A stretch of 62,873 nucleotides of DNA, counting the filler, from Stramenopiles sp. TOSAG23-2 (taxonomy: Eukaryota): NCBI GenBank assembly GCA_900128395.1. It is 4 parts of 4 records of this genome, joined end to end, with 100 filler letters (N's around TTAATTAATTAA, not from the genome) between each part and the next. Parts side by side here need not be neighbours in the genome. Positions count along the whole stretch, not along the records: positions 1 to 15,667 come from LT649699.1; 3 more parts are not named here. One strand, 5' to 3'. How positions within the stretch are numbered: position 1 is the stretch's first letter; the number at the start of each line of letters is the position of its first letter. Below are positions 1 through 62,873 of this stretch, in pieces. The position numbers and the translations under genes are program-made. The notes under the pieces are model-generated. The model did not search any database. It was not told the DNA's origin and saw only the letters and a program-made list of their open reading frames with translations.

Positions 1-1
1 T

Positions 2-181
2 GATGGTGGAATACAAAGTATTATTGATGTATTAAAAACAAACAATACATTAAAGTTCTTGACCCTAGATAATAATCAACTTAGTGATAATATGATATCA
101 CAATTAAAAGCTATACAACAATATAAAAAAGATGGATCAAACGGGTATCAACAAGTGGAAGGGATGTTTATAGGCACATAA
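2..181 (+). CDS. 3' end (partial) of an RI-like LRR protein; paralog of the TIR-CC-LRR gene at 14336-15667
   Basis: Manual translation DGGIQSIIDVLKTNNTLKFLTLDNNQLSDNMISQLKAIQQYKKDGSNGYQQVEGMFIGT*. Positions 2-154 align gap-free with 15515-15667 (141/153 nt identical). Not in the ORF track. Confidence 0.85.
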   Translation, partial: DGGIQSIIDVLKTNNTLKFLTLDNNQLSDNMISQLKAIQQYKKDGSNGYQQVEGMFIGT

Positions 182-308
182 TAATTAATATATATATATT
201 GTATACTACCAACTACAATATCCCTATATATAAAAGAGTAATATACACACACCATCACACAACACAACACAACACACGCACGCACGCACACACACACATT
301 CCTTTTCA

Positions 309-1109
309 TCATTCCAACTCATCACCATCGTCTTTCGATCGACTGCCTTCCCCACTATGTATACGAAAACGCTTTCGACTTTCTTCTTGTATTACATGTC
401 GTATGGCAATATTTTGTATACATTCCACCCATCCAATTGCAGTTGCTTTACTACTTGCTTCTAATTTCAAGGTACGATTACCTTCCATATGAATTGTATT
501 AATAACAAAACGAACACTGCCATCTGGTTGTGATGGTGGATCAGATTGTATTTTAATTTCACATCCAGTAATATCTAAACAACCTTTTAATTTTGCACCA
601 TCTATTGTATAATATTCCAAGGAACCAGTATTAAAATCCAATACAAAAAAACGTTCTAACCAATTTTTACGTACACGTCCTAATTTTTTTAAATTACCAC
701 TACGAAAATTTGGTTTCATAATATCACGTAACATTTCATCATGTGTTTTATCATCATCATGTACTGGCAATGTAACAATTGCATCTAAGATATCTTTCCA
801 TTCAATCCATGGTGAATTATAACGACATACAATTGTATGATTGCTATATTTTGAATCCAATTCTTCACAACATAACCACCCATCTTCTGGTGGTTTAATA
901 TCATTTGTTGTACTACGATTTGCATATAATGGTATTTGTATTTTTCCACCCCAATACAATTCGGTTTCTAATTCCCAATAATATATATCTTCTTCTTTAT
1001 TTATTTTTTTTCTTAAACGTTTTGATAATTGTGGACCTATGATGTTGTTGTTGTTGTTGTTGACGTAATAAGTTTGTTTATATTGTTAGATATATTATGT
1101 TCATGATTG

Positions 1110-1141
<32 letters not shown>

Positions 1142-2002
1142 CTTACTACTATATTTACTATCTTCATCATCATCATCATCATCGGAATCTGGTACATATT
1201 TTTCACGTTTCAATGTAAACATTGTTGTACTTGGATTATGTGCCGTTCTTGTATATATATTTGCATTTCCAACACGATCTTCACGTTCAACATATAATCC
1301 ATTGACACCATTTATATCACTATCATCTACCCATAATAAATGCGGTGCTAAAAATAATGCTAATTCTCTGCAATTTTTCACACTTTCTTCATATACTCGT
1401 TCCCATAAATATGCTTCTAATTGTCTACGTCTATTTCGTGTTAATCGCGCATCTGTTTTATTTGCATAAAATGGTGTTTTTGGTGGCAATGAACAATCAA
1501 AAAACGTTTTATTATCACGTTTTTTTTCAATTTTATTATGTTTAAGTACTTTATCTAATTCTAAAAATTCATTGTAACGACGTGAGACCGTCCATGAACG
1601 GCGTAAATGGGGTAAAGAAACAAATAATGTATATAACATATAACTACCATCTCGACTTGCACCAATTTCTGGTATCGTGACTTGAATATATGGACATAAT
1701 GTATTGGTTAATAAGGATGTGGTGATGGATAATGGTGGTGGTTTTTCTTCATCTTGTGTTTTTTCTTCATCCGTTTCTATTGTTTTTTCCTTATGTACAT
1801 CGTTATTATGATTATTATGATCGTTGTTATTATTATCGTTGTTATTATTATCGTCGTCGTCGTCGTTGTTGTTGTTATTGTTGTTGTTATTGTTATTGTT
1901 GTTATTGTTGTTATTATTATTATCATTATTATTTACAGTTGTTTTTTCTATCTCAATTTCTTCTTCCCCTTTTGTTTCGTCGTCTAGGGTATCATTCTTT
2001 TC

Positions 2003-2052
<50 letters not shown>

Positions 2053-2278
2053 TATTATTATTATTATTACTACTATCCTCCTCGTTGGTGATACTGTTTT
2101 TTCTTTTTTCAATGACAATATTTTGTATACATGCATTTATTTTCTCATGATGTTGGTCTTCCATTTTAATATGTTTAATAATTGTATGTCCTTCAATGTG
2201 ATGTTCTGGGGAAGATGGTGCTGGTATTGTATCTGTTGATACTGTATTTGGTTGTTCTTCTTTCACAATGGATGTCAT
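309..2278 (-). CDS. PX- and PH-domain protein with Asn-rich N-terminus; 2 exons (2278-1147, 1036-309), ~619 aa
   Basis: PX motif WTVSRRYNEFLELD...LPPKT...RRRQLEAYL; PH motif RSGNLKKLGRVRKNWLERFFVL...WVECIQ. GTAAGT..CATAG intron at 1146-1037 joins the two track ORFs in frame. Confidence 0.8.
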
Positions 2279-3690
2279 GTTTCTCTTTAAAAACGAAGAA
2301 TTTTATTGATACGTACAACACGGTATATTGCAAAATATATATTATAAATGACTATCCAAAAAATATTCTTTCTAATATTATAAAAAATATATATATTTCA
2401 ATGGAATATATAGAGGAAGGATGAGTTAATAATTATAAAAAAGGCCACAAATTTGACAAAAATTCTGATTAATAATTTTTTTTTCACTTTTTTTTGTTTT
2501 TCCTTTAAATATTTAAACCCTCTACCGTATCATATATGTTTTATGAATGTTTTATGTTGTAAAGGGTAAGTATTTACAATATATACACGTACATTTATCG
2601 ATATATCCAACATACAGTATATGTTTAAAAACAATAAAAATATCAAAACACTTCATTAAAAAATGCATTTTATTACGAAGGAAGAATAATTATTATTTTT
2701 CAATAGTGTGTAGTGTTATTGTTATACCTGTGCTATCTCCATACTATAGGAATACCATATATATAGGATTTAGATTTAGATTGGTAGAACCGAAAGAAAG
2801 AAAGGAATGAGGAGATTTCGGAATCCAGTTCTCTTAGAAAAATACATATTTAGTATGTAATTTATAATGTAAATGATATATATCCTATTATAACATACAT
2901 ATAATGTTAAATCACCTTCAGCTAATGATAATTTCCGAGAAAACGCTGTTTTTATGGCCGATAATGCTATTCCTATGCACCAACATTCGTATTCCATTAT
3001 AGCTCGGCTGGTCCATAGAAATCCCACCTTCCTGTAAATATATTATAGTAAATGTTATTAATAATGGTATGTCATACGTATATACTTTATTTTTTATGAA
3101 AATTTATAATATTTTAATAAAATCGTATGTAATACTTATGCTATCTTTATGCTATCAGAAAGGGTGTAAAGGATAAAAGTAAAATTTTGTGTTTTGTTTT
3201 ACACTATTAGAACTATAGCATTGTAATAACATACATATTAAAAATAATTCAGTAAAAATCAAAAAAATAAAATATATAACTATGTATAGATAGAATACCA
3301 TTATTTATACCATCTACTATATATTCATCGATCGATAGCCTATCCATTAAAACAGTGTGTGTGTGTGTGTGTGTTGGATATGTATAGAGCTATATATCTG
3401 AATCATTGTACGTTGTACATATTTATTTGATAATATCAATACAATTCGAACATATATACTGTGTATATATATATATATATATACGTACAACAAAAATATC
3501 TAAGAACAAAAAATAATATTTAGTTTTTTTACTAATTAATTAAATATAATTATTATAATTTTAATATAATTACGACAATTTTAAAGCCATCAATTTGAAT
3601 AATAATAATAATAATATAATCAACCAATATTGTAAATATATAATAAACACAATATATATATATATATAACCAAACGCACAGAATCAAATT

Positions 3691-6600
3691 ATGACCTCGT
3701 TAACATCCCAAAGCAACAACAATAATACATTCAATTTTCAACCAAATGAAAATGATATCAAAGGTATATTAGCATTATTGGAACAAACACAATCACCAGA
3801 TAATAATGTACAACGACAAGTATTTAATCAATTAAAAGTATTAGAACAAAATAAGGAATTTTCGTTATATTTATCCTTTATATTAAGTTGTACGACGGAT
3901 GGACAAGTAGGAATGGTAATACGATGGCAAGCTGGTAATATTTTAAAAAAATTAACACGTACTGTTTTCACATCATTACCTGGACAAGCACAAGATTATA
4001 TTGTAAACAATTCATTACAATCATTATGTGATCAACATCGTAATATACGACGTGTTTCTTCGTCGATTATTACCACTGCATTGGAAGAACAAAATGAACC
4101 ATTTCGTCGTTGGCCGAATTTAATTAAAACATTAGCAAATTATACATTAAATGATACATTGCATGTTGTACAAGGTAGTTTTTATTGTTTGAGTTTAATA
4201 TGTGAAGATAGTACACGTGATTTAAAACATGATCCACAAAAACCATTAGATCAATTGATACCACATTTTATTAAATATATGGGACATACAGATGGAACCA
4301 TACGTCAATTATCTTTAATTAGTTTAGTCAATATTATACCATATCAATGCGAAGCGATGGATATAAATTTACAAGAATTTTTAACAGCATTGTCACCATT
4401 AACGACAGATGCAAATAGTAAAACTAGAAAATATGTATGTAAAGCACTTTGTGAATTAACAAGATTTAATTTTAATATATTAATTGAAATGATTGAACAA
4501 ATTATCACATTTATGTTAAATGCAATGTCAGATGAAGATGATGAAGTTGTCATGGAAGCATGTGAGTTTTGGACCATTTATTGTGAGGAAGGTGATGAAG
4601 CATATAGTGTATTGGATAAATATTTACCGCAATTATTACCAATATTAATCAATAAAATGACATATTCCGATGAAGAATTAATGGATTTACCCGTTGATAA
4701 TGTTGCAGATGCGCATGTTGCAGATAGGACGGAAGATATTGCACCACAACATATGAAAAAGAATAATGATGAAGGAGGCGGCGGCGGCAGCGGCGGTGGT
4801 GATGAGGGTGAAGATGATGACGAAAATAATGGAAACGATGATTTTGGTACATATACAATACGAAAAGCAAGTGCAGGTGCAGTTGATTTATTATCTACTG
4901 AACGACCAGATGTGATGTTTCCGATTTTATTACCATTATTAGAACAAGGTTTTAGTTTAATACAACAACATGCAAATCATGATGTAGAAGTAAATGATAA
5001 ACCAATATGGTTAATAATTGAATCATTTATTTTATTACTTGGTGCAATAAGTGATGGTATGGCAAAAAAATTAAAAAATACAATGATATCTACATTGTTT
5101 CCATTGTTATTAAAATGTTGTAAACATGATCGGCCATTAATTCGCAGTATTAGTGTATGGACATTAACAAAATATACACGTTTAATATGTTGGACGGCAA
5201 AAAATTTACAAAATGGTGGTGGACCAACAGTTATTTTTGAACCAACATTATTAGTATTATTAGAATTAATGCAAGATCAAGTAAAGAAGGTATGTAGTTT
5301 TTTTATTATTTTTTTTTCCCATCTCACACATATGATATATATATATATATATATAAAGTATATGTTTCATCACAATATTTCAAACTAACCACATATCTAT
5401 ATTAAACACAGGTACAAAACGATGCATGTTATGCATTAGATGAATTTATGGAAGCAGGTGGTGATATGATTATACCATATGGACAACATATTGCACCAAT
5501 TTTTGTGAAATGCCATACATTATATCAAGCTAAAAATTTATATAGTTTATATAATGTCATAGCTGTATTTGCAGAGACAATGAAAAGTGAATTGCAAAAA
5601 CCAATATATGTTCAATCGTTATTACCACCATTAGTTGCTAGATGGAATGGTTTACAAGATGATGATCGTAATTTAATAAGTGTTATGGAAACATTGTCGG
5701 TCATGGCTACTGCAATGGGGACACAATTAGATGTATTTGCACGTGATGTCTATAATCGTTGTTTAAATATGATTGAAACGCAAATCACATTAATGTTAGC
5801 ATCTCCAGATGAATATAGTTATGATTTTGATTTTTTAGTATGTGCATTGGATTTACTAGCCGGAATTGCGGAAGGGGTTGGTGCAGCATTTATACAATTG
5901 ACGCAAAATACAAATTTAATTCAATTATTACCACATCTATGTGAAAGTCATATTGCCGATATACGTTTAAGTACATATGCATTGATTGGTGAAATTAGTA
6001 AACATAATATTACCATGATTTTCAATCCAAATAATAATGATTTAAATAAATTATTTACAACTTTAATTGATAATATGATGAGAGATTTACGGTATAATAC
6101 GGAAGAGGAAGATGATGATGTTGGGTATAGTAATTATATGATGAATAATATGCAAAATGATACATGTAATAATTCTATATGGGCATTAGGTGAAATTAGT
6201 AAAGCAATTGGTACAAATGCAAATGGTTTTATTGGAATGGCAGGTATTGCATTTTTTGAAAAAATTTCTAGAATTTATATGGATAAATATGCACCGATAG
6301 AAATTAAAAATAATTGTATAGTAACTATTAGTAGATTTGCAATTGGCAGTCCAACGCTTATTGCACAACATATGGGATCATATTTTCCAAATTATTGCAT
6401 GTTAATTAATCGTATACGTCCATTGGTAAGTTTTCTTATATATATATATATATCGAAATAATATGTCAACAAACTGTATTTGTTTATATATATATATATA
6501 ATATTTTCTCTTACTCATTTATATATATATACTAACCTTTTTTATATATACATTTATACAGGGTGAACGTCATGATACTTATCATGGTTTATGTTTAATT

Positions 6601-6840
6601 ATACAAAATAATCCAAATTTAGCAATAACAAATTTTCGTTATGTTGCACATGCATTAGTAAGCATTAATAAAAAGCAATATTTAGATGATATAACAAATG
6701 AAATTAAACAAATGTTTGGTCAAATTGTATTAGGTATGAAACAAAGCAAAGGTAATGATCAAGCATGGGAACAATTTTTAAAATCATGTGGGATACAAGG
6801 TCCATTACGTGATGGTTTGAGGCAATACTATGGGGTATGA
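3691..6840 (+). CDS. TNPO1: Transportin-1 / importin beta-2; 3 exons (3691-5289, 5412-6425, 6562-6840)
   Basis: HEAT-repeat karyopherin with VMEACEFW, acidic loop followed by YTIRKASAGAVDLL, PLIRSISVWTL and DFLVCALDLL. GT-AG introns 5290-5411 and 6426-6561 keep the frame; stop TGA ends at 6840. Confidence 0.9.
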
Positions 6841-7042
6841 TATATATATGGTACGTCGTATTATTTTTAGTACGTAGAACTTGTGTGTGAAAATGAATGT
6901 AAAGATTTTTTTTACGCGCGTATACGAGAGAGGTAGAGAGGTATTGATTACGTTGTACGAAGTATATACGTTTTCGTAGTTCGTAAAAGTATATGATTAA
7001 ATTTTTAACTAGATATTGTTTTATATAAAAAACACACTCTTT

Positions 7043-8116
7043 TTACTGGGCATAAGTTAACATCTCTTCAATACTAACTTCTTTATCATTGTTTTCATCC
7101 ATTTCTTTGAATTTTGCCATGATTTCTTTGCTATGTGTTAAATGTTTTAATTTTTCATTCGAGTTCAATAATGTTTGTACTTTTGTATTCAGTTGCACGC
7201 TCCTCAAAAACTTTCGCCTTGAAATGACACCATTATGTTTTGGATCAATTGTATTAAAAATAGATTCAACTGTTATTTGTTCAGGTGTTTTTGTTGGTAC
7301 TATTGGTTTTGGTGGTTCTTCCTCTGTTGTTGTTGCATTTTGTATTTGATCTTCTTTATTATTATTATCCTTCTTACTACTATTATTATCATTATTATTA
7401 TTAGGTTTTTCCACTATTAAATTTGTACCAGTACTAATAACACCATTTGCCGTATTTGGTTTCCTATTATTATTTTTATCAACAATACGACGTCCACCCG
7501 CTGATTTTGTTTTATTTTTATTATTATTTGTAGTTGCTGGTCGTTTTGGTATAGTAGCAGTAGTATTGTTGTTTTTACCAGCAGCAGCACGACTTTTACT
7601 AGTTTTCATAATAGAACTACTAGCTGAACTTGGTAGAAAATTTTCATCTGGATGAAATTTACTTAAATTTTTAACAATATGACGATTACGTTTATCATCT
7701 TTTTTCCATAGTTTACGATCATACAATGGTTGTACGTTGCTTATACGTTCCAACAATAAACGATTATCATGGTTGACTAATAACATCTTTCTACGCCTAG
7801 TTTGTAAATTCAAACTACGTGGTCCACTTGTTTGTGGAAATGAAAATACTTTGGATTTCATAATTTTAGTCATTTTTTGTAATAATATTTTATTTTGTTT
7901 TTCAATTTCATCAAAACGTTCTTCCATTTTTTTATCACGTTTAGCATTGACAATTAAATGAGACATACCAATTGTTCTTGGTGCTTTGTTATCCAACGTA
8001 CCTTTCCCTTTTTTACGGTTATTGATTGCATTTAAACGTTTTGCATGTAAACGTTTTGCACGTCTTCGTTGACGTGCAGCTATTAAACGATTGGAATGTT
8101 GTGGTACCGGTTTCAT
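7043..8116 (-). CDS. CFAP97/KIAA1430-domain ciliary protein with C-terminal EF-hand pair
   Basis: LDNKAP...EERFDEIEKQNKILLQKM...SLN..TRRRK...DNRLLLERI pattern of the CFAP97D family; EF loops IDPKHNGVISRRKF and MDENNDKEVSIEEM. Confidence 0.75.
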   Translation of the reverse strand: MKPVPQHSNRLIAARQRRRAKRLHAKRLNAINNRKKGKGTLDNKAPRTIGMSHLIVNAKRDKKMEERFDEIEKQNKILLQKMTKIMKSKVFSFPQTSGPRSLNLQTRRRKMLLVNHDNRLLLERISNVQPLYDRKLWKKDDKRNRHIVKNLSKFHPDENFLPSSASSSIMKTSKSRAAAGKNNNTTATIPKRPATTNNNKNKTKSAGGRRIVDKNNNRKPNTANGVISTGTNLIVEKPNNNNDNNSSKKDNNNKEDQIQNATTTEEEPPKPIVPTKTPEQITVESIFNTIDPKHNGVISRRKFLRSVQLNTKVQTLLNSNEKLKHLTHSKEIMAKFKEMDENNDKEVSIEEMLTYAQ

Positions 8117-9258
8117 TGTTTGTTGTTGTGATTAACTATCGTTTTAATATAATAAAAATGATATATATATACTTATATATAGACAGATAAGTATGCAGAT
8201 ATATATACAGATTTATTTACTAAGCTTGGTATTGATGTTATTACTCCAATTGATACAATTGCCACAAACAATGATGTATGTTTGTAATCTAATAATTAAT
8301 ATTAATATTGCGATTATGCCTATAAATAATAAATCCTAAATAATAAATCCTATCTATATTATATTAAAAAGCTTTGATTCTTGTTATTATATATATATAT
8401 ATATATATATACTTCAACAAAAACAAATAAGTATGCAGATATGTATATATAGATACAGGTATTTTAATTTACTAAGCTTGCTATACTGATGATGTAATTG
8501 CCACACTGTTCTTCTTTATTCATCAATCTCTGCCCCTCGTTGCCCCCCAACTCCTACACATAAATGTTTTGTATATGTATTTTTAATGATGAATTTTTTA
8601 ATAATTTTTGTAATTATTTTATTAAAAAATGGAATATTTGGTATTCTAATTTCCCTTTCAAGTATAAATTAGGTGTCCTTTGATCGGTAAAGAAATGGAT
8701 AGGTGTGTTTTATCGTATACTAAGATATTACAGGTTGTGTATATGGTAAATGGATATATAAGTTGTACTTAGGATAAAGTGATCTCGCCAAGAGGACGGA
8801 AGTTCGCATTTTTTGTCCGCTGTTTTTATTTCTTCGATCAAATCATCTTTTGGCCGGATCTTTCCATAATGCTATTTACCTGCTAATTTGCTAAATCAGT
8901 TTCACTGCCTGGCCAGCCTGGATTATTGACAGTCGAGGCAGGTTTTTACTTTGTTGGTTGATGGGAAAAAAATATCGATAACATTTCAGGAATTTGGATC
9001 ATCCAAAAATAATCACATCTATAGTTCTAATAGTGTGAGGTGTATTTACTCAGGAAACCTTAACGAGCAAATCCACTACGCACCTCAAGAATCGGAGCGT
9101 AGCGTATTTACTCAGGGGATATATGGCACTTTTTTTGACCTAGGATTTAAAGTACAAATATTAGACTACTACATGAACAATTGAAATGAGATAAATAATT
9201 CAATCTTTAATAGTGGATTGAAAATTATTTGATAGGGAATTTAAAGAGCCATTTTATT

Positions 9259-9354
9259 TAGGCCGTCACAGCACTATTTTGATTTTTTTATTTGTACTTT
9301 TGTAGTCTAATTATACCTATCAAAACAAAAATCCGTAATGCTGTGCACGGCCTA
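9259..9354. mobile_element. ~96-bp foldback / MITE-like element
   Basis: TAGGCCGT-CACAGCA at the left end versus TGCTGTGCACGGCCTA at the right end (one indel); imperfect symmetry continues inward; TA at both outer ends. Confidence 0.45.
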
Positions 9355-10156
9355 TTAGGGGTTTATTGCTGTGTACCTGCTATTTGTTTAAGGTAAAAAA
9401 TCTCCAGTCACAAAACCTGCCAAGTCTCTTTCCAGTAAGGTGTATTTAGATAATACAGTGATGAAGATAGTTTTATAATTACTACTTATCGGATATTATT
9501 ATGAACATGATATTCAAAATTGTCAGTTTTGATACCTTTTAAACAAAAACAAAGCATCACGTACCATGTGGTTACCATTGACCATTGACATAGCATCACC
9601 TACCATAGACACAGTCGGTTACTATGGAGATACCATTAGCTACCATGCTATGGACATAGCATTACCTACATCGTACCGTTATACCAGCAGCAAACCAACT
9701 ATTCTTGATAAAAACATCCAACACGATATATATTCCATCTCGACACTTTATCCTAAGTACAACTCAGATATCCATTTAACATATACACAACCTTTATTAT
9801 CTTAGTATACGATTAAACACACCTACCATTCTGTTGCATAAAAAAAATAATAAAATTCGTTTTTCTTCTCATTAAAAATTCCTCCTCTCTTAAAATACAT
9901 ATTAAAAACTGTTTCACTCCCAAAGTGTTTGTGGAAATCAATAGGATAAAATTACATATACCAGTTTCATTCGTATATATATATATATACCATCTTAAGA
10001 ATACCAAATACTATAATCTTCGTTATAGTAACCACACCGAAATATATATATATACCTGTCTATATATATATATAAATTTGTAAAACAATATTTTGTAAAG
10101 TTTATTATTATTAACGCCATCATTCCAAAAAAAATAATACATTTAATAACAACAAC

Positions 10157-10885
10157 ATGCACAAACAAGGTGGTTTAACCGATGAAGAATTAGCAGAATT
10201 GCAAGGTACCGTAGATTCCCTTGGTAAATACCAAACATATGAAGATTATTTAGATGATCAAGTACAACCGGAAGATATGTATTATTTAGAAGATGAAGAG
10301 TTAGCACGTCAATTAGTTGAGTTAGGTTATCGTGGTAATGGGGAAACGTTGAAACGGGAAGAATTTGAAGCAAGGAAAAAAGCGGAACGGGAAAAAAATA
10401 GTCAAAAAAGTAAGAAACCAAAATTATTATCAAGCGCATCGTCGGATCTATCACAATCGCCGTTTTTACAAGCATTAGCAAATCGGGAAGAATTAGTACG
10501 TGCTGGTAAATTAACAACGATTGTATTTATAAGGCATAAAAATCATTTAGGACAAGAAGTTAGTGGTTATATTGATTATGCACATCGTTTAAAGACGGAA
10601 AATACGGAACCATATTTTCAACGGAAAAAGAAATTAATGCCACGGCCAACAGATTTATCGTATTACAATTGGGAAACGCAAACCAGTACAAGTAATAGTA
10701 CACCAAATTTCCAAGTCATTGCAGATAATGAAGCGGGTTTATTATTTAAAAATAAACGTGATCGTAAAGTCATTAATGTCGATCCAAAAAGTAAACCAGG
10801 GGATAATTCAATACGTACGGAATTAAAAACTAATGAATATTTTCAAGTCGTTATTTATGATCATATGACGAGAAGAAAGTCGTAA
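10157..10885 (+). CDS. CFAP299: Cilia- and flagella-associated protein 299 (C4orf22 family)
   Basis: TYEDYLD...DMYYLEDEELARQLVELGYRG; EVSGYIDYAHRLK; PRPTDLSYYNW; GLLFKNKRDRKVINVDP. Confidence 0.92.
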   Translation: MHKQGGLTDEELAELQGTVDSLGKYQTYEDYLDDQVQPEDMYYLEDEELARQLVELGYRGNGETLKREEFEARKKAEREKNSQKSKKPKLLSSASSDLSQSPFLQALANREELVRAGKLTTIVFIRHKNHLGQEVSGYIDYAHRLKTENTEPYFQRKKKLMPRPTDLSYYNWETQTSTSNSTPNFQVIADNEAGLLFKNKRDRKVINVDPKSKPGDNSIRTELKTNEYFQVVIYDHMTRRKS

Positions 10886-11188
10886 GAAAGAGAAGGAGAG
10901 GTAAATAGTGGAAGGCAGTGGCAGTTATTTTATATATATGAAAGGGAGAGGGGAAAGAGGAAATAGAAGTCCATAGTCCATTAGTCCATTAATTTTAAAA
11001 ATTTATAAAAAAATGATTTAACGTATTTTACATATAATTTCGTATGCATATTTTTATGATATTGTGTATGATATATCATTAATATTTAAGTAAACAATTC
11101 TAATATTCTAAACATTCTTAAAATTCTTAATCGTTTTTTACGTTTGTACGAACTTCGTACATTTTTACAATTTTTACATTTTACATTT

Positions 11189-13342
11189 TTACACTACTCC
11201 GCATTCTCCCTGATCATAACCACATTGCACGGTAAAACAACCAGATTCATTATTTCGTAACGATTCTATAAATCTTTGATCGAAATCAACCCCTGGATAC
11301 ATACCAGAAATTTCATGGTAATATGAATAGTGGTACAGTTCGTCATCACAATAATTGTTTCCGAGCCAAGTCTTTGGGCAATTAATGCTACATTGCTTCT
11401 CACACATTTTCCCGTCCTTGTCAACACCGCATACTGGATTATTTGCAATTGAACAATAATCTAAGTTATTGCACCACGATAATTGATTTGCATCAATCGA
11501 TGCAATTTTATTGTATCGTATGTCAAAAAACGAAAGTTGTTTTAAATGCATGATACATTCTGGAATGACATCAAGTTTGTTATTCCAAATACCTATCTTT
11601 TCTAATTTATCATTATTACAAAAAGCACTTTCTTCTATATTTTTAATTTGATTGTCAAATAACCATATGCTTTGTAAATTTTTCAACTCGTTAACGGATT
11701 TTGGTACACTTTCGATTGAATTGGCAACCAAGTTAAGATACGATACTATTGGCAATATTGATAATTCATTTGGTATTTCCTTAATCTTATTGTAGCCAAA
11801 ATCAACTTCTTCAAGTTGTGGCATATTAGAAGAAAATGGAATTTTTGTCAGATTATTTTCTTTAGCACTTAGAAGCCAGAGTTCCGTTGCTTTTGAGATT
11901 GATGATGGTAAATTCATTAAATTATTGCCATCAACTTGAATGCGAAATAAATCCTTCGGGGCACTGAATAAGCTACTTGGCAGCGATTGTAAGCGATTAT
12001 TATTGAAATCTACATGCATCAATCTTTCATGATTGTAACCAAAATTTTCGGATAAACTTTTTAATCTGCTGTAAATAATTTCAACTTTTGTTAAGCCATC
12101 AAATTCATCAAACGATTTCGGTAATGTTTCTTCCGTGTAATTTGTTATCTGTATGTAAGCACAATTGCATTTAGGTGAAAACGGTGCATTACAAAATGGA
12201 ACATGAATTTTACATCCATTCCATATTTCTTTTGTATGTTTTTCCTGGCAAACATTATTTGATGGAGTCAATGCAAATTGCAAAGACAATATTCCAATAA
12301 ATGCAATTATATATAATACGTTTAATAATATGAATGCTTTACGAATTGTTGGTGGCAGTCTTTGCGCTTGCTTTAGAGTCAAATCTGTTACTGATGATCT
12401 TCTTGGTTTTCGTCTTTTTTTGACTGCGATAAAACGTTCCCTCAGAAAATCATGCCTTTTTTGAATTGTATCTATCCATAATTCAAATAGTTTTGACATA
12501 ACTAAAAGTGATGGAACCAATATACATACCAAAACTTGGCCAATAGTTTGTGGAACAAAAAATATTAGAAACATTGACATCGTTGGAACTCCCATACAAA
12601 AAACATCTGTAAATATATCCAATAATATTTGTCGATTACGCACGGTGGAGGACTCGAGATGAAATAGAGACCATAAAGACAGGGCTGCCTCCGCTATTAA
12701 AACTAAAAGAATAAACACTAAGAAAACTTGCGGTAAAGCGCATGCGTACACAGAAAAATATGTATACATTTGCCATACGATTTCTATGTTTTCAGAAAGA
12801 TACATTTTGATTAAATAATATTCTCCGTCTAAAGTAAAGAATGCGATGTAAAACCAAGTAACGAAAGGCTGCTTCGACTCTTCTCCTTTGGTACTATCAT
12901 TTCCTTGGATTTTTTCGAACAATTTGAAACAAACATTAAAACTCAATAATCTCGATTTTAACAATACTTCAGCGATACAAACACAAATAATAATGATTCC
13001 CGTACATATCACAATTAAATGCAACCAAATAAATGGTCTATCAAGTCCTCGCATGTCAACAAATACATAGTGTGCACAAATGAAAGCGACAACTATTAAG
13101 AATAAAGCAATACCACTACAAGTACAGCACAACTTGCGTGCATATTTACAACGATTCTTTTTAACAAATGTCAAAAAAAGATCTTGTTCTTCATCTTCCC
13201 CAAACGTAGTAGAATTATTTTCCTCAGATTGTTTTGATAATGGGTTTTCAACTGCCACTTCATCTTTCACAAATGTAGAGTTATTTTCCTCGACGGCAGA
13301 TTTTTTAGATAACGGGTTTTCAACTGTTTGAACTAGTTCCAT
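11189..13342 (-). CDS. Multi-pass membrane protein with C-terminal LRR array and LNR (Lin12/Notch)-like module
   Basis: About 7 hydrophobic segments in the N-terminal half, a Cys cap, ~10 LxxLxLxxN repeats, then CSINCPKTWLGNNYCD...CFTVQCGYDQGEC. Confidence 0.75.
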   Translation of the reverse strand: MELVQTVENPLSKKSAVEENNSTFVKDEVAVENPLSKQSEENNSTTFGEDEEQDLFLTFVKKNRCKYARKLCCTCSGIALFLIVVAFICAHYVFVDMRGLDRPFIWLHLIVICTGIIIICVCIAEVLLKSRLLSFNVCFKLFEKIQGNDSTKGEESKQPFVTWFYIAFFTLDGEYYLIKMYLSENIEIVWQMYTYFSVYACALPQVFLVFILLVLIAEAALSLWSLFHLESSTVRNRQILLDIFTDVFCMGVPTMSMFLIFFVPQTIGQVLVCILVPSLLVMSKLFELWIDTIQKRHDFLRERFIAVKKRRKPRRSSVTDLTLKQAQRLPPTIRKAFILLNVLYIIAFIGILSLQFALTPSNNVCQEKHTKEIWNGCKIHVPFCNAPFSPKCNCAYIQITNYTEETLPKSFDEFDGLTKVEIIYSRLKSLSENFGYNHERLMHVDFNNNRLQSLPSSLFSAPKDLFRIQVDGNNLMNLPSSISKATELWLLSAKENNLTKIPFSSNMPQLEEVDFGYNKIKEIPNELSILPIVSYLNLVANSIESVPKSVNELKNLQSIWLFDNQIKNIEESAFCNNDKLEKIGIWNNKLDVIPECIMHLKQLSFFDIRYNKIASIDANQLSWCNNLDYCSIANNPVCGVDKDGKMCEKQCSINCPKTWLGNNYCDDELYHYSYYHEISGMYPGVDFDQRFIESLRNNESGCFTVQCGYDQGECGVV

Positions 13343-14335
13343 GGAGGTGGAAAAGGTGAAATAACAGTAATATTAATGGTGTTCCTGCGGCCTTTTTACT
13401 GTTTCGTTAATTTATTAATGGCGAGTAATATAAATATATTCGTCTATAATACCCTACCGATTGCACTTCATTGCACATACACAAACATATATATGTCTCA
13501 ATATTAATATATATATGTATGATATGTATTATTATATTTTTATTAATTTCTTCTAGTGCTATAACGGTGCTAAATATATAATAAATTAATTACTGATTTA
13601 TTCCCATCATCATGATGGCTCGTGGCCCTGTAAAATTGGTTCATCTCATATTTTTCCCTTCTTTTTTATACGAGGTGGAAAACACTTCGTTTTTAGGTGA
13701 AAAGTGGGGGTGAGAGGGTGTGTGTATAAATTCTTGGAATTAATATTATTATGATGAAGCAAAATGCATTTATTAGGATTCACACTAATGATATTATGGT
13801 AATGGTAATGAAAGGTGTTAGAATCGTTGATGTCATGCGTTGATTAGTGACAGTTTGTATTCACACATACTCATATGATAGGAGTATTAGTTTATACATT
13901 AGTACGAATTAAGACGATGGTGTGGGGACACCACAAATTTAAACTTTTTTTTTTGGAAAGATGTTATTGGATATTGGATCTTAATTGATAGGTATAAATG
14001 ATATTCTTAGTATATATATTAGTACATAACCATCACTACTTGGATATAAAACATATATATATGTACATAGTATGTAGACATGTGCATGATGATGAGAAAC
14101 GTAGAGGTATGTATATAGATATATATATAGTTTATAGTTTATCGATTTACAAAACAAGGCATCATTCATTTATATTAAAAGAATTAAATATCTAAGATAT
14201 ACTTAAGAGAGATATAATTAATATAGTTATAATTAATATAGTTATAAAAGGGAAAGTATATATATAAATAGTATACACACACACACACACACAATATTTA
14301 ATATTTAGCAAGAAAAAAAAGAAACCCCAAAAAAA

Positions 14336-15667
14336 ATGGCATCGTTACTAACACCATCTTCGGAAATGGCATATTTAAATGACCCTGGAGAATGGAATTT
14401 CTTTATATCGCATGCACAAGCAGATTCAAAAGATATTGCACTTGATGTTTGGACTTCTTTCACATACGAACAGAAGAAAACATGTTGGTTAGATGTGAAA
14501 ATGGCTGAACGGGATGAAGATGCAATGAAAGAAGGTGTACGAAATTCGAAGATTTTCTTGGTAATTATATCACCTTCATATTTTACAAGACCATTTTGCG
14601 TGAAAGAATTAGAATGGGCTGTTGAATATGGAAAACCAATACAAATTATTATTGATGTTCAATTAAAAGGAGAAATCGGCAATATTATTGACCGTTGTCC
14701 TGCAGATAAAGCATATTTAAAAAATATTGGAAAGATTAATTTTACAGAAGTTTTTCGAGGAAATCCAACGTTTTGGGAAGCAAGTGTGACATCTATTTTG
14801 AAAGCAAAACCAAAGATTCTTATGAAAGATGGTAGTGTTACGGCAGTAGCCAAACAAAATATTGCTGAAGCAACGAAGCAAGGGAAGAAAGAGTTTGAAA
14901 TGGAAAAAGCTCTTCTTGATGCTCAGCATAAACTTAAAGAACAAGAGATGGCAATGAAATTGAAAGAAATGGAGTTGAAACTGGAAGAGCAACGTCTTAA
15001 GAGATGAAAGCGATGCAACAAGATGATGTTGTGGATAATAATAATAATAATAATGATAAGAAAAGTGCTGCGTATATGAAATGGGAAAAAGAATTTGATG
15101 GGAAGACGGGAGTGAATTTGAATGGAAAGAATCTCACGGATGAGGATGCATTAGCTATTGGTGAATTGTTAAAAACAAACAATACATTAACGGTATTGCG
15201 CCTACATAATAATAATATAACTGATGTACAAAGTATTGGTGAAGGATTAAAANNNNNNNNNNNNNNNNNNNGATGAGGATGCATTAGCTATTGGTGAATT
15301 GTTAAAAACAAACAATACATTAACGGTATTGCGCCTACATAATAATAATATAACTGATGTACAAAGTATTGGTGAAGGATTAAAATCAAACAATACATTA
15401 GTGGCATTGGACCTATCTAATAATAATATTACTGATGTACAAAGTATTGGTGAAGGATTAAAATCAAACAATACATTAACGCACTTGTACCTAGATAATA
15501 ATAATATTACTGATGATAGTGGAATACAAAGTATTATGGATGGATTAAAAACAAACAATACATTAAAGTACTTGGACCTAGATAATAATCAACTTAGTTA
15601 TAATATGAAAAGACAATTAAATGCTATACAACAATATAAAAGAGATGGATCAAACGGGTATCAACAA
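14336..15667 (+). CDS. TIR (TIR_2-type) - coiled coil - RI-like LRR protein; 1-nt frameshift near 15000, internal N gap, 3' truncated by contig end
   Basis: TIR motifs FFISHAQ, CWLD and SPSYFTRPFCVKELEWA; K/E/M-rich coiled coil; 26-aa LRR DVQSIGEGLKSNNTLxxLxLxNNNIT. Adding one A to CTTAAGAGATG fuses the two ORFs as ...QRLKEMKAMQQ. Confidence 0.8.
15139..15385. repeat. ~114-bp LRR-coding segment duplicated on both sides of an N gap (15253-15271); scaffolding overlap or collapsed LRR array
   Basis: GATGAGGATGCATTAGCT...GAAGGATTAAA occurs at 15139-15252 and again from 15272. Confidence 0.8.
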
Positions 15668-15767
15668 NNNNNNNNNNNNNNNNNNNNNNNNNNNNNNNNN
15701 NNNNNNNNNNNTTAATTAATTAANNNNNNNNNNNNNNNNNNNNNNNNNNNNNNNNNNNNNNNNNNNN
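15668..15767. other. Artificial contig linker
   Basis: N-run, TTAATTAATTAA (stops in all six frames), N-run. Confidence 0.97.
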
Positions 15768-16288
15768 TAATCCTATCAAATACGTAAATAGATTTCTACC
15801 TTTTTTTGATCAAAATCAATAGTGAGTAGTTATAAAAATTAACATGGACACACTAGCTGTATAGAGAGGATTTTTAAATTCTTTAGAAAAATCGTTGTTG
15901 ATAAGGCGAAAATCGTTGTTGATAAGGCGGCACGTGGTATATTCCATAAAAAGCACTTTCCAAAAGTAGCAAAAATTACATGCTATTTACATGCTAGTTT
16001 TACGGAATATCCTCCGTTGAAAATAGAACAGATTCTGTGGTGCTATACAGCATTAAATCTACCAACTTTATTACGAGAGTTTATTAAAAAATATTAATAA
16101 ATAGTCAGTCCTGGAGACTTTATTCATTTCTTATTTTCTAATTTCTCCAGTCTTAAATAAAATATCAATCTATCAATTTTGGACACCTCGTGCCTTGTCC
16201 GATGGCAGACGACTCACTACCACTTTCAATAAATTCAATTACGGAAGACTCTTCCAGGATATTACGATTATTATCAGAGTGAGTTCCG

Positions 16289-18079
16289 ATGAAAAAGTTT
16301 TGTAATAGACCACTCTTCTTTGTTTCTTTAGGAATGCTCTGCTTGGTTATTTCAATTTTAATTTGGTACTTTAAACTAAGCTTAATTTCCTTGATAACTT
16401 TAGTATATGATTTCCAAGTTCCACCAGAGGATTCACAAGTTCCCCCAGAGTGGTGGTATCAACAAAATTATCAACCTACATTTACTTGTCAACATGAACG
16501 CAGAATTGGTGGTTTAGGTGACGGTCCAAAATGGGTTTGTGACCCGCATAGAATACCACGAGATAGTTGTTTAGTGTATTCCATTGGCTCAAATAATGAT
16601 TTCTCGTTTGAGCAGAATGTTTTAAATGAAATATCAGATAAATGCGAAATACACACATTTGACCCTACTACTGGTAAAAACCCATCAAATAAACCACCAT
16701 CCGTTCATTTCCATCCGTGGGCCGTTGGTTCGAAAACAGAAGTGAATAAACTTGGATGGGAGGTTAAAACGATACAAGATATTATTTCGTCTCTTGGTCA
16801 CAACGATCGTACAATTGACATTTTAAAAATAGATTGTGAAGGTTGTGAATGGGAAAGTTATGATACTTGGTTGAATGGACCAAAAATTCGTCAAATACAA
16901 GTCGAAATGCACGGGATCAAAAAAGCAAAAGAACTGCTTTCTAGTATGTATAATAGCAACTTTGTAGTCTTTCATAAAGAGCCGAACACGTATGGTTGTC
17001 GCGGTTCATGTATCGAATACGCATTTGTTCATTTAAGTGAATATTTTTTTAGTAATATTTATGACAACAGTACGAAAGCATATAGTCGTAAAAATAATAG
17101 AAGTAAAACTTTTAGAGTTCCTCCTCTGCTGCGCCAGCCATTCGAAAATTCATCGGTAGCGTACAAAGAGTCAGATAAATTTTTTACAGATATTAGAGAT
17201 TCAGATTGGTTGCGTATGAAAGAACGACAACGAAATGCGAAGTATTGCTTATACGACGGTTGTCCTGACAATACACCAAATAAGTGGTATCAACAAAATT
17301 ATCAACCTACATTTACTTGTCAACATGAACGCAGAATTGGTGGTTTAGGTGACGGTCCAAAATGGGTTTGTGACCCGCATAGAATACCACGAGATAGTTG
17401 TTTAGTGTATTCCATTGGCTCAAATAATGATTTCTCGTTTGAGCAGAATGTTTTAAATGAAATATCAGATAAATGCGAAATACACACATTTGACCCTACT
17501 ACTGGTAAAAACCCATCAAATAAACCACCATCCGTTCATTTCCATCCGTGGGCCGTTGGTTCGAAAACAGAAGTGAATAAACTTGGATGGGAGGTTAAAA
17601 CGATACAAGATATTATTTCGTCTCTTGGTCACAACGATCGTACAATTGACATTTTAAAAATAGATTGTGAAGGTTGTGAATGGGAAAGTTATGATACTTG
17701 GTTGAATGGACCAAAAATTCGTCAAATACAAGTTAAGTTATACGGGATCAAAAAAGCAAAAGAACTGCTTTCTAGTGCGTATAATAGCAACTTTGTAGTC
17801 TTTCATATCGAACCGGATGCCGCAGGTAAGTGCCAAGCCGACTGTTACGAATTTGCTTTTCTGCGGTTAAGTAATGCATTTTTTAGCGAAGATATAAGAA
17901 GTAACACCTTTAGAATTCCCGCCCCGCCACCACGCAAGCCATTTTTGGATTCAATGTTAGCATACAAAGAGTCAGATGGATTTTTTACAGATATCAGAGA
18001 TTCAGATTGGTTGCGTATGAAAGAACGCCAACGAAATGCGAAGTATTGCAATACTAATGTGAGATGCGGAAAGAAGTAG
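16289..18079 (+). CDS. Type II membrane Methyltransf_22 (METTL24-like) protein with tandemly duplicated domain
   Basis: N-terminal TM segment. RIGGLGDGPKWVCDPHR, CLVYSIGSNNDFSFE, CEIHTFDP and IDILKIDCEGCEW each occur twice with an 831-nt period. Confidence 0.85.
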   Translation: MKKFCNRPLFFVSLGMLCLVISILIWYFKLSLISLITLVYDFQVPPEDSQVPPEWWYQQNYQPTFTCQHERRIGGLGDGPKWVCDPHRIPRDSCLVYSIGSNNDFSFEQNVLNEISDKCEIHTFDPTTGKNPSNKPPSVHFHPWAVGSKTEVNKLGWEVKTIQDIISSLGHNDRTIDILKIDCEGCEWESYDTWLNGPKIRQIQVEMHGIKKAKELLSSMYNSNFVVFHKEPNTYGCRGSCIEYAFVHLSEYFFSNIYDNSTKAYSRKNNRSKTFRVPPLLRQPFENSSVAYKESDKFFTDIRDSDWLRMKERQRNAKYCLYDGCPDNTPNKWYQQNYQPTFTCQHERRIGGLGDGPKWVCDPHRIPRDSCLVYSIGSNNDFSFEQNVLNEISDKCEIHTFDPTTGKNPSNKPPSVHFHPWAVGSKTEVNKLGWEVKTIQDIISSLGHNDRTIDILKIDCEGCEWESYDTWLNGPKIRQIQVKLYGIKKAKELLSSAYNSNFVVFHIEPDAAGKCQADCYEFAFLRLSNAFFSEDIRSNTFRIPAPPPRKPFLDSMLAYKESDGFFTDIRDSDWLRMKERQRNAKYCNTNVRCGKK

Positions 18080-19209
18080 GAACATATGCAATGTTTGAGT
18101 ACAATTGTTTTGAATTGAATCGAATTTTTGTTTTGTTGTTTTGCTAGTACTGGTTGACAAGTTTGTTGTTTCGGGTTTTGATTTTGATTTTGATTTTGTT
18201 TGATACACTGTGCTTCAGGCTGATAAACTTTCACATTTTAAGGTTTAATGTGTAGGTATTCTTGAATATTTCCCGTTATTGCTTTAGGATATTTATAATT
18301 TTGACCATAGACCCTTAAATATCCGCTTTTTTAGAGGGTTTTTGATGTTGTGGCTCCGAGTTCGCGGATGTCAACCTTGACCAAGCCGAGTCACCAAGCC
18401 GAGCCATGGAGTCGGGGAAGACAGTTGAGTCGCCACCCCAAGTCACTGAGCTAAGTTGTGAGTAAAATTTCAAGCAAAATTTTATCCGCATGTTTCTTTG
18501 ACATTGCACAAGTCTGTGTATTATGGTCCTCGTTCAGTGTTCCATGAGACCAGCAAGTAGAGCAACGACCTTTTTTTTCCAGCACGCGAGATTTTTTCAT
18601 CTTAAACATATTGAGAAGAAAATAAAATAAATAAATATGTACAAGTGTCTTGATATATATGTGTGTGCGTGCGCCCTAAATATATGTTGAAACAATCATA
18701 CCATATGGAAGGAGGTTGTGGGTATAATATATTCGTTTTTATTCATCAATTTTCAATAGTATAGTTATTATTTTCACTTTTTTCATCATCTTTTCTCAGC
18801 AGTAGCAGCATGATGCAATTGGCTCAAAATTTTGTAAATTCTTTCCTCTCCTCGAGATCTGGTCTGGGAGATCCCAGCTGGGCCAGCTGGGCCAGCCCAG
18901 CCAGCCCAGAGAATTATGGGCTCACTTTTTTTGCAATTATTTGTAAGTACAGTATTAGTGTATACTGAAATATTCCTATAATTGATCACACATAACAAAT
19001 CGCCTTTTCGATTTTCGACACATACATGTCGTAAGCGTCTGCCGTTATACACATTTATTATTGTATCACATGTATAAAAACAAACAATATAACCAAATAG
19101 ACTTCCATGATAGAATTTAGAAATTTCTAACCAAGATAGACTTGCATTTGTTTTTTCCATAACAGAAGCTCTCTCATAGCAAATAAAATCATTCTTACAT
19201 TTCCACTAA

Positions 19210-19575
19210 AGAAAAAATAATAAACAATTTAAACTTCTAGTTGATACTGGTGGACAAGCTGGTACACAGATTCAAGAAAGATTTATTAAAGGACTTGGCA
19301 TTCCATATGTTAAAAACAAAAAAGGAGAGCTTAAATATGAAAATATACTATGTGCAGGTAAAGAAATGAAATGTAAATTTGCGATGGTGAATATAGAACC
19401 AAACAAAAATTTGAGAGGTTGCCATGTATTGGAAAATGAGGAAATTCTTGTCGTTCCAAATGGAACAGTACAAATACTTGGTTTGAAGCAGATTAAAAAG
19501 ATGAAAATAATTATTGAGCCAAGAAGTGCTAGTGATTCTGAAACAAATCCATATAAAAAAAGAAAGAAGGGTTGA
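19210..19575 (+). pseudogene. Retropepsin-like (clan AA) aspartic protease fragment without an in-frame start upstream of the active site
   Basis: Frame open from 19210: RKNNKQFKLLVDTGGQAGTQIQERFIKGLGIP...EILVVP...VQILGLKQIKKMKIII. It carries the LVDTG active-site motif and the downstream ILG motif. In-frame TAA at 19207-19209. Confidence 0.55.
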
Positions 19576-19719
19576 TTATAAAGAATAAGAATTCGTATGA
19601 GCTTACAAGGGTATGATTAGCAAATAAAATTATTGAAATATATATACTTAAAATTTTTTATATTAATTTGTTCTTCCAGATTTTTTCAATCTCTCTCTTG
19701 TAATCAACAATTTTACTTC

Positions 19720-21042
19720 TTACCCAAACGCATCGTGATGAAATCTCCTAACTGCATCAACGCCATCAATAAAAAATGGACGTAAACGTTTACATAATGC
19801 AGTAATTTCCTTATGCCGTGGTACCATAAAAGCATCATGACCATGTATTGTATTTAATACTTCATAATGTACACGAAAATCTTTTTGTGGTCCTAATGTA
19901 GATGCAACTTCTAACAATTCACATGGTGGCATAATTGCATCTGTTGAATACGGCAATAATAAAATTTCTTTTTTTTCTTTTTTACCTGTTATTTCATTGA
20001 TATCATTTATATTATTGATGTGATTTTCTTTCATTACATCATAATCCAAAGACATTCTATCACATGCTTCTGATAATGTCATATAACAATCAACATCATA
20101 TCCTCCACGTTCAAATAAATCCGCTTGATGCTTTAAATAGCTTTCTACTTCAAATGTAACTTCCTCTTCATCAGCATGATTTTTATTATTCCTATTTCTA
20201 TTTTTATTTTTGTCATCCATTGGATCCCATGAAAAACGTCGATCAAATTCTTCTCTACTCCTATATCCAATAGTTCCAATCATACGTGCAACACGAAGAC
20301 CTTTCGATTTATCCATTTTTACAGCTTGCCGTTGTACAAATCGTAATCCAACTGTACTAGGTGATGTATGGCCAGTAGCAGCTATTGCACATGCACGATG
20401 AAATTTATTTGGATACATTGCAGCAAATTGTAAAACTTGCATACCACCCATCGAACCACCAACAATCGCAGAAACTTTTTCAATACCTAAATATTCTAAT
20501 AAAATATTATGTAAATTAGCCATATCTAATGGAGTTATTGTTGGAAAATCATTTTTCCATTTTTTACCAGTATCTTCATTTGTTGTTATCGGTGATGTAG
20601 ATCCATATGGACTACCTAATGGTGATGCACATATTACATTAAATTTATTTAAATCGATTCCATACGATTCACCATATCCAACAATACTTCTCCACCATCC
20701 TTTTGCATTATGTTCTTTCGAATCGACTAAAAATGGCGAGTTTGATAATGATGGAAATACATATATTATAGGTTTCATTGGATTTTCATTCATACCAATA
20801 GATAAATATTTTATTTGAAGGGATTTGGATGGTATTTTAAAACCATTTTCTAATTTTAAATCAACACCTGGTTTGATGGTTTCTACAAAAATTTCCGATG
20901 ATTCTCCTTGTGATGCTGATAATGTGGACATTTTGAATAATCGTTGTTGTTTAGATGCATCGTGACGGATATTATTATTATTGTTGCTATAACGGCAATA
21001 ATATTTAATTTTTTTTTGTACAGCACGCCAACTTGTGTTCAT
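19720..21042 (-). CDS. Homoserine/serine O-acyltransferase (MetX/Met2/Cys2 family, alpha/beta hydrolase fold), probable N-terminal organellar presequence
   Basis: GWW...IDLNKFNVIC...LGSPYGSTSP; nucleophile elbow GGSMGGM; STDAIMP (Asp); GHDAF (His); FEVESYLKHQA. Confidence 0.88.
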   Translation of the reverse strand: MNTSWRAVQKKIKYYCRYSNNNNNIRHDASKQQRLFKMSTLSASQGESSEIFVETIKPGVDLKLENGFKIPSKSLQIKYLSIGMNENPMKPIIYVFPSLSNSPFLVDSKEHNAKGWWRSIVGYGESYGIDLNKFNVICASPLGSPYGSTSPITTNEDTGKKWKNDFPTITPLDMANLHNILLEYLGIEKVSAIVGGSMGGMQVLQFAAMYPNKFHRACAIAATGHTSPSTVGLRFVQRQAVKMDKSKGLRVARMIGTIGYRSREEFDRRFSWDPMDDKNKNRNRNNKNHADEEEVTFEVESYLKHQADLFERGGYDVDCYMTLSEACDRMSLDYDVMKENHINNINDINEITGKKEKKEILLLPYSTDAIMPPCELLEVASTLGPQKDFRVHYEVLNTIHGHDAFMVPRHKEITALCKRLRPFFIDGVDAVRRFHHDAFG

Positions 21043-21926
21043 TTATTAATTAATTAATTAATTAATTTATTATTCTTGGTAATATTTTTCTGTACGATGA
21101 TAACTTAATTTTGATACTACTATGTCTTCGACTATATATATATATATATTATACTGTGTGGGAAATGAGCGTAATATGATTGCACTCTATATATTTTCTA
21201 CTTTCTATTTGTAAATTCTTGCAATCTCTATATATCTTTTCTACAATAATATCGATCGATCAGGTGCACGTATGTGTTTCTGTGTGCTGGTGCATATGTG
21301 TGTGGTAGTCGTCTTCTATAGCTATACTTGCCAGCTTGTAGTAACAACAAATCTTTCGCTGATAAATACGTGCAACAAGCATATTTTAATACCAGGCATA
21401 TCAGCATACTACCACCAGTTGGTATCATCACAGTTCTCTCTCGCGAAATAAAGTTGGATCAAATGACACATAATTTATACTTAAATATAGGAAAATTAGA
21501 ATACTAGAAATACTCATCTCCCAGATCTAGAGATCTCACAAACTCATCTCAAAAAAAAAGATTTCCCGACGATCAAAAATTATACTTGAAAGGGAAAATT
21601 AGAATATCAAGTGTGTCTATCAAATTGAAATCAGGAGAGACCAAAAACTCCTCAAAAATATTATTCGTGAACAAAAATTCATTATTTATTATATTAATTT
21701 GTACACATGTGTAACTTAATTATTCTAGAATATTGTACATCAAATCACATCATGCATTGGAATAATACAATAGCAATAACAATATACGAAACGTTTTTAT
21801 ATAATAATCTCAGAAGAAATAGAGATACTATTAGTAATAACCAATCTGGTGTCACTTCTTTTGTTCTTCGATTAATAATAATCATTTTACGACGAAAATA
21901 ATAATTTTGAATATTTTAATTAATAA

Positions 21927-22238
21927 ATGTCATCCGTATTGTGGTTCGCAAAGAACATTGATTTCAGGTTATATATTGGCCATGCAGTTGCATTCGTATG
22001 CCTTGCAGCGTATGGTGTTATCTTTTATTTCATATGGTTAGATGGTTCATATGGCCGTGAATTGAGACGAAAAGAAATTGCATATAAAAATAAATTGAAA
22101 GAACAAGGTGGTAATCTAGTTGAGGAAAAGAATAAAAAAAAAATAACAGAGACTTTGAAAGACTCACCTATAAAAAAAAGCAAATCATCAAAATCGAAGA
22201 AAAAAAAATCATCCAAAACAAGCAAAAAGAAGGATTGA
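21927..22238 (+). CDS. Small single-pass membrane protein with Lys-rich tail (possible di-lysine ER retrieval signal)
   Basis: One hydrophobic segment near the N-terminus; ends SKKKD; ATG in an A-rich context. Confidence 0.6.
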   Translation: MSSVLWFAKNIDFRLYIGHAVAFVCLAAYGVIFYFIWLDGSYGRELRRKEIAYKNKLKEQGGNLVEEKNKKKITETLKDSPIKKSKSSKSKKKKSSKTSKKKD

Positions 22239-22600
22239 AAGATCATTATAAAAATATAAATGAGTATTGGAACAATATATATATATATATATATATATCA
22301 ATGTGTGTCGCCTGTGTGTCGGTATTTAAAAATGCCCATAACGAGGAGAAGAATTTTAATTCAAACATCATAGAGATGTGTTTTTTTGTCTTCTTAATAA
22401 AAAAAAATAATTATATATATGATAGCTGGAAGCTGGATAGCCAGGATAGTAAATAATATATTATATTTCAATTTTAAAATATTTTGATTATAAAAATTTA
22501 TTAATTTAAAATATATCTTAATTTTGATTTTTAGTCTCGTAAAAAAACAATCTTCTTTTCTCTCTTTTACATTCTACAGATACTCTTGTTCTATCCTACC

Positions 22601-23767
22601 TCACAATCCATCCTTCACTTTAGATATGTCTGTTACATACGTATTTGGTTGACCATCCATATCAGCGATAGAATACATAACATTGACACTATTCGTATCA
22701 TTATTATTATTTACAACATCCATACATGTAAATGCACCATCACCATACATACGATATTCATTCAATAAACAATTTGTACTATTAGTTGTAGTATTATCTT
22801 CAACATTGTATTTTCCTATATCCCATAAACGTATTGTTTTATCTTTTGATCCTGTTAATAATATGTTATTTGCACCTCTTATAAAATAACATTCTTTAAC
22901 ATCTTGTTGATGACCAGTTAATTCGATACATTGTTTATTCATTCGCAAATCCCATATTCTTATTTCACAACCAACACCATTGAAACCTTTACTACCTGTC
23001 ATGATACGATTTCCATCATCCGATATACTCATGCATAATGGGAAATAGACATAACCACTAAAAGTTTGCGTAGATTTTATCACATTGCCTTGTCTAACAT
23101 CCCATAATCGTAATTTCAAATCTTCACTACCTTGTACTATCGTTGAACTATTTTGTGGTAACCATTGCATACATGTTACTAAATTTCTGGAAGTAGTATT
23201 TCGAACAATTTCTTTTGATGTTGCTAAATCCCAAACACGAACAGTAGTATCCCTAGAACCACTTGCTAATAATGTACCATCATTTTTTTCTGAGATAGCT
23301 GATATTGTTAGCGTATGACCTTCTAGTGTACCAACTGCATCATCAGATTCTTTGGTCCATTGTTTAATAGTTAAGTCACGACTACATGTAAATACATGAT
23401 TTTTTCCTTGAATAATTTTATTAACTGCTCTTTTATGTCCAGTCCATTTACGAACTATTGATATTTTATTATTATTATTTTTATCTCTTTTTCGAAGTAT
23501 AGCAATTTTATCATCACTACAAGTATAAATCTCATCGAATGCATTATTATTATTGTTATTGTTATCAGGATTGTTAATTCTTGAATTTATTTTAATACTA
23601 TTGATTGCATCACCATGAACTGTTTGTAAACATGTTGTAGTTTCATCTCCATCAGCATCGTTTACATTATTATTATTATTTTCACTATTAGTAGATGTTT
23701 CATATGCATGTTTTTTCACAGCAACATCTTCATTTTTATTTTTTTTTTTTGAAAATTTTTTCCCCAT
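22601..23767 (-). CDS. WDR31: WD40-repeat protein, WDR31-like
   Basis: MGKKFSK N-terminus; several GH...WD repeats; SRNLVTCMQW, EDLKLRLWD and GFNGVGCEIRIWDLR resemble WDR31. Confidence 0.75.
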   Translation of the reverse strand: MGKKFSKKKNKNEDVAVKKHAYETSTNSENNNNNVNDADGDETTTCLQTVHGDAINSIKINSRINNPDNNNNNNNAFDEIYTCSDDKIAILRKRDKNNNNKISIVRKWTGHKRAVNKIIQGKNHVFTCSRDLTIKQWTKESDDAVGTLEGHTLTISAISEKNDGTLLASGSRDTTVRVWDLATSKEIVRNTTSRNLVTCMQWLPQNSSTIVQGSEDLKLRLWDVRQGNVIKSTQTFSGYVYFPLCMSISDDGNRIMTGSKGFNGVGCEIRIWDLRMNKQCIELTGHQQDVKECYFIRGANNILLTGSKDKTIRLWDIGKYNVEDNTTTNSTNCLLNEYRMYGDGAFTCMDVVNNNNDTNSVNVMYSIADMDGQPNTYVTDISKVKDGL

Positions 23768-24306
23768 TTTTTCTTAATAGATAAACTATATTTAATAAAG
23801 TGTTATCAATAGATTATATAGATGATGATGATATGATTGAAATGATTTTACTTTTATATATTCTTTATATTTGTTTCTTCCGAGTCTACATACTACATTT
23901 TCTTTTTGTTTGTTTTGAATTTTTTTATTAATAGTTTGAATTTAAAATTTTTTTGGGGTGAAAATTTAATAATAACAATTATTAATATCATATTCCTATA
24001 TAAATAAGTACAAAAAGTTGTATTAATTTCATTAATAGTGCAAAAGAAACACCTCGAGGAATAGCAGTTATGTCGGTTTAGTAGTATTAGTATGCCTGGT
24101 ATGCACATAAAACTTTATTACTACAGCTTTTTTTTTACATATATATATGAAAAAATATAATAGACAAAATCTTTCCTTCCCACACATACAAACAACATCT
24201 TATACCTTTGCATACAAAAAAGAAATAAACTGAAACAACGTCTATATCTATCTATATGTATAATGTTTTAACCTTTCATCAAAACCTTGGTAGTATATAA
24301 TAAATC

Positions 24307-27300
24307 ATGGATTTTAATGCGTTTTTGCTACTAATACTAATATTTTTTTTCCAACAATGTAACAACGTAGTGGTAGTACTTGCTTTAAATTGTGGAACTA
24401 TTCAAGGTGCCGCCAGTATTTGCTTGTCATTAAACCCTGTTACACCATTACGTTACGTCAATGACGATTTTTATCGTTACGATCACTCCTCTGTTAGTAA
24501 TGGCAGCACAGTGTATATATATGGTGGAACCGACACAAGTTCAAATGTACATAAAGGAAAAACAACGGATTATATACGTTTAAACATTATAAATATAAAC
24601 GACGATAATGGCTTAATTCAATACGAAATAAATAAAACAACTGTCAACGTAGGTTTAATGGATCAAACGACTGTTCTTTACAAAGATTCAGTTTATGTAT
24701 TTGGTGGTATCTTAGACAGTTTCCAGTACACAAATACGTTATGGGAATTTCGTTCCTTTCCTCCAGTTGTAAAAGTTATTAATATTGATTCGATAAAACC
24801 ACCAGAGCGAGCAGGACATTCTGCTATTTTGTATAATAGTAAAATGATCATTTTTGGCGGAAGAGATATTGAACGGTATAGTATGAATGATGTATTCTAT
24901 TTTGATTTGAAACCATTGTATGATGCTAGGATTAACATGACCGAATGGGCGAAAGTTACTTCGAATTGGACATTTTGTGATACATCCTCTGCTAATGCAG
25001 GTTCTTCAATAATACCAAAAGCAAGGTATGATCATTCTGCAATATTATATAATACGCAAATGTATATTTATGGTGGTATTAATAAAGATCCTGACAGTTT
25101 AAATACAGAAATATTTAATGACGTTTACGTATTAAATTTAAATAATTGGAATTGGAATAAATTAACTACTAGATACAGCACAGGTGGAAGGCATCGGCAT
25201 AGTGCATCATTATACAAATCAACTATGATTATTTACGGTGGTTTAATGTTTGCCGGTTCCAATAAAAATGATCAACCAACTAACAATATGTTACAATTGG
25301 ATTTAATTACTACTATCGGTGGCAGATATGATTGGAAATTGGTAAATTGGGAATTATTAAATACTAGCAAAACAATGGTTAATAATCCTGAATATCCAAT
25401 ACCAGTCAGTGATCATTCTACTGCTGTGGTAGGAAATCATTTACTTCGTATTTTTGGAGATGCCAGTGATATAAAAGGTCGGAACGATATACAATTTATT
25501 TCGTTATGTTCTTGTAGTTTATGCGCACGAGGCACGTTTATAAATGAAAGTACTGTTCAATGTCACATATGCCCTGATGGTATGTACGGCACAGAGTATG
25601 GAGCGACGAATTGTAAGGATTGCTCTGTTGGATTTTATAGCATAAATGATATGATGTTAAATGATGGTACTAAATGTTTACCGTGTGAAAGTGGAAAATT
25701 TACAAATCATGTAAAATCGAATATTTGCAAGAAATGTGAAACAGGGCGATATAATGATCGACTAAACAGTACTTTTTGTCATGTGTGTGAGGTTGGAAAA
25801 TATAATGATGAGACAGCACAGTTGAAATGTAAACATTGTTCAATAGGCATGTATAATCCAAACAATGAATCAAGAAGTGTATCAAATTGTCTTCCTTGCT
25901 CTCCTGGATATTACCAAGATGCTGAAAGTTCATTTCAATGCAAAAAGTGCCCCGCTAGATCGTTTTCAGTTAAAAAGTCAAATGATATTTCACATTGTCA
26001 ATTTTGTACACAACCAAAATTTTGTATAGAAGGAGAAGGATTATGCTATGCAAATAGAGATGAACAGTCATTTTGTCAAAGTTGTTTATCAAATAAATAT
26101 AAAAGTTTCATTGGAATATGCAAAACTTGTAGTAATAATAATAGTTTTTATTTTATTTTTGAAGTTTTCATATCATTATGTTGCATATTTGGCATATTTT
26201 TAGTTTTGTGGTTAGTTCAACGAAATGATATGAAATGGCATTATGAAGAGGAAATATTAAAAAATCGATTGAAAAAACAACATGAGGAGAAAGAAGAGGC
26301 TATTGCAAATAACAATGGACATTTGCTTCATGATGCTTCATTTATTTGGATAAGGCATTTTCAAATCCTTTTTCTTTTAATACAGGCATATGAGATTCCG
26401 AAAATTCGAGCTAATGAAGATTTAACTTTTAACTATTTCAACAGATACATGCCAATATATAGCCTAAGTATGTCAAAATTTACGACATATTATCTCAGTT
26501 TTTTAGCATGCAACCCAATTGCATGGAATCCACGAAGTTTGCTTTTATTTGACATGTTCTTCGCCCCGTCATTATTGTTACTTTTTCCAACATTTGCGAA
26601 TATATATGTCTTGATAGATTATTTTTTTATTCGTCATCATAACGATTCGTTTAAAAGAGATGAAAAAGTATATATTCGATTAATGAATGGAGTAATTGTT
26701 GATATATGGGCTACGATATGTTTTCCTATTGTCTTGGTTGTAACCTTTAATTTATTAAATTGTGTTGATCCAGGAAACAATGATAATTATAGATTGTATT
26801 TAGATGGTGGACAATGTATTTGGAATCTTGATAAATCATTTATGCACAACATTAAGGAAATTCAAACGCAAGCAGGAATTGCTAATGAAGGTAACTATTA
26901 CAACAATTATTTCGTTGAATGGTTGGTGTTTTTATGTCTCTGTATTTTCTATTTATGTATATATTATATACGATTGATTGTTGATCATTTACCAAATAAT
27001 ATAAAGGCTGGATGCTCAAAATGCTGTATGAAAATAATTCCAATGAAATGTTTACATTTCAGTACTTTTTTGACTCATTTATTTGCAACACCTATTAATC
27101 AACGAAATCCTTTGGATGATATTGTAATGACAATAGTGATTGGTTCACGATATATTACAGACACAGTCGCTATTCAAATGGTGATTTTGATCATTGTAAT
27201 ATGTTTCCGTATAATAGTATTTCTAGCTTTAAGACGAAAAAAGTGCCTTGTTGATAATAAGAAAAAATGCCAGGTAAAAACGAGAGATGTCGCATCTTTC

Positions 27301-28170
27301 TGTTTATTTTTATTACAACTTTCAATATGTATTATTTACCTGATCAGGGAAAATGAAAATAATAGTAGTAATAAACGTAATAATACACAAATTATAAATG
27401 CAGATAATGTCGATGAAACAGTTGCAATAGCATTTACATATCATATCGATATTGTGTATTTAATATCATCCCTTTCGTTTGTCATTTTAACTACAGTGTT
27501 TTTATGTCAGAAATGGTATTTTAACCGTATCATTCGAAATGAAAAACGGAAAGACTTATTGTTTCATCCGAAAAAGCAAGTAATCTATTTTCCATTGTAC
27601 ATATTATGCATAACCTGCATGTTGCCATCTATTGCATTTTGTTGTTTGTATCATTTGTTACGTATTCTTCTTTATTTTATCTATAGTTTATTTCGACAAT
27701 GTTTTGAAATATGTACAAAACCAGAGGAGAAAAGAAAATATAACTTATTTTCTCAAAATTTGAAACAATGTAAATATGAACTATTTAACTTTGTTTCGAC
27801 TATTGTTTATTTATATTATGAATTTGCCGGTTCATGCGAGGCATGTCAATCTATATTTGGCGTTACATATTACATGGAAGAGGACTATTTAGCAGATGAT
27901 TTGTGGCGTAAACATATGGAAAATACAAATAAAACTAGTGCAAAAGTCAAACCATTAGATGATGATGAGGAGGTCGTTCGAAACAGCCGTAACAATGATA
28001 GAAGTATCTTAGGTGGATTTAAAAAAAATCGGAAAGGTAATAAAAAACGAGGAAAAAAGAAAAAGACAAACAAATTAATTGAATTTGAAGAGATAAAGGA
28101 AACAGGTAATAAAAAATTAGAAGATCATGATTCATTTTATGGTATATGGGGAGAACCACCTCGCAGTTAA
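24307..28170 (+). CDS. Receptor-like protein: signal peptide, Kelch propeller, GCC2/GCC3 (ephrin-receptor-like) Cys repeats, multi-pass TM domain
   Basis: Kelch motifs RYDHS/RAGHSA/RHRHSA with YGG/FGG; about 9 CxxCxxGxY/F repeats; many hydrophobic segments in the C-terminal half. Confidence 0.8.
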   Translation: MDFNAFLLLILIFFFQQCNNVVVVLALNCGTIQGAASICLSLNPVTPLRYVNDDFYRYDHSSVSNGSTVYIYGGTDTSSNVHKGKTTDYIRLNIININDDNGLIQYEINKTTVNVGLMDQTTVLYKDSVYVFGGILDSFQYTNTLWEFRSFPPVVKVINIDSIKPPERAGHSAILYNSKMIIFGGRDIERYSMNDVFYFDLKPLYDARINMTEWAKVTSNWTFCDTSSANAGSSIIPKARYDHSAILYNTQMYIYGGINKDPDSLNTEIFNDVYVLNLNNWNWNKLTTRYSTGGRHRHSASLYKSTMIIYGGLMFAGSNKNDQPTNNMLQLDLITTIGGRYDWKLVNWELLNTSKTMVNNPEYPIPVSDHSTAVVGNHLLRIFGDASDIKGRNDIQFISLCSCSLCARGTFINESTVQCHICPDGMYGTEYGATNCKDCSVGFYSINDMMLNDGTKCLPCESGKFTNHVKSNICKKCETGRYNDRLNSTFCHVCEVGKYNDETAQLKCKHCSIGMYNPNNESRSVSNCLPCSPGYYQDAESSFQCKKCPARSFSVKKSNDISHCQFCTQPKFCIEGEGLCYANRDEQSFCQSCLSNKYKSFIGICKTCSNNNSFYFIFEVFISLCCIFGIFLVLWLVQRNDMKWHYEEEILKNRLKKQHEEKEEAIANNNGHLLHDASFIWIRHFQILFLLIQAYEIPKIRANEDLTFNYFNRYMPIYSLSMSKFTTYYLSFLACNPIAWNPRSLLLFDMFFAPSLLLLFPTFANIYVLIDYFFIRHHNDSFKRDEKVYIRLMNGVIVDIWATICFPIVLVVTFNLLNCVDPGNNDNYRLYLDGGQCIWNLDKSFMHNIKEIQTQAGIANEGNYYNNYFVEWLVFLCLCIFYLCIYYIRLIVDHLPNNIKAGCSKCCMKIIPMKCLHFSTFLTHLFATPINQRNPLDDIVMTIVIGSRYITDTVAIQMVILIIVICFRIIVFLALRRKKCLVDNKKKCQVKTRDVASFCLFLLQLSICIIYLIRENENNSSNKRNNTQIINADNVDETVAIAFTYHIDIVYLISSLSFVILTTVFLCQKWYFNRIIRNEKRKDLLFHPKKQVIYFPLYILCITCMLPSIAFCCLYHLLRILLYFIYSLFRQCFEICTKPEEKRKYNLFSQNLKQCKYELFNFVSTIVYLYYEFAGSCEACQSIFGVTYYMEEDYLADDLWRKHMENTNKTSAKVKPLDDDEEVVRNSRNNDRSILGGFKKNRKGNKKRGKKKKTNKLIEFEEIKETGNKKLEDHDSFYGIWGEPPRS

Positions 28171-28567
28171 AAAATTGTTCCACTTCACATAATCTAGGTC
28201 CTAGACTTTTCAAAGAAAAGTCTACACTTCACATTTGAAGTTAATTTTAAAAAATTACTCTGTTAATAATTACGATAAAATTAAGGTTTTTCACCGATTT
28301 GTATAAATAAGACTTAATCTTATTTATATGCTAATCTATTTTTTATACGAGGATGATGTGTGCATGTTATTATAATGTTGTTGTTTTCGACTGTGCTGAT
28401 GGTGTGCTGCCATGGAATGAATTGCAACAACAATTGTTGTGCTGCCATTGTGATAATTGATACATACAATATTTAGATAGATAGATAGACAGACAGACAG
28501 ACATCATAAAATATATGTACATACATATATATATATATAAATATACAAACAGGAAAGCACTAACACC

Positions 28568-30883
28568 ATGAGGCGATCAAGATCTGGTGGTTCGGAGAAA
28601 AACCAATCTACGTTGGTCATACGTAAAAGTGGTTATTTATATCGTAAAGGTAAAATTATGAGACAATGGAGAAAGAAATATTTTGTTTTAGATAATTGGC
28701 ACTTAAGATATTATCACGATAGTAAAGAGATGCAAGATGGTTCAGCACCAAATGGTATTATTTCTTTAGTTAATTGCACTGTTCACGATGGTGGCTTAAG
28801 CGATACATTTGGTACGAAACGTATACATCTTGCAGATGGACAAGTTGGTAAAGTGCATTGCATGTCTGGTGAAGATGCAAAAGATATTGAAGAGTGGATA
28901 CAATGTTTAAAAGATGCTGTGAAACAGCGAAAAAGCCACCAAGATAATGAAGATGATACATTAAAAACGTATAGTAGTGGAGTAAGGCAAAGACGAAGCG
29001 ATACATCCAACTCGAATATATCGTATGATTCTTCATTACACTCAAATTATCCCAATAACCAGCAGAAACATGGCCATGGTATACAGCACAGTATGTCAAA
29101 GTTACCTCAAGGATTGAAAAAAGAAGTAAAAGACAAAGCGGAGGAATTTGCAGGATTATTACGACGACGAGATGCATGGCGTTTGTTGACGGTTGAGGAT
29201 GGTTGCCGAGTATCAAAATTAAGGGGATCGAATACGTACAAAGGCTCCGTCTTAGTAAATGCGCCTGCTAGGGAAATTTGCAAAGTAATATTGGATACAT
29301 CTTCACGTGTTGAATGGGATCCTCATTTCTCTTATGGAAGTGTATTGGAAGCGTATGGGGCTCGATCACAAGTTATACGTTTAGCTGGTAAAATGTCATG
29401 GAGGCGTCATGATAAATATAGAGCCATCGATGGGGCTGGAACATTTGTCAATAGCGTTTCAACTGGTTTAATTCTTGGTCTAGGCAGTGCTGGCGCTGCT
29501 ATTGCAGCAGATGTTTTAGGTTATGAACCAGTAGCAGGTGCTGTAATTGGGGCAGCATTGTTAGGGGCATCTACTGGTGGTTACGTCGGATCCGCGGGAG
29601 GCTCCCGAGCGCAAGATGGTGCAGCCAGAGGTGTTTGGTCGATTGGCCCATTGGCATTTGATGTAGAAAGCATGGCTTATCCTCGCGATATTGTTTTGAT
29701 GCAACATGGAATTGAACATGAACGTGGGGTTTTTATAGTACCACAATGGTCGTTAGATCATCGTGCTGCACCTCGCGGTAGTGGTTTTGTTCGTGCAAAA
29801 TGTGGTCTAAGTGGATTTGCAATTGAAGAACTCGTCTCTCCATCTGGCACGGTTTCTCAAGTGACTCAAATCGTTGATTTTGATCCATGTGGATGGGTAC
29901 CATCGACTTTACGAAAAATGGCATCCATGGAACGTATGAGCTGTCTTTCCGGATTACGAGAATACATCGCACAAGGCGTTGATTCGGATGTATGGGGGTT
30001 GCCATTGAACGATGGTTTTGATGACAGCGATGATGATGGAGCCGGAGACGGGGACAAAGGGGATGATCTATTGCCATCTGGAGAAATTGTACAACATAAA
30101 GATCCAACGAAGACACCTGAACCAATGACATGGGCTAAATGCCCATCCGTACAAATATTTAAAGTTCGTGGGCCACATTACATCGATAAAAGCCACGAGC
30201 TATACAAAAATAAAGTTCCATCGAAATTTAGTATGTATGTGCCAATCGCTGTAGATATGTTTAAAACCACAAGTAAAGATAGAGGCATTTATAAACGATT
30301 CCGTAAACCAGAAGGATTTCAAGCTGGCAGTACAGGTGGTGTGCCAAATAATATTTGCGTCACACAAATTTTCCCTGATTATCAACCCTCAATGTTATCA
30401 AGTCAAGATGATGGACCAAGTCATAATTTGATTGTGTGGTTTACAATGTCAGATGAAGCTAAGGAAATGCTTACAGGTGCAAAAGCACCAATATCCGGGA
30501 TAAACATATTAAAAGAATGGGCAAAGCCTGGCGACCCGCTACACCCTCAATGGAAAACGATTGTTCAAGTAGCCAACCCAGAAGATTTAGATATTGGAAT
30601 GATGGGGAATAAAATGATAAAACAATATAATGGAAAACCATTTCTATCTAATGTATCCCATACAGTGGAAAACGATGGAGAAACCATAGCAGTTATTTCT
30701 GATGTCCATACTTTTGGATATATGTTGAAAAATTTTTATTTTAACCAGCAACAAGTAGTACAAAAATCAGTTGTTGATATGGCATATGTAATTGAAGGGA
30801 GACAAGCCGACCATCTACCGGAGCAAATATTAGCCAGTGTTCGGTTGCATAATTTAGATATTAATATTGCCAAGGATTTGTAG
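28568..30883 (+). CDS. PH-START-DUF1336 lipid-transfer protein (EDR2-like)
   Basis: PH (KSGYLYRKG..WRKKYFVL); START (RVEWD, YPRDIV, DFDPCGWVP); EDR2 C-terminal domain (FKVRGPHY, YNGKPFL, VDMAYVIEG...LPEQIL). Confidence 0.85.
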   Translation: MRRSRSGGSEKNQSTLVIRKSGYLYRKGKIMRQWRKKYFVLDNWHLRYYHDSKEMQDGSAPNGIISLVNCTVHDGGLSDTFGTKRIHLADGQVGKVHCMSGEDAKDIEEWIQCLKDAVKQRKSHQDNEDDTLKTYSSGVRQRRSDTSNSNISYDSSLHSNYPNNQQKHGHGIQHSMSKLPQGLKKEVKDKAEEFAGLLRRRDAWRLLTVEDGCRVSKLRGSNTYKGSVLVNAPAREICKVILDTSSRVEWDPHFSYGSVLEAYGARSQVIRLAGKMSWRRHDKYRAIDGAGTFVNSVSTGLILGLGSAGAAIAADVLGYEPVAGAVIGAALLGASTGGYVGSAGGSRAQDGAARGVWSIGPLAFDVESMAYPRDIVLMQHGIEHERGVFIVPQWSLDHRAAPRGSGFVRAKCGLSGFAIEELVSPSGTVSQVTQIVDFDPCGWVPSTLRKMASMERMSCLSGLREYIAQGVDSDVWGLPLNDGFDDSDDDGAGDGDKGDDLLPSGEIVQHKDPTKTPEPMTWAKCPSVQIFKVRGPHYIDKSHELYKNKVPSKFSMYVPIAVDMFKTTSKDRGIYKRFRKPEGFQAGSTGGVPNNICVTQIFPDYQPSMLSSQDDGPSHNLIVWFTMSDEAKEMLTGAKAPISGINILKEWAKPGDPLHPQWKTIVQVANPEDLDIGMMGNKMIKQYNGKPFLSNVSHTVENDGETIAVISDVHTFGYMLKNFYFNQQQVVQKSVVDMAYVIEGRQADHLPEQILASVRLHNLDINIAKDL

Positions 30884-31062
30884 TACATAAAAAATATATT
30901 TTTACAACCACACCAGAGTTTTACAAAACAAGAAGGAAGAGAAGAGTTAAAATAATATTATAGACGACTAGAGAGACGGAGCATTGAAAAAAGTACGTAT
31001 GATACATTAAAAAATAAAACGTGTGTGTGTATCATATATAATAATTTACGCATAATTTACGA

Positions 31063-31429
31063 AGTATTGTTTTAATTTACTCAAATGATAATTCCTACTC
31101 TCTTCAAAAGAATACAATAACTGAAATAATCTATCTCACACTAGTGTGTTGATATTTCCATAATCGAGAATACCAATGAAGGTAAATAGATGGTATCAAC
31201 TACTCATAATAGCTTATGGAAAACGGACATCATAGGAAGGCGGAGAATAAATTGTACCAGGGTACAAGTCATATACGGTATATTATTTCTCTTATACTCA
31301 TATATATATTATTATATAATCTATAATTTACATCATAATTTATTGTTTTAATTTACTCATGATAATTCCTACTCTTCAAAAGAATACAATAACTGAAATA
31401 ATCTATCTCACACTAGTGTGTTGATATTC
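31063..31429. repeat. ~90-bp imperfect direct repeat (about 31063-31158 and 31341-31429)
   Basis: Both copies contain TAATTTACTCA..TGATAATTCCTACTCT..TCAAAAGAATACAATAACTGAAATAATCTATCTCACACTAGTGTGTTGATATT. Confidence 0.85.
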
Positions 31430-31529
31430 NNNNNNNNNNNNNNNNNNNNNNNNNNNNNNNNNNNNNNNNNNNNTTAATTAATTAANNNNNNNNNNNNNNN
31501 NNNNNNNNNNNNNNNNNNNNNNNNNNNNN
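31430..31529. other. Artificial contig linker
   Basis: N-run, TTAATTAATTAA, N-run. Confidence 0.97.
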
Positions 31530-31582
31530 TTAAATATTTTTTTCAAAGCTTCTACTTTTTTGGTTGCATTTTCTTTTTATTT

Positions 31583-33382
31583 TTTCGTGCTTCCATTACC
31601 AAATTATCTTTATTTGACCGTGTTATTGGTGGTTTATGTTGGTGTATAACATCAAGTGGTGTAGCAGTAGATGTCGATATATTGTTTCGTGAAAATATGG
31701 ATATTGGACAAAAAGTCATTTTGTCTGAATCGGTTGTAGAAGCATGCCGTGAGATGAAGTGCCCATATCCATTACAAGCGAATCAGATATCGCAATGCAA
31801 TGACTTTGGCGCCTTGCTTCCAGTGATTACTTTTTTATGTGATGCAGTTATTAAATGGCGTATGTTAACTGGTGATACAACACGTATTTATTCTGAAATG
31901 GAATTCTCTTCAAAAGGATATACATTTCCAGAGGAAAATTACAATTTGGAAAAATCGTTTTTGGATAAAGTATTAAATCGTTACACACCGAATAGAGTCA
32001 TGCGATATTCACAAGACAATTGGACCGGTTCAAGGGAAGAGGAAGAAGCACGTGTACAATCATGTTTATTGGAATATGGTGAAAAATTTAAACGTAAAAA
32101 ATTATCAAAAGATGATGAAGAGAAATTAAATGTAGTAGCAAATGCCACCGGTGGTTCATCCCCTGGCAAAGGTAACCGTGGTGGAAGACTTGCCGGATTT
32201 GAAAAGGAATATGCAAGGATGCAACGTTTAGCAGAAAAAGAAGAAGAAGAAAGAGCAAAAACGATGGAATCGAGAGAGAAAGAATTATTACAACAAATGT
32301 CTGCTGTGGGTGGGAAAGGGTCGAAAATTAAAGCAAGTGGTGTAGCTGGAATTGTTGCACAAAACAGTGATTTAATACGTAGTGCAGCTGCAAATTTAGC
32401 AAAAGTAGAAGAAGATTTGCATCTAGGAGAGAATAATGTAGAAGCAAATTCTGCGAAAGGGTTAGAAATGGCACATCAGCGAAAAGTAGATGCGTTAAAG
32501 AAAAAGATTGAAGCAGCGAAAAAAGAAAAAGAAAATGCAACCAAAAAAGTAGAAGCTTTGAAAAAAATATTTAAAGATGCCAAAGGTGCATTAGAAGACA
32601 AAGTGAAATATGTGAAAAAGGTTATAGCAAAAACAAAAGAGTTGGAAAGTATGGAAGGAAAAGCAGAGTTCCAAGAACATTTACAAACATTGAAAGAGTT
32701 GATACGTTTAAATGAAACGTTAAAAAGCAAAGAAAAGGCATTTAAAGCAGCATGTGTCAAACAACGTGAAGTTATATTGCAGAAAAAAAGTGAAATGGAA
32801 GATTCAACTTCAAAATCAGAGGATTCCAAACGATTAAATGAAATCGATACGATGTATGATGGTGTCAAAAAGAAATATGATAAGATTAGACAATTATTAG
32901 CAAAGAAAAATCAACATATTTCCATGGTCGCAAGGCAAATTGATGATGTTCCTACACGTACGGAATTGATTCAATATGAGCGTAGATTTGTTGAATTATA
33001 CCAACAAGTTGATAGTAAATTGGAAGAAAATAGGAAATATTATGATTATTATAATACACAACAACGTATCTATCAGTTTTTATCAAAAGAAGCTGAAATG
33101 TTACAATCCATTAATGATACTTTTTTAGAAGGTATGAGAACAAAAAGTAATCAAAAAGATTTCTTGGAACAAATGGAAAGTCTGATTGGTGGTATTGAAC
33201 GAACGAAAGAAAGTCAAGAAAAAATGCTAGGAACTGTAAAGGGAAAATTTGAATCCAATTCTAAAAAACATCAAAAATTAGTAGAAAAACAACGTGCATA
33301 TTTCAAAGCTGTGAAAGATTTCCAAGTTGCATGTGATAAAAATGAACTGTTAGAAGAACAATTAGAAGAATTGGTTGGGTAA
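31583..33382 (+). CDS. CCDC93: CCDC93 (CCC/Commander complex), 5' partial
   Basis: Frame extends upstream of the track ORF: FRASITKLSLFDRVIGGLCWCI; IGQKVILSE; CPYPLQANQI; RQIDDVPTRTELIQYERRFVELY. Confidence 0.92.
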   Translation, partial: FRASITKLSLFDRVIGGLCWCITSSGVAVDVDILFRENMDIGQKVILSESVVEACREMKCPYPLQANQISQCNDFGALLPVITFLCDAVIKWRMLTGDTTRIYSEMEFSSKGYTFPEENYNLEKSFLDKVLNRYTPNRVMRYSQDNWTGSREEEEARVQSCLLEYGEKFKRKKLSKDDEEKLNVVANATGGSSPGKGNRGGRLAGFEKEYARMQRLAEKEEEERAKTMESREKELLQQMSAVGGKGSKIKASGVAGIVAQNSDLIRSAAANLAKVEEDLHLGENNVEANSAKGLEMAHQRKVDALKKKIEAAKKEKENATKKVEALKKIFKDAKGALEDKVKYVKKVIAKTKELESMEGKAEFQEHLQTLKELIRLNETLKSKEKAFKAACVKQREVILQKKSEMEDSTSKSEDSKRLNEIDTMYDGVKKKYDKIRQLLAKKNQHISMVARQIDDVPTRTELIQYERRFVELYQQVDSKLEENRKYYDYYNTQQRIYQFLSKEAEMLQSINDTFLEGMRTKSNQKDFLEQMESLIGGIERTKESQEKMLGTVKGKFESNSKKHQKLVEKQRAYFKAVKDFQVACDKNELLEEQLEELVG

Positions 33383-34258
33383 AAATATTCGTGTATCATA
33401 CTTCTTCGTATTTTTTTTAGGGAAAAAGATAAGAGATTGAGAGATATTTTTTAAAAAAACAATAAATTACGCACGATGTGTGACCTTTTGCACTTTATTT
33501 TATATTTATAAAATTACATTTTATGACGGCGGCACTGCGCGTAACCAAAAAAAAAAAAAGGATTTCAAAATGTCTTGCTCAGAACACACCAGGAGAATGA
33601 AATCCAGTGGTCGATCGTCCGCCTTAGTAGTCCATCTCCGTAAGGAATTGTCCCACAAGTCTGTCACGCGTCATCCGAGAAGACTCTAATTTATCATCAG
33701 TCCTTAAAAGTTTGTATCTTGACTTTAAGAAAAGCAAGAAGATGATTATACTACAGAAAAGATCCTGATTAAGTATAGTCACTAAAAGTGGCAAAAATTT
33801 CATATATATATAAATACATCAAAATTCAATGGTATGTCCATAGTAAGTTGTGTATTACATGAAGACAGCACTAGCTGAGCTAGCATTTCCCGGCCTCTAT
33901 TCCGCCTGTATAAAATTAGTACTGGTATAGCACCGACATAGAAATAGGTATGTTTTACATTTTTAAGTATAATTATCATATATACTAATATACAAAATAG
34001 TTTTACTTACCTAAAAATAATAAAAACTCAGCAGCAGCGACTTCACATCTCCCCGGATTATCTCTTGGTGGATCTCCAGGATATTCTCCCAGCCCAGATC
34101 TCCCAGATATCATCTGGGATCTCACCATAATTAAAATATATGAATATATATATATATACATACAGATGGAGAGAGTAAAAGAAAGAGATGCATTTATATT
34201 TCCAACTAATTATTAATACGAATTATATAACAAGAATAATAATAGAAACAATAATAAC

Positions 34259-35815
34259 ATGACAACACCACGTTTTAAAATATCGCAAGATAAAGAATAT
34301 ATCTACATCGATATCAATGTGCCATATATACGTATATCAAATTGTGATTTTTATATTGAGGAAACACTTTTTTCATTTTATTGTAAACCATATTTTTTAA
34401 AGTTACATTTGCCAAAACCTATCGTAGATGATGACCGCGCAAAAGCTGTTTATAATTTAGAAGAAGATAATGGTACAATACATGTTACAGCACCAAAAAA
34501 AACTCCTGGTGAACATTTTGAAGATTTACAAATGCTTACAAAATTATTAAGTAAATCATCAACATTAAATATAGTAGATAATGCTAATAAATTAAAAAAT
34601 GTACAAGGTAGAAATTTAATTGAAGTTATATCAAGCTCAAGAAATGAAGAAGAGGAGGAGGAGGATAATAAACATGGTAAAATTGCGGACGATAATAATA
34701 ATAATGATAACAAGAAAAATAGCAATATTGTAAAACAAAATAATGCAGATGCATCTGCTACTGCAGTAACTACGCCATCCATTCTTCTTTTGAATAAAGA
34801 CAATGATGGAAATGCAAATAATAATAATCCAACAATGGAAGAATTAACAAAGTCAATTAATAATATTACATTAAAAACGACAATTACATATGGTTTCAAT
34901 AATAGATTTTCTAATTTTTTCACTGGTTTACGTGATGAACTTGTAGAAATTATTGAATTGACAGAGCCAGATAAAATTCCTATAAAACAACGATCGGTAT
35001 TACGAATTGAAAAGGAAGAAGAAACGTTTGATTTGGAACGATATGCTGGAGATTATGCATATGGAAAAGAAGATCCAATATATAAAGAAGCGATGCGTAT
35101 GAAACCATTTTGGATAGCAAAGAAAAAAAAAGAAATGAAAGAAGATAAAAAGAAATCCATGAAAAACGAAGATAATTCAAATGATCATAATAATAAGAAA
35201 GAAGCGAATGACGACGATGAAAAAGAAAAACAAGAAGAATTTAATGAAACTGAACGAGAAATATTGATTCGTTTACCACGACGTGAATATTTAATAAATG
35301 AAAATGAAGAAACTTATAAATTATTGTGTGGCTTGGCAAGTATTTTATATGGATTTGCATATGATTTTAGATTGGTAAATGGTGAACCAAATGTTGAGTC
35401 AAGTTGGACTATATCTACATTGAGTCCTTTGTTATCATGGCTAGATGACTGTAATAATAATATCGAGCAAATGTTGATATCGTGTATGCGACGTAGTTTA
35501 ATATATCCATATTTACGCTCATATGAATTATCAAAAATGATTGTTAAAGATGTTGTTGCAATATTTCAACTAGGCAAACATACGGTATTACAAACCCTTT
35601 TGAAAATTTATAAAATATATGAAAAAAGCGAAACAAAATATATGATCAATAAATTATTTATTGAAGATTATTGTGTATGGGTACAAACTATTAACGATGA
35701 TATAATTAAAGGTTTTGCAAAAGAAATTCAAAAAGTTGATATAAATAAATCAAAATTAGATTTAGAATTGGAATATATTGAAGAGCAAGTAAATGAACAA
35801 CTTCAACAAAGTTGA
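34259..35815 (+). CDS. SHQ1: H/ACA snoRNP assembly factor SHQ1
   Basis: MTTPRFKISQD, FYCKPYFLKLHLP (CS domain), YGFN, GEPNVESSWTI, RRSLIYPYLR. Confidence 0.93.
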   Translation: MTTPRFKISQDKEYIYIDINVPYIRISNCDFYIEETLFSFYCKPYFLKLHLPKPIVDDDRAKAVYNLEEDNGTIHVTAPKKTPGEHFEDLQMLTKLLSKSSTLNIVDNANKLKNVQGRNLIEVISSSRNEEEEEEDNKHGKIADDNNNNDNKKNSNIVKQNNADASATAVTTPSILLLNKDNDGNANNNNPTMEELTKSINNITLKTTITYGFNNRFSNFFTGLRDELVEIIELTEPDKIPIKQRSVLRIEKEEETFDLERYAGDYAYGKEDPIYKEAMRMKPFWIAKKKKEMKEDKKKSMKNEDNSNDHNNKKEANDDDEKEKQEEFNETEREILIRLPRREYLINENEETYKLLCGLASILYGFAYDFRLVNGEPNVESSWTISTLSPLLSWLDDCNNNIEQMLISCMRRSLIYPYLRSYELSKMIVKDVVAIFQLGKHTVLQTLLKIYKIYEKSETKYMINKLFIEDYCVWVQTINDDIIKGFAKEIQKVDINKSKLDLELEYIEEQVNEQLQQS

Positions 35816-35958
35816 ATATTTTATATTTTTTTACACGAAAGAGCGTATACGAAACGGTTCGTAAAATTAAAAGACCCAAAATATAAAAAAAAATACGCGT
35901 ATATTTTTAATAAAAATAAAAAACCATACTTTTCTTCGCTCCAGATTGGTACAAACGG

Positions 35959-36858
35959 TTAAGTTGTAAATAAAAAGCCCATTATAATTACTTCCAAATC
36001 AATCAAACGTTTGTTTAATTCTTCTAAACAGTCAGTCTCATCAATCGTCCAAATATCTTCACTATTTACATCAGGCATTACAGTTGAACGACAATATGGG
36101 CATTCTTTATTCCGCTCTTTCCATTGTGTATAACATGCTTTACAAAAAGCATGTGAACATTGTAATACAATTTCGATATCATTTTCCATACATATTATAC
36201 ACTCTTTATCATAATCCTCATCCTCTTCTTTTATGTTGTTATTACTACTATTATTAATTATTTCATCTTCTCCACCTCCACTACTTCTTTTTTTATCTAA
36301 TCCAAATGGTATATCTACAACTTCTAGTAGTAAGACAAATATTTTATAAAAAGTTGCTACTGATACAAGAACATCACATGGTTTTCTTCGCAATGATGTA
36401 TCAGTATTTAAGTCGTCTATATTTTTATGTATACCATCATTTTCATTTGATGTGGTAGTAGTAGTAGTAGTAGTAGTAGTAGCATTGGTATTTACCCCGT
36501 CGTCCTCGTTGTTGTTTGTTGTTGTTAATGATTTTTTCTTATTATTATTATTCAACATATTTGTTTTATTATTATTATTGGTACTATTACTATTATTATT
36601 ATTTGAATGATTTGGTACACCACCATTGACTATGACTTGAACTTTTACATTATCGCCAAATCTCCATACTACAGGCAATAATTCTTTTGACACATTATTT
36701 TTCACTAGTAATTTAAATTGCAAAGTATTCAACTTAATAAAACAAGCATATGAATTTGCTTTTTTAACATCCTTTTTTAATTTCTCAAATGACTGCCACT
36801 GTCTATTTGCTTTTTGATTGATAACATTTGTTCTACCACTACCTGGTTGGTTGCCCAT
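35959..36858 (-). CDS. RING-HC E3 ligase, RNF141-like; probable start MGNQ (myristoylation-type)
   Basis: ECIICME...LQCSHAFCKACYTQW...CPYCR followed by an acidic W motif. ATG at 36858; the longer track start runs through a CA microsatellite. Confidence 0.75.
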   Translation of the reverse strand: MGNQPGSGRTNVINQKANRQWQSFEKLKKDVKKANSYACFIKLNTLQFKLLVKNNVSKELLPVVWRFGDNVKVQVIVNGGVPNHSNNNNSNSTNNNNKTNMLNNNNKKKSLTTTNNNEDDGVNTNATTTTTTTTTTSNENDGIHKNIDDLNTDTSLRRKPCDVLVSVATFYKIFVLLLEVVDIPFGLDKKRSSGGGEDEIINNSSNNNIKEEDEDYDKECIICMENDIEIVLQCSHAFCKACYTQWKERNKECPYCRSTVMPDVNSEDIWTIDETDCLEELNKRLIDLEVIIMGFLFTT

Positions 36859-37059
36859 ATCAACAAAACATATATGTGTGTGTGTGTGTATGAATAGATA
36901 TAATCTATATATCAATTATTTACAATGTCTTGTGAAGATAAATCAATTATCTCTCTGTGTTTATAAAATGATCTACATCTCCCTGGGATTAATATATACT
37001 ACTCATATTTTATTTTTAATAATAATAATAAATAAATAAAGTCATGCTGCCTTATTATT

Positions 37060-37410
37060 ACTCGAGTGAAACTTGGCACCAAAACAGGTGCGACATTCCA
37101 ATACTCTCTTTTTAAAGGTTTTTATAGTACAAAAAAATATCATATAAACAAATATTATACAAGTTTAAAATTATTTATACATTTCGGATATATTGATATA
37201 AAAATAGACAATTAGTCTTTTAACCTTCTAAAGTGCGACATGTTCTGTCGAAATCAAACTATATCAGTGGATTTCAGTTTATTAAATGTTTCAAAATATG
37301 AAGGTATAATATTATATCTGTAATTTTTTTGCGGAAATTTGGTTTGTTTAGATATTTTTAGAAATTTTGGTAACCTATAAATTCCTCCAAGTGCCAAGTT
37401 TTTCCCGAGT
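37060..37410. mobile_element. ~350-bp element with imperfect 20-bp terminal inverted repeats (MITE-like)
   Basis: ACTCGAGTGAAACTTGGCAC (37060-37079) versus GTGCCAAGTTTTTCCCGAGT (37391-37410), 17/20 complementary; no clear target-site duplication. Confidence 0.4.
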
Positions 37411-38002
37411 TCTTCGCTGCGCTCATATTTTAAGGTATGGGCTGTAGCAGGGAAGAACGAAGGGAATCGAGTACCTTATTATATTATTATTCTTCCTATA
37501 TCTATCTATAGGTGCATAGTAACTATAATATAGCGGTATTATAAATAAAAATGGATCTTTCTTTGTATAAGGTATATGTATATCATGTATGTTTTATACT
37601 TAATATCATAGTATTATTCCCTTCATTTACAGTATATATATCTATGAGCATTTAGTCATTTAGTCTATTTTACTCCGTTCTCAGTTTACTTGTTCTTTGT
37701 TTAAAAATTATATTAACACCTTAATAACGTGAGGAGTATAAATTCAATAAAAACAACAAAACAACAACAACCGTTATTATTCCGTATCGCTTTAGACACA
37801 AATCAAAAAGAATATTTTATATATATCTACATATAGGATGATACAGAGATAAAGGCAAGAAAGATAATAATATCAAGTTAATATCAACAATACAATCAAT
37901 CAATATATATATATATTAATATCAATAATATATAAAAGTAATAACGGTGAAAAGAAAAGTATATACAAAATAAAACAATTGTCTTGATATTATTTTATAA
38001 AA

Positions 38003-39433
38003 ATGGAGAAATATAATATGCCATTACCAATAACACAAAAATTATTGAAAACAAAAAAATATAACGTTGCTTTAAGGGACAGTACAGAAGGTTCATTTAT
38101 ACCACCGCCAGCGCCTTCAACATTGCGACCACCATTGCCTCCAGCACCACCTGCTCGAAAAATGAAGAAGGAGCAAACCAAAGCAATTGATGATATCAAT
38201 AAAACCAATGATAGTAGCAAAGATAAGAATTCAAGAATAATTCCTTTCGGTCATACAACATTTTCATGGTTGACAACTACTAAAATTGAATCATCAACAA
38301 CAATACCACTTGGCCATACTAGTTATTCCTGGAAATCTACATTAGAAAATAATAATTTACCCCCTGTGGCTAAACTACTTCGTTTACGTGGTAATAAATT
38401 ATTCACTGCTGGTAAATATCACGAAGCTATATCAGAATATGAGAAAGGATTAAAAAAAATACCAACAAAATTCAAAATAGAGAGAAGTATGTTACATTTA
38501 AATTTAGCAGCTGTTTATATACGTTTAAATCGTTTATCAGAAGCAGAAATTAGTGCTACAAATGCAACACGTTTAAATCCATCAAATCCTAAATCATGGT
38601 ATCGTTTAGCAAAAGTTTTAGAATTGACTGGAAAGTTAACAGAAGCAATTGAAACACTTGAAACTGGTATATTAGTGGTACATTCAAAAAAAACGTCACA
38701 AGCTTTATTGGAAGAAAAAAGGAGTATGAATACTGATGGAATGGAAAATAACCATACAAATAATAATTCATCTTTGGCCTTGAAATCAATCGAAAAACAA
38801 GTCAAACCTTTACGATCATTACTGCAAAAATTTCAATTGCGTATGATACATCAAGTACATACAACAAATTCCAAAGCGACTGTATCAAAACCGTTAGATA
38901 CAGATAGTCAAGTAGAAAATTTAAATAGGTTAAATACAAATATTTTACAATCTAACATTAATACGAATGGATCAGGTGCACGCGAACGTCCTAGTGTGGG
39001 TATTCCTATCAAACCATATCAATTAGGAAAAGATTTACCAGCATGGTATAGCAAATATAAAGGTAATGATCCAACAAATTTACCCAAACTTACCAATATT
39101 GCATATATAGCAGATGATAAAATGGAAGATTTAAATGCAGTAGAAAAAGTAAAAGAATTCTTTCAATTAGATAAAGAAACATTTGCACCAACTATGCGCA
39201 GATATGCGTTGATTGTACAAAATAATATTGATTCAAAAGATTTAAAGTTATGTAAAAATCCCTTTGCTAAACACAATCGATCGGTTTTTTGCAAAGCTGC
39301 TGAGCTTCTTGCATGTGATATAATGGCAACTGACAAATTAACAATTGCTAGAAGTGAATTAAATAATATGGATCCGTTAGCAACTTTATTAGTTTTATTT
39401 AGTGTTGTAAGAATGTTGCCAGATGCGATTTAA
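38003..39433 (+). CDS. TPR-repeat protein with N-terminal proline-rich segment
   Basis: GNKLFTAGKYHEAISEY, LHLNLAAVY, NPKSWYRLA (3 TPRs). Confidence 0.75.
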   Translation: MEKYNMPLPITQKLLKTKKYNVALRDSTEGSFIPPPAPSTLRPPLPPAPPARKMKKEQTKAIDDINKTNDSSKDKNSRIIPFGHTTFSWLTTTKIESSTTIPLGHTSYSWKSTLENNNLPPVAKLLRLRGNKLFTAGKYHEAISEYEKGLKKIPTKFKIERSMLHLNLAAVYIRLNRLSEAEISATNATRLNPSNPKSWYRLAKVLELTGKLTEAIETLETGILVVHSKKTSQALLEEKRSMNTDGMENNHTNNNSSLALKSIEKQVKPLRSLLQKFQLRMIHQVHTTNSKATVSKPLDTDSQVENLNRLNTNILQSNINTNGSGARERPSVGIPIKPYQLGKDLPAWYSKYKGNDPTNLPKLTNIAYIADDKMEDLNAVEKVKEFFQLDKETFAPTMRRYALIVQNNIDSKDLKLCKNPFAKHNRSVFCKAAELLACDIMATDKLTIARSELNNMDPLATLLVLFSVVRMLPDAI

Positions 39434-39464
39434 TAAAATCTAAGTGTTATAAATTTTAATAATT

Positions 39465-42400
39465 TTATTTAACACGGGCCGCTAAGCTTTTAATCATCTC
39501 CTTCATCTCTTGGGTGTCTTTTTTTAATGCCATTATTATAGAATCTGTTTTTGGCTTATTTGCACTTTTTTCGGAATATTCTGTAGCAGATAGTTGGCTT
39601 TCAGCTACGGATTCCAAAAATTCTGGTGATAAACATTTTTCAATATCTCTTTTTTCCTCATCAGGTATTTCATCAAGCATATATCTATCCAATTGCTTAT
39701 TAAAGCTTAAAATGCTTTCTCTTTCAGATTTTTCATATACCATCGATACAACGCCTATAAAAATATTCATCAATACCAAGGCGATGATAAAAATAACCAT
39801 GAGGATAAAAATGTAAGATATCCATATAGTACTGTCCATCATATGGTCCATTCCAATGCCAAAATCTCCTAAAGACGCTAGCAAAATATTTAAAAAACTT
39901 GAGTAAAAAAATCTATATTCATTGATTTCGTTTGCATATGCAAAATGAAATCCAATTGCAAAACTAAATAAAACAACTACGATCGTAATGTAAAACGGAA
40001 TGATATCCCGGTGCCCAAATACTTTCAATATTGCCATTACTCGTTCTCCTATACCAAATGGAATTTCCGTCATAATACGTAGTAAATGCACGCTAATGAA
40101 AATAAATAAAACAGCAACCCAATCTTGGCTTTCTGTTGTCAACCAACTAAGCCGATCAAGAGGGATATATGTTTCCTCACCTGTGCTAAGCGCAGAAACA
40201 ATTTTAGGCCGCACCTGATTTTCGAATTGTTCTTTATACCATTGCATTGTCCAATATGCAAAATACATAGCAATCAATACTAATTCATAAATATTCCACC
40301 CGGCAGAAAAATATTTATTTCTTCTTACACTTTGCCACCACATAGAGAAGCACTGATTGTGATACCGATGCTCCATACCAAGTTGGCTGGAACCATGTAG
40401 ATCGTTTTTTCTAGATTTTGTCAATCGTCGCACTAAACAGGATCCGCAACAGCCAACTAGTTGCGCCAATACAAAAAGAAATATTTGAAAAGTTGCAAGG
40501 AAATTACCGATGGAATTCATTAAATGCTTACAACATGTATTTCGTTTTTTTGAATGTTTTTGCAATAGAGTCAATTCTGCAATTTTACTGTTTATTGGAT
40601 TTAACCTATCTACTGTAATGACTTTAGCAACAGACTTTTGCAATTTTGTCTTTGACACCTGTAACTTTTTCTGAATCTTAGTAAAACGCTCAGGAAAAAT
40701 GGTGGCATTCTGATTCCAACATGTATATGGTTTCCAAGAAAACTCTCCAAGTGTTAACCCGTATTTCCTAACTGTATCGTAATCTAAACGATTGTTCATT
40801 TCAGACGATTCATCGGTACTGGCTTTACCAAATTGGACGGAACCTGCTATGCTTCTTAAATTTCCCCATGCCATTTCATTTACTTCAACTAAAGCTCTTA
40901 TAACAAAAATTAACATCAAAATGGTTTGCAGCAAGTTTTGCCCAAACGTTGTTGCCAAGTCTGTAAATCCAAGAACAGTCACATCAATATTAGAATGTGT
41001 ACCTCCCCCAACCCAAAATTCCACCATTAAACGTACTGCAAGAACTCTATCGATATGACTATTGTAAAGTGAAAATTCAAACAACATTAAACGCGTGCCG
41101 TCTTTCGTACTCACAAATTTGTCGTTTTTTAATTCTGCTAAAATTTCAGCTGCTCTTGTGCCGTTGCCTCCCGGCAAGTACACGTTATGCCCACCGCTTA
41201 AATAATAATATTGCCATAAACGATCCCCAACAAATGTTTGTTCATATAACTTCGCTTCTTCGTTTGACTCCAAGGAAGGATCAGTATATTTGTATTTACC
41301 TCCAGGTCCAAACGACTCTTTTTGAACAAGAGATACATCACTTACTGGATCGCTGTGACAACCATCTGTAGGTAGCGATGTTGTATGGACGCCAATACTA
41401 TTTTTACATTGTGTAGGTTTAGCGCGCACTTGTCGTATTCTAATATTTCCGATAATAACAGTGACTTCGTCAATTGCTTTTCTTCCGTTTATATAAACGT
41501 CGTGATCAGGGTATAACCCTTTATAAAAAGGACCGTCCACCCACTGCCAAAATTCATCTATGTTTGCGATGTCGAAAAATATTTTTTCTATATGAGCATC
41601 TTCGGGATCAAATTCTTCATCAACAAATAGTTCTGTTATATGGTTTGCAAATCGCAAATGTTGCGTGTCTCCACCTCCAGTAGAAGTAAAAATGCCAATT
41701 AAAATAAATAATGTTATTGTGATCAATTCTAATGGAACTTTCTGAAAGGTAAATAAACGGTTCAAAGCTTTTTGGTTCCGATATTTTTTCGTACTGCGTG
41801 TCTTCCGCATGGCCTCCATCCCCAATTTCCATTTACTTTTGTCTACATCATTCATTTTTTTTGCTCTTGAAGCGCAATTAGCAAGGTCATATGCACAAAC
41901 ATTCCAGTGCAAATCCTTAGGAAAACACGTTCTAACTGGGTCGCAATCACCCTCTGAGAGAGCTATAATGGCGGGAATGCAACCATTTCGAACTGCATGT
42001 GCTAACGGTGCTATTAGTAATGGATAGGCTTCTGTGTCGTTTGTTTTATTAGCTTCAATCTCATCTAGAATAGGTTTTAACCAAAATTTCGATGAATTAC
42101 TATTAATTATACTACTTGAGCTGATCTCGCCGATCATATGAAACATATCTGATAACGGAGTGTCTACGATGGGGATGTCCTCAAAATCTTTTTCGAGGAC
42201 GGTATATTTATCAATATACTTTATCAGATTTGCCAAGCCGCAATCAATATCTTTATGGTTTAGTTTCATTAATTCAATTCCTTCAAACACGGAAGTATGC
42301 AAATAAAACCAATATTTCCATTTTAAGTTTTTCTTGTGATTAATTATTTCTTTTCCTTTAAATAATTGTGGATAAAGGTGGGTTAATCTTTGCCCCAGTC

Positions 42401-45400
42401 CCCTCGTGGTGCCTGATGTAAATATAGTCTTAAACGTATCTACAAACGTATTAAACACATCGTCATTAATAGCGCAATATAGAGATAAATCAACCTGTTG
42501 CGGGATTTCTTGTTTTCTATTTTGCTTATAGCAATCCAACATTTTTTTTAGGACATTCTCCTTAATTTTTTTTAATCTTTTTGGAGAATTAGCATCTAGC
42601 GCTAGCACCAAAGGCAACTCATTGTCTGATTTCGCATAACAAACGCCCTCGCTGTACGTTTCAATAAATATATTTATTATGCTAGAATAAGAAGTCTTAG
42701 ATCTAAAATAATCTGCTCCAATGGCTAAATGCAACGGCATCTTCAATTCATTATTTACTTCATCAGCCCCTCCATGGCTTTCTTTCTTATCGTATTTTTT
42801 ACTTGCCTTTTTATGAAACGCGATTAAAGTATTTATCATCGCATCTGTCGCATATTTAGAGGAGGCTGCAAGATGTAGTGGTATACAACCTTTGTTGTCT
42901 TTCTTCGCCACAGACATATCTGAGAAAGATACTTTTGATTGCACTGACTCTTTTTTCTTTTCTTTTAAATATTCTTCTTCGATATCCAATAAACATTGTA
43001 CAATATGTGGGTTTTCGTTCGAGCTTGCAGCATGATGTAATGGGGTCATTTCATTATCATCGGATTTCTGTATCTCTTCCTTGTACTCTTTTGCAATCTT
43101 TTTCAAAACTTCCTCTGATGTAACATACTGTGCTGCTAAATGTAAAGTATAAATTCGCTTTTTCTTTTTCTTTTCCTCCTGTTGTTCCACATTACTGTTG
43201 TCATCCCCGCTGCCACCTCCTCCATCCAAACCTCCACTACCATCCTGCCCACCACTATCTGTCTCCGATTGCTGGACATTCTCTTGTTGATTTTCACTTT
43301 CCTCAGTCTCCTTCTGCTCTTTATACAATAATTCAAACACAGCAGGTGTAACTGTATTACTGATTATTGCAAGGTGCAATGGACTATACTGTTGATCATA
43401 TTTTTCATATTTTTCACCAATCCTCAATTTGGTATTAACTGGAATATTATAATCTATAAATGTTTTAATTATATCTAACGATCGGTTATTTTTTTTACCT
43501 TCTAGTAGAAATTTTGCATTAAAATTAGTATCAGAATTGACTATCCAATGAGATGCTGTTAAGCCACTACTATCATAGAATGTTTCAATTTTTTTTATAC
43601 TTTTTTGAAACTCTATATACATTTTAACCAAATCTTGTCCACAGCGAAACGCTGTTGCATAATGAAGAGGTGACATTTTATTACTGTCTTCAAGCAGCTT
43701 AATCATTTGCTCTTCGTCATCACTATTGTTTGGACTCGTCATTGGAGTCCTGTCGTCTGGATCTTCTATCTTGTCCAAAGGGATTTCATTTTCATTGGAA
43801 CCTTGTTTCAGTGGCATCTCTTCTTCTTCCAATTCACGATCCCCAGGCTTTTGAAACCGTTTAATTACATATTCTACAATATCCTTATTGGCATCTGCTT
43901 CTGCTAAATAATGCAATATGTTTCTATTGTTTGATCCTTTTCTTCTAATCAACGTTTCGTCTGCATCAAGAATTTTTTTAATTAAGTCCAAATCTGCCCC
44001 ATATTTACTTGCCCAATGAATTGGGTGATCCTGTGCAGGGACATCGCTGTTTTCCTTCGGCAGGGGGCATAACTCGTCGAAATACTTTTTCAAGCCATTG
44101 TTTTGTAATTCTCTCTCTTCGAACTCTATTTTAACCGCATCCCACAAGTTTGCTTTCATAAGTAACTCTAAAAGATTGATGTCAGTCCTGTTTGTTTTTT
44201 TCATTTTTTCCCACATTATATTTGCGGTTTTCTTGTTTTTTTTTTCTGCAGCAATTTCAAGGGGTAAACGACCAAGTCCATCTTTTTCAAACAGCATATC
44301 TTCCATTATATTAAACATTTCTTTCATCGCTTTTTCGGAATATATACCTTCCGCAACTAGATAATGTAAAACTGTACCTTTGATTGAGATTTTCATATCG
44401 TTGATGGATAAGTTGTTATGTCCCTCAATATCAATATTCCCACCTTTTTTAGTCGCCATTGTTATATCACCTGTATCCTCTTCGTGGATCAAAAGATTAG
44501 TTTTTGTAGGTCTTAAGCAAATATTTTTACTAGCATTGGGCTTCCAATTATTTTTCTTGCAATAACTTGAGTACGGAACAAAAAGTAAGCGATCGTCTTC
44601 GTCAATTTGACCAGAATTTGAATAGACTTTTTTAATTTTGTTCCATGAAGCAATGGCGCTACTATTACTCCCATTTGTAGGACTTCGGTTTTTTCTCTTT
44701 TTCGACTTTGGACTAGCTTTTTTTGTAATAATTGAAAAAATACCGCTTCTGCTTGTGTTTACACTTTTTTTTCTATTTTTGGTGTTGTTTTTATTCCCAG
44801 ACCATAATCTCATTGTACTGTAGTCGAGCTTGCTCGACGCTCTCGAAAGAGAGCGTCGTTTTCGATTAAATTCAATAACTTCCTCTACTCGACTTTGATG
44901 TTTCATAGCATCAATAACAGTGCGATATTCATCTGTTGGGGGGCCAAAATTCATTTTCGTTTCTCCATAATTAACGTTGTATGTGCCGTTTTTTATTGTC
45001 ATAGCCGGAAATAATCCTTCCTTAAATGAACAATCTGTTTTAAACACATTCATTGTTTGTCTCCATTTACCATTTATACTCATATGGAAATTAAAAGTTT
45101 TCTTTGGTCCATCGATATCAACTGCAATGCCAACAATGTCATTATCATTCCATTTGGCCTCTGGTGGCAATATGACTTTACCAGAGTAACCATTATGCCA
45201 TGCTCTTAATCTTTCGCCATCTGCAGCCCACGAATGTGTACAATCACCAACACCATATTCAGTGTGGCCTACAAATGGTTTAAACGTTGCATCTGCCCAT
45301 CCCAGTTGCGGGCATGGCCCATGCTTAACAACAGTACATTCATAGTATATCTTACCATGTTTAAATAAATATCCTCTTGCACCCCACGTTGAATATGCTT

Positions 45401-47129
45401 TGCAATGAAGTTCGTTTCCATTCGTACAGCTACTTTCATTATGATCACCTCGAATTAGCAATAATTTTGCATCTGTATACCAATCTTGCATATATTTATA
45501 AGCTGAAGAATCCTTAAGCGTACCAGTTAAAATTTGATAAACAGTACCTTTTTGTCGATATATCTGAGTTAAAAAAAATCGAACTTTTTTTCTAGTTTCA
45601 AAATCGCGAGAAATATTCCTGATACAGTTTGGATTATTTTGTACTATCAGCTTCACAATATCTACTAAATCACTAATATGACCATCCAATAGATCCTTTG
45701 TTGCACACTTTTCATACATATCCATACACAGAAATAGACATTTTATATCGACCAACACTTTTTCCTCTTGTTGTAGCATTTTTTTAGCTTCCTCAAATTG
45801 AGAACATTGAATTGCTAAATAAAGAGTTCTTTTATCGTCCAATTTGTTCCATAATATACGTATTAACCTTTCTTTATGGTTCATTCTAGCTGCAATTTGT
45901 ACGGGGAATATGTTGCAATCATCTTTAACAGAACACATTTTTGGATATTCATTTACTATGATATCAAATAATTCCATGTCAACGACGGGTTTATCTAACA
46001 ATGTATGTAAAATTGTTCCTCGGGACAAATATTTTATTAAATCTTTTCTCTTGAATATAGCATTTAAAGTGGTATGTTTTATCGGATCTTTGAGCCAATA
46101 TTTATCGTTTTTTTCGTCAACACTGCTAATAACATATTTTTGTCCAATTGTGACTTCTTTATTTCTTTTTGAAGTCACCGATACTTCCAATCCAATTTTA
46201 AGTTTAAAATCGTCTGGAAACCACGGATTACCTAATTTTTTATTAATATTATTTGGTTGTACTGAAGATAGCGACTTACGTAAAATAGTCTTAGCTAAAG
46301 TTGACGATATGTTGCTTTGAAAAGCTACATGTAAAGGCAGTTCGTTTGCATTGTTTCGGTGCAACAAACAATCGCTTGCAACCTCATCCAAATTTGTCAG
46401 TAACACATTACATTTATCCTGAAGCAAATTTATTTCCCAAAAGTAATCCTCGTCTTGTGGCTTTCCTTTTTTTAAATATGGGATAAAATCATCGTTCTCC
46501 ATCCTGATTTTTATTGCACTGTTATGTTGAACTGATTGAAACGCTACTTGTCCATTGCGGGCATAGAGTTCAAATATTTCAAAGTCACCTAATGTGTCGC
46601 TATCCCATTTTAGTTTTTCTGGCGTGGAAGCTTGTAGATATTTACCATGGGATCCCTTTAATCCAACTTGATTTTTCTTCTGTTTTTCCAACTTCAGCAT
46701 AACAGGATCTACCTTTTGCCCCGTTTTACTCAGTCCTCCGTTATCCATTAAATCGATTTTTTCTTGTATTAATTGTTTTATTTTAGATGTTTTCCCTTTC
46801 TTTAACGGTGTGTGACCATCTTCGCCTGCTTTCAATAGGGATGGGCCAATGTTTGGGTGAGCTAGTAATAATTCTACAATACTCTGTCTACCCTCCCAAC
46901 TACACATCAATAATGGGCATCGATTTTTGTACCCACCTTTATTTATATCAATTGTAGGTTGTGCAAGCAATAATTTACAAACTTCATAATGTCCACTTGC
47001 ACTTGCCCTTGCCAAGGGGGTATTATAATTCGAATTTGGCGCCTTCTCATTAATATCTTCTCCGCATTCAATTAATGTTTTGCAATCTTCAACATTCCCT
47101 TCATATGCCGCTTTACATAATGGAGATTG
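39465..47129 (-). CDS. Giant ankyrin / fascin-like / SPRY / ankyrin / polycystin-2 (TRPP)-type cation channel, 5' partial (>2550 aa)
   Basis: Frame continues upstream of the track ORF (QSPLCKAAYEGNVEDCKTLI). Many TPLH-type ankyrin repeats; SPRY (GKIYYE..PQLGWA..GVGD..SWAADG); TOP domain (FWQWVDGPF, GNIRIRQVR, EFSLYN); pore and S6 (LGDF, LMNIFIGVV). Confidence 0.85.
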   Translation of the reverse strand, partial: QSPLCKAAYEGNVEDCKTLIECGEDINEKAPNSNYNTPLARASASGHYEVCKLLLAQPTIDINKGGYKNRCPLLMCSWEGRQSIVELLLAHPNIGPSLLKAGEDGHTPLKKGKTSKIKQLIQEKIDLMDNGGLSKTGQKVDPVMLKLEKQKKNQVGLKGSHGKYLQASTPEKLKWDSDTLGDFEIFELYARNGQVAFQSVQHNSAIKIRMENDDFIPYLKKGKPQDEDYFWEINLLQDKCNVLLTNLDEVASDCLLHRNNANELPLHVAFQSNISSTLAKTILRKSLSSVQPNNINKKLGNPWFPDDFKLKIGLEVSVTSKRNKEVTIGQKYVISSVDEKNDKYWLKDPIKHTTLNAIFKRKDLIKYLSRGTILHTLLDKPVVDMELFDIIVNEYPKMCSVKDDCNIFPVQIAARMNHKERLIRILWNKLDDKRTLYLAIQCSQFEEAKKMLQQEEKVLVDIKCLFLCMDMYEKCATKDLLDGHISDLVDIVKLIVQNNPNCIRNISRDFETRKKVRFFLTQIYRQKGTVYQILTGTLKDSSAYKYMQDWYTDAKLLLIRGDHNESSCTNGNELHCKAYSTWGARGYLFKHGKIYYECTVVKHGPCPQLGWADATFKPFVGHTEYGVGDCTHSWAADGERLRAWHNGYSGKVILPPEAKWNDNDIVGIAVDIDGPKKTFNFHMSINGKWRQTMNVFKTDCSFKEGLFPAMTIKNGTYNVNYGETKMNFGPPTDEYRTVIDAMKHQSRVEEVIEFNRKRRSLSRASSKLDYSTMRLWSGNKNNTKNRKKSVNTSRSGIFSIITKKASPKSKKRKNRSPTNGSNSSAIASWNKIKKVYSNSGQIDEDDRLLFVPYSSYCKKNNWKPNASKNICLRPTKTNLLIHEEDTGDITMATKKGGNIDIEGHNNLSINDMKISIKGTVLHYLVAEGIYSEKAMKEMFNIMEDMLFEKDGLGRLPLEIAAEKKNKKTANIMWEKMKKTNRTDINLLELLMKANLWDAVKIEFEERELQNNGLKKYFDELCPLPKENSDVPAQDHPIHWASKYGADLDLIKKILDADETLIRRKGSNNRNILHYLAEADANKDIVEYVIKRFQKPGDRELEEEEMPLKQGSNENEIPLDKIEDPDDRTPMTSPNNSDDEEQMIKLLEDSNKMSPLHYATAFRCGQDLVKMYIEFQKSIKKIETFYDSSGLTASHWIVNSDTNFNAKFLLEGKKNNRSLDIIKTFIDYNIPVNTKLRIGEKYEKYDQQYSPLHLAIISNTVTPAVFELLYKEQKETEESENQQENVQQSETDSGGQDGSGGLDGGGGSGDDNSNVEQQEEKKKKKRIYTLHLAAQYVTSEEVLKKIAKEYKEEIQKSDDNEMTPLHHAASSNENPHIVQCLLDIEEEYLKEKKKESVQSKVSFSDMSVAKKDNKGCIPLHLAASSKYATDAMINTLIAFHKKASKKYDKKESHGGADEVNNELKMPLHLAIGADYFRSKTSYSSIINIFIETYSEGVCYAKSDNELPLVLALDANSPKRLKKIKENVLKKMLDCYKQNRKQEIPQQVDLSLYCAINDDVFNTFVDTFKTIFTSGTTRGLGQRLTHLYPQLFKGKEIINHKKNLKWKYWFYLHTSVFEGIELMKLNHKDIDCGLANLIKYIDKYTVLEKDFEDIPIVDTPLSDMFHMIGEISSSSIINSNSSKFWLKPILDEIEANKTNDTEAYPLLIAPLAHAVRNGCIPAIIALSEGDCDPVRTCFPKDLHWNVCAYDLANCASRAKKMNDVDKSKWKLGMEAMRKTRSTKKYRNQKALNRLFTFQKVPLELITITLFILIGIFTSTGGGDTQHLRFANHITELFVDEEFDPEDAHIEKIFFDIANIDEFWQWVDGPFYKGLYPDHDVYINGRKAIDEVTVIIGNIRIRQVRAKPTQCKNSIGVHTTSLPTDGCHSDPVSDVSLVQKESFGPGGKYKYTDPSLESNEEAKLYEQTFVGDRLWQYYYLSGGHNVYLPGGNGTRAAEILAELKNDKFVSTKDGTRLMLFEFSLYNSHIDRVLAVRLMVEFWVGGGTHSNIDVTVLGFTDLATTFGQNLLQTILMLIFVIRALVEVNEMAWGNLRSIAGSVQFGKASTDESSEMNNRLDYDTVRKYGLTLGEFSWKPYTCWNQNATIFPERFTKIQKKLQVSKTKLQKSVAKVITVDRLNPINSKIAELTLLQKHSKKRNTCCKHLMNSIGNFLATFQIFLFVLAQLVGCCGSCLVRRLTKSRKNDLHGSSQLGMEHRYHNQCFSMWWQSVRRNKYFSAGWNIYELVLIAMYFAYWTMQWYKEQFENQVRPKIVSALSTGEETYIPLDRLSWLTTESQDWVAVLFIFISVHLLRIMTEIPFGIGERVMAILKVFGHRDIIPFYITIVVVLFSFAIGFHFAYANEINEYRFFYSSFLNILLASLGDFGIGMDHMMDSTIWISYIFILMVIFIIALVLMNIFIGVVSMVYEKSERESILSFNKQLDRYMLDEIPDEEKRDIEKCLSPEFLESVAESQLSATEYSEKSANKPKTDSIIMALKKDTQEMKEMIKSLAARVK

Positions 47130-47184
47130 GTTGAAGTAAATGAAATGGCATGGGGAAATTTAAGAAGCATAGCAGGTTCCGTCC

Positions 47185-47284
47185 NNNNNNNNNNNNNNNN
47201 NNNNNNNNNNNNNNNNNNNNNNNNNNNNTTAATTAATTAANNNNNNNNNNNNNNNNNNNNNNNNNNNNNNNNNNNNNNNNNNNN
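47185..47284. other. Artificial contig linker
   Basis: N-run, TTAATTAATTAA, N-run. Confidence 0.97.
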
Positions 47285-47821
47285 AACTATAGGTATTCTA
47301 ATTAAGGCATTTAAATATGATTTTAATATGAAGATATCAATTGTAAAATCGTAAAATCTGATTATTTTCAAAACTACATACGAGAATATGGTTATTCTAA
47401 TTAAGGCATTTAAATATGAAATCTGAATAAATCTTAGCATAGGAATAGCATAATAATAGAGTTGTAGAGTAGGGTTCGAGCGGTTATGTGTATGTCCCGA
47501 AATATAATCTGAATTTATCCAATAATATAGATGAAATAGATTAAGATAGATATGCAAATAAAATAATTTATAATATATATGCAAATGCAAATGGGGACAA
47601 ACATAACGATAGTTCATTATCATCCATAGATTTTTTGTTTTTTAATATATATGCAAATGCAAATGGGGACAAACATAACGATAGTTCATTATCATCCATA
47701 GTTTTTTTGTTTTTTTTTTCTCTATACAAAAACTACTATATCCAAGAAACGATTTGTAAATAGCAAAGATAATTATTTTTAATAATAGAATTGATTGTAA
47801 TATAATAATAATAATAGATCC

Positions 47822-48757
47822 ATGTTATTCATTCCATTCATGTTAAAACAATTTTTTATTTTATTAATAATAGCCACCGTTACGACAATAATAGTATATG
47901 GAAAATATCATAACTCTGCAGACGACTACCAACAGCAACCAAAGCCACGATTAGTTTTTAAAACATCGATACGTATTGCAGAAGCATTTTCAGAGTCACC
48001 TGGTGCTACTGGTGGTGATGGATGTATAGCCGCAGAGGCATATTTGAAATCTGGTAATATAGCAATATCAAAAGTAGCATTTGATGGAGTAAAAGGTAGG
48101 TTACGACAAAATAATGCTAACTTGGAAAAAAAACCAACGCAAAATATTACAAATATTGGTAGATGGGATTTGAAAAAACCACAAGAATGGGATTTAACTA
48201 CTGTGAATAGCAACGATACAATTTGCAAGACAGAATTGTTACCGCCTGTCATGTGTCCAAATGGAACGCTTCCTCCTAGTTGCCCACCTACATTTGGATC
48301 GTGGGGAGGATTGAATATGTTTACCTCCATACTTGGCATGTGGTATCCAAATACAACAAAATTGAAAGCAACGCCAACATATGATGTATATCAATATGTT
48401 GATGTAAAGGAAACATTAATACCAAATGAAGGTTGTGGTACATCATCTTGTAATATGAAGAATTGTGGTAAATGCATAGATCGAACTGGTAATGTCTGTA
48501 CAAAATGCCCATGTGAGAATTGTATTGTAAATGTAAATGTCACACGAAATTATACCTATACAGTATCGAACAAACAGGAAAAAGATGGATCACATCAATT
48601 AATTCGATATTATTGGACACAGGGAATCCCGTTAACCAAATCTGGTGCATCCCCTGGCATTGGTCGTGATTGTTTTCTATTTGATTGGAGTCAAAATTGG
48701 AGCCCAGATGTTGATGATAATGATTTTGCACCACCAAAAGGATTAACATGTGATTGA
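47822..48757 (+). CDS. Secreted Cys-rich protein, possibly ependymin-related fold
   Basis: Signal peptide; FDGVKGRLRQ, C..ELLP and terminal FAPP...C resemble ependymin-related proteins; extra Cys-rich insert. Family assignment is tentative. Confidence 0.55.
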   Translation: MLFIPFMLKQFFILLIIATVTTIIVYGKYHNSADDYQQQPKPRLVFKTSIRIAEAFSESPGATGGDGCIAAEAYLKSGNIAISKVAFDGVKGRLRQNNANLEKKPTQNITNIGRWDLKKPQEWDLTTVNSNDTICKTELLPPVMCPNGTLPPSCPPTFGSWGGLNMFTSILGMWYPNTTKLKATPTYDVYQYVDVKETLIPNEGCGTSSCNMKNCGKCIDRTGNVCTKCPCENCIVNVNVTRNYTYTVSNKQEKDGSHQLIRYYWTQGIPLTKSGASPGIGRDCFLFDWSQNWSPDVDDNDFAPPKGLTCD

Positions 48758-48944
48758 GAGAGAGAGAGAGTGTGTGTGTACATACTAAAAGAGGAGAGTC
48801 GTGTGTTCCATTTAAGTATACATATTATTTGAGAGAGAGAGAGAGTGTGTGTGTACATACTAAAAGAGGAGAGTCGTGTGTTCCATTTAAGTATACATAT
48901 TATTTATCATATATAATTCCTTTTTCTATTTCTTCTTATTTATT

Positions 48945-50180
48945 AGATATATTACTACCTCCCGTCCTTTTGGACCAACCCTAAATTTTAAGTAAATCAC
49001 TTAAAAAACGTGCTTTGATCTTATATAGGTGGATTAAAGTATACGACAATAAATGTATATCTATAGTACTATTTAGTTAAAAATAGAATATATTGTATAA
49101 TATATTGACAAAATATAGTGGGGTAGTAGTGAAAAGTGTACACATTAGCATATAAATACAGGGTAAAAACGTGATTTTTAAAAACGAGTAGGTGTCAAAA
49201 GTTGGTGTATTTATCCTATATGCACTTTTACTGTAATGCTTTTACTGTAATGCTATGTACATACTATAGATATAATATAGACACAGCACTAATGCCAATT
49301 GAACCAACTAAAGTATTATAATCTATTCTGAAATGAGAAACTCAATCTATAACGATTGAAGTTTCTAGCTTAAGTAACGCTCCTCAGACGATTCATCTTT
49401 TTATTTATTGTTATCAAAAACTATGCGAGTTGGTAAATGTTCAAACTATGAACGAAGTGCATTTCGAAGCATATTACGATCATGGACATTCTTCATACAA
49501 CGGCGTCAATACCAATGTATGTACATAAATGTATTATTCGAATAATAAGTACATATTATTGTATACTACAATTATATAAATATTCTATCAAAATAATACA
49601 TACATCTACATTTTGTCCTTGGAAAATTTTTTCAAATTTGTATTTTTATTCAATATAATCATACACGGCAAATCTTTATGTACTATATTTTCCAACATAT
49701 CAATGATATTGATTCATTTTAATAAATATATATGTATTGAACATGTTATATTATGTAGTATTATTCGATTAATAAGTACATATTATTATATACTAAAATT
49801 GTATAAATATGCTATCAAAATATTGTAGCTTAGCAGCGCCGTAGTATTGCTTTACTATATTTATTTTGATAGGACTTTTGTGCATTTTTGTGCATAGAAG
49901 ACAGTAATTGTATGCTAATTTCAATACTGGATAGTAAACTAAGGCCTTTGACCTAACTTTTGTGCATAGAAGACAGTAATTGTATGCTAATTTCAAGTAA
50001 TTTCAAGTAATTTCAAGTACAAGGGATAGTAAAGTAAGGGCCCTGAGTGGATACAATACGTTTTTTATTATATTATATTTGAGTACATCATACAAATTTT
50101 TTACAACAAACTCATATTTTTAAGGGAAGTTGGTTGAAAAGGGGGGTTGGTCCAAAAGGACGGGAGGTAGTAATATATCT
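48945..50180. mobile_element. Non-autonomous Tc1/mariner (Stowaway-like) DNA transposon, ~1.2 kb
   Basis: Perfect 37-bp inverted repeat 48945-48981 / 50144-50180; core TA|CTACCTCCCGTCC resembles the Stowaway/plant-mariner terminus TA|CTCCCTCCGTCC; internal direct repeats; no transposase ORF. Confidence 0.8.
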
Positions 50181-50560
50181 TATTTATTACCAGATTAATT
50201 AAATACGACACTTCGTTATAACTAAAAACATATAGAAAAAATGAAACATATGAATATAGTTCGTAATCAAATATATAAACAATTAAATACGACACTTCGT
50301 TATAACTAAAAACATATAGAAAAAATGAAACATATGAAAATAGTTCGTAATCAAACATATAAACGTATATATATATATATATATATTGTTTGATCATTTA
50401 TTGCATTAACGATTTCATATAGCTATAGTAATAAAAAGAAAATACACGATATTTTTGTATAAATAATATACACGCTCTGTTTATATATATTATACAAATT
50501 AATTTTATTATTTTTAATAAATATATATTTAAAAATAGAAATACATTTTAGAATAAAATC

Positions 50561-52258
50561 ATGTTTTTACGTTGTGTTATTTCCAATACGTTGAAAAAAA
50601 ATATCAACAATGCAAGAATAAAATCAATTAGTGGTAAACAACAACGTCAATTATTTGTCTTATCAACAAGAAAAACCATCGCTGCTGCTCCAACAACGTT
50701 GGCTTCTTCTAAATTTCAATTTATTAAACCATTGTCTACTACTAGTAGTGCTACAACTAGTACTTCAAATTATACCCCTGAATTAGAACAATTTACAAAA
50801 TCATTTTTAGAGGAAGTGAAAGATGTTCCACATGCAACAGATCCAGCTCAATCTAGTAAAATCTTGCGTCAATTATGTAAAACAGAGTTATTGAAATTTA
50901 CAGACATGAGAGATAATCCAGAAAAGTTTTTCATGGCACATCGATTATTATCTACTGTTGGTTTAGGTGGTTTTGGTATTCGTTTTACAGTTCAATTTAA
51001 TTTATTTGCTGGAAGTTTGGTGGGGCTTGCTAGTGAAGAACAATTAAAAATGTTAGATGAGATTCAAAAAGAAGGTAAACTTGGTTGTTTTTTATTAACG
51101 GAAATGCAAGCTGGTGTATTATCTGGTTTAATTGTTGAAACGACGGTTGATTGGGATAGTAACAATCAAGAATTTGTTTTAAATACACCTAGTGATAAAG
51201 CTGCGAAAAATTGGATAAGTCAAGGTTTTGTAGCAGATTGTGGTGTGATTATTGCTAATTTACGAATCGATGGAGAATCGTATGGGCCACATGCATTTTA
51301 TATGGATTTAAGAGATGGGAATAAAAATTTATTACCTGGTATACGTATTGAAGATATGGGTGTCAAAACAATTGCAAATGATTTAGACAATGCACGTGTC
51401 TGGTTTGATAATGTGAAATTACCAAAAAATGCATTATTAAATAAATTTGCAGATATCAATGATAATAATGAATATGTTCAAGTTACGGATGAACGTATGA
51501 GAATCGAAGTGATTGGTCAACGTTTATTAACGGGTAGAATTGCAATTGCAGAAGCTGCATTGTTTTCTGCACGTGTATTGCATATGAAAACGGAAGAATA
51601 TGCAACTCAAAAAATATGCAATGGATTAACTGGTGAAACAACATTAAGCAATATGCCTCAATTAAAAAATGTTTTAAATAATTCATATGCAAAAATTGAT
51701 AAAATGATTAGTTTTACAGCAGCTGTAGAAAATGATTTAAATGATTGTTTACGAAATGATCGTATACCAGATGATGAATTAGTTGAAAAAATTGCTGTAT
51801 GTAAAATTAAATGCATTGAAGTAGCCATTGAATGCGCACATGCATTGCAATTAGAAGTTGGTTCCTACGCTTTGATGCATGATACCGGGTTTGAATTATT
51901 TGATATGTTATTATGTTGTAAATTTGCTGAAGGGGATAGTAGAATATTGCAACAAAAATTGACACGCGATCGTTTAAATCGTGTAAGAAAAGATGGTGTA
52001 TTTAGTACATTAACTGAATTTTCAAAAGAATCATGGTCTTCATTGCAATTGGCAAATAAAATGAAATCCGCTGGTAGAGATTTAGATAAAATTGCTAAAG
52101 CATTGGATGACAATTGGAAGGAAGTGTATGATTTAGCAGATCAAGTATGCGAACGCCATATACAAAACACACCCGGTAGTGCCTTTCTTGAACCATGCGT
52201 CAATCGTTTAAAAGGTGCAGATTTTGATTTTGATAAAGAATGGAAAGATAAGATATAA
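50561..52258 (+). CDS. Acyl-CoA oxidase/dehydrogenase family flavoprotein with mitochondrial-type presequence
   Basis: RFTVQFNLFAG, GCFLLTE, FVLNTP..AAKNWIS, DMGVKT..NDLDNARVWFDNV, FAEGDSRIL. Confidence 0.85.
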   Translation: MFLRCVISNTLKKNINNARIKSISGKQQRQLFVLSTRKTIAAAPTTLASSKFQFIKPLSTTSSATTSTSNYTPELEQFTKSFLEEVKDVPHATDPAQSSKILRQLCKTELLKFTDMRDNPEKFFMAHRLLSTVGLGGFGIRFTVQFNLFAGSLVGLASEEQLKMLDEIQKEGKLGCFLLTEMQAGVLSGLIVETTVDWDSNNQEFVLNTPSDKAAKNWISQGFVADCGVIIANLRIDGESYGPHAFYMDLRDGNKNLLPGIRIEDMGVKTIANDLDNARVWFDNVKLPKNALLNKFADINDNNEYVQVTDERMRIEVIGQRLLTGRIAIAEAALFSARVLHMKTEEYATQKICNGLTGETTLSNMPQLKNVLNNSYAKIDKMISFTAAVENDLNDCLRNDRIPDDELVEKIAVCKIKCIEVAIECAHALQLEVGSYALMHDTGFELFDMLLCCKFAEGDSRILQQKLTRDRLNRVRKDGVFSTLTEFSKESWSSLQLANKMKSAGRDLDKIAKALDDNWKEVYDLADQVCERHIQNTPGSAFLEPCVNRLKGADFDFDKEWKDKI

Positions 52259-52519
52259 ATGCAAATGGAAAACGGAAAGAAAGAATTTAATGAAGAAAGG
52301 GGAGGGATACAAAAATAAAAGCGTTTAAAAGGTGCAGATTTTGATTTTGATAAAGAATGGAAAGATAAGATATAAATGCAAATGGAAAACGGAAAGAAAG
52401 AATTTAATGAAGAAAGGGGAGGGATACAAAAATAAAAGTGTGCGTGGTTAAAAATATTTCATGTCATGTTTTAAAATATAAATTATAAAAAACTATATTT
52501 GAGATGCAAATGTTTCTCA

Positions 52520-53506
52520 TCATGACACTTTCCTCTTTTTCTTCTGCTCGTTACTGTCACCACCACTAGTCATCGACTTCATATTCATGTTTACATATGC
52601 CAACAAGATCAATATATTCACTGATGTAAAAATGGATAAATATACAGTTGAAATCTCCTCATGATCATCATCATCATTCTCGTTACTGTCACCACCACTA
52701 GTCATCGACTTCATATTCATGTTTACATATGCCAACAAGATCAATATATTCACTGATGTAAAAATGGATAAATATACAGTTGAAATCTCCTCATGATCAT
52801 CATCATCATTCTCATCTTTTCTTATTTTAATTTCCTTTAATTTTGTCTTTGATGTTGTTAAATCGATTGAACTATCAAAGATTTCATCAAAGAGTTGATT
52901 TTGAGTTTTACGATTGTTATCATTATTTATTTCATTAAAATTTAATTTTATGGAACCGAATTTCCATTTATATCCAGAAGGAACATCGGGACCACCGACA
53001 AATATTGTAATATCATAATTACTAGATTCAGATTTAAATCTTCCAGCTTCTTTTGATAAATCAATTGTTGCAACATAATGATTACCATTCTCATTATTTA
53101 AATCCTCACCCTCATTGTTGTTGTTATTATTAGTATTGTCTTTGTCGAGTTTGGCTAAAAAAAATGTATCCCGATTTGATTTAATATTTGTAAATGCTAC
53201 AAATGTTTGATGCGGTTTAGCTGGTTGTTTATCACCATTTTTTTCATTAGCTTCCACACAATAAAAAGATACACGCAATGAATGCTTGTCTCTTTCATTT
53301 GCTTCTAATGACTTTATCAACGTATGCCCAGACTTTACCATAACTGCATCAATTTGTTTCTTTTTTTTAAAGATTGTTAATGTAGTAGATGGTATTTGAT
53401 ATTTTACATTATTATTATCTTCCCCACTATCATTGCTAAAAAAAAAACTTGTTGATTTTGATATAAATAAAGTTAAAATTAATAATATGATGTAATATTT
53501 CTTCAT
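52520..53506 (-). CDS. Short ribophorin II (RPN2/Swp1)-like ER membrane protein; TM segment duplicated (132 bp)
   Basis: Signal peptide; KPHQTFVAF, YDITIFVGG and WKFGSIKLNF match the last luminal domain of ribophorin II; ends KRKVS (KxKxx). Confidence 0.6.
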   Translation of the reverse strand: MKKYYIILLILTLFISKSTSFFFSNDSGEDNNNVKYQIPSTTLTIFKKKKQIDAVMVKSGHTLIKSLEANERDKHSLRVSFYCVEANEKNGDKQPAKPHQTFVAFTNIKSNRDTFFLAKLDKDNTNNNNNNEGEDLNNENGNHYVATIDLSKEAGRFKSESSNYDITIFVGGPDVPSGYKWKFGSIKLNFNEINNDNNRKTQNQLFDEIFDSSIDLTTSKTKLKEIKIRKDENDDDDHEEISTVYLSIFTSVNILILLAYVNMNMKSMTSGGDSNENDDDDHEEISTVYLSIFTSVNILILLAYVNMNMKSMTSGGDSNEQKKKRKVS

Positions 53507-54344
53507 TTTATTATATATAATTCCTCCTGTGTTCTTTTCGATCTATAATATCAACTAATTCCAACAAAAAAAAATCAATTGATTATATAATCTCTCTATA
53601 ACATTTATAATATTTGGTCCTCAAGCATTGATATACGATTTCCAAAATACTCTGTATCTGTCTATCCTTTCACTTCGTTCTTTCATGTTTTCTAATTCAA
53701 TTTAATTTTAATTTTCTTTCACAATAAAAAAGTCTTTTTTTATTTTTATTTTTTCACAAAAAAACAACTAAATTCTTGTATTATACTTTATTTCATTTTT
53801 AGTATACTTCTTAGATATTTTACCTATATTGATAATTGATAAATAGAATTTAGTAAATTTTTCCATTTTTCCATTTTTTCCATTGTCATAGTCGTACTAA
53901 TACGTTTTATAACTACATGTATAAAATTTTGATATTTGAACCTCTATGCTGTGTAGTGCTGTTCTGGAATGCAACAGTATTACATTTTGGCCGGGCAAAA
54001 CTCTTTCCGCTTTCAAAATTATTCGCAATCTCAATGCTATTTCTATTATGTAAATATTTCCAGGAACTTTCCTTTGGCTTTCGCAGCCTACTGCTACTAT
54101 AGCAACTATAATTACCTGCTAATAATAATTATATTTGACAAGTTGTTGAAGTATATACATTTTTACAAGTATGCACAACCATAATATATAGAAGAAAAAA
54201 TAATCCAAGTGTATAAATAGATATAAAAACAAATACAAAAAAAGAAAGGAAGTGTATAAGAGACCAGTAAATAAAAAGAAGAATTATATTTTAAAAAGAA
54301 ACAAGAGTAATTTATACAAAGAGAAGAAAAAACAAAACGTAAAT

Positions 54345-55331
54345 ATGCCTGGAGAATTTAAATTTTATCAAATTTTAGACGTATTTTCCAAACCGGAAAC
54401 AGATGAAGATTTAAAACCTTTGGCATGTGGCCATATATGTCAAATTCCAAATGTTGTACGAGACAAATGTTGCCAATGTAGCGATGCAAAACGACAATGC
54501 AATTATTGTCGTGGTGGAGAGCATAAGCATACGCTACAGCAAGAACGAACATATTGTAATAAACATGATGTACCAGTTGGAAGGGATAAAAATGGAATTT
54601 GCTGTATTTGTCATTACAAAGATCATGTTACCTCCTCTGGAAGTAACACGCTTAAATTGTATAAAAAATCTCCTTGGCTAAAGAGGCAAGCGGATTTAAA
54701 AAAAGAGAAAGAAGAAAGCAATGTACTATGGCGACAATTGAGGAAAAAACAAAAGAGAATTATGTGGCGTGAACGATATCCTATGTGCAAATGCCATTTT
54801 GTTCATATTTGCAAGCAAATAAAAAAATTTCCAAATCCATATGATTGGGGCAAAACCGATAACATTCATATGGAGTGGAATTCTGATAAGGGATACAGAT
54901 GCCCATATGGTAATAATCCATGTCGTCATCATGTGGTTAAAAAAAAACAACCATCAAAACCAGCTATCAATACATTGCAAACGATTGACGAATTTGCACA
55001 TTTAGCGGAGGAGCAAGATGTATGGAGTGAGAACAGAAAAACGAATGACGATGTAGAATCACAAGAAAGGAAAACAAAAAGTGATACGAAACTTTGTGTT
55101 GAAGAATTTAGCAGAGATGGTATTACTTGGCCGTCACTTGGTGACATAGATACTGGAGATAGATCTCTTCGTGATTGGGTTGTCTTTCAAAATGGAGAAA
55201 TATCAAACAGTGATCATGACGATGATATTGTAGACAATAGCGATGCATTTTCTTTGATAAGCGAGCCATTTAGTGAATGTAGTTGGGTTGATTTAACGCC
55301 AGCAACAACAACAATGAAATCGAAAAATTAA
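54345..55331 (+). CDS. Hypothetical Cys/His-rich protein with acidic C-terminal tail
   Basis: ATG at 54345 (MPGEF) in the frame of track ORF 54252-55331; multiple CxxC/CxxH pairs. Confidence 0.65.
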   Translation: MPGEFKFYQILDVFSKPETDEDLKPLACGHICQIPNVVRDKCCQCSDAKRQCNYCRGGEHKHTLQQERTYCNKHDVPVGRDKNGICCICHYKDHVTSSGSNTLKLYKKSPWLKRQADLKKEKEESNVLWRQLRKKQKRIMWRERYPMCKCHFVHICKQIKKFPNPYDWGKTDNIHMEWNSDKGYRCPYGNNPCRHHVVKKKQPSKPAINTLQTIDEFAHLAEEQDVWSENRKTNDDVESQERKTKSDTKLCVEEFSRDGITWPSLGDIDTGDRSLRDWVVFQNGEISNSDHDDDIVDNSDAFSLISEPFSECSWVDLTPATTTMKSKN

Positions 55332-55614
55332 AAGGTGCGCATAGAAATCATGCGACAAAAAATTCAAGAAAAGGTTTTGTTGCTTATAAGAAATGGAATG
55401 GAAGACGTGGAGTAAAATCGAAAAGATCAAAAAATAGTGTTCGTAGACGTTGTAAATAAAATAAAATGGACGCCCCGCGGCCCATACGCTACATATTTAA
55501 AGTACATGTCAGAGGATATAATACGAAGTATATTACACGACTTCGTACATAAAATATATTTTTTACTAAAAATTTCATTACAATATATTTAAAAAATTAA
55601 TAATTTTTTTATAT

Positions 55615-58600
55615 TCACAATTTTGGTGGAACGCCATTTGCTTCTCCACCATGGTTATGAGTTCCTGGTCGTATTGGCAAACTTTGTCTTCCTTCAACTC
55701 TATTCATTTGTTGCTGTGCATAAATCCTATCTACCATGCTTTCCATTGGTGGTACACGACGAATGTTAAATTTCTGTGCGTGGCAATTCTTTTTAATACA
55801 ATCTTTAAGACAACGTTGTCTTGCATCTGCGCCGTCATCACCTTCTGCACTATTCTTTTGGCATGTCGCAAGACATGTTTTTTCACATTTTGGTGTTGAT
55901 TCGACTGAACAGTAAGGTCCAGACCATTTGTTTTCACATTCACAAACACCATCCATACAACTACCATGTCCACTACAATTTCTAGGACAGGAGCGTTCAG
56001 AACAATCTGCCGTGTGCCATCCTTCTTTACATTGACATAATCCGTGAACACATTGTCCTCTACCGGAACAACCGTGTGGGCATGGGATCCTATCATTGCC
56101 AGCTATTGCTAATAAATCTAATGCGTCTCTACGCCATTTTGCACGTGCCTGTTCCGCCTTCGTTCTTGCGGTGGAATTGCCATTTTCTGCTTGTATTAAG
56201 TATTTTCTTTCCTTACTATCTTGTAGTGTCATATCTGCAACTGTTTCCTCCACTTTTGATGGAGTAACAAATTCTGGGTTGTACACATTACCTTCCCTAA
56301 CTGCTTTTTCTAAATCATCGCTACGCGCGCCCATTAACCTTTGAGAAAATTCAATATCTTCCTTCAATAACTTCAATTGCCTAAATTTATCGCCACCTTT
56401 CCTTTTCATTTCTTTAGCAGCCTTATCTTTCAAATAACGATACATGTGGAATGCACTAACTATCGATTCAGCTGAAATTGGACCACGTCCTTTTCCTTTA
56501 ATGCCTACGAATAAACTACAATCATCACCAGCATATTTTTGCTTACAATGGCAGATACCTTGATCACAAAGGCCACGTTCTTCTTTTTCGTCATTGTGGC
56601 AATCTGATGGGCATTGTCTAATGCTACAATCATCACCTTCAAATCCTTGTTTACAGTTACATTTAGCTTCAGTCGTACCATATGCTTCCTTGTCCGCTAA
56701 TACACATTCACCTCGTAATGAGCAATCGTTTTCACAGATTGTGTATGAACAATTGACGCCACGGAAACCGTGTGCACATTGGCAGATACCTGCGGCACAA
56801 ACACCACCGTTCAAACATTCGTGGCCACAACTACAGTCGGCACCATACCAACCTGGTTTACAATTACATTTTCCATCCGTACCTGGTGCGCAATCACCAT
56901 TACCGCTACATTGGTTAGGACAGTCTTTGATTTCACATGCAATACCTTTCCACCCGTTTTCACATTGGCAGCGTTTTGGGGTACCAACGCAGGAACCACG
57001 GCCGCCACATTTATTTGGGCAACCAACTAATTCAATGGAACAATCTACGCCACCGAAACCGGAGGTACAGTAACATTCTCCATCTGCACCGTTACAGAAA
57101 CCATTTGGTTCATTACAGCCGTATGCGCATGATTTTTGTTTACAATCATCACCACGGTATCCTGGCATGCATTTACATTTATCGTTATTACAAACACCAG
57201 TAATAACACCTTCCCATTCTTTCGTACAGCGATCGTTACATGTTTCGATCTCGCAGCTTTTGCCTCTCCATCCAGAGTGGCAATTGCAGGTACCGTTACC
57301 CATGCATTGGCCATGACCACCACAATCTTTCAAGCAAAGTGTTTGTGTACAGAAATCTCCACCGTAACCTGGTTTACAATAACATACTCCATCGTGACAA
57401 TCGGAATTTGGACTGTCTTCGCATTCTTTACTACATGTTTTTAAGTTACATGCAGCACCTGTGTAACCTTTCGTGCAGAAACATTTTGGCATTGATTTTA
57501 ATGATTTTGATCCATTTCTTGCAATTGGATGTACGTGTTGGATACATGTACCATGTCCAGAACAATCAGCGAATTTATCTTTCGTTGGGCAAACGGCTTT
57601 GCTACAATCTTCGCCTTCCCATCCTCTTCGACATGCGCATAATCCGTGTTCCATACAATTACCATGTCCAGAACATTGATTTTTACATACTTTCGTTTGG
57701 CATTGTTGGCCAGTGTAATCACCTAAGCAATAGCAAGTGCCATTGAAGCAATGGCCATGGTTGGAACAGTTGGTATGGCATACTCGTAAATTACAAAGTT
57801 CACCTTCCCAATCGCGATTACATTTACATGTCAAATCAGGTTGGCATTCCCCATGATTACTACAATCATTCGTGCATGTTCTTTTGGTACAGTTTACACC
57901 GCCATAACCATCGGAGCAAATACATTTTCCTTGCTCACAACGCCCATGCAATTCACATTCTGGTGCACATGGTGCAATCTCACATGCGATACCTTCATAC
58001 CCTTTTGCGCATGTACAATTTCCCAATGGGTTACATTCACCATGTCCACTGCACGTTTGGTTTTCAACTTTGGTTGGGCATTTACGCATATCACATGCAG
58101 GTCCGGTGAATTCATCGAAACATAAACATGTTGCATCTTCTTGTTGGCAGATACCATTCCCATTACATAAACCTGGGCATAATCGTTGGTTACATGATGG
58201 GCCAGTCCAATCAGGTTTACATGCACATACACCGTTGATACAAAGACCATTACCATTACAGTTACCGGTACAATCTTGCTTGTCACAATTGGTACCACTC
58301 CATCCAGCAGCGCAGATGCATACACCATTGTCGCAACGACCATGTAAGCAACCACCAACGCATTTACGGACGGTACAATATGGACCACCCCATCCTTCAT
58401 TACAGATACATACACCATCGTCGCAAGTACCTGCATTGTTATTGCAGTTATGTGGGCATAACCTCACACCGCAATCGTCGCCGGAATACCTTGCGTGGCA
58501 GACGCATTTGCCAGCGCGGCAGAAACCGTTCATATTACAGTTGCTTAAATGTGCACATGATCTATAGGAACAATCATAACCGCTCCATGGCGCTTCACAT

Positions 58601-60264
58601 TTACATTGGCCACCACGACATTGTCCGTGTCCACTACATTTATTCGGTCCACATGTCAATTGACGGCAATTGTCACCAGCGAAACCTGGTTTACAAAAGC
58701 AAGTACCTTCATGGCAATAACCATTTGCACCACAATGATCTGGACAGCCTTTGATGGAACAGTCCACACCACGGTAACCACGTTTACACATGCATTTTCC
58801 TCCAAGGCATTCTCCATATACACAGCCTTGTGGGCATTGATCTTTCATGCAATCTTCACCAGTGTAACCATCATCACAAGTGCATGTACCATTACCACAA
58901 GTTCCATGTCCGGAGCAAATGGTGCTTTTTTTGCCAGTTGGGCATGTACTAATCTCACATGCTTTGCCAGAAAATCTAGGTTCGCATAAACATTTTCCCT
59001 CCGAGCATAAACCGTGCCCGTTACAACCTTTAATGCAATATCTTTCACTACAGTCTTCACCCATGAAACCTTCGGAACATACACATTTCTGATCACCAAT
59101 TTTTCCAACACATTTTCCGTTACCTGAACATTTGTTTGGGCAAGTTGTCTTGTCACACGCTGCACCACCCCAACCGGCACGGCAATAACATTTATGTTTT
59201 CCATGCTCTTGTAAGCAGATGCCGTTTCCGGAGCAATCATTTGGGCACCAGCTCACGGAACAGTCGTTACCAGTGAAACCAGCTTGGCATTGGCATTGGA
59301 AAAAGTTTTCACCAACTGTATCACATTTTCCATGTGAATTTTTCGTTGCACCACATTTTCCACTGCAAGCACCAACACGGCAGTCACTTCCAGTGAAACC
59401 TTGCATGCATTCACATTTACCGTTGCGGCAGAAACCATTACCGGAACAATCGTTTGGGCATGGAATAGCTGGGCCAATACCAACACCATCTAAGTTTCCA
59501 TCTAATCTTGGTGCTTCTCTCAAGTCACCATCCGATACGTCTTCATCAGCATCTTTTGTTTTCGCTGCTATTGGTTGTTGTACTTTAATTTGGTTTGCAT
59601 CAATCGTTAACCCTTCAATTGCATTGGTCAATTTCGGTGCCAATGCAATGGCAAGGCTGGTAGTGTCAAGCATTTGACGCATGACAGCTGGTTGGTTATC
59701 CGTAACTACAACTACGTATTGGATGACGGATGCATCACTTGCTAATAAACGCCTTCTTCGTTGTTGTGACGGCGTTTCTTGCGCTGCACTTCCACTTTCC
59801 TCTACACTTGTAATTTGTACAGCACCTTTGTCTACTTGTAATATTTTTGCAAGGACTTCTTCAATCTTTGCTTTATGCTCATCTAGCACATCTTTCGTAA
59901 TACCTTCCATATTGATTTGTTGTTTGATTTTTTGACCACCGATGATTTGAGCCCCACCAGTCATACCAGTACCAGCACCAGTTGCTGCATTTGCAGAACC
60001 AGTTGCGGTACTAAGACCTTTATTAAAAGCTATACCATTACCACCAGTTGGTGCTTTCATCATTGGATTGTTATTACTATTACTATCAGTGGCTGGTGAT
60101 GCCTCTTGCTGTTCAAGATCACTTGGGCCACTACCACCACTACTACTATCATCATCATTTGTATCTATATCATTTGTTGCACCATCCGTTTGGGGTGTAA
60201 CATTACTAAATAAAAAACAAGAAGCAAATAATGCTATTAACAATATTGATAAAAATTTATTCAT
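55615..60264 (-). CDS. Secreted tenascin-type EGF-repeat protein (~30 repeats)
   Basis: Signal peptide; RRRRRLL basic site; tandem CPNDCSGNG.C..G.C.C..G.TG.DC repeats; no TM anchor seen. Confidence 0.9.
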   Translation of the reverse strand: MNKFLSILLIALFASCFLFSNVTPQTDGATNDIDTNDDDSSSGGSGPSDLEQQEASPATDSNSNNNPMMKAPTGGNGIAFNKGLSTATGSANAATGAGTGMTGGAQIIGGQKIKQQINMEGITKDVLDEHKAKIEEVLAKILQVDKGAVQITSVEESGSAAQETPSQQRRRRLLASDASVIQYVVVVTDNQPAVMRQMLDTTSLAIALAPKLTNAIEGLTIDANQIKVQQPIAAKTKDADEDVSDGDLREAPRLDGNLDGVGIGPAIPCPNDCSGNGFCRNGKCECMQGFTGSDCRVGACSGKCGATKNSHGKCDTVGENFFQCQCQAGFTGNDCSVSWCPNDCSGNGICLQEHGKHKCYCRAGWGGAACDKTTCPNKCSGNGKCVGKIGDQKCVCSEGFMGEDCSERYCIKGCNGHGLCSEGKCLCEPRFSGKACEISTCPTGKKSTICSGHGTCGNGTCTCDDGYTGEDCMKDQCPQGCVYGECLGGKCMCKRGYRGVDCSIKGCPDHCGANGYCHEGTCFCKPGFAGDNCRQLTCGPNKCSGHGQCRGGQCKCEAPWSGYDCSYRSCAHLSNCNMNGFCRAGKCVCHARYSGDDCGVRLCPHNCNNNAGTCDDGVCICNEGWGGPYCTVRKCVGGCLHGRCDNGVCICAAGWSGTNCDKQDCTGNCNGNGLCINGVCACKPDWTGPSCNQRLCPGLCNGNGICQQEDATCLCFDEFTGPACDMRKCPTKVENQTCSGHGECNPLGNCTCAKGYEGIACEIAPCAPECELHGRCEQGKCICSDGYGGVNCTKRTCTNDCSNHGECQPDLTCKCNRDWEGELCNLRVCHTNCSNHGHCFNGTCYCLGDYTGQQCQTKVCKNQCSGHGNCMEHGLCACRRGWEGEDCSKAVCPTKDKFADCSGHGTCIQHVHPIARNGSKSLKSMPKCFCTKGYTGAACNLKTCSKECEDSPNSDCHDGVCYCKPGYGGDFCTQTLCLKDCGGHGQCMGNGTCNCHSGWRGKSCEIETCNDRCTKEWEGVITGVCNNDKCKCMPGYRGDDCKQKSCAYGCNEPNGFCNGADGECYCTSGFGGVDCSIELVGCPNKCGGRGSCVGTPKRCQCENGWKGIACEIKDCPNQCSGNGDCAPGTDGKCNCKPGWYGADCSCGHECLNGGVCAAGICQCAHGFRGVNCSYTICENDCSLRGECVLADKEAYGTTEAKCNCKQGFEGDDCSIRQCPSDCHNDEKEERGLCDQGICHCKQKYAGDDCSLFVGIKGKGRGPISAESIVSAFHMYRYLKDKAAKEMKRKGGDKFRQLKLLKEDIEFSQRLMGARSDDLEKAVREGNVYNPEFVTPSKVEETVADMTLQDSKERKYLIQAENGNSTARTKAEQARAKWRRDALDLLAIAGNDRIPCPHGCSGRGQCVHGLCQCKEGWHTADCSERSCPRNCSGHGSCMDGVCECENKWSGPYCSVESTPKCEKTCLATCQKNSAEGDDGADARQRCLKDCIKKNCHAQKFNIRRVPPMESMVDRIYAQQQMNRVEGRQSLPIRPGTHNHGGEANGVPPKL

Positions 60265-60760
60265 TTTTTTCTTAATTTATATAATATCTGAATCTTATAT
60301 ATCTTGTATACCTATTCTCGTTACCAAAACTTGTTGCAATATACTATAAAACCTAATATAACTTAGATTGATCCAAACAATTCTATATGAGAATGGGGGA
60401 AAAAACCTTTACTAATGAATATGTATATATCTGTTCCTCTGTTCCCACACCGTCGTCTGTTGTTGGTTTACAGATAATTCTATTTTCCCACTTCTTTTCC
60501 CCTAGTCAGATAATCGCGCTGCTTGTGAATCCTTCGTGCCTTCCTCGTTTTTGATGTGGACGAAAATGAACATTAGCACACGGATAGCATTGGGAGTCAG
60601 AAACCCTAATTTACAACACCGTCTTTTTTCATCATTTTAAAAAGTGAGGTATGCTATTTACCTATTAAACCACAGTTGCAAGGCTATTCTTTAGTAATAT
60701 ATAAATAGCATTGTTGCCTTACTCAAAGCTACCGAATATCACTATTCTTACCTTGTCGTT

Positions 60761-60905
60761 AGATAGGAACATAATTTATAAATTAAGTATTCGTGGCAGT
60801 ATAGTAGTCAGATAGGAACATAATTTCTGAATTAAGTATTCGTGGCAGTATAGTAGTCAGATAGGAACATAATTTATAAATTAAGTATTCGTGACAGTAT
60901 AGTAA
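60761..60905. repeat. 49-bp minisatellite, 3 copies
   Basis: AGATAGGAACATAATTTATAAATTAAGTATTCGTGGCAGTATAGTAGTC units start at 60761, 60810 and 60859, with 1-2 substitutions and no spacers. Confidence 0.9.
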
Positions 60906-61299
60906 GGCTTTTGCAAAATTACATCAATATTTACCAAAAGTTATACTTAAAGGGGGAATTAGAATACTAAAATTATTCTATGCTATACATATAGGGTCAT
61001 ATATTTGATATTCAGTACAATAACTCTTACACTCATCAATAATTGTAGAAATTAGCAGAAAAAGTGTCCTCAAAAACATAGATTGAGAATGAAAACTGGG
61101 GGTGTCGAGGTGTCAATATCGATTCTTCCTCATCAAATTATGAAACATTTTTACATAGTGTATAGTGTTATTTTATTAACGAAATATATATATTATTAAT
61201 AATATATATATGTGTTTAAATGGATAGATAGTAAACTACTATTGTCAACGTCGTGAACATATATACAGTTATAGTTATTATTTTTATATCAGATAAACC

Positions 61300-62433
61300 A
61301 TGAAATACAATATGTATACGACGACAATTGCAACAACAGCAATTGCATTGTTGTTCATAATAGGAAATACAAATGGAATATCGATAGAAACAATGTCACC
61401 TTGTAAAGCACATACAGATTGCAATATGAAATCAGGGGAAACTTGTTATTTTTCACATGCGGAAGCATCTGGATTTTGTTTTAGTGAAATAGCAGAATCT
61501 GCTGAACCAGGAACAATTGCAAAAACTGCAACAACTGCAAAGACGACGACGACGAAGAAAAGAAAAAGTGGGCCAACGATGAAACGTGGTGGTATTGTTG
61601 TACAAGGAGAAGAAGGTCAAGCAGCTGTGCTATCTGTTAAATCAGGTAAAACAGGTTATCGTGTAGGTGCATTTGGTACACCAGCTAGGTTTGCAATACA
61701 ACAAACTGGTGGTGATAAAACAGATATATTAACCATCAAGCCAAATGGCGATGTTACGATGAAAAGTAAATTGTTGCGCACGACAAGTATTGAAGCAGAA
61801 TCACGCTTGCTTGTAAATAAAGTACCACAATGGTCAATAGTTAAGCAAGAAAATTATGTCACGGACCCAACTACACAAACGGTGAAAGGTGCTGAAGGTT
61901 GGAAAAGTGTACCAGCAATTGTTGGTAAAAATGCTGTACAAGTGCAAGTAAGTCGTTGTGGTGGATTGACATTGTTAGGTGGTGTTAGTAATTTCGATCA
62001 AGCAGGTTCCGTAGCTAAAATTTTCAAAGTTCCAGTTGCTGCTACTACAAAAGAAGTAAGAATTACCACACGTTTCCATTTCATTGATATGTGGCTTGGA
62101 CAAAGTGGTTATTTAAAAATTGCTATGCCACAAGAAAATGGTGAATATGGCAAAGGACAAGTAGTATGGTCCTCGCAATATGAAACAGCACCAGATGGTC
62201 TGTCGCCAATGGTAGAAATGATGAATGTTTGTGGTAATCCAAAAGTTGGTGAACATAAATTTTCTGTGCCAATAGATATAGTAGTACCTCTTAAAGGTAG
62301 ATCAGCAGCAAGTGCTGCAGAGAAAGTTGAAATTAAATTAGAATTTGGTTCAACATGGGCTGTACCAGCAGATGAAAATGGTAGTAATGAAGGTTCATGG
62401 GGTATTAGTGGAGTAGAATTTTGGCAACATTAA
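61300..62433 (+). CDS. Secreted protein resembling the alveolate PH/PHL (Plasmodium crystalloid 'PH-like') family
   Basis: Signal peptide; VNKVPQW, GW..SRCG..LLGG, RFHFIDMW, NVCG..KFSVPID, FGST and SWGISGV motif series. Recognised from memory of the family, not from a search. Confidence 0.55.
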   Translation: MKYNMYTTTIATTAIALLFIIGNTNGISIETMSPCKAHTDCNMKSGETCYFSHAEASGFCFSEIAESAEPGTIAKTATTAKTTTTKKRKSGPTMKRGGIVVQGEEGQAAVLSVKSGKTGYRVGAFGTPARFAIQQTGGDKTDILTIKPNGDVTMKSKLLRTTSIEAESRLLVNKVPQWSIVKQENYVTDPTTQTVKGAEGWKSVPAIVGKNAVQVQVSRCGGLTLLGGVSNFDQAGSVAKIFKVPVAATTKEVRITTRFHFIDMWLGQSGYLKIAMPQENGEYGKGQVVWSSQYETAPDGLSPMVEMMNVCGNPKVGEHKFSVPIDIVVPLKGRSAASAAEKVEIKLEFGSTWAVPADENGSNEGSWGISGVEFWQH

Positions 62434-62873
62434 AAAAACAAGAGTAAAAAGAAAAGATAAGATTTATATTTTTTTTACCAGCAGATGAAAATGGTAGTAA
62501 TGAAGGTTCATGGGGTATTAGTGGAGTAGAATTTTGGCAACATTAAAAAAACAAGAGTAAAAAGAAAAGATAAGATTTATATTTTTTTATTATACACGCA
62601 ATATATATAATATTATGTACACTCTTTCCAAAAAAAGTATCTTTTTTATTTTTATTTCTCTTCTTCCGTCTTCTGTGTGTATGTTATATATAATATGAGT
62701 AAGAGAACATTTTATATAATATCATATCGTTTCGTAGTACCCACCCCAAACAGAAATAAAACTTCTTATTTTAATCACTTCTTCCTTTTTTGAAATAAAT
62801 CATACAAAGACTTTTGCTGTTTACCACCATCATCATTCATTATTTTTCTTTTCTTTTTTTTACTATTTCGTTT

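What the first reader, a model, noticed from the sequence alone, without database searches (positions are those of the whole stretch)
2..154. Paralogous LRR C-termini differ at 10 of 51 codons, all non-synonymous
Codon-by-codon comparison of 2-154 with 15515-15667 shows 12 substitutions in 10 codons: G/S, I/M, V/G, F/Y, T/D, D/Y, I/K, S/R, K/N, K/R. No codon differs synonymously only. This pattern is expected under diversifying selection. The extreme AT codon bias suppresses synonymous change and the sample is small, so it is suggestive rather than conclusive.
Basis: seen in the sequence. Interest (0 to 1): 0.75.

Follow-up and report, generated by a model that had tools for sequence, protein, structure and literature searches.

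The report
Hypervariable LRR cassette gene family
The two stretches are the tail ends of two members of a very large leucine-rich-repeat gene family of an uncultured marine protist, in which nearly all DNA letters are kept identical between copies except a few codons on the predicted binding face that are driven to differ, much as in immune-type recognition receptors.

Summary
Taken alone the pair does not reject neutrality (P about 0.07-0.10).

M0 omega is 1.74. M1a/M2a gives 2dlnL = 226, with about 12% of codons at omega about 10. Selected codons are 18, 19, 21, 23 (the x positions of TLxxLxLxxN), 39, 54 and 56.

Only 2 of the 10 pair differences (codons 19, 21) lie at such sites. Six are reshuffled family dimorphisms and two are private to copy 2.

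AT bias does not suppress synonymous change: a control paralog pair in the window has pS 0.17 against pN 0.08.

The cassette is fused to TIR, caspase, ankyrin, XK-related or membrane N-termini, and no NOD domain was found.

The evolutionary regime matches fungal NLR repeats and brown-alga ROCO LRRs. I file it as a new variant of a known kind.

The parts
2..181 (+). Copy 1 (W1): C-terminal cap of an LRR cassette gene whose 5' part lies beyond the scaffold start. It has 59 codons plus the stop TAA at 179-181: last LRR unit, helix, terminal strand MxIxT.
   Evidence: Translation. Aligned with 36 fetched copies. Secondary structure is read by homology to the model of L015.
53..73 (+). W1 codons 18-24 (KFLTLDN). 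These are the x positions of TLxxLxLxxN: codons 18, 19, 21, 23 and 24 are the hypervariable codons of the family.
   Evidence: The family shows 9, 9, 13, 14 and 4 different residues at these codons among 37-38 copies. The model strand is x-L-x.
161..175 (+). W1 codons 54-58 (GMFIG). This is the terminal beta-strand region, with hypervariable codons 54, 56 and 58.
   Evidence: The family shows 6, 13 and 16 residues at codons 54, 56 and 58. Codons 54 and 56 are positive. The model strand 328-330 corresponds to codons 56-58. Codon 58 was not in the 57-codon test set.
202..223 (+). Family-specific conserved 3'UTR motif, 20 nt after the W1 stop.
   Evidence: It is the only match in the window at up to 3 mismatches, with 0 expected. 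It is exact in 12 of 42 loci and present with up to 4 substitutions in 27 of 42 loci, 10-36 nt after the stop where an intact stop was called.
14336..15007 (+). N-terminal part of the copy 2 gene: TIR domain (residues 22-109) followed by a coiled-coil-like stretch. The window shows a stop at 15005-15007.
   Evidence: Pfam TIR_2 E = 6.5e-12 and TIR E = 5.1e-6. The depth is single-copy-like (7-65) in all four runs.
15000..15001 (+). Two letters present in the window but missing from a contig in each of four sequencing runs. Without them the TIR frame runs straight into the LRR frame (...EEQRLKMKAMQQDD...).
   Evidence: table 4 ('left out 2' at 15000 in X1, X2, X3 and X8). Contigs of 5,697 and 4,676 nt match 14336-15106/15108 with 0 other letters and 2 gaps (table 8). 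L007 has the same junction in frame.
15056..15514 (+). Multicopy cassette of the copy 2 gene: N-cap (KKSAAYMKWEKEFDGK...) and 26-residue (78-nt) LRR units. 15253-15271 is a 19-N gap, and 15272-15385 is an exact repeat of 15139-15252 (a scaffolding artefact).
   Evidence: Summed depth jumps from 7-65 to 100-170,000 at the 15056-15100 bin. Pfam gives LRR_4, LRR_6, LRR_1 and LRR_8. The exact 114-nt duplication is shown, and the units are listed.
15515..15667 (+). Copy 2 (W2): the first 51 codons of the C-terminal cap, cut by the scaffold end. Hypervariable codons are at 15566-15571, 15575-15577 and 15581-15586.
   Evidence: Codons 8 (M) and 33 (R) are private to W2 among 37-38 copies. The letters at 15611-15612 were not found in the run contigs.
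15668..15767 (.). Linker (44 N + TTAATTAATTAA + 44 N) between two independent scaffolds. It is not biology.
   Evidence: The same pattern occurs at 15668, 31430 and 47185, and the piece lengths are in descending order.

Best explanation

The cassette consists of an N-cap, a variable number of 26-residue LRR units, a C-cap ending in a short beta-strand, and about 50 nt of 3'UTR with a conserved motif. It is attached to unrelated N-terminal parts: TIR, caspase, ankyrin, XK-related and membrane segments.

It evolves under two superimposed processes:
1. Homogenisation and exchange between copies keep the framework nearly identical at every codon position and reshuffle a handful of dimorphic residues. 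This is concerted evolution, by recent amplification and/or gene conversion.
2. Diversifying selection acts on the solvent-exposed x residues of each beta-strand (TLxxLxLxxN) and of the terminal MxIxT strand. Almost every unit therefore carries a different binding-surface signature.

The W1/W2 differences are 2 selected-site changes, 6 reassorted dimorphisms and 2 private changes of copy 2.

By inference, the proteins form a repertoire of variable binding modules coupled to signalling or death-type effector domains. That would make it a receptor repertoire for non-self (pathogen, prey or conspecific) recognition.

Shown here: the anatomy, the variability pattern, the selection statistics and the domain fusions. 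Inferred: the mechanism of homogenisation, ligand binding and the biological role.
For: All 38 aligned C-caps are distinct.

Framework identity: framework codons are almost invariant even at third positions, for example GGA 31/31, CAA 36/36, TTA 37/37, CTA 37/38 and GGG 37/38. Codons 18, 19, 21, 23, 56 and 58 carry 9-16 residues each.

Nucleotide diversity per site at codon positions 1/2/3:
- Hypervariable codons of the C-cap: 0.60, 0.55, 0.41.
- Hypervariable codons of internal units: 0.58, 0.57, 0.19.
- Framework: 0.05-0.09 at all three positions.
- 3'UTR motif: 0.07.

Codon models with F3x4 frequencies:
- M0 omega is 1.74 (2dlnL against 1 = 8.2).
- M2a against M1a gives 2dlnL 226, with omega2 = 9.6 and p2 = 0.12. 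M8 against M7 gives 221. Sites 18, 19, 21, 23, 39, 54 and 56 have posterior above 0.95.
- With a site-specific synonymous rate the positive sites are 18, 21 (p = 2.5e-11), 23, 39, 54 (5e-4) and 56 (2.6e-5). The negative sites are 9, 13, 27, 41, 45, 46 and 55.
- A star tree gives the same picture.
- 77 distinct internal units give positive unit codons 14, 15 and 17 (p = 4e-17) and seven negative framework codons.

Not simple decay or saturation:
- There are 3 stop codons among 578 hypervariable codons, against 32 expected from their own base frequencies (P = 3e-11).
- Tyr is TAC 45: TAT 1 at four hypervariable positions, and TAC 0: TAT 23 at five others. The third base is retained while positions 1-2 turn over.

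Exchange between copies:
- All four gametes are present in 84 of 146 framework site pairs.
- Framework distance between units is 0.076 within a locus and 0.082 between loci.
- 75 distinct x-signatures occur in 78 units.

Structure: in the AF2 model of L015 (pLDDT above 90 across the LRRs) every strand is x-L-x with the hypervariable residues, and the last strand covers codons 56-58. Foldseek finds LRR horseshoes, with NOD2, Roco and internalin on top.

Multicopy status: 202-752 contigs per run were laid on the 1,332-nt stretch laid (14336-15667). Between 11 and 44 distinct contigs cover single cassette positions in each run. The TIR part behaves as single copy.

Domain fusions: TIR_2 in the window and L002, Peptidase_C14 in L023, Ank in L032, XK-related in L013.
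Against: - The pair itself is not significant.
- A tree-free lower-bound count of substitutions (a minimum spanning tree over distinct codons) gives 19.5 synonymous against 114.5 nonsynonymous, where 25.1 synonymous are expected. P = 0.15, which is not significant.
- The codon-model tests are my own implementation, with fixed topologies and one scale factor for branch lengths. The pervasive recombination violates the single-tree assumption and is known to inflate site-model tests.
- The copies come from contigs of several assemblies, so paralogs, alleles and orthologs are mixed.
- The seeds constrain codons 7-14 or 18-25 at the protein level.
- Synonymous differences among same-residue pairs are more frequent at hypervariable codons (0.10) than in the framework (0.017-0.059). 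A somewhat higher mutation input or greater age at these codons is therefore not excluded.
- About a third of the codons fit omega = 1.
- About ten of the 42 loci carry stops, frameshifts or truncations. Part of the family may be decaying, or the draft assemblies may be erroneous, as the window is at 15000.
- Expression, binding and the biological role were not tested.
Confidence: 0.72

Rival explanations
1. Chance plus relaxed constraint. The two caps are drifting, perhaps decaying, copies, and some differences are draft-assembly errors at scaffold ends. The all-nonsynonymous pattern simply reflects that about 80% of sites are nonsynonymous.
For: - P(0 of 12 synonymous | neutral) is 0.08-0.10, and the ML likelihood-ratio test gives p = 0.07-0.10.
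- 120 of 703 family pairs also have Sd = 0.
- 32% of codons fit omega = 1.
- The window has a 2-nt error at 15000, and copy 2's letters at 15611-15612 are unsupported.
- A 114-nt artefactual duplication flanks the gap.
- Some copies carry stops or frameshifts.
Against: - Variation is concentrated in a few codons, with omega about 10.
- Seven framework codons in the C-cap and seven in the units are under purifying selection.
- Stops are about tenfold depleted at hypervariable codons.
- Reading frames of 346-533 codons with a start codon and an upstream stop are intact.
- Eight of the ten differences are states shared with other family members, not random errors.
Confidence: 0.1
2. The hypervariability is mutational rather than selective. 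A targeted or programmed diversification process hits the x codons, for example templated cassette exchange, a local hypermutation mechanism, or somatic recombination that uses the conserved flanks and 3'UTR motif.
For: - There is a sevenfold contrast in diversity between neighbouring codons of an otherwise identical framework.
- Stop codons, where they occur in the repeats, mostly sit at hypervariable positions: TAG at codon 18 of L027 and TAA at unit codon 15 of L004 and L006. One lies elsewhere, TGA at unit codon 6 of L014.
- Orphan or truncated cassettes exist that could act as donors (L019, L029, L034).
- Synonymous diversity is somewhat raised at these codons.
- Somatic recombination has been proposed for brown-alga LRR genes (abstract of PMC3341825).
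Against: - Third bases of the hypervariable codons are largely retained and are position-specific: C in 35 of 38 copies at codon 21, T in 32 of 38 at codon 23, and TAC against TAT split by position. A process blind to codon position would not leave that.
- Tests that allow a site-specific synonymous rate still give beta far above alpha.
- Stops are strongly depleted.
- Framework adenines are invariant, for example AAT 77-78 of 78, which excludes DGR-like adenine mutagenesis.
- No enzyme or signal was identified.
Confidence: 0.08
3. The evolutionary regime is the same, but the role is not immune-like. The variable LRR surfaces could serve prey or particle recognition during phagotrophy, mating or kin recognition, or substrate selection (some members may be F-box-like adaptors).
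For: - No NOD module was found.
- Many members have membrane or unannotated N-termini rather than death or immune domains (L018, L024, L026, L015, L007).
- The 26-residue N-x-x-I-T-D unit resembles, from recall, the cysteine-containing LRR class of F-box proteins.
- Fungal relatives of this regime act in allorecognition (abstract of PMC1805685).
Against: TIR, caspase and XK-related N-termini are domains typically tied to immune or cell-death signalling. That link is established knowledge, not tested here. Nothing in the data separates these roles.
Confidence: 0.25

Closest known systems
Fungal NLR repeat domains with high internal conservation (Podospora anserina HNWD/het-d/het-e WD repeats; ANK and TPR repeats of fungal NLRs)
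   Same: - Repeats are nearly identical at the DNA level and are exchanged within and between family members.
- A few codons per repeat, on the interaction surface, are under positive diversifying selection.
- Repeat number varies, and N-terminal effector domains are combined freely.

Sources: abstract of PMC1805685 and passages of PMC4986451. Here.
   Different: - The repeat type here is LRR, which those authors report as absent from fungal NLRs (PMC4986451).
- No NACHT or NB-ARC module was found here.
- The host is a marine protist.
- A conserved C-cap and a 3'UTR motif belong to the exchanged unit.
- RIP was not examined.
Ectocarpus (brown alga) LRR-ROCO and NB-ARC-TPR candidate receptors
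   Same: An LRR domain under diversifying selection in an expanded, fast birth-and-death family outside animals and plants, with repeat shuffling obscuring paralogy (abstract of PMC3341825).
   Different: - In Ectocarpus each repeat is its own exon and shuffling is by exons. Here the units are contiguous in one open frame.
- No ROC-COR GTPase was found.
- Effector domains differ: TIR, caspase, ankyrin and XK-related.
Plant NLR / R-gene LRR domains (xxLxLxx solvent-exposed hypervariable residues)
   Same: Hypervariability and omega above 1 are concentrated at the x positions of the LRR beta-strand, and some members have a TIR N-terminus. The plant pattern is recalled from established knowledge and comes from no call.
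   Different: There is no NB-ARC between TIR and LRR. The 26-residue units have near-identical frameworks, and the LRR arrays are much shorter (3-8 units).
Jawless-vertebrate variable lymphocyte receptors (VLR)
   Same: LRR modules with an invariant framework and variable concave-face residues, capped by dedicated N- and C-terminal units, and many cassette-like partial copies. The VLR features are recalled and come from no call.
   Different: VLR diversity is assembled somatically from germline cassettes by a cytidine-deaminase-linked process. No evidence of somatic assembly was obtained here, and the copies here are mostly complete genes with their own N-terminal domains.

Membership tests
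Leucine-rich repeat proteins (Pfam LRR clan) | Tandem LxxLxLxxN-type repeats that match LRR profile HMMs and fold as a solenoid with a parallel beta-sheet | tested here: met
   LRR_4 E = 1.6e-13, LRR_6 3e-10, LRR_1 and LRR_8 on window 15272-15667. The AF2 model shows regular strand-helix units with pLDDT above 90. Foldseek top hits are LRR domains with E down to 3.8e-11. The 59-residue cap of copy 1 alone gives no Pfam hit.
TIR-domain proteins | A match to the TIR profile above the curated cut-off | tested here: met
   Window 14336-15004 gives TIR_2 at 46.4 bits (cut-off 28) and TIR at 26.8 bits (cut-off 21.3). L002 also matches TIR_2. Catalytic residues were not examined.
NOD-like receptors (NLR / STAND: effector - NACHT or NB-ARC - repeats) | A central NACHT or NB-ARC NTPase domain between the effector and the repeats | tested here: not met
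   No NACHT or NB-ARC hit at E <= 1e-3 in the window gene or in 11 family reading frames. Four of these have a start codon and an upstream stop (L023, L032, L015, L007). Six frames run off the fetched DNA, so their upstream parts are unseen. A direct search of the source records was not possible.
Toll-like receptors | An extracellular N-terminal LRR ectodomain, one transmembrane helix, and a cytoplasmic C-terminal TIR | tested here: not met
   The domain order is the reverse: TIR at residues 22-109, then a coiled-coil-like stretch, then the LRRs. Transmembrane prediction was not run.
Repeat receptors with 'high internal conservation' (fungal HNWD type) | Repeats more than about 85% identical to each other | tested here: inconclusive
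   Mean unit-to-unit identity is 84.5% for nucleotides and 73.9% for residues over whole units. It is about 92% for nucleotides when the five hypervariable codons are left out (framework distance 0.076-0.082). The published threshold (85% identity over at least 100 residues; PMC4986451) is not strictly reached at the protein level.
Repeat receptors with 'high internal conservation' (fungal HNWD type) | A few codons per repeat under positive selection, lying on the binding surface | tested here: met
   Unit codons 14, 15 and 17, and C-cap codons 18, 21, 23, 39, 54 and 56. They lie in or next to the strands of the model.
Repeat receptors with 'high internal conservation' (fungal HNWD type) | Exchange of repeats within and between loci (concerted evolution) | tested here: met
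   Framework distance is 0.076 within a locus and 0.082 between loci. The four-gamete test is positive in 84 of 146 site pairs. The process itself (conversion or recent bursts) is not resolved.
Diversity-generating retroelements (DGR) | Adenine-specific differences between a template repeat and a variable repeat, with a nearby reverse transcriptase | tested here: not met
   Framework adenines are invariant, for example AAT 77/78 and 78/78, and AAA 74/78. Variation affects specific codons whatever their base. The reverse transcriptase was not searched for.
VLR-type somatically assembled LRR receptors | An incomplete germline gene completed in somatic cells from flanking cassettes | not testable with these tools
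   This needs reads from single cells or clones. Only assembled contigs were available.

The most novel reading that the evidence does not exclude
An uncultured marine protist carries a NOD-less innate recognition repertoire. Tens to hundreds of genes share one exchangeable LRR cassette with a standard C-cap and 3'UTR tag. The cassette's concave-face residues are individually diversified, and it is plugged onto death or immune effectors (TIR, caspase, XK-related scramblase-like).

In the boldest form, cassette exchange is a programmed process that uses the conserved flanks as recombination signals. This is gene-conversion-like, possibly even somatic, and would be analogous to VLR assembly or to the proposal made for brown algae.
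Probability: 0.12. Interest if true: 0.9.

Novelty: new variant of a known kind. Interest (0 to 1): 0.62.

Why it matters
Receptor repertoires that combine a near-identical repeat framework with a few hyperdiverse surface codons are known from fungi (WD, ANK and TPR repeats of NLRs), brown algae and plants.

Finding the same regime in LRR form would extend this way of generating recognition diversity to free-living unicellular eukaryotes. Here it occurs without a NOD module, fused to TIR, caspase and XK-related domains, in an abundant uncultured marine protist. It would also give a concrete gene set for asking whether such cells have an immune or allorecognition system.

Practically, the case shows why such families break draft assemblies: both copies lie at scaffold ends. 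It also shows why a pairwise dN/dS on two fragments is not enough.

Four literature searches listed no paper describing this family in a protist. That is no proof that it is unpublished.

Tried and rejected
- No whole genome is held for the window, so 'all paralogs in the genome' could not be collected. Public marine contigs were used instead.
I wrote a pruning-likelihood codon model with fixed topologies instead.
- A first per-site optimiser also timed out and was replaced by a grid.
- A tree-free minimum-substitution count was not significant and is reported as evidence against.
- The within-codon contrast is weaker than I first thought. Third positions of hypervariable codons are themselves 2-7 times more diverse than framework third positions. 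I rely instead on the position-specific Tyr codons and on the tests with a site-specific synonymous rate.
- The records behind the loci are not held for genome search, so regions upstream of the fetched 1,500 nt are unseen.
- The protein database gave only 13 relatives of the C-cap among 15 candidates of 280-893 residues, none named. Shorter and longer proteins were not searched.
Nothing can be said on expression.
- The summed word depth of the cassette is 200-1,500 times that of the TIR part. By the tool's own warning this is not a copy number, so I use only the counts of distinct contigs.
- A DGR-like mechanism was considered and rejected.
- The lineage of the organism was not determined.
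Full report
**1. The observation**

Window 2-154 and 15515-15667 align without gaps. They differ at 12 bases in 10 of 51 codons, and every differing codon changes the residue: G/S, I/M, V/G, F/Y, T/D, D/Y, I/K, S/R, K/N, K/R. There are 3 transitions and 9 transversions, and codon positions 1/2/3 carry 4/6/2 of the changes. blastn and tblastn find no third copy of this C-terminus in the window.

**2. Is the pair more than chance?**

Nei-Gojobori counting gives 27.5 synonymous and 125.5 nonsynonymous sites, with Sd = 0 and Nd = 12. The probability of no synonymous change among 12 under omega = 1 is 0.09. It is 0.10 at kappa 0.67, 0.077 at kappa 1 and 0.041 at kappa 2. A pairwise codon likelihood with F3x4 frequencies puts omega at infinity, but 2dlnL against omega = 1 is only 2.7-3.4, p = 0.07-0.10. 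So the pair rejects strong purifying selection but not neutrality.

**3. What the window is**

- N runs of 44 + TTAATTAATTAA + 44 lie at 15668, 31430 and 47185. They cut the window into pieces of 15667, 15662, 15655 and 15589 bases. I infer four whole scaffolds of a draft assembly, joined by a linker.
- Both LRR copies therefore lie at the two ends of one scaffold and both are truncated, as expected where a repeat family breaks an assembly.
- No whole genome is held.
- The DNA is 32% G+C, with Asn-rich reading frames and typical eukaryotic domains: PH, HEAT/transportin-like, polycystin channel, teneurin-type EGF and Kelch.
- Its words occur in small organism-labelled runs and in many marine metagenomes.
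- I call it an uncultured AT-rich marine protist. The lineage was not determined.

**4. The gene around copy 2**

- 14336-15004 encodes a TIR domain (TIR_2 E = 6.5e-12) and a coiled-coil-like stretch. 15272-15667 matches the LRR profiles.
- The window shows a stop at 15005. A contig in each of four runs lacks two letters at 15000 (table 4).
- Contigs of 5,697 and 4,676 nt match 14336-15106/8 otherwise perfectly (table 8).
- Without those letters the TIR frame continues into the LRR frame. A relative (L007) has the same junction in frame. The gene is thus TIR, then coiled coil, then LRR in one frame, and the stop is an assembly error.
- The 19-N gap at 15253-15271 is followed by an exact 114-nt repeat of 15139-15252, which is another assembly artefact.
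- The real gene has an N-cap unit, two internal 26-residue units and the C-cap.

**5. Copy number**

- On the TIR part the four runs show depths of 7-65. From the 15056-15100 bin onward the summed depth is 100 to 170,000.
- 202, 363, 752 and 514 contigs were laid in X1, X2, X3 and X8.
- The tool warns that summed depth is not a copy number. The firmer figure is the number of distinct contigs over single positions: 11, 12, 19 and 13 at 15611, and 22, 35, 44 and 38 at 15464.
- The cassette is therefore present in at least tens of distinct versions per run.
- At 15611-15612 every contig in X1, X2 and X8, and nearly all depth in X3, reads T and C (as in copy 1) instead of the window's A and G. Copy 2's Arg33 is uncorroborated.

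**6. More copies**

- A scan of public metagenome contigs used the alignment of the two caps (seeds I[IM]D[VG]LKTN and K[FY]L[TD]LDNN).
- 36 loci give a gap-free C-cap. Six were dropped: L028, L036, L037 and L038 for indels or frameshifts, and L041 and L042 for matching only residues 3-24.
- In L034 codons 1-5 were masked and in L039 codons 1-19, because they are out of frame.
- With W1 and W2 this makes 38 sequences, all different.

**7. The variability pattern**

- Framework codons are almost invariant at all three positions: GGA 31/31, CAA 36/36, TTA 37/37, CTA 37/38 and GGG 37/38.
- Codons 18, 19, 21, 23 and 24 carry 9, 9, 13, 14 and 4 residues. Codons 56 and 58 carry 13 and 16.
- Codons 18-24 are the x positions of TLxxLxLxxN. 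The 78 internal units found in the loci and the window show the same pattern at unit codons 14, 15, 17, 19 and 20.
- Per-site diversity at hypervariable codons is 0.60/0.55/0.41 at positions 1/2/3 in the C-cap, and 0.58/0.57/0.19 in internal units. The framework has 0.05-0.09 at all three positions.
- A non-coding 22-nt motif 10-36 nt after the stop is found in 27 of 42 loci (up to 4 substitutions), with diversity 0.07. In the window it occurs only at 202-223. Beyond the motif the flanks are unrelated.

**8. Where the W1/W2 differences fall**

- Codons 19 and 21 are hypervariable.
- Codons 2 (G 12 : S 19), 10 (V 15 : G 21), 29 (D 29 : Y 5), 32 (K 33 : I 3), 36 (K 21 : N 9) and 43 (R 24 : K 9) are family dimorphisms.
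- Met8 and Arg33 are private to copy 2.
- The dimorphisms occur in nearly all combinations. All four gametes are present in 84 of 146 framework site pairs, and there are 36 different seven-site haplotypes in 38 sequences.

**9. Selection tests**

- Pairwise: mean pS is 0.056 and mean pN 0.105 over 51 codons. 622 of 703 pairs have pN > pS and 120 have Sd = 0. W1/W2 (Nd 12) sits at the median of 12.5.
- Codon likelihood (my implementation, F3x4, FastTree topology, one scale factor): M0 omega = 1.74 and kappa = 1.63, with 2dlnL against omega = 1 of 8.2.
- M1a against M2a gives 2dlnL = 226, with omega 0.11/1/9.6 in proportions 0.55/0.32/0.12. M7 against M8 gives 221. Sites 18, 19, 21, 23, 39, 54 and 56 have posterior above 0.95.
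- With a free synonymous rate at every site, the positive sites are 18, 21 (p = 2.5e-11), 23, 39, 54 and 56. Site 19 has p = 0.067. The negative sites are 9, 13, 27, 41, 45, 46 and 55.
- A star tree gives positive sites 10, 18, 19, 21, 23, 39, 54 and 56, with M0 omega = 2.29.
- Internal units (77 distinct of 78): M0 omega = 1.12 (not different from 1). Positive unit codons are 14, 15 and 17 (p = 4e-17). Negative ones are 3, 4, 7, 10, 13, 18 and 23.
- Against this, a tree-free lower bound on substitutions is not significant: 19.5 synonymous against 114.5 nonsynonymous, with 25.1 synonymous expected. Recombination violates the tree assumption of all the likelihood tests.

**10. Neither decay nor saturation**

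- Stops make up 3 of 578 hypervariable codons, against 32 expected from their own base frequencies (P = 3e-11).
- Tyr is TAC 45: TAT 1 at four hypervariable positions, and TAC 0: TAT 23 at five others.
- The third base is C in 35 of 38 copies at codon 21 and T in 32 of 38 at codon 23.
- The ancestral third base is therefore retained while positions 1-2 turn over. That fits selection on the residue better than loss of constraint or a codon-blind mutator.
- The caveat is that synonymous differences among same-residue pairs are 0.10 at hypervariable codons, against 0.017-0.059 in the framework.

**11. Control for the 'AT bias' argument**

The only other sizeable repeat pair in the window is the internal duplication of a Methyltransf_22 gene, 16453-17248 against 17284-18049. 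It has 246 aligned codons with Sd 24.8, Nd 46.2, pS 0.168, pN 0.078 and ratio 0.47. Synonymous change is not suppressed in this genome. This is a single control pair.

**12. Concerted evolution**

The framework distance between units is 0.076 within a locus (114 pairs) and 0.082 between loci (2,889 pairs). The distance at positions 1-2 of hypervariable codons is 0.57-0.58 in both comparisons. 75 different five-residue x signatures occur in 78 units.

**13. Structure**

An AF2 model of L015:685-1677 was built with a 15-row alignment. Mean pLDDT is 78.5, above 90 over the LRRs and below 50 for residues 1-59. It is a regular strand-helix solenoid. Each strand is x-L-x with the two central hypervariable residues. 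The C-cap is a long helix followed by a last strand that covers codons 56-58. Foldseek's best hits are LRR domains of NOD2, designed LRRs, Roco and internalins. I could not read the coordinates, so 'concave face' rests on the strand assignment and on established LRR geometry.

**14. Architectures**

The same cassette follows TIR_2 (window, L002), Peptidase_C14 (L023, E = 5.5e-20), ankyrin repeats (L032), an XK-related domain (L013), and hydrophobic or unannotated N-termini (L018, L024, L026, L015, L031, L007, L040). No NACHT or NB-ARC was found in any of them. Six frames run off the fetched DNA. Some loci hold truncated or orphan cassettes, or units with stops (L004, L006, L014, L019, L027, L029, L034, L035). 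The protein database holds 13 relatives of the C-cap among 15 candidates, none named.

**15. Comparison with what is known**

- The regime matches the fungal HNWD/NLR repeats: concerted evolution of near-identical repeats, and four surface codons per repeat under positive selection (abstract of PMC1805685). High internal conservation with positive selection is also reported for ANK and TPR repeats, and LRRs are reported as absent from fungal NLRs (passages of PMC4986451).
- It also resembles the Ectocarpus LRR-ROCO family: diversifying selection on the LRRs, exon shuffling, and a proposal of somatic recombination (abstract of PMC3341825).
- It differs by repeat type or gene structure, by the lack of a NOD or ROC-COR module, and by the set of effector domains.
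- Comparisons with plant R genes and with VLRs are recalled, not tested.
- Four searches listed no paper describing this family in a protist.

**16. Verdict**

As a pairwise test it is inconclusive, and eight of the ten differences are not at selected sites. The family to which the two fragments belong shows strong site-specific diversifying selection on the predicted binding face of an otherwise homogenised LRR cassette. I give 0.72 to this evolutionary reading. The receptor-repertoire function is inference.

Noticed in passing
window 15668-15767, 31430-31529, 47185-47284: The window is not one contiguous stretch. Three 100-nt linkers (44 N, TTAATTAATTAA, 44 N) join four pieces of 15667, 15662, 15655 and 15589 bases, which look like whole scaffolds sorted by length. 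Features should not be read across these joins.
   Followed up: partly
window 15000-15007: The window carries two extra letters relative to a contig in each of four public runs. This creates a false stop that splits the TIR-LRR gene into two reading frames.
   Followed up: yes
window 15139-15385: The 19-N gap (15253-15271) is flanked by an exact 114-nt duplication (15139-15252 = 15272-15385). This is an unmerged overlap that adds a spurious LRR unit to the gene.
   Followed up: yes
window 202-223; L001-L039, 10-36 nt after the stop: A conserved non-coding 22-nt motif lies just downstream of the cassette genes, in 27 of 42 loci. It occurs nowhere else in the 62.9-kb window. Its role is unknown: a poly(A) or regulatory signal, the boundary of the exchanged unit, or a recombination signal.
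   Followed up: partly
window 16289-18079: One reading frame holds two tandem Methyltransf_22 domains. The first roughly 150 aligned residues are identical between the halves and the rest has diverged (pS 0.17 overall). This suggests partial homogenisation within the gene.
   Followed up: partly
window 11189-13342 (- strand): Next to the TIR-LRR gene lies a 717-residue membrane protein with a different class of LRRs (LRR_8, E = 7.8e-20) and a Cys-rich C-terminus. It is unrelated at the DNA level to the cassette family.
   Followed up: no
window 52202-52813: Tandem direct repeats of about 120-135 nt at 98-100% identity lie beside or within the ribophorin-II-like gene (52520-53506, - strand).
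   Followed up: no
L004 unit at 957; L006 unit at 1503: Two loci from different assemblies share the same LRR unit signature with an in-frame TAA at the second x position (E*YDN). This is either an inherited pseudogene unit or orthologous copies.
   Followed up: no
L015, L032 and L006 N-termini: Several cassette genes share an unannotated N-terminal region (MASLVT..., a Thr-rich run, ...DLPGILQICxGT...DDDILAxINMFAKT...) with no Pfam hit. It is predicted as three helices at moderate confidence and could be an F-box-like adaptor domain, which is a guess.
   Followed up: no
L040 723-899 (+) and 1978-2268 (-): Two cassette genes lie tail to tail within 1.1 kb on one contig, and W1 and W2 lie 15.5 kb apart on one scaffold. 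Family members may be clustered.
   Followed up: no

Follow-up and report, generated by a model that had tools for sequence, protein, structure and literature searches.

A TIR and LRR locus of a marine flagellate as one member of a candidate receptor family with conserved repeats and variable exposed residues

What kind of gene lies at positions 14336 to 15667, where a TIR domain is followed by LRRs that are nearly identical except at a few exposed codons, and how might such repeats have arisen? We studied it within a window of 62,873 nucleotides (the whole stretch of DNA analyzed) from Stramenopiles sp. TOSAG23-2 (assembly GCA_900128395.1). The window consists of four joined pieces of about 15.6 kb each, so that only positions 1 to 15667 represent the physical neighborhood of the gene. 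The joint at 15668 to 15767 (44 N, TTAATTAATTAA, and 44 N) and those of the same structure at 31430 to 31529 and 47185 to 47284 are artificial and not biology. The host is seen here as an uncultured, marine, flagellated eukaryote that is AT-rich (about 30% GC) and whose ORFs, where seen, had few introns. Rfam searches of the whole window detected only a U3 snoRNA, on another piece. All coding features described below are on the plus strand.

The first ORF (14336 to 15007, 223 amino acids) encodes a TIR domain and then a long helix. Pfam matched 14336 to 15004 to TIR_2 (6.5e-12, 46.4 bits versus a cut-off of 28) and the ORF to TIR (5.1e-6, 26.8 bits versus a cut-off of 21.3). In the AF2 model (pLDDT 88.1), a TIR fold occupies residues 20 to 170 (about nt 14393 to 14845) and a single helix residues 175 to 222 (nt 14858 to 15001), directly preceding the poly-Asn linker and the LRR module in the translation. 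The top Foldseek matches of the TIR model were the TIR domains of TIR-1/SARM1, RPP1, RPS4, RUN1, and AbTir (probability of 1.00, target-normalized TM-score up to 0.80). An earlier note, made from the sequence alone, had pointed to the Glu of the motif FCVKEL as the catalytic position of TIR NADases. This residue, Glu91 (GAA codon at 14606 to 14608, in FCVKELEW), did not vary among the family TIRs that were aligned (20 of 20), and chain 4lzp and related bacterial TIRs have the Glu of their ..ARELD motif at the same alignment position, in keeping with that proposal. We take the motif Glu of FCVKEL and ..ARELD to be the catalytic Glu of TIR NADases and Glu91 to be, presumably, the residue-level equivalent of SARM1 E642 or RUN1 E100. 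The TIR of this gene is a putative NADase-type enzyme; the available part of one source states that TIR enzymes generally need a catalytic Glu (10.64898/2026.04.20.719644).

No NACHT or NB-ARC Pfam match was found in 14336 to 15667, and the order of TIR, predicted helix, poly-Asn linker, and LRR module agrees with the TIR-LRR architecture lacking an NB domain that had been proposed. ResIII/AAA-type P-loop domains stand in place of NACHT/NB-ARC in the paralogues L018, L025, L035, and L043. When longer proteins related to the TIR-helix ORF were sought, seven were returned, none of them an intact TIR-helix-LRR orthologue, in which the TIR accompanies a helicase, kinase-thioredoxin-SPRY, Tudor-like arrays, or SAM-SH3.

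The LRR ORF opens at the ATG at 15004, in a frame that, by translation, differs from that of the TIR-helix ORF. The start of the module (15004 to 15252) contains the poly-Asn linker, the 5' boundary KKSAAYMKWEKEFDGKT, the N-terminal cap repeat GKNLTDEDALAIGELLKTNNTL, and a first unit with the cassette TVLRLH (15190 to 15207). A scaffold gap of 19 N (15253 to 15271), located by inspection, interrupts the array. Since the 114 nt to its left (15139 to 15252) are identical to the 114 nt to its right (15272 to 15385), the repeat number is uncertain, and the TVLRLH unit may be counted twice. The units after the gap (15272 to 15667) carry the cassettes TVLRLH (15323 to 15340), VALDLS (15401 to 15418), THLYLD (15479 to 15496), and KYLDLD (15566 to 15583). 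The C-terminal cap NNQLSYNMKRQLNAIQQYKRDGSNGYQQ follows the KYLDLD unit and is cut where the piece ends, at 15667, ahead of the stop codon of the gene. The C-terminal end of a second family member lies at 2 to 181, with its last unit (cassette KFLTLD at 53 to 70), a cap reading ..GYQQVEGMFIGT, and a TAA stop at 179 to 181; its upstream part is outside the piece start, and it shares about 90% identity with 15513 to 15667 over 155 shared bases.

Pfam matched 15284 to 15667 to LRR_4 (1.4e-13), LRR_6 (2.8e-10), and also LRR_1. The AF2 model of the LRR of paralogue L013 (pLDDT 93.9) showed one beta-strand per unit at L-x-L, and its best Foldseek matches were the LRR domains of NLRP1 and NOD2. As modeled, the repeats are LRRs of the NLR type (RI-like). 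Among paralogues, arrays had 1 to 9 detected units of 26 residues (78 nt) each.

The five 18-nt windows quoted in the earlier note were all present, at 15323, 15401, 15479, 15566, and 53, and so was the near-invariant 60-nt framework between them: the frameworks at 15341 to 15400 and 15419 to 15478 differed by a single synonymous base, 15352 A/T (ATA/ATT, both Ile). Comparison of the units at 15323 to 15400 and 15401 to 15478 gave differences at 7 of 18 window bases versus 1 of 60 framework bases (Fisher p = 8.3e-5). Changes had been said to concentrate in codon positions 1 and 2, and in the five windows the only variable column outside these was the third position of the second x codon (A/C). 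The statement that third positions stay mostly G, C/A, C, and T could be extended to 125 units, where G, A, C, and T at the third positions of the four x codons were kept in 78 to 91% (G in 104, A in 97, C in 101, and T in 114). Over all pairs of these 125 units, framework identity was 91% at the nucleotide and 83% at the amino acid level, whole-unit identity was 74% at the amino acid level, and identity at the four x residues was 15%. Whole repeats, with the x residues counted, stay below the 85% threshold given in the available part of PMC4986451.

In order to estimate selection, 122 distinct units from 50 related loci were used, chosen at ≤8/60 framework mismatches. The x codons had a pN of 0.557 and a pS of 0.267 (dN/dS of 3.09; 2.38 to 4.67, bootstrap over loci), versus a pN of 0.068 and a pS of 0.103 in the framework (dN/dS of 0.64; 0.52 to 0.82), with the reservation that NG86 estimates are rough at near-saturated codons and ignore recombination. 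The proposal of variation at exposed codons with a dN/dS above 1 was therefore confirmed, and the pattern was repeated within one assembly (53 units), with a dN/dS of 2.49 at the x codons and of 0.67 in the framework. Relaxing the mismatch threshold added only 5 units at 10 to 12 mismatches and 19 at 13 to 14, the latter including the shifted last unit of arrays (L006, L007, and L009). The five units of L020 differ at six columns within the x2, x4, and x6 codons and at three framework columns, each of these three being residue changing (codons 7 and 19).

In line with turnover, framework distance hardly changed with the level of comparison (5.45 within a locus, 5.33 within an assembly, and 5.14 between assemblies, which are only 2 to 5% apart). 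Cassette distance was nearly independent of it, amounting to 5.27/12 even at zero framework differences (n = 151 pairs). L009 has three tandem copies of one cassette, and the module of L022 is doubled within one ORF. Four related loci have an in-frame TAA at the second x codon, and the identical stop-bearing cassette GAG TAA TTG TAC CTA GAT appeared in L003 and L007, from two assemblies. Overall, there were 6 identical-cassette pairs versus 0.59 expected by chance, counting the L009 copies as three pairs and leaving out the allele-like L015/L019 and the L044 self-match. In the near-identical pair L015/L019, differences (among them a C>A/G>T-rich cluster) were found in framework and cassettes alike and none was cassette restricted, so that, over the shortest time scale, change specific to the cassettes is not apparent. 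Given that the assemblies are short read and partly from amplified DNA, the order and number of units in the arrays may be chimeric.

The existence of many family copies, also proposed beforehand, was borne out by 57 loci in one scan (30 under one assembly prefix) and by hundreds of contigs matching the LRR part, namely 353, 591, and 345 contigs of runs X1, X5, and X16, with a few matching the TIR part. There were 201 longer proteins at an E value of ≤1e-3. A search with the 58-amino-acid C-terminal cap gave 360 proteins at an E value of ≤1e-3 and 51 at ≤1e-10, which is not a family count since the matches are often fragments; about 38 of the best 150 match the cap nearly end to end. The 5' boundary of the module was common to 15 loci with unrelated upstream sequence, which marks the LRR module as a sharply bounded C-terminal cassette. 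Among 30 scanned ORFs, 14 had a recognizable non-LRR domain and 16 had no recognizable N-terminal domain. The partners included caspase (Peptidase_C14), CHAT, MLKL_N, kinase, ResIII/Schlafen-like helicase, SidE-PDE, ankyrin, and XK, while other members have membrane domains without known identity in front of the module. Pfam gave no match for the domain at the N-terminus of L026, L031, and L052. Atlas leads for this domain scored under 0.9 and were unusable (hypothetical proteins, Evf at 22% of its cluster, and a Cyt-type endotoxin cluster). RNA libraries X15 and X16 had contigs with TIR-helix portions and many LRR units. No account of the family turned up in the openly accessible literature, which is weak evidence of absence since subscription journals were mostly uncovered.

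This locus is one member of the family, here frame-broken and incompletely assembled, and, as the domains found in front of the module show, the TIR gene is only one among many effector-LRR combinations. We consider it probable that these genes form an expressed germline multigene effector-LRR family, serving as a repertoire of sensors of non-self or of cell death and shaped by repeat turnover together with diversifying selection. Every member has the same C-terminal module, made of a short linker, an N-terminal cap repeat, 2 to 9 nearly identical NLR-type LRRs, and a characteristic C-terminal cap, with interchangeable domains in front. The concave LRR face, where four x residues differ in each repeat, would bind a non-self or danger ligand, and binding would free or cluster the N-terminal effector. 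In this gene, self-association of the TIR might then lead to NAD+ cleavage or the production of a signal nucleotide and, in the end, to defense or regulated cell death. It is the association of domains that suggests such an immune or allorecognition role. The repertoire would be generated in the germline, where tandem duplication, unequal crossing-over, and gene conversion may turn units over, both inside a gene and from one gene to another. Such turnover would hold the 60-nt framework close to uniform, down to the two Leu codons, and diversifying selection would push amino acid change at the four exposed codons.

For this particular copy, it is possible, although we tend to doubt it, that the gene is dead, that is, that its frame break is real and the locus yields at most a 223-amino-acid TIR-helix protein and no TIR-LRR fusion. 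Two surplus bases (AG within cttaAGAGatg, 15000 to 15001), recognized by contig comparison, shift the frame between the TIR-helix and LRR parts, and the first ORF ends at the TGA at 15005 to 15007 solely because of this break. The break is present in the assembly, and the runs that are its probable source left that place uncovered (run X1, one of the best matches to the stretch, had a depth of 0 over 14100 to 15053), so the copy may be a pseudogene; furthermore, 4 of the 57 related loci have in-frame stops, which suggests birth-and-death turnover as in other receptor families. However, the surplus was absent from all three related contigs covering 15000 to 15001 (two from the DNA of X5 and one from the RNA library X16), the AGAG dinucleotide run is a place where amplification or assembly slips are plausible, and a contig of RNA library X15 matched 14739 to 14947 without any difference. 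No RNA contig bridged the TIR and LRR parts, nor did any span 15001 with 31 letters on each side (X16 record 18 stops at 15015). As for the paralogues, L013, L026, L031, and L052 read ..EEQRL(MM/KI)KAMQQD.. in a single frame from the helix into the LRR, a TIR and the LRR module share one ORF in L001, L039, L025, and L018, and they share one frame in L007 save for one in-frame TAA. These contigs and paralogues speak for TIR and LRR as parts of one gene, but in the present copy, as assembled, the two are not in one frame.

As to the origin of the variation, the pattern NNG NNA TTG NNC CTA NNT could have been made by an active process instead of mutation and selection, such as templated conversion from donor units (some of them stop bearing), codon-targeted mutagenesis, or somatic rearrangement. 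The near saturation of cassettes at identical frameworks, the absence of synonymous framework change over the five units of L020, the stop-bearing cassette common to L003 and L007, and the excess of identical-cassette pairs are all compatible with this. Yet related loci contain complete germline ORFs with assembled arrays, substitutions span more than one base type, and third positions of x codons were somewhat more variable than those of the framework, as under ordinary mutation. No reverse transcriptase, deaminase, or donor-cassette array was found among the eight ORFs of the contig, and a diversity-generating retroelement in particular finds no match, with no RT in these ORFs and all four bases, not adenine specifically, at the variable positions. 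The same pattern in fungal NLRs is attributed to concerted evolution plus selection in the available part of PMC1805685. Nothing in the data shows somatic diversification or the targeted mutagenesis that had been suggested, and an active diversifier acting, possibly somatically, across dozens of effector-LRR genes with their hundreds of units seems to us very unlikely; if true, it would be an anticipatory receptor system in a unicellular eukaryote. Even less credible is that the x positions are merely unconstrained and the conserved framework a product of collapsed repeats. Short-read assemblies do collapse repeats, and the array studied here is interrupted by a gap whose flanks are duplicates, but neutral drift would vary third positions at least equally, whereas pN exceeded pS at the x codons, third positions were largely kept, and the same units came from several independent assemblies, metagenomes, and RNA libraries. 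It is unlikely, but less so than either of these, that the genes are signaling or adhesion adaptors, with the variable face devoted to mating type, allorecognition, prey, or rewired protein-protein interactions. LRRs are general interaction modules, the 16 ORFs without a known N-terminal domain and those with kinases, ankyrin repeats, or membrane domains would suit such a function, and fungal repeats of this kind serve allorecognition (PMC1805685, in its available part). Against it, most of the recognizable partners have links to cell death or immunity (TIR, Peptidase_C14, CHAT, MLKL_N, Schlafen-type helicase, and XK-related), the best fold matches of the NLR-type LRR are NLRP1 and NOD2, and a dN/dS exceeding 1 is indicative of an arms race or of balancing selection. 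Since allorecognition is itself a form of non-self recognition, this alternative overlaps the preferred reading of a germline sensor repertoire.

As grazers and as hosts of viruses, small uncultured marine flagellates are of major importance, and their non-self recognition is almost uncharted. A germline effector-LRR family of this kind would represent a compact receptor repertoire, in which a frozen LRR scaffold offers four residues per repeat to selection and is joined to TIR, caspase/CHAT, MLKL-like, helicase, and scramblase-type domains. Most of its members would lack the nucleotide-binding switch that is considered central to how NLRs work. In addition, the family would supply a natural series in which to study the control of a TIR enzyme by an LRR sensor without an NB domain, as well as markers of host-virus arms races in ocean metagenomes.

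Among known systems, lamprey VLRs, to which the locus had been likened, arise by somatic assembly, with flanking donor cassettes added to a germline gene that is incomplete by itself. They share with this family the LRR scaffold, variable concave-face residues, and modular units, but here complete germline ORFs are found in many genes, with no incomplete gene and donor array seen, so VLR-type somatic assembly is unsupported. Toll-like receptors also combine LRR and TIR in one protein, although in reversed order, the TIR being N-terminal here. The LRR of this family belongs to the NLR type and not to the extracellular one, and inspection of the 223-amino-acid N-terminal ORF by eye showed neither a signal peptide nor a transmembrane stretch. 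The TIR is matched best, in structure or sequence, by SARM1/TIR-1, TcpB, and AbTir, and the ..EL motif keeps its Glu, but identity to SARM1/TIR-1 and bacterial TIR NADases is only 17 to 24%, and SARM1 has ARM-SAM regulatory domains where there is an LRR here. Plant TIR-NB-LRR proteins have the same N-terminal TIR with a catalytic-type Glu and C-terminal LRR, their hypervariable residues and those of animal NLRs are the ones of xxLxLx, and the LRR fold is nearest to that of the animal NLRP1 and NOD2; unlike in both groups, a long helix and poly-Asn linker replace NB-ARC/NACHT.

The candidate receptors of the LRR-ROCO kind and of the NB-ARC-TPR kind in Ectocarpus, as described in the available part of PMC3341825, also belong to a protist-grade lineage and show a fast-evolving LRR family with diversifying selection on the LRRs, a high rate of birth and death, and repeat units that are shuffled. 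However, they have one exon per repeat, exon shuffling, and a ROC-COR GTPase partner, whereas repeats here are contiguous in uninterrupted ORFs, their partners are TIR, caspase, CHAT, MLKL_N, and others, and no Roc/COR match was found in the 30 scanned ORFs. A better analogue, and the closest one, is found in fungal NLRs with highly conserved repeats, such as the het-d/het-e/nwd family of Podospora anserina with its WD, ANK, and TPR repeats (available parts of PMC1805685 and PMC4986451). The repeats here are LRRs, of which the available part of PMC4986451 reports none in fungal NLRs; this gene and most scanned members have no NOD/STAND domain; the host is a marine flagellate and no fungus; and RIP is inapplicable. 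Proof of concerted evolution in the fungi came from repeats grouping by species. As far as these parts go (PMC1805685 and PMC4986451), the resemblance lies in repeats nearly identical within and between genes but varying in number, in four binding-surface residues per repeat under positive diversifying selection, in varied N-terminal effectors on one repeat type, and in the presence of pseudogenes. With this family, a strategy of fungal WD/ANK/TPR receptors, in which hypervariable positions are set in conserved repeats, would reach LRRs and another eukaryotic branch.

Every 18-nt cassette quoted in the earlier note on the gene at 14336-15667 was found at its position, and, in the LRR array of this gene, the 60-nt frameworks at 15341-15400 and 15419-15478 indeed differ by a single synonymous base (15352). 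The greater variation of the cassettes was also borne out, with 7 of 18 bases differing between two units versus 1 of 60 in the framework (Fisher p = 8.3e-5). Pfam profiles agreed on the TIR domain (TIR_2, 6.5e-12, in 14336-15004) and on the LRRs (LRR_4, LRR_1, and LRR_6, in 15284-15667). Three defects had been overlooked: a frame break, a 19-N gap, and a missing 3' end. The TIR ORF terminates at TGA 15005-15007, while the LRR ORF begins at ATG 15004 in a different frame. The 19-N gap lies inside the LRR array (15253-15271) between identical stretches of 114 nt, so that TVLRLH may be double-counted and the repeat number is uncertain. Lastly, the first piece stops short of the stop codon of the LRR gene.

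Three identical artificial joints (15668-15767, 31430-31529, and 47185-47284, each 44 N, TTAATTAATTAA, and 44 N) split the window into pieces of 15,667 (1-15667), 15,662 (15768-31429), 15,655 (31530-47184), and 15,589 (47285-62873) bases, so genes of different pieces are not neighbors, and the physical context of the TIR-LRR gene is the first piece only. This piece is AT rich (24 to 32% GC per 2-kb window), and its long ORFs, which run without interruption, encode eukaryotic proteins (PH, PX, HEAT, CFAP97 with EF-hand, and DUF4464). A further one (11189-13342, minus strand), located directly upstream of the TIR gene on the opposite strand, encodes a 717-aa multi-pass membrane protein whose LRR domain is of a different type (LRR_8) and whose C terminus is Cys rich. 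Sequence matches to the stretch in public runs came from small DNA runs, marine metagenomes, and metatranscriptomes; this occurrence and the ORF content point to an uncultured-type, flagellated marine eukaryote as the host. The first piece starts (2-181) and stops (15272-15667) within two paralogous LRR genes with ca. 90% identity across 155 common bases, which is the expected assembler behavior at a multicopy repeat. Elsewhere, the second piece has a 596-aa ORF (16289-18079, plus strand) with two Methyltransf_22 domains in near-identical protein halves and identical 58-aa antisense ORFs 831 nt apart (16482-16658 and 17313-17489), either a tandem duplication that arose recently within the ORF or an assembly artifact, and the third piece contains a U3 snoRNA (33564-33782, minus strand; Rfam RF00012, 46.2 bits).

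In order to assess the frame break, contigs of four runs were aligned to 14100-15667 at a likeness of ≥85%, a threshold at which paralogues are mixed among them. Position 15000 was spanned by three contigs, two of DNA from metagenome X5 and one from the oligo-dT RNA library X16 (run X1 contributed no cover there), and all three were shorter by two letters at this point. Removing this surplus (AG of cttaAGAGatg) gives the reading ..EEQRLKMKAMQQDD.., which brings the TIR, the helix, and the LRRs into a common frame, and four paralogues (L013, L026, L031, and L052) have an uninterrupted ..EEQRL(MM/KI)KAMQQD..KKKSAAYMKWEKEFDGK.. Together, these contigs and paralogue frames indicate that the ancestral gene is a TIR-helix-LRR fusion. 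In the window copy, the surplus may be a genuine mutation, or it may have arisen as a slip during amplification or assembly of the AGAG run. None of the contigs aligned to 14100-15667 was an RNA contig joining the TIR and LRR parts.

AF2 modeled the 223-aa ORF (pLDDT 88.1) as a TIR fold (residues 20 to 170) followed by a single helix (175 to 222). Its top Foldseek matches include Caenorhabditis elegans TIR-1, the human SARM1 TIR, AbTir, and the plant RPP1, RPS4, and RUN1 TIRs, while the nearest solved chains by sequence are bacterial TIRs (4lzp, 7uxr, 4lqc, 4c7m, and 7uwg). Glu91 (GAA 14606-14608) of FCVKELEW, conserved without exception in the 20 relatives aligned and matched to the Glu of the bacterial ..ARELD, is at what we take to be the position of the catalytic Glu of TIR NADases. 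According to a preprint, the catalytic glutamate is essential in TIRs, and 4 of 29 TIRs tested from non-animal unicellular eukaryotes were active (10.64898/2026.04.20.719644). The LRR module, modeled in the natural paralogue L013 (pLDDT 93.9), forms a regular solenoid to which each unit contributes one short strand, precisely at the cassette L-x-L; in fold, it is closest to the LRR domains of NLRP1 and NOD2. The gene has neither a profile match to an NB domain nor space for one, in agreement with the earlier note, which described the receptor as lacking this domain.

The LRR module is C-terminal and sharply bounded: among genes with unrelated upstream sequence, homology starts at ..AAAAGTGCTGC.. 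(KKSAAY), followed by an N-cap (GKNLTDEDALAIGELLKTNNTL), n units of xxLxLx plus NNNITDVQSIGEGLKTNNTL, a last unit of slightly greater length, and a cap that ends in ..QYKRDGSNGYQQVxGMxIxT, with TAA as the stop codon in 25 of 26 cases. A protein search gave 201 longer relatives (E ≤ 1e-3), and scanning metagenome contigs yielded 57 loci, 30 of them under one assembly prefix. In line with the many copies presumed by the earlier note, 353 (X1), 591 (X5), and 345 (X16) contigs aligned to the LRR part, mostly of ca. 100 nt, with only a few on the TIR part. Among 30 ORFs extending upstream of the module, 14 had a recognizable non-LRR domain and 16 had none: TIR_2 alone (L001), with a kinase (L039), or with a ResIII-type helicase (L018 and L025); Peptidase_C14 caspase (L008); CHAT with a ResIII/Schlafen-type helicase (L043); MLKL_N with a kinase (L044) or alone (L036; 26.6 bits, just below the cutoff of 27); SidE_PDE (L004); ankyrin (L009); XK-related (L017); kinase (L040 and L046); and ResIII (L035). 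A TIR was also present in L007 (tblastn). Elsewhere, the TIR is paired with MORN repeats, a second TIR, membrane segments, kinase-thioredoxin-SPRY, Tudor-like arrays, or SAM-SH3.

In the large paralogues L018, L025, L035, and L043, a ResIII/Schlafen-group-3-like P-loop helicase, with weak AAA_16 and AAA_22 matches, separates the TIR or CHAT from the LRR module, which gives an effector-NTPase-repeat layout of three parts whose NTPase is neither NACHT nor NB-ARC. Another N-terminal domain of ca. 185 aa (MASLVTSEKARF.., with a Gly-rich stretch; L026:1182-1739, also L031 and L052) is joined to the helix-LRR part as in the window gene; it had no Pfam match and gave weak Atlas leads (0.86 to 0.88), including Evf and Cyt-type endotoxin clusters. 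A MASL/MASI start is frequent despite unrelated central domains (window 14336, L003, L007, L026, and the proteins P0001, P0009, and P0021), and both gene ends, beyond the LRR module alone, look common to family members.

From the window and 50 of the 57 loci we took 149 units, of which 125 (122 distinct) had ≤8 of 60 framework mismatches; only 5 had 10 to 12, and 19 had 13 to 14, including the shifted last unit of arrays (seen in L006, L007, and L009). The 125 units carried 116 distinct cassettes. By Nei-Gojobori counts over all unit pairs, which are rough at saturated codons and ignore recombination, dN/dS was 3.09 at the four x codons (pN, 0.557; pS, 0.267; bootstrap over loci, 2.38 to 4.67), against 0.64 in framework codons 8 to 26 (pN, 0.068; pS, 0.103; bootstrap, 0.52 to 0.82) and 0.37 at the two Leu codons (pN, 0.039; pS, 0.099), in line with the positive selection proposed for the exposed sites. 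The ratio of x-codon dN to framework dS was 9.2. Within a single assembly, after dropping allele-like partners (53 units), dN/dS was 2.49 at the x codons and 0.67 in the framework. Third positions of the x codons were mostly constant, as noted before (G in 104, A in 97, C in 101, and T in 114 of 125), while all four bases occur at positions 1 and 2. Unit codons 7 and 19 were also elevated (pN of 0.29 and 0.34). Because all arrays were assembled from short reads, in part of amplified DNA, the order and number of their units may be incorrect.

Cassette divergence was nearly independent of framework divergence: 5.27 of 12 x-codon bases differed in the 151 identical-framework pairs and 6.6 in pairs with ≥10 framework differences. 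Framework distance was the same for units sharing a locus (5.45), for different loci of one assembly (5.33), and across assemblies (5.14). Of 10 arrays with ≥4 units, only 2 were clearly more uniform than the family as a whole, L020 (1.5 versus 4.65) and L002 (2.4 versus 3.88). Five consecutive units of L020 had zero synonymous framework differences, whereas six columns of their x2, x4, and x6 codons varied. L009 has three tandem copies of one cassette, and in L022 (4599-5336) a single ORF contains a complete LRR module with its C-cap and, directly after it, another linker, N-cap, and module, which is a module duplication within the gene. Identical cassettes across different genes were few, with 6 pairs observed versus 0.59 expected (the three L009 copies count as three pairs; the allele-like L015/L019 pair and an L044 self-match were left out). 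We regard these three features as further signs of unit turnover. The L044 unit lies at an identical coordinate on both strands (4818), close to the contig end, so this contig ends in an inverted duplication, probably an amplification chimera.

An in-frame TAA occurs at the second x codon in four loci, always as xxx-TAA-TTG-TAC-CTA (L003:2779-2796, L007:4725-4742, L023:52-69, and L028:30-47). The stop-bearing 18-mer is identical in L003 and L007, different genes from different assemblies. These cassettes fit birth-and-death with unit exchange and are at the same time the best hint for an unlikely rival, in which a programmed conversion would generate the variable codons. The 98% identical L015 and L019 differ across framework and cassettes alike, which argues against a purely cassette-directed process. 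Their differences cluster in ca. 250 nt of the LRR array (L015:3317-3564) and are mostly C>A or G>T; the cluster may represent a tract converted from another unit or, alternatively, sequencing error of the damage type. The LRR-family pattern is the signature described for the Podospora nwd family, where genes are present in many copies, units are swapped both inside a gene and from one gene to another, and positive selection acts on four surface residues of each repeat (PMC1805685). It has been extended to the ANK and TPR repeats found in the NLRs of fungi, which lack LRRs (PMC4986451).

A literature search of partial coverage found no published description of this LRR family. Neither a DGR nor a somatic assembly of the kind that produces lamprey VLRs, with which the earlier note compared the system, had support in our analysis. 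Fungal receptors with highly conserved repeats evolve similarly, although their repeat type differs. Similar evolution is also described for the Ectocarpus LRR-ROCOs (PMC3341825). Those genes have introns and a ROC-COR domain, while the family here has neither. In the manner of an NLR or TNL, the window gene combines an effector, the TIR, with LRRs of the NLR type, but it is not an NLR because it has no NB domain. Judging from this domain association, it would work like an NLR or TNL sensor.

What the first reader, a model, noticed from the sequence alone, without database searches (positions are those of the whole stretch)
39465..47129. Giant polycystin-2-type channel fused to ankyrin arrays, a SPRY domain and a fascin-like repeat
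Established: TRPP/PKD2 channels have the TOP domain and lack N-terminal ankyrin repeats, which characterise TRPA/N/V/C; SPRY domains occur in ryanodine receptors and RNF123-type ligases. Seen: a single uninterrupted frame with ankyrin repeats, a fascin-like beta-trefoil segment (QVGLKGSHGKYLQA...FEL..RNGQVAFQS), SPRY, more ankyrin repeats, S1-TOP-S2, a long Cys/basic insert before S3, then the pore. Inference: a cytoskeleton-tethered mechanosensor or a ligand-gated effector channel with integrated sensor domains.
Basis: partly seen in the sequence, partly recalled or inferred. Interest (0 to 1): 0.7.

Follow-up and report, generated by a model that had tools for sequence, protein, structure and literature searches.

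The report
Giant ankyrin-SPRY polycystin-type channel gene
This is the larger, 3' part of a real gene from a marine flagellate that joins a polycystin-2-type ion channel to a very large intracellular arm of ankyrin repeats and a SPRY domain, a build not seen in animal polycystins.

Summary
The frame and its domain order are real. Pfam finds Ank, SPRY, Polycystin_dom and PKD_channel above threshold, and FRG1 just below it. All 17 sequence matches in the PDB are PKD2L1, PKD2 or PKD1L3. The folded channel part matches PKD2 and PKD2L1 structures.

The window holds only part of the gene. It is a chain of contigs joined by artificial N/TTAATTAATTAA spacers. The gene's contig stops at 47184, and its last 55 bases are an inverted copy of 40835-40889. 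Independent DNA contigs and two other assemblies read on upstream instead.

In related contig L001 the gene continues through two GT-AG introns into about 1,180 more codons of coiled coil and ankyrin repeats. That gives about 3,796 aa. A 3,300-aa single-ORF paralogue (L002) is collinear across the second intron.

The protein belongs to a well-supported subfamily that shares a SPRY-Ank-TRPP core and a conserved S2-S3 insert of about 185 aa. In a tree of 112 channel domains, all 26 ankyrin-bearing channels lie on one side. So ankyrin-TRPP fusions form a wider group in environmental eukaryote data, and seven literature searches found no description of it. Function is inferred: a tetrameric cation channel controlled or anchored through its cytosolic arm.

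The parts
39465..47133 (-). Retained 3' part of the last exon (exon 3) of the channel gene. It covers residues 59-2613 in P0009 numbering plus the stop codon at 39465-39467.
   Evidence: Open frame. 2542 of 2554 residues identical to P0009. Contigs of DNA runs X5 and X7 follow the window up to 47133.
47134..47184 (.). Chimeric contig end. The full inverted copy is 47130-47184, the exact reverse complement of 40835-40889. It is not part of the gene.
   Evidence: X5 and X7 contigs diverge from the window at 47133.
47185..47284 (.). Artificial contig-join spacer: 44 N, TTAATTAATTAA (stops in all six frames), 44 N.
   Evidence: The same spacer occurs at 15668-15767 and 31430-31529.
46737..47129 (-). 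Ankyrin repeats (P0009 residues 60-190). This is the tail of the long N-terminal ankyrin array, most of which lies upstream of the contig break.
   Evidence: Pfam Ank_2 at P0009 63-150. Upstream exons in L001 are ankyrin-rich.
46407..46694 (-). Short beta domain of FRG1/fascin (beta-trefoil) type (residues about 205-300).
   Evidence: Pfam FRG1 24.7-25.2 bits, below the gathering score of 27; the same in paralogue L002 at 24.1 bits. Fascin-1 7zau_A Z 7.3, rmsd 2.8, 84 residues aligned; FGF23 complex chain Z 7.2. Family profile versus PDB: fascin and FRG1 at E 0.7-0.8. The model here has pLDDT of only about 50-68 and shows 7 strands.
45525..46382 (-). Ankyrin-like helical repeats (residues 309-594) holding a small KOW/SH3-like beta barrel (residues 366-426, window 46029-46211).
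   Evidence: This is the best-predicted part of the N-terminal model, with pLDDT mostly 70-90 over model residues 310-500. Ankyrin-repeat chains score Z 8-9.6. NusG KOW scores Z 7.4 (rmsd 2.2, 56 aligned) and Hpy99I N-domain Z 7.8 (rmsd 1.7, 54 aligned).
44907..45392 (-). SPRY domain (residues about 639-800).
   Evidence: Pfam SPRY 32.1 bits against a cutoff of 26.3. Weak PDB sequence hits to ryanodine-receptor SPRY domains (E 0.01-0.06) and DDX1 SPRY (E 0.016). Conserved in P0003 (below the Pfam cutoff), P0005-P0008 and L002. Poorly modelled.
44427..44906 (-). Basic, Ser-rich low-complexity linker (residues 801-960). It holds GC-rich palindromes at 44821-44858.
   Evidence: Translation, sequence, palindrome search. 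Loose ends of other contigs lie at 44820/44821 and 44853/44854.
42627..44414 (-). Central ankyrin arrays (residues about 965-1560), interrupted by an acidic, Gly-rich stretch at about 1330-1380.
   Evidence: Pfam Ank_2, Ank, Ank_3 and Ank_4, best stretch at ORF residues 1291-1398. Nine xLHxA-type motifs between residues 978 and 1523. Homologous in all family members.
41757..42626 (-). Conserved pre-S1 cytosolic linker region (residues 1561-1850). Its fold was not determined.
   Evidence: It lies in the most strongly conserved N-terminal block across the family; phmmer domains covering query 1370-1817 have i-E values of 1e-95 to 2.4e-59.
41670..41738 (-). Transmembrane helix S1.
   Evidence: Hydropathy peak at residues 1857-1875. 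Helix at model residues 21-40. Aligned to the S1 region of PKD2L1.
40947..41669 (-). Extracellular/luminal TOP (polycystin) domain between S1 and S2, with a family-invariant Cys pair at C1967 and C1983.
   Evidence: Pfam Polycystin_dom E 1.1e-16. Aligned to PKD2L1, with both Cys matching Cys in the target. Cys columns invariant in 8 of 8 family members. Fold match.
40869..40946 (-). Transmembrane helix S2.
   Evidence: Hydropathy. Helix at model residues 281-323.
40314..40868 (-). S2-S3 insert of about 185 residues, specific to the family. It has conserved motifs, a variable basic part, and a hydrophobic helix (residues 2262-2290, window 40437-40523) flanked by CC and CCxxC clusters.
   Evidence: There is a gap in the alignment to PKD2L1 between query residues 273 and 492. 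Conserved blocks appear in 8 family members. Hydropathy 2.09, as high as a transmembrane helix. Helix at model residues 417-448 with pLDDT about 60-78; the rest of the insert is below 50.
39732..40313 (-). S3-S6 with the pore. The filter SLGDFG is at 39858-39875 and the S6 motif LMNIFIG at 39753-39773.
   Evidence: Pfam PKD_channel 34.1 bits and Ion_trans 30.5 bits. LGDF and the S6 LN align to PKD2L1. Conserved across the family. Coordinates.
39468..39731 (-). Cytosolic C-terminal tail (residues 2526-2613), helical, with no EF-hand detected.
   Evidence: Helices at model residues 713-776, with low confidence over 709-753. No EF-hand family at E <= 0.01.

Best explanation
Window 39465-47133 (minus strand) is the 3' two-thirds of a real nuclear gene of an intron-poor, roughly 30% GC marine flagellate. 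The gene encodes one subunit, about 3,800 aa, of a polycystin-2 (TRPP)-type cation channel.

Shown:
- The C-terminal 790 residues have the TRPP build: S1, a TOP domain with its Cys pair, S2, S3-S6, an LGD-type filter and the S6 Asn.
- About 3,000 cytosolic residues precede the channel: a coiled coil, a long ankyrin array, an FRG1/fascin-like beta domain, ankyrin-like repeats with a KOW/SH3-like barrel, a SPRY domain, two more ankyrin arrays and a conserved pre-S1 linker.
- A family-specific insert of about 185 residues sits in the cytosolic S2-S3 loop. It contains a hydrophobic, Cys-flanked helix.

Inferred: four subunits form a non-selective, Ca2+-permeable pore, as in PKD2 and PKD2L1. The cytosolic ankyrin-SPRY arm binds intracellular partners (cytoskeleton or regulatory proteins). 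Through the pre-S1 linker and the S2-S3 insert it anchors the channel and couples partner binding or displacement to gating. The part N-terminal of the conserved core differs between family members (ankyrin arrays with an FRG1-like domain here and in L002; a discoidin domain, plus C1 in one, in others) and would set partner or location specificity.
For: Gene reality:
- The same frame appears in three assemblies: the window, P0001/L001 and P0009.
- X5 DNA contigs have depth in all 30 bins.
- Contigs from two metatranscriptome runs of one study (X15, X16) lie collinearly on 20 and 14 of 30 bins. The longer pieces listed in table 8 are collinear with at most one gap.

TRPP identity:
- Pfam Polycystin_dom scores 61.4 bits and PKD_channel 34.1 bits.
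- All 17 PDB sequence hits are PKD2L1, PKD2 or PKD1L3, and the LGDF filter, S6 LN and both TOP Cys align.
- The AF2 model has pLDDT 70.6 and pTM 0.65.
- Every row listed by Foldseek up to rank 50 is a PKD2, PKD2L1 or polycystin-1/PKD1L3 chain, with E down to 3e-20 and TMt 0.72-0.83 for the PKD2 and PKD2L1 chains.

Cytosolic arm: Pfam hits and fold hits.

Gene extension:
- L001 has GTACGT...TAG and GTAAGT...TAG introns.
- The conceptual coding sequence has no internal stop.
- blastx segments abut at L002 residue 717 on both sides of intron 2.
- A single blastp segment joins conceptual residues 510-3735 to L002 residues 106-3241 at 39.65% identity.

Conservation implies function:
- Homology to seven metagenomic relatives runs through the cytosolic region. 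It starts at query residue 191 for the longest relative and at 957 for the shortest.
- The S2-S3 insert motifs, the S4-S5 linker and the filter are conserved at 36-48% overall identity.
- The family forms a clade with SH-aLRT 100.
Against: - No functional data exist; conduction, selectivity, tetramer formation and membrane location are all inferred from homology.
- The RNA evidence is patchy metatranscriptome contigs. They do not span domain borders or the introns, and the tool warns that DNA can be present in RNA libraries.
- The upstream exons and splicing rest on homology and splice motifs only, seen in another assembly (L001) and not in the window.
- The N-terminal model is poor, with mean pLDDT 50.8. 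The beta-trefoil and KOW-like assignments rest on Z scores of 7-8, which the tool says can arise from common arrangements.
- The FRG1 match is below Pfam's threshold.
- If the hydrophobic helix in the S2-S3 loop crossed the membrane once, it would invert S3-S6. Its disposition is unknown.
- One search lists two joints. One DNA contig skips 39916->44683 and one RNA contig skips 42972->44228. The shorter sides are only 21 and 20 letters and the ends are not GT..AG. The tool says joints with a side under 30 letters often come from repeats or other organisms.
Confidence: 0.7

Rival explanations
1. NOMPC-like tethered mechanosensor. The long ankyrin arrays act as a compliant tether, or gating spring, between the pore and the cytoskeleton (microtubules or actin, perhaps via the fascin/FRG1-like domain). 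Membrane or ciliary displacement then opens the channel.
For: - The ankyrin arrays are long. Pfam Ank_2 finds 7 stretches in L001 exon 2, 1 in exon 1 and 2 in exon 3.
- The assembly encodes ciliary proteins (CFAP299, CFAP97) on other contigs.
- That NOMPC has 29 ankyrin repeats acting as a spring is recalled, not tested here.
- That fascin and FRG1 bind actin is also recalled.
Against: - The arrays are interrupted by other domains and by low-complexity linkers, unlike one continuous superhelix.
- No cytoskeleton-binding motif was tested.
- The trefoil assignment is weak.
- There is no localisation or physiology.
Confidence: 0.25
2. The cytosolic arm is mainly a localisation and assembly scaffold. 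It would anchor the channel at a cortical or ciliary site and recruit partners, while gating is intrinsic to the TRPP core (voltage, Ca2+ or TOP-domain ligands).
For: - Ankyrin and SPRY are generic protein-interaction modules.
- Family members differ in the part N-terminal of the conserved core: discoidin, C1, or ankyrin with an FRG1-like domain.
- The TOP domain and pore are conserved like those of PKD2.
Against: The pre-S1 linker and the S2-S3 insert, which lie where cytosolic domains could touch the gate, are among the best-conserved parts. This hints at coupling and not anchoring alone. Nothing run here separates the two readings.
Confidence: 0.3
3. Intracellular Ca2+-release channel analogous to ryanodine receptors. 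In this reading a giant cytosolic assembly with a SPRY domain sits on an endomembrane store and is opened by cytosolic ligands or partner proteins.
For: - The closest PDB sequences to the SPRY domain are ryanodine-receptor SPRY domains, but only weakly (E 0.01-0.06).
- The very large cytosolic mass per subunit resembles RyR and IP3R.
- Oomycete PKDRR proteins show that PKD pores can combine with RyR-type domains (PMC7399828: abstract and section 2.2 read).
Against: - No RyR, RIH or MIR family was found by Pfam at E <= 0.01.
- Representatives with RyR domains (P0067, P0133) fall on the other side of the tree.
- PKDRR B is reported at the cell surface (PMC7399828 abstract).
- Membrane location cannot be tested here.
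Confidence: 0.12
4. Assembly or gene-model artefact. Here two genes, an ankyrin/SPRY protein and a PKD2-like channel, are wrongly read as one, or the contig is chimeric.
For: - The contig end is chimeric and the window is a chain of contigs.
- RNA contigs do not bridge the domain borders.
Against: - One frame of 7.6 kb has no stop.
- The same protein is found in three assemblies.
- Independent DNA contigs tile the stretch.
- Seven relatives at 36-48% identity keep the same order in single ORFs, and L002 does so over 3,300 codons.
Confidence: 0.03

Closest known systems
Polycystin-2 / PKD2L1 (TRPP, group 2 TRP channels of animals)
   Same: S1-TOP-S2...S3-S6 topology, Pfam Polycystin_dom and PKD_channel, an aligned LGD-type filter, the S6 Asn, the TOP Cys pair, and the best sequence and fold matches in the PDB.
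   Different: - It has about 3,000 cytosolic residues N-terminal of S1, with ankyrin arrays, SPRY and other domains.
- It has an S2-S3 insert of about 185 residues.
- Pfam detects no EF-hand.
- Identity to PKD2 and PKD2L1 is only 12-16% in structural alignment.
NOMPC/TRPN, TRPA and TRPV (group 1 TRP channels with N-terminal ankyrin repeat domains)
   Same: A cytosolic N-terminal ankyrin array precedes a 6-TM TRP-type pore. TRPA1, TRPV3 and TRPV6 ankyrin domains appear among the fold matches of the N-terminal model at Z 7.1-8.0.
   Different: - The pore, the TOP domain and all PDB sequence hits are TRPP, not group 1.
- The ankyrin arrays are interrupted by SPRY, beta domains and linkers.
- A TRP box or TRP helix was not looked for.
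Oomycete PKDRR proteins (PKD channel plus ryanodine-receptor R domains; PMC7399828)
   Same: A protist PKD2-type pore is fused to a domain type otherwise known from ryanodine receptors. Both are lineage-specific elaborations of TRPP.
   Different: - PKDRR carries two R (RyR) domains; the paper separates its two subfamilies by how close the second R domain lies to the C-terminus (section 2.2).
- This protein has no RyR domain by Pfam; it has SPRY and ankyrin N-terminally.
- Representatives with RyR domains lie on the other side of the tree.
Other ankyrin-bearing PKD channels in environmental protein data (unnamed representatives P0020, P0040, P0105, P0122, P0144 and others)
   Same: Ankyrin repeats lie N-terminal of Polycystin_dom and PKD_channel. 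They sit on the same side of the channel-domain tree, and P0105 and P0122 also carry SPRY.
   Different: - They carry other modules: LRR, SLOG/LSDAT, NADAR and a weak PQQ-like match.
- Judging from Pfam coordinates, their S2-S3 inserts are shorter or absent.
- Channel-domain identity is only 23-30%.

Membership tests
TRPP (polycystin-2-like) channels | Six-TM channel core matching the PKD_channel model above its curated cutoff | tested here: met
   PF08016 scores 34.1 bits against a cutoff of 22.4, and Ion_trans 30.5 against 25. The same holds in 7 of 8 proteins scanned; P0008 is cut off before S5.
TRPP (polycystin-2-like) channels | Large TOP/polycystin domain between S1 and S2 | tested here: met
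   PF20519 scores 61.4 bits against 23.6. It aligns to PKD2L1 residues 33-273. The fold match covers it, with about 690 alignment columns.
TRPP (polycystin-2-like) channels | Closest solved relatives are PKD2, PKD2L1 or PKD1-like chains and not other TRP families | tested here: met
   17 of 17 PDB sequence hits. All rows listed by Foldseek up to rank 50 are polycystin chains.
TRPP (polycystin-2-like) channels | LGD-type selectivity filter and S6 gate Asn | tested here: met
   SLGDFG aligns to LGDFD of PKD2L1, and LMNIF to LLNMF. Relatives have S(L/F)GDFG. That these residues form the filter and gate is recalled from PKD2 and PKD2L1 structures.
TRPP (polycystin-2-like) channels | Placement inside TRPP in a phylogeny with named TRP subfamilies | not testable with these tools
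   No named TRP reference sequences were available. The tree holds only unnamed representatives, and its root is not inferred.
TRPP (polycystin-2-like) channels | Cation conduction as a tetramer | not testable with these tools
   This needs expression and electrophysiology. No complex prediction was run.
TRPN/NOMPC-type ankyrin TRP channels | Group 1 TRP pore with a continuous ankyrin array | tested here: not met
   The pore is TRPP. The arrays are interrupted by other domains. The protein may work like NOMPC but is not a member.
Oomycete PKDRR | PKD channel plus RyR (R) domains | tested here: not met
   PF02026 was not found at E <= 0.01. Representatives P0067 and P0133 do carry it and lie elsewhere in the tree.
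FRG1/fascin beta-trefoil domains | Match to the FRG1 or fascin model above threshold, and a 12-strand trefoil fold | tested here: inconclusive
   FRG1 scores 24.7, 25.2 and 24.1 bits, below the gathering score of 27, in the window protein, P0009 and L002. Fascin-1 scores Z 7.3. The family profile hits fascin and FRG1 at E 0.7-0.8. The model shows only 7 strands at pLDDT about 50-68.
SPRY domain | Match to PF00622 above its cutoff | tested here: met
   32.1 bits against 26.3. Above the cutoff in P0005-P0008 and L002 at 38.7-41 bits; P0003 scores 23.7 bits, below it.

The most novel reading that the evidence does not exclude
The gene represents a previously undescribed clade of eukaryotic TRP channels. 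They combine a group 2 (TRPP) pore and TOP domain with group 1-style ankyrin arrays and a ryanodine-receptor-like SPRY domain. In this reading, marine flagellates independently built a NOMPC-like tethered mechanosensor, or a RyR-like giant cytosolic gating assembly, on a polycystin pore. The palmitoylatable hydrophobic helix of the S2-S3 insert would serve as a new coupling element between arm and gate.
Probability: 0.2. Interest if true: 0.8.

Novelty: new variant of a known kind. Interest (0 to 1): 0.55.

Why it matters
TRP channels are usually divided into two groups. Group 1 (TRPA, TRPC, TRPN, TRPV) typically has cytosolic ankyrin repeats. Group 2 (TRPP, TRPML) has a large S1-S2 loop domain and none. 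This gene, and the 26 ankyrin-bearing channels that group with it, show that outside animals the two feature sets occur in one protein. They come with interchangeable sensor-like modules: SPRY, LRR, SLOG, NADAR and discoidin.

If the arm gates the pore, these proteins would be natural experiments in how a TRPP pore can be driven from the cytosol. That question bears on how PKD2 itself is activated, which is still debated. They may also be sensory channels of abundant marine flagellates: 20 run records from 13 studies hold the stretch or part of it, and 14 hold half of its words or more.

There is also a practical lesson. The window is a chain of contigs with chimeric ends, so its gene models and neighbourhoods need care.

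Tried and rejected
- Whole-genome search: no genome is held for this window.
- Word-based homologue search with ORF residues 90-800 found only the protein's own cluster. phmmer in the script box showed that the seven relatives do share this region, so one search was a sensitivity miss and not evidence of uniqueness.
- PDB sequence search with P0009 residues 190-660 gave nothing below E 0.3.
- ESM Atlas search with the cytosolic 1,631 residues gave a best score of 0.76, to a bacterial ankyrin cluster, which is uninformative.
- Viral contigs: the alignment query was not usable, and the single-protein query matched nothing. This is no support for a giant-virus origin; it finds close relatives only.
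- The shorter-length search found only fragments on contigs of 4.3 kb or less. No complete channel-only form of this subfamily was seen, but absence is not shown.
- The AF2 model of residues 60-900 was poor, with mean pLDDT 50.8.
- The two skipping joints (39916->44683 in a DNA contig, 42972->44228 in an RNA contig) have shorter sides of 21 and 20 letters and ends that are not GT..AG. I read them as repeat or paralogue cross-matches, not as splicing or deletion.
- I first took the 33-35-nt stretch at 44820-44854, shared with other contigs, for the conserved end of the SPRY domain. Mapping showed it lies in the basic linker and is palindromic, so I dropped it as evidence for paralogues.
- The repeat finder, run for inverted repeats of at least 14 bases, reported none in 39300-47184. 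The palindrome arms are 10 bp, below that limit.
- Literature: searches listed no paper that describes a TRPP/PKD2 channel with N-terminal ankyrin repeats or SPRY. Term searches inside PMC12749960, 10.64898/2026.06.15.732245, PMC4494053 and PMC11085791 found no such statement. No supplements were opened. Subscription papers and domain-architecture databases were not searchable, so 'not in print' is only as strong as these searches.
- No complex prediction was run.
Full report
**What is in the window**

The minus strand between 39465 and about 47160 carries one open frame. The ORF lister gives 2,516 codons from a nominal TTG. Pfam finds the following on it, at ORF numbering:
- ankyrin families (Ank_2, E 2e-30);
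- FRG1 at residues 113-173 (24.7 bits, below the gathering score of 27);
- SPRY at 555-684 (32.1 bits against 26.3);
- Polycystin_dom at 1816-2013 (61.4 bits);
- PKD_channel at 2225-2428 (34.1 bits);
- Ion_trans.

**The window is a chain of contigs and the gene is cut**

N runs lie at 15668-15711 and 15724-15767, at 31430-31473 and 31486-31529, and at 47185-47228 and 47241-47284. Each pair encloses TTAATTAATTAA, a linker with stops in all six frames. The two inner pieces are 15,662 and 15,655 bases long, as if contigs had been sorted by size. Only 31530-47184 is therefore the gene's real neighbourhood. On that contig lie a CCDC93-like gene, an SHQ1-like gene, a RING-finger gene and a TPR gene that ends 31 bases from the channel's stop.

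The last 55 bases of the contig, 47130-47184, are the exact reverse complement of 40835-40889 inside the same gene. This is a chimeric contig end. Contigs of two DNA runs, X5 and X7, follow the window only up to 47133. X5's loose end there, translated by hand on the minus strand, reads ...KSEPLKRKYG. That is the sequence preceding NQSPLCK in the database proteins P0001 and P0009.

**The frame is not a misassembly**

- P0009 comes from a 14,162-base contig of another source. It matches the window protein at 2542 of 2554 aligned residues and has the same C-terminus.
- P0001 comes from the 11,800-base contig L001. It differs at 20 of 2550 compared positions. Its odd last residues lie at that contig's very end.
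- X5 contigs give depth in all 30 bins of 39300-47184, and X7 in 29.
- Contigs from two marine metatranscriptome runs of one study (X15, X16) lie on 20 and 14 of the 30 bins. The longer pieces are collinear with at most one gap, for example 39462-40445, 42550-42922, 43512-43915, 44236-44594 and 44963-45940. This shows presence in RNA libraries. The tool warns that it is not proof of transcription, and none of these pieces bridges a domain border.
- One search also lists two skipping joints: 39916->44683 in one DNA contig and 42972->44228 in one RNA contig. Their shorter sides are only 21 and 20 letters and their ends are not GT..AG, so I treat them as cross-matches.

**The gene is larger than the finding**

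A scan of metagenome contigs with the N-terminal 601 residues returned two loci: L001, which holds the same gene, and L002, a relative at 43% identity.

In L001, two ankyrin-rich ORFs lie upstream on the same strand, at 206-1033 and 1106-3775. The sequence shows a GTAAGT donor right after a complete codon at 3730. It shows an acceptor ...CATAG ending at 3819. From 3820 an open, ankyrin-like reading in the frame of the channel ORF continues for 48 codons before the first ATG. A second candidate intron, GTACGT...TAATAG, spans 999-1118.

Joining 206-998, 1119-3730 and 3820 onward in a script gives 11,376 bases with no internal stop. With P0009's C-terminus the protein would have about 3,796 residues.

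L002 provides the test. It is a single ORF of 3,300 codons with ankyrin arrays, an FRG1-like stretch (24.1 bits), SPRY, Polycystin_dom and PKD_channel.
- blastx aligns L001 1853-3733 (frame 2) to L002 residues 106-717.
- blastx aligns L001 3820-4299 (frame 1) to residues 717-885, so the two segments abut exactly at the proposed intron.
- blastp of the conceptual protein gives one segment, residues 510-3735 against L002 106-3241, at 39.65% identity.

I conclude that the window holds the 3' 7.66 kb of the last exon of a three-exon gene. The spliced RNA itself was not seen.

**The channel part is TRPP-like**

- phmmer of the last 777 residues against PDB sequences hits only PKD2L1 (E 6.6e-14), PKD2 (E 2.7e-12 and weaker) and PKD1L3, 17 of 17 hits.
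- The printed alignment pairs S1 and the TOP domain with PKD2L1 residues 33-273, including both TOP cysteines. It pairs S3-S6 with residues 314-507. SLGDFG lies opposite LGDFD, and LMNIF opposite LLNMF.
- An AF2 model built on a 16-row alignment has mean pLDDT 70.6 and pTM 0.65.
- In Foldseek against the PDB, every row listed up to rank 50 is a PKD2, PKD2L1 or polycystin-1/PKD1L3 chain. E values go down to 3e-20, and TM-scores normalised to the target are 0.72-0.83 for the PKD2 and PKD2L1 chains.
- Placement among named TRP subfamilies could not be tested, because no named references were available.

**The S2-S3 insert**

Between S2 and S3 the alignment to PKD2L1 has a gap of about 190 query residues. 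In eight family members this insert contains the following conserved blocks:
- E(I/V)(D/N)E(M/I)AWxNL...GD directly after S2;
- a (F/Y)xWxP..CC hairpin;
- a variable basic stretch;
- a hydrophobic helix;
- LGxxxxY...W...N.YF..WN.YE leading into S3.

The helix, at P0009 residues 2262-2290, is as hydrophobic as the transmembrane helices (Kyte-Doolittle 2.09). In this protein it is flanked by CC and CCxxC. It is modelled as a helix at pLDDT about 60-78, while most of the rest of the insert is below 50. Whether it lies in or on the membrane is unknown. A single crossing would invert S3-S6, so an interfacial or re-entrant position, possibly lipid-anchored, is my inference.

**The cytosolic arm**

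The model of P0009 residues 60-900 is poor overall, with mean pLDDT 50.8; confidence is mostly 70-90 over model residues 310-500 only. A wide structural search gave these matches:
- Model residues 250-535: ankyrin-repeat chains, Z 8-9.6.
- Model residues 307-367, an embedded barrel: NusG KOW (Z 7.4, rmsd 2.2, 56 aligned) and Hpy99I N-domain (Z 7.8, rmsd 1.7, 54 aligned).
- Model residues 121-216: fascin-1 (Z 7.3, rmsd 2.8, 84 aligned) and FGF23 (Z 7.2).

The tool cautions that Z below 8 can be a common arrangement. Two further lines point the same way. FRG1 matches below threshold in three family members. A family profile against the PDB has fascin and FRG1 as its only non-polycystin hits, at E 0.7-0.8. 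Together these make a fascin/FRG1-type beta domain probable but not established.

The SPRY domain passes Pfam's cutoff. Its nearest PDB sequences are ryanodine-receptor SPRY domains and DDX1, but weakly (E 0.01-0.06).

**A conserved family**

The large protein database holds seven relatives of comparable length, at 36-48% identity over the channel. All come from metagenome sources. Pfam gives SPRY-Ank-Polycystin_dom-PKD_channel in P0005, P0006 and P0007, and in P0003 with SPRY below the cutoff. P0008 is cut off before the pore. P0002 and P0004 are shorter and have no SPRY. P0003, P0005 and P0007 carry an F5/8-type C (discoidin) domain at the N-terminus, and P0003 also has a C1 domain.

phmmer shows that homology to P0009 runs along the cytosolic region, starting at these query residues:

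| Relative | Homology starts at |
|---|---|
| P0008 | 191 |
| P0005 | 209 |
| P0007 | 293 |
| P0006, P0003 | 424 |
| P0002 | 718 |
| P0004 | 957 |

The scaffold is therefore conserved and the part N-terminal of it varies. The shorter-length search found only fragments on contigs of 4.3 kb or less.

**A wider group of ankyrin-TRPP channels**

An exhaustive phmmer search of 1.84 billion representatives gave 713 hits at E <= 1e-3. Of these, 166 were at E <= 1e-10 and 10 at E <= 1e-30; those 10 are 191-643 residues long and look like fragments.

I scanned 109 proteins with Pfam:
- One search covered 22 proteins: 21 of the 23 hits of at least 1,200 aa, plus P0041. Sixteen carry ankyrin families N-terminal of the channel; one of these, P0033, is 0.1 bit under the cutoff. 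Other modules found with ankyrin are LRR, SPRY (P0105, and three copies in P0122), SLOG/LSDAT (P0071) and NADAR (P0144, 4,200 aa). Without ankyrin, P0097 has WD40 and P0136 has EF-hand plus WW.
- One search covered 24 proteins. One carries ankyrin, and two carry RyR domains like the oomycete PKDRR proteins.
- One search covered 63 proteins at E <= 1e-8. None carries ankyrin at that threshold. P0160, a fragment of the L002 protein, has ankyrin only in the precomputed list.

I then built a tree of 112 complete channel domains. P0059 was left out because it holds two channels. The tree used 510 columns and IQ-TREE's quick search with LG+G4.
- The nine family rows form a clade with SH-aLRT 100.
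- All 26 ankyrin-bearing rows lie on one 34-row side of a weakly supported split (SH-aLRT 80).
- 21 of those 26 lie within a 26-row set supported at 96.
- The other 78 rows have short N-termini; the RyR-domain rows are among them.
- The root is not inferred. The tool flags two long-branch joins and five rows of odd composition elsewhere in the tree.

**Organism**

Contigs in the window encode ordinary eukaryotic cell and cilium proteins: PH and PX domain proteins, CFAP97, CFAP299/DUF4464, CCDC93, SHQ1 and ribophorin II. CFAP299 matches axonemal chains in the PDB at E 9e-104. GC content is about 30%. Introns are few and short. Standard stop codons are in use.

Twenty run records from 13 studies hold the stretch or part of it, and 14 hold half of its words or more. 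The named ones are marine or seawater metagenomes and metatranscriptomes. A marine flagellate is the most that can be said.

**How it most likely works**

The shown facts are the TRPP core with an intact filter and gate motifs, the conserved cytosolic scaffold, and the conserved insert. From them and from what is known of PKD2 and PKD2L1, I infer a tetrameric, non-selective, Ca2+-permeable channel.

The pre-S1 linker and the S2-S3 insert are the best-conserved cytosolic parts and lie next to the gate. I therefore favour coupling of the ankyrin-SPRY arm to gating, with the variable N-terminal part selecting the partner or site.

The rivals cannot be separated here. They are a NOMPC-like tether, a pure localisation scaffold, and an intracellular release channel.

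**Literature**

Seven searches listed no paper describing a TRPP channel with N-terminal ankyrin repeats or SPRY.
- The oomycete PKDRR paper (PMC7399828; abstract and section 2.2 read) is the nearest precedent for a PKD pore fused to a domain type known from ryanodine receptors.
- A choanoflagellate TRP preprint (10.64898/2026.06.15.732245; passages only) describes low-copy TRP families with stable architectures and one or two TRPP members per species.
- An abstract seen only in a search listing (PMC12796746) states that ion channels with ankyrin repeats are all TRP channels with N-terminal ankyrin repeat domains.
- No supplements were opened.

**Verdict**

This is a new variant of a known kind: a member of an apparently undescribed ankyrin-bearing branch of polycystin-type channels.

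Noticed in passing
window 15668-15767, 31430-31529, 47185-47284 (also 19 N at 15253-15271): The window is an artificial concatenation of contigs joined by 44 N + TTAATTAATTAA + 44 N. The inner pieces are 15,662 and 15,655 bases long, as if sorted by length. Genes on either side of a spacer are not genomic neighbours.
   Followed up: yes
window 47130-47184 versus 40835-40889: The contig ends in a 55-base exact inverted copy of an internal part of the same gene, a chimeric contig end. P0001's deviant C-terminus also lies at the very end of its contig, L001. The other contig ends in the window were not checked.
   Followed up: partly
window 44821-44858 (minus strand): GC-rich palindromes sit inside the coding region of the basic linker: 10-bp arms CGACGCTCTC/GAGAGCGTCG with a 4-base loop, overlapping a second one, GTCGAGC..GCTCGAC. 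Contigs from elsewhere in runs X5, X7, X15 and X16 share about 33 bases here and then diverge on both sides. This could be a short dispersed palindromic element or an assembly-graph artefact. It remains unexplained.
   Followed up: partly
window about 47590-47720 (minus-strand reading, next contig): A direct tandem duplication of about 70 bases (ctatggatgataatgaactatcgttatgtttgtccccatttgcatttgcatatatatta, twice) lies in an AT-rich intergenic stretch.
   Followed up: no
window 55615-60264 (minus strand): A 1,549-aa ORF is made almost entirely of teneurin-type EGF repeats (PF25024 E 4e-182, PF23106 in 12 stretches). It lies in a stretch of 42-44% GC against about 30% elsewhere.
   Followed up: no
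window 14336-15007, 24307-28170, 28568-30883: A small TIR-domain protein, a 1,287-aa Kelch plus ephrin-receptor-like repeat protein, and a PH-START-EDR2_C protein lie on other contigs of the chain.
   Followed up: no
proteins P0071, P0144, P0122, P0097, P0014 (representative search hits): Other unnamed PKD-type channels carry striking N-terminal modules. P0071 has SLOG/LSDAT, the TRPM-type domain, plus Ank. P0144 has NADAR plus Ank and is 4,200 aa. P0122 has three SPRY domains plus LRR plus Ank and is 3,224 aa. P0097 and P0014 have WD40 propellers.
   Followed up: partly
window 45844-46320 (plus strand): A 158-codon ORF lies antisense inside the channel gene; the same is listed in L001 at 4950-5426 on the minus strand. 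It is probably a chance open frame in AT-rich coding DNA.
   Followed up: no
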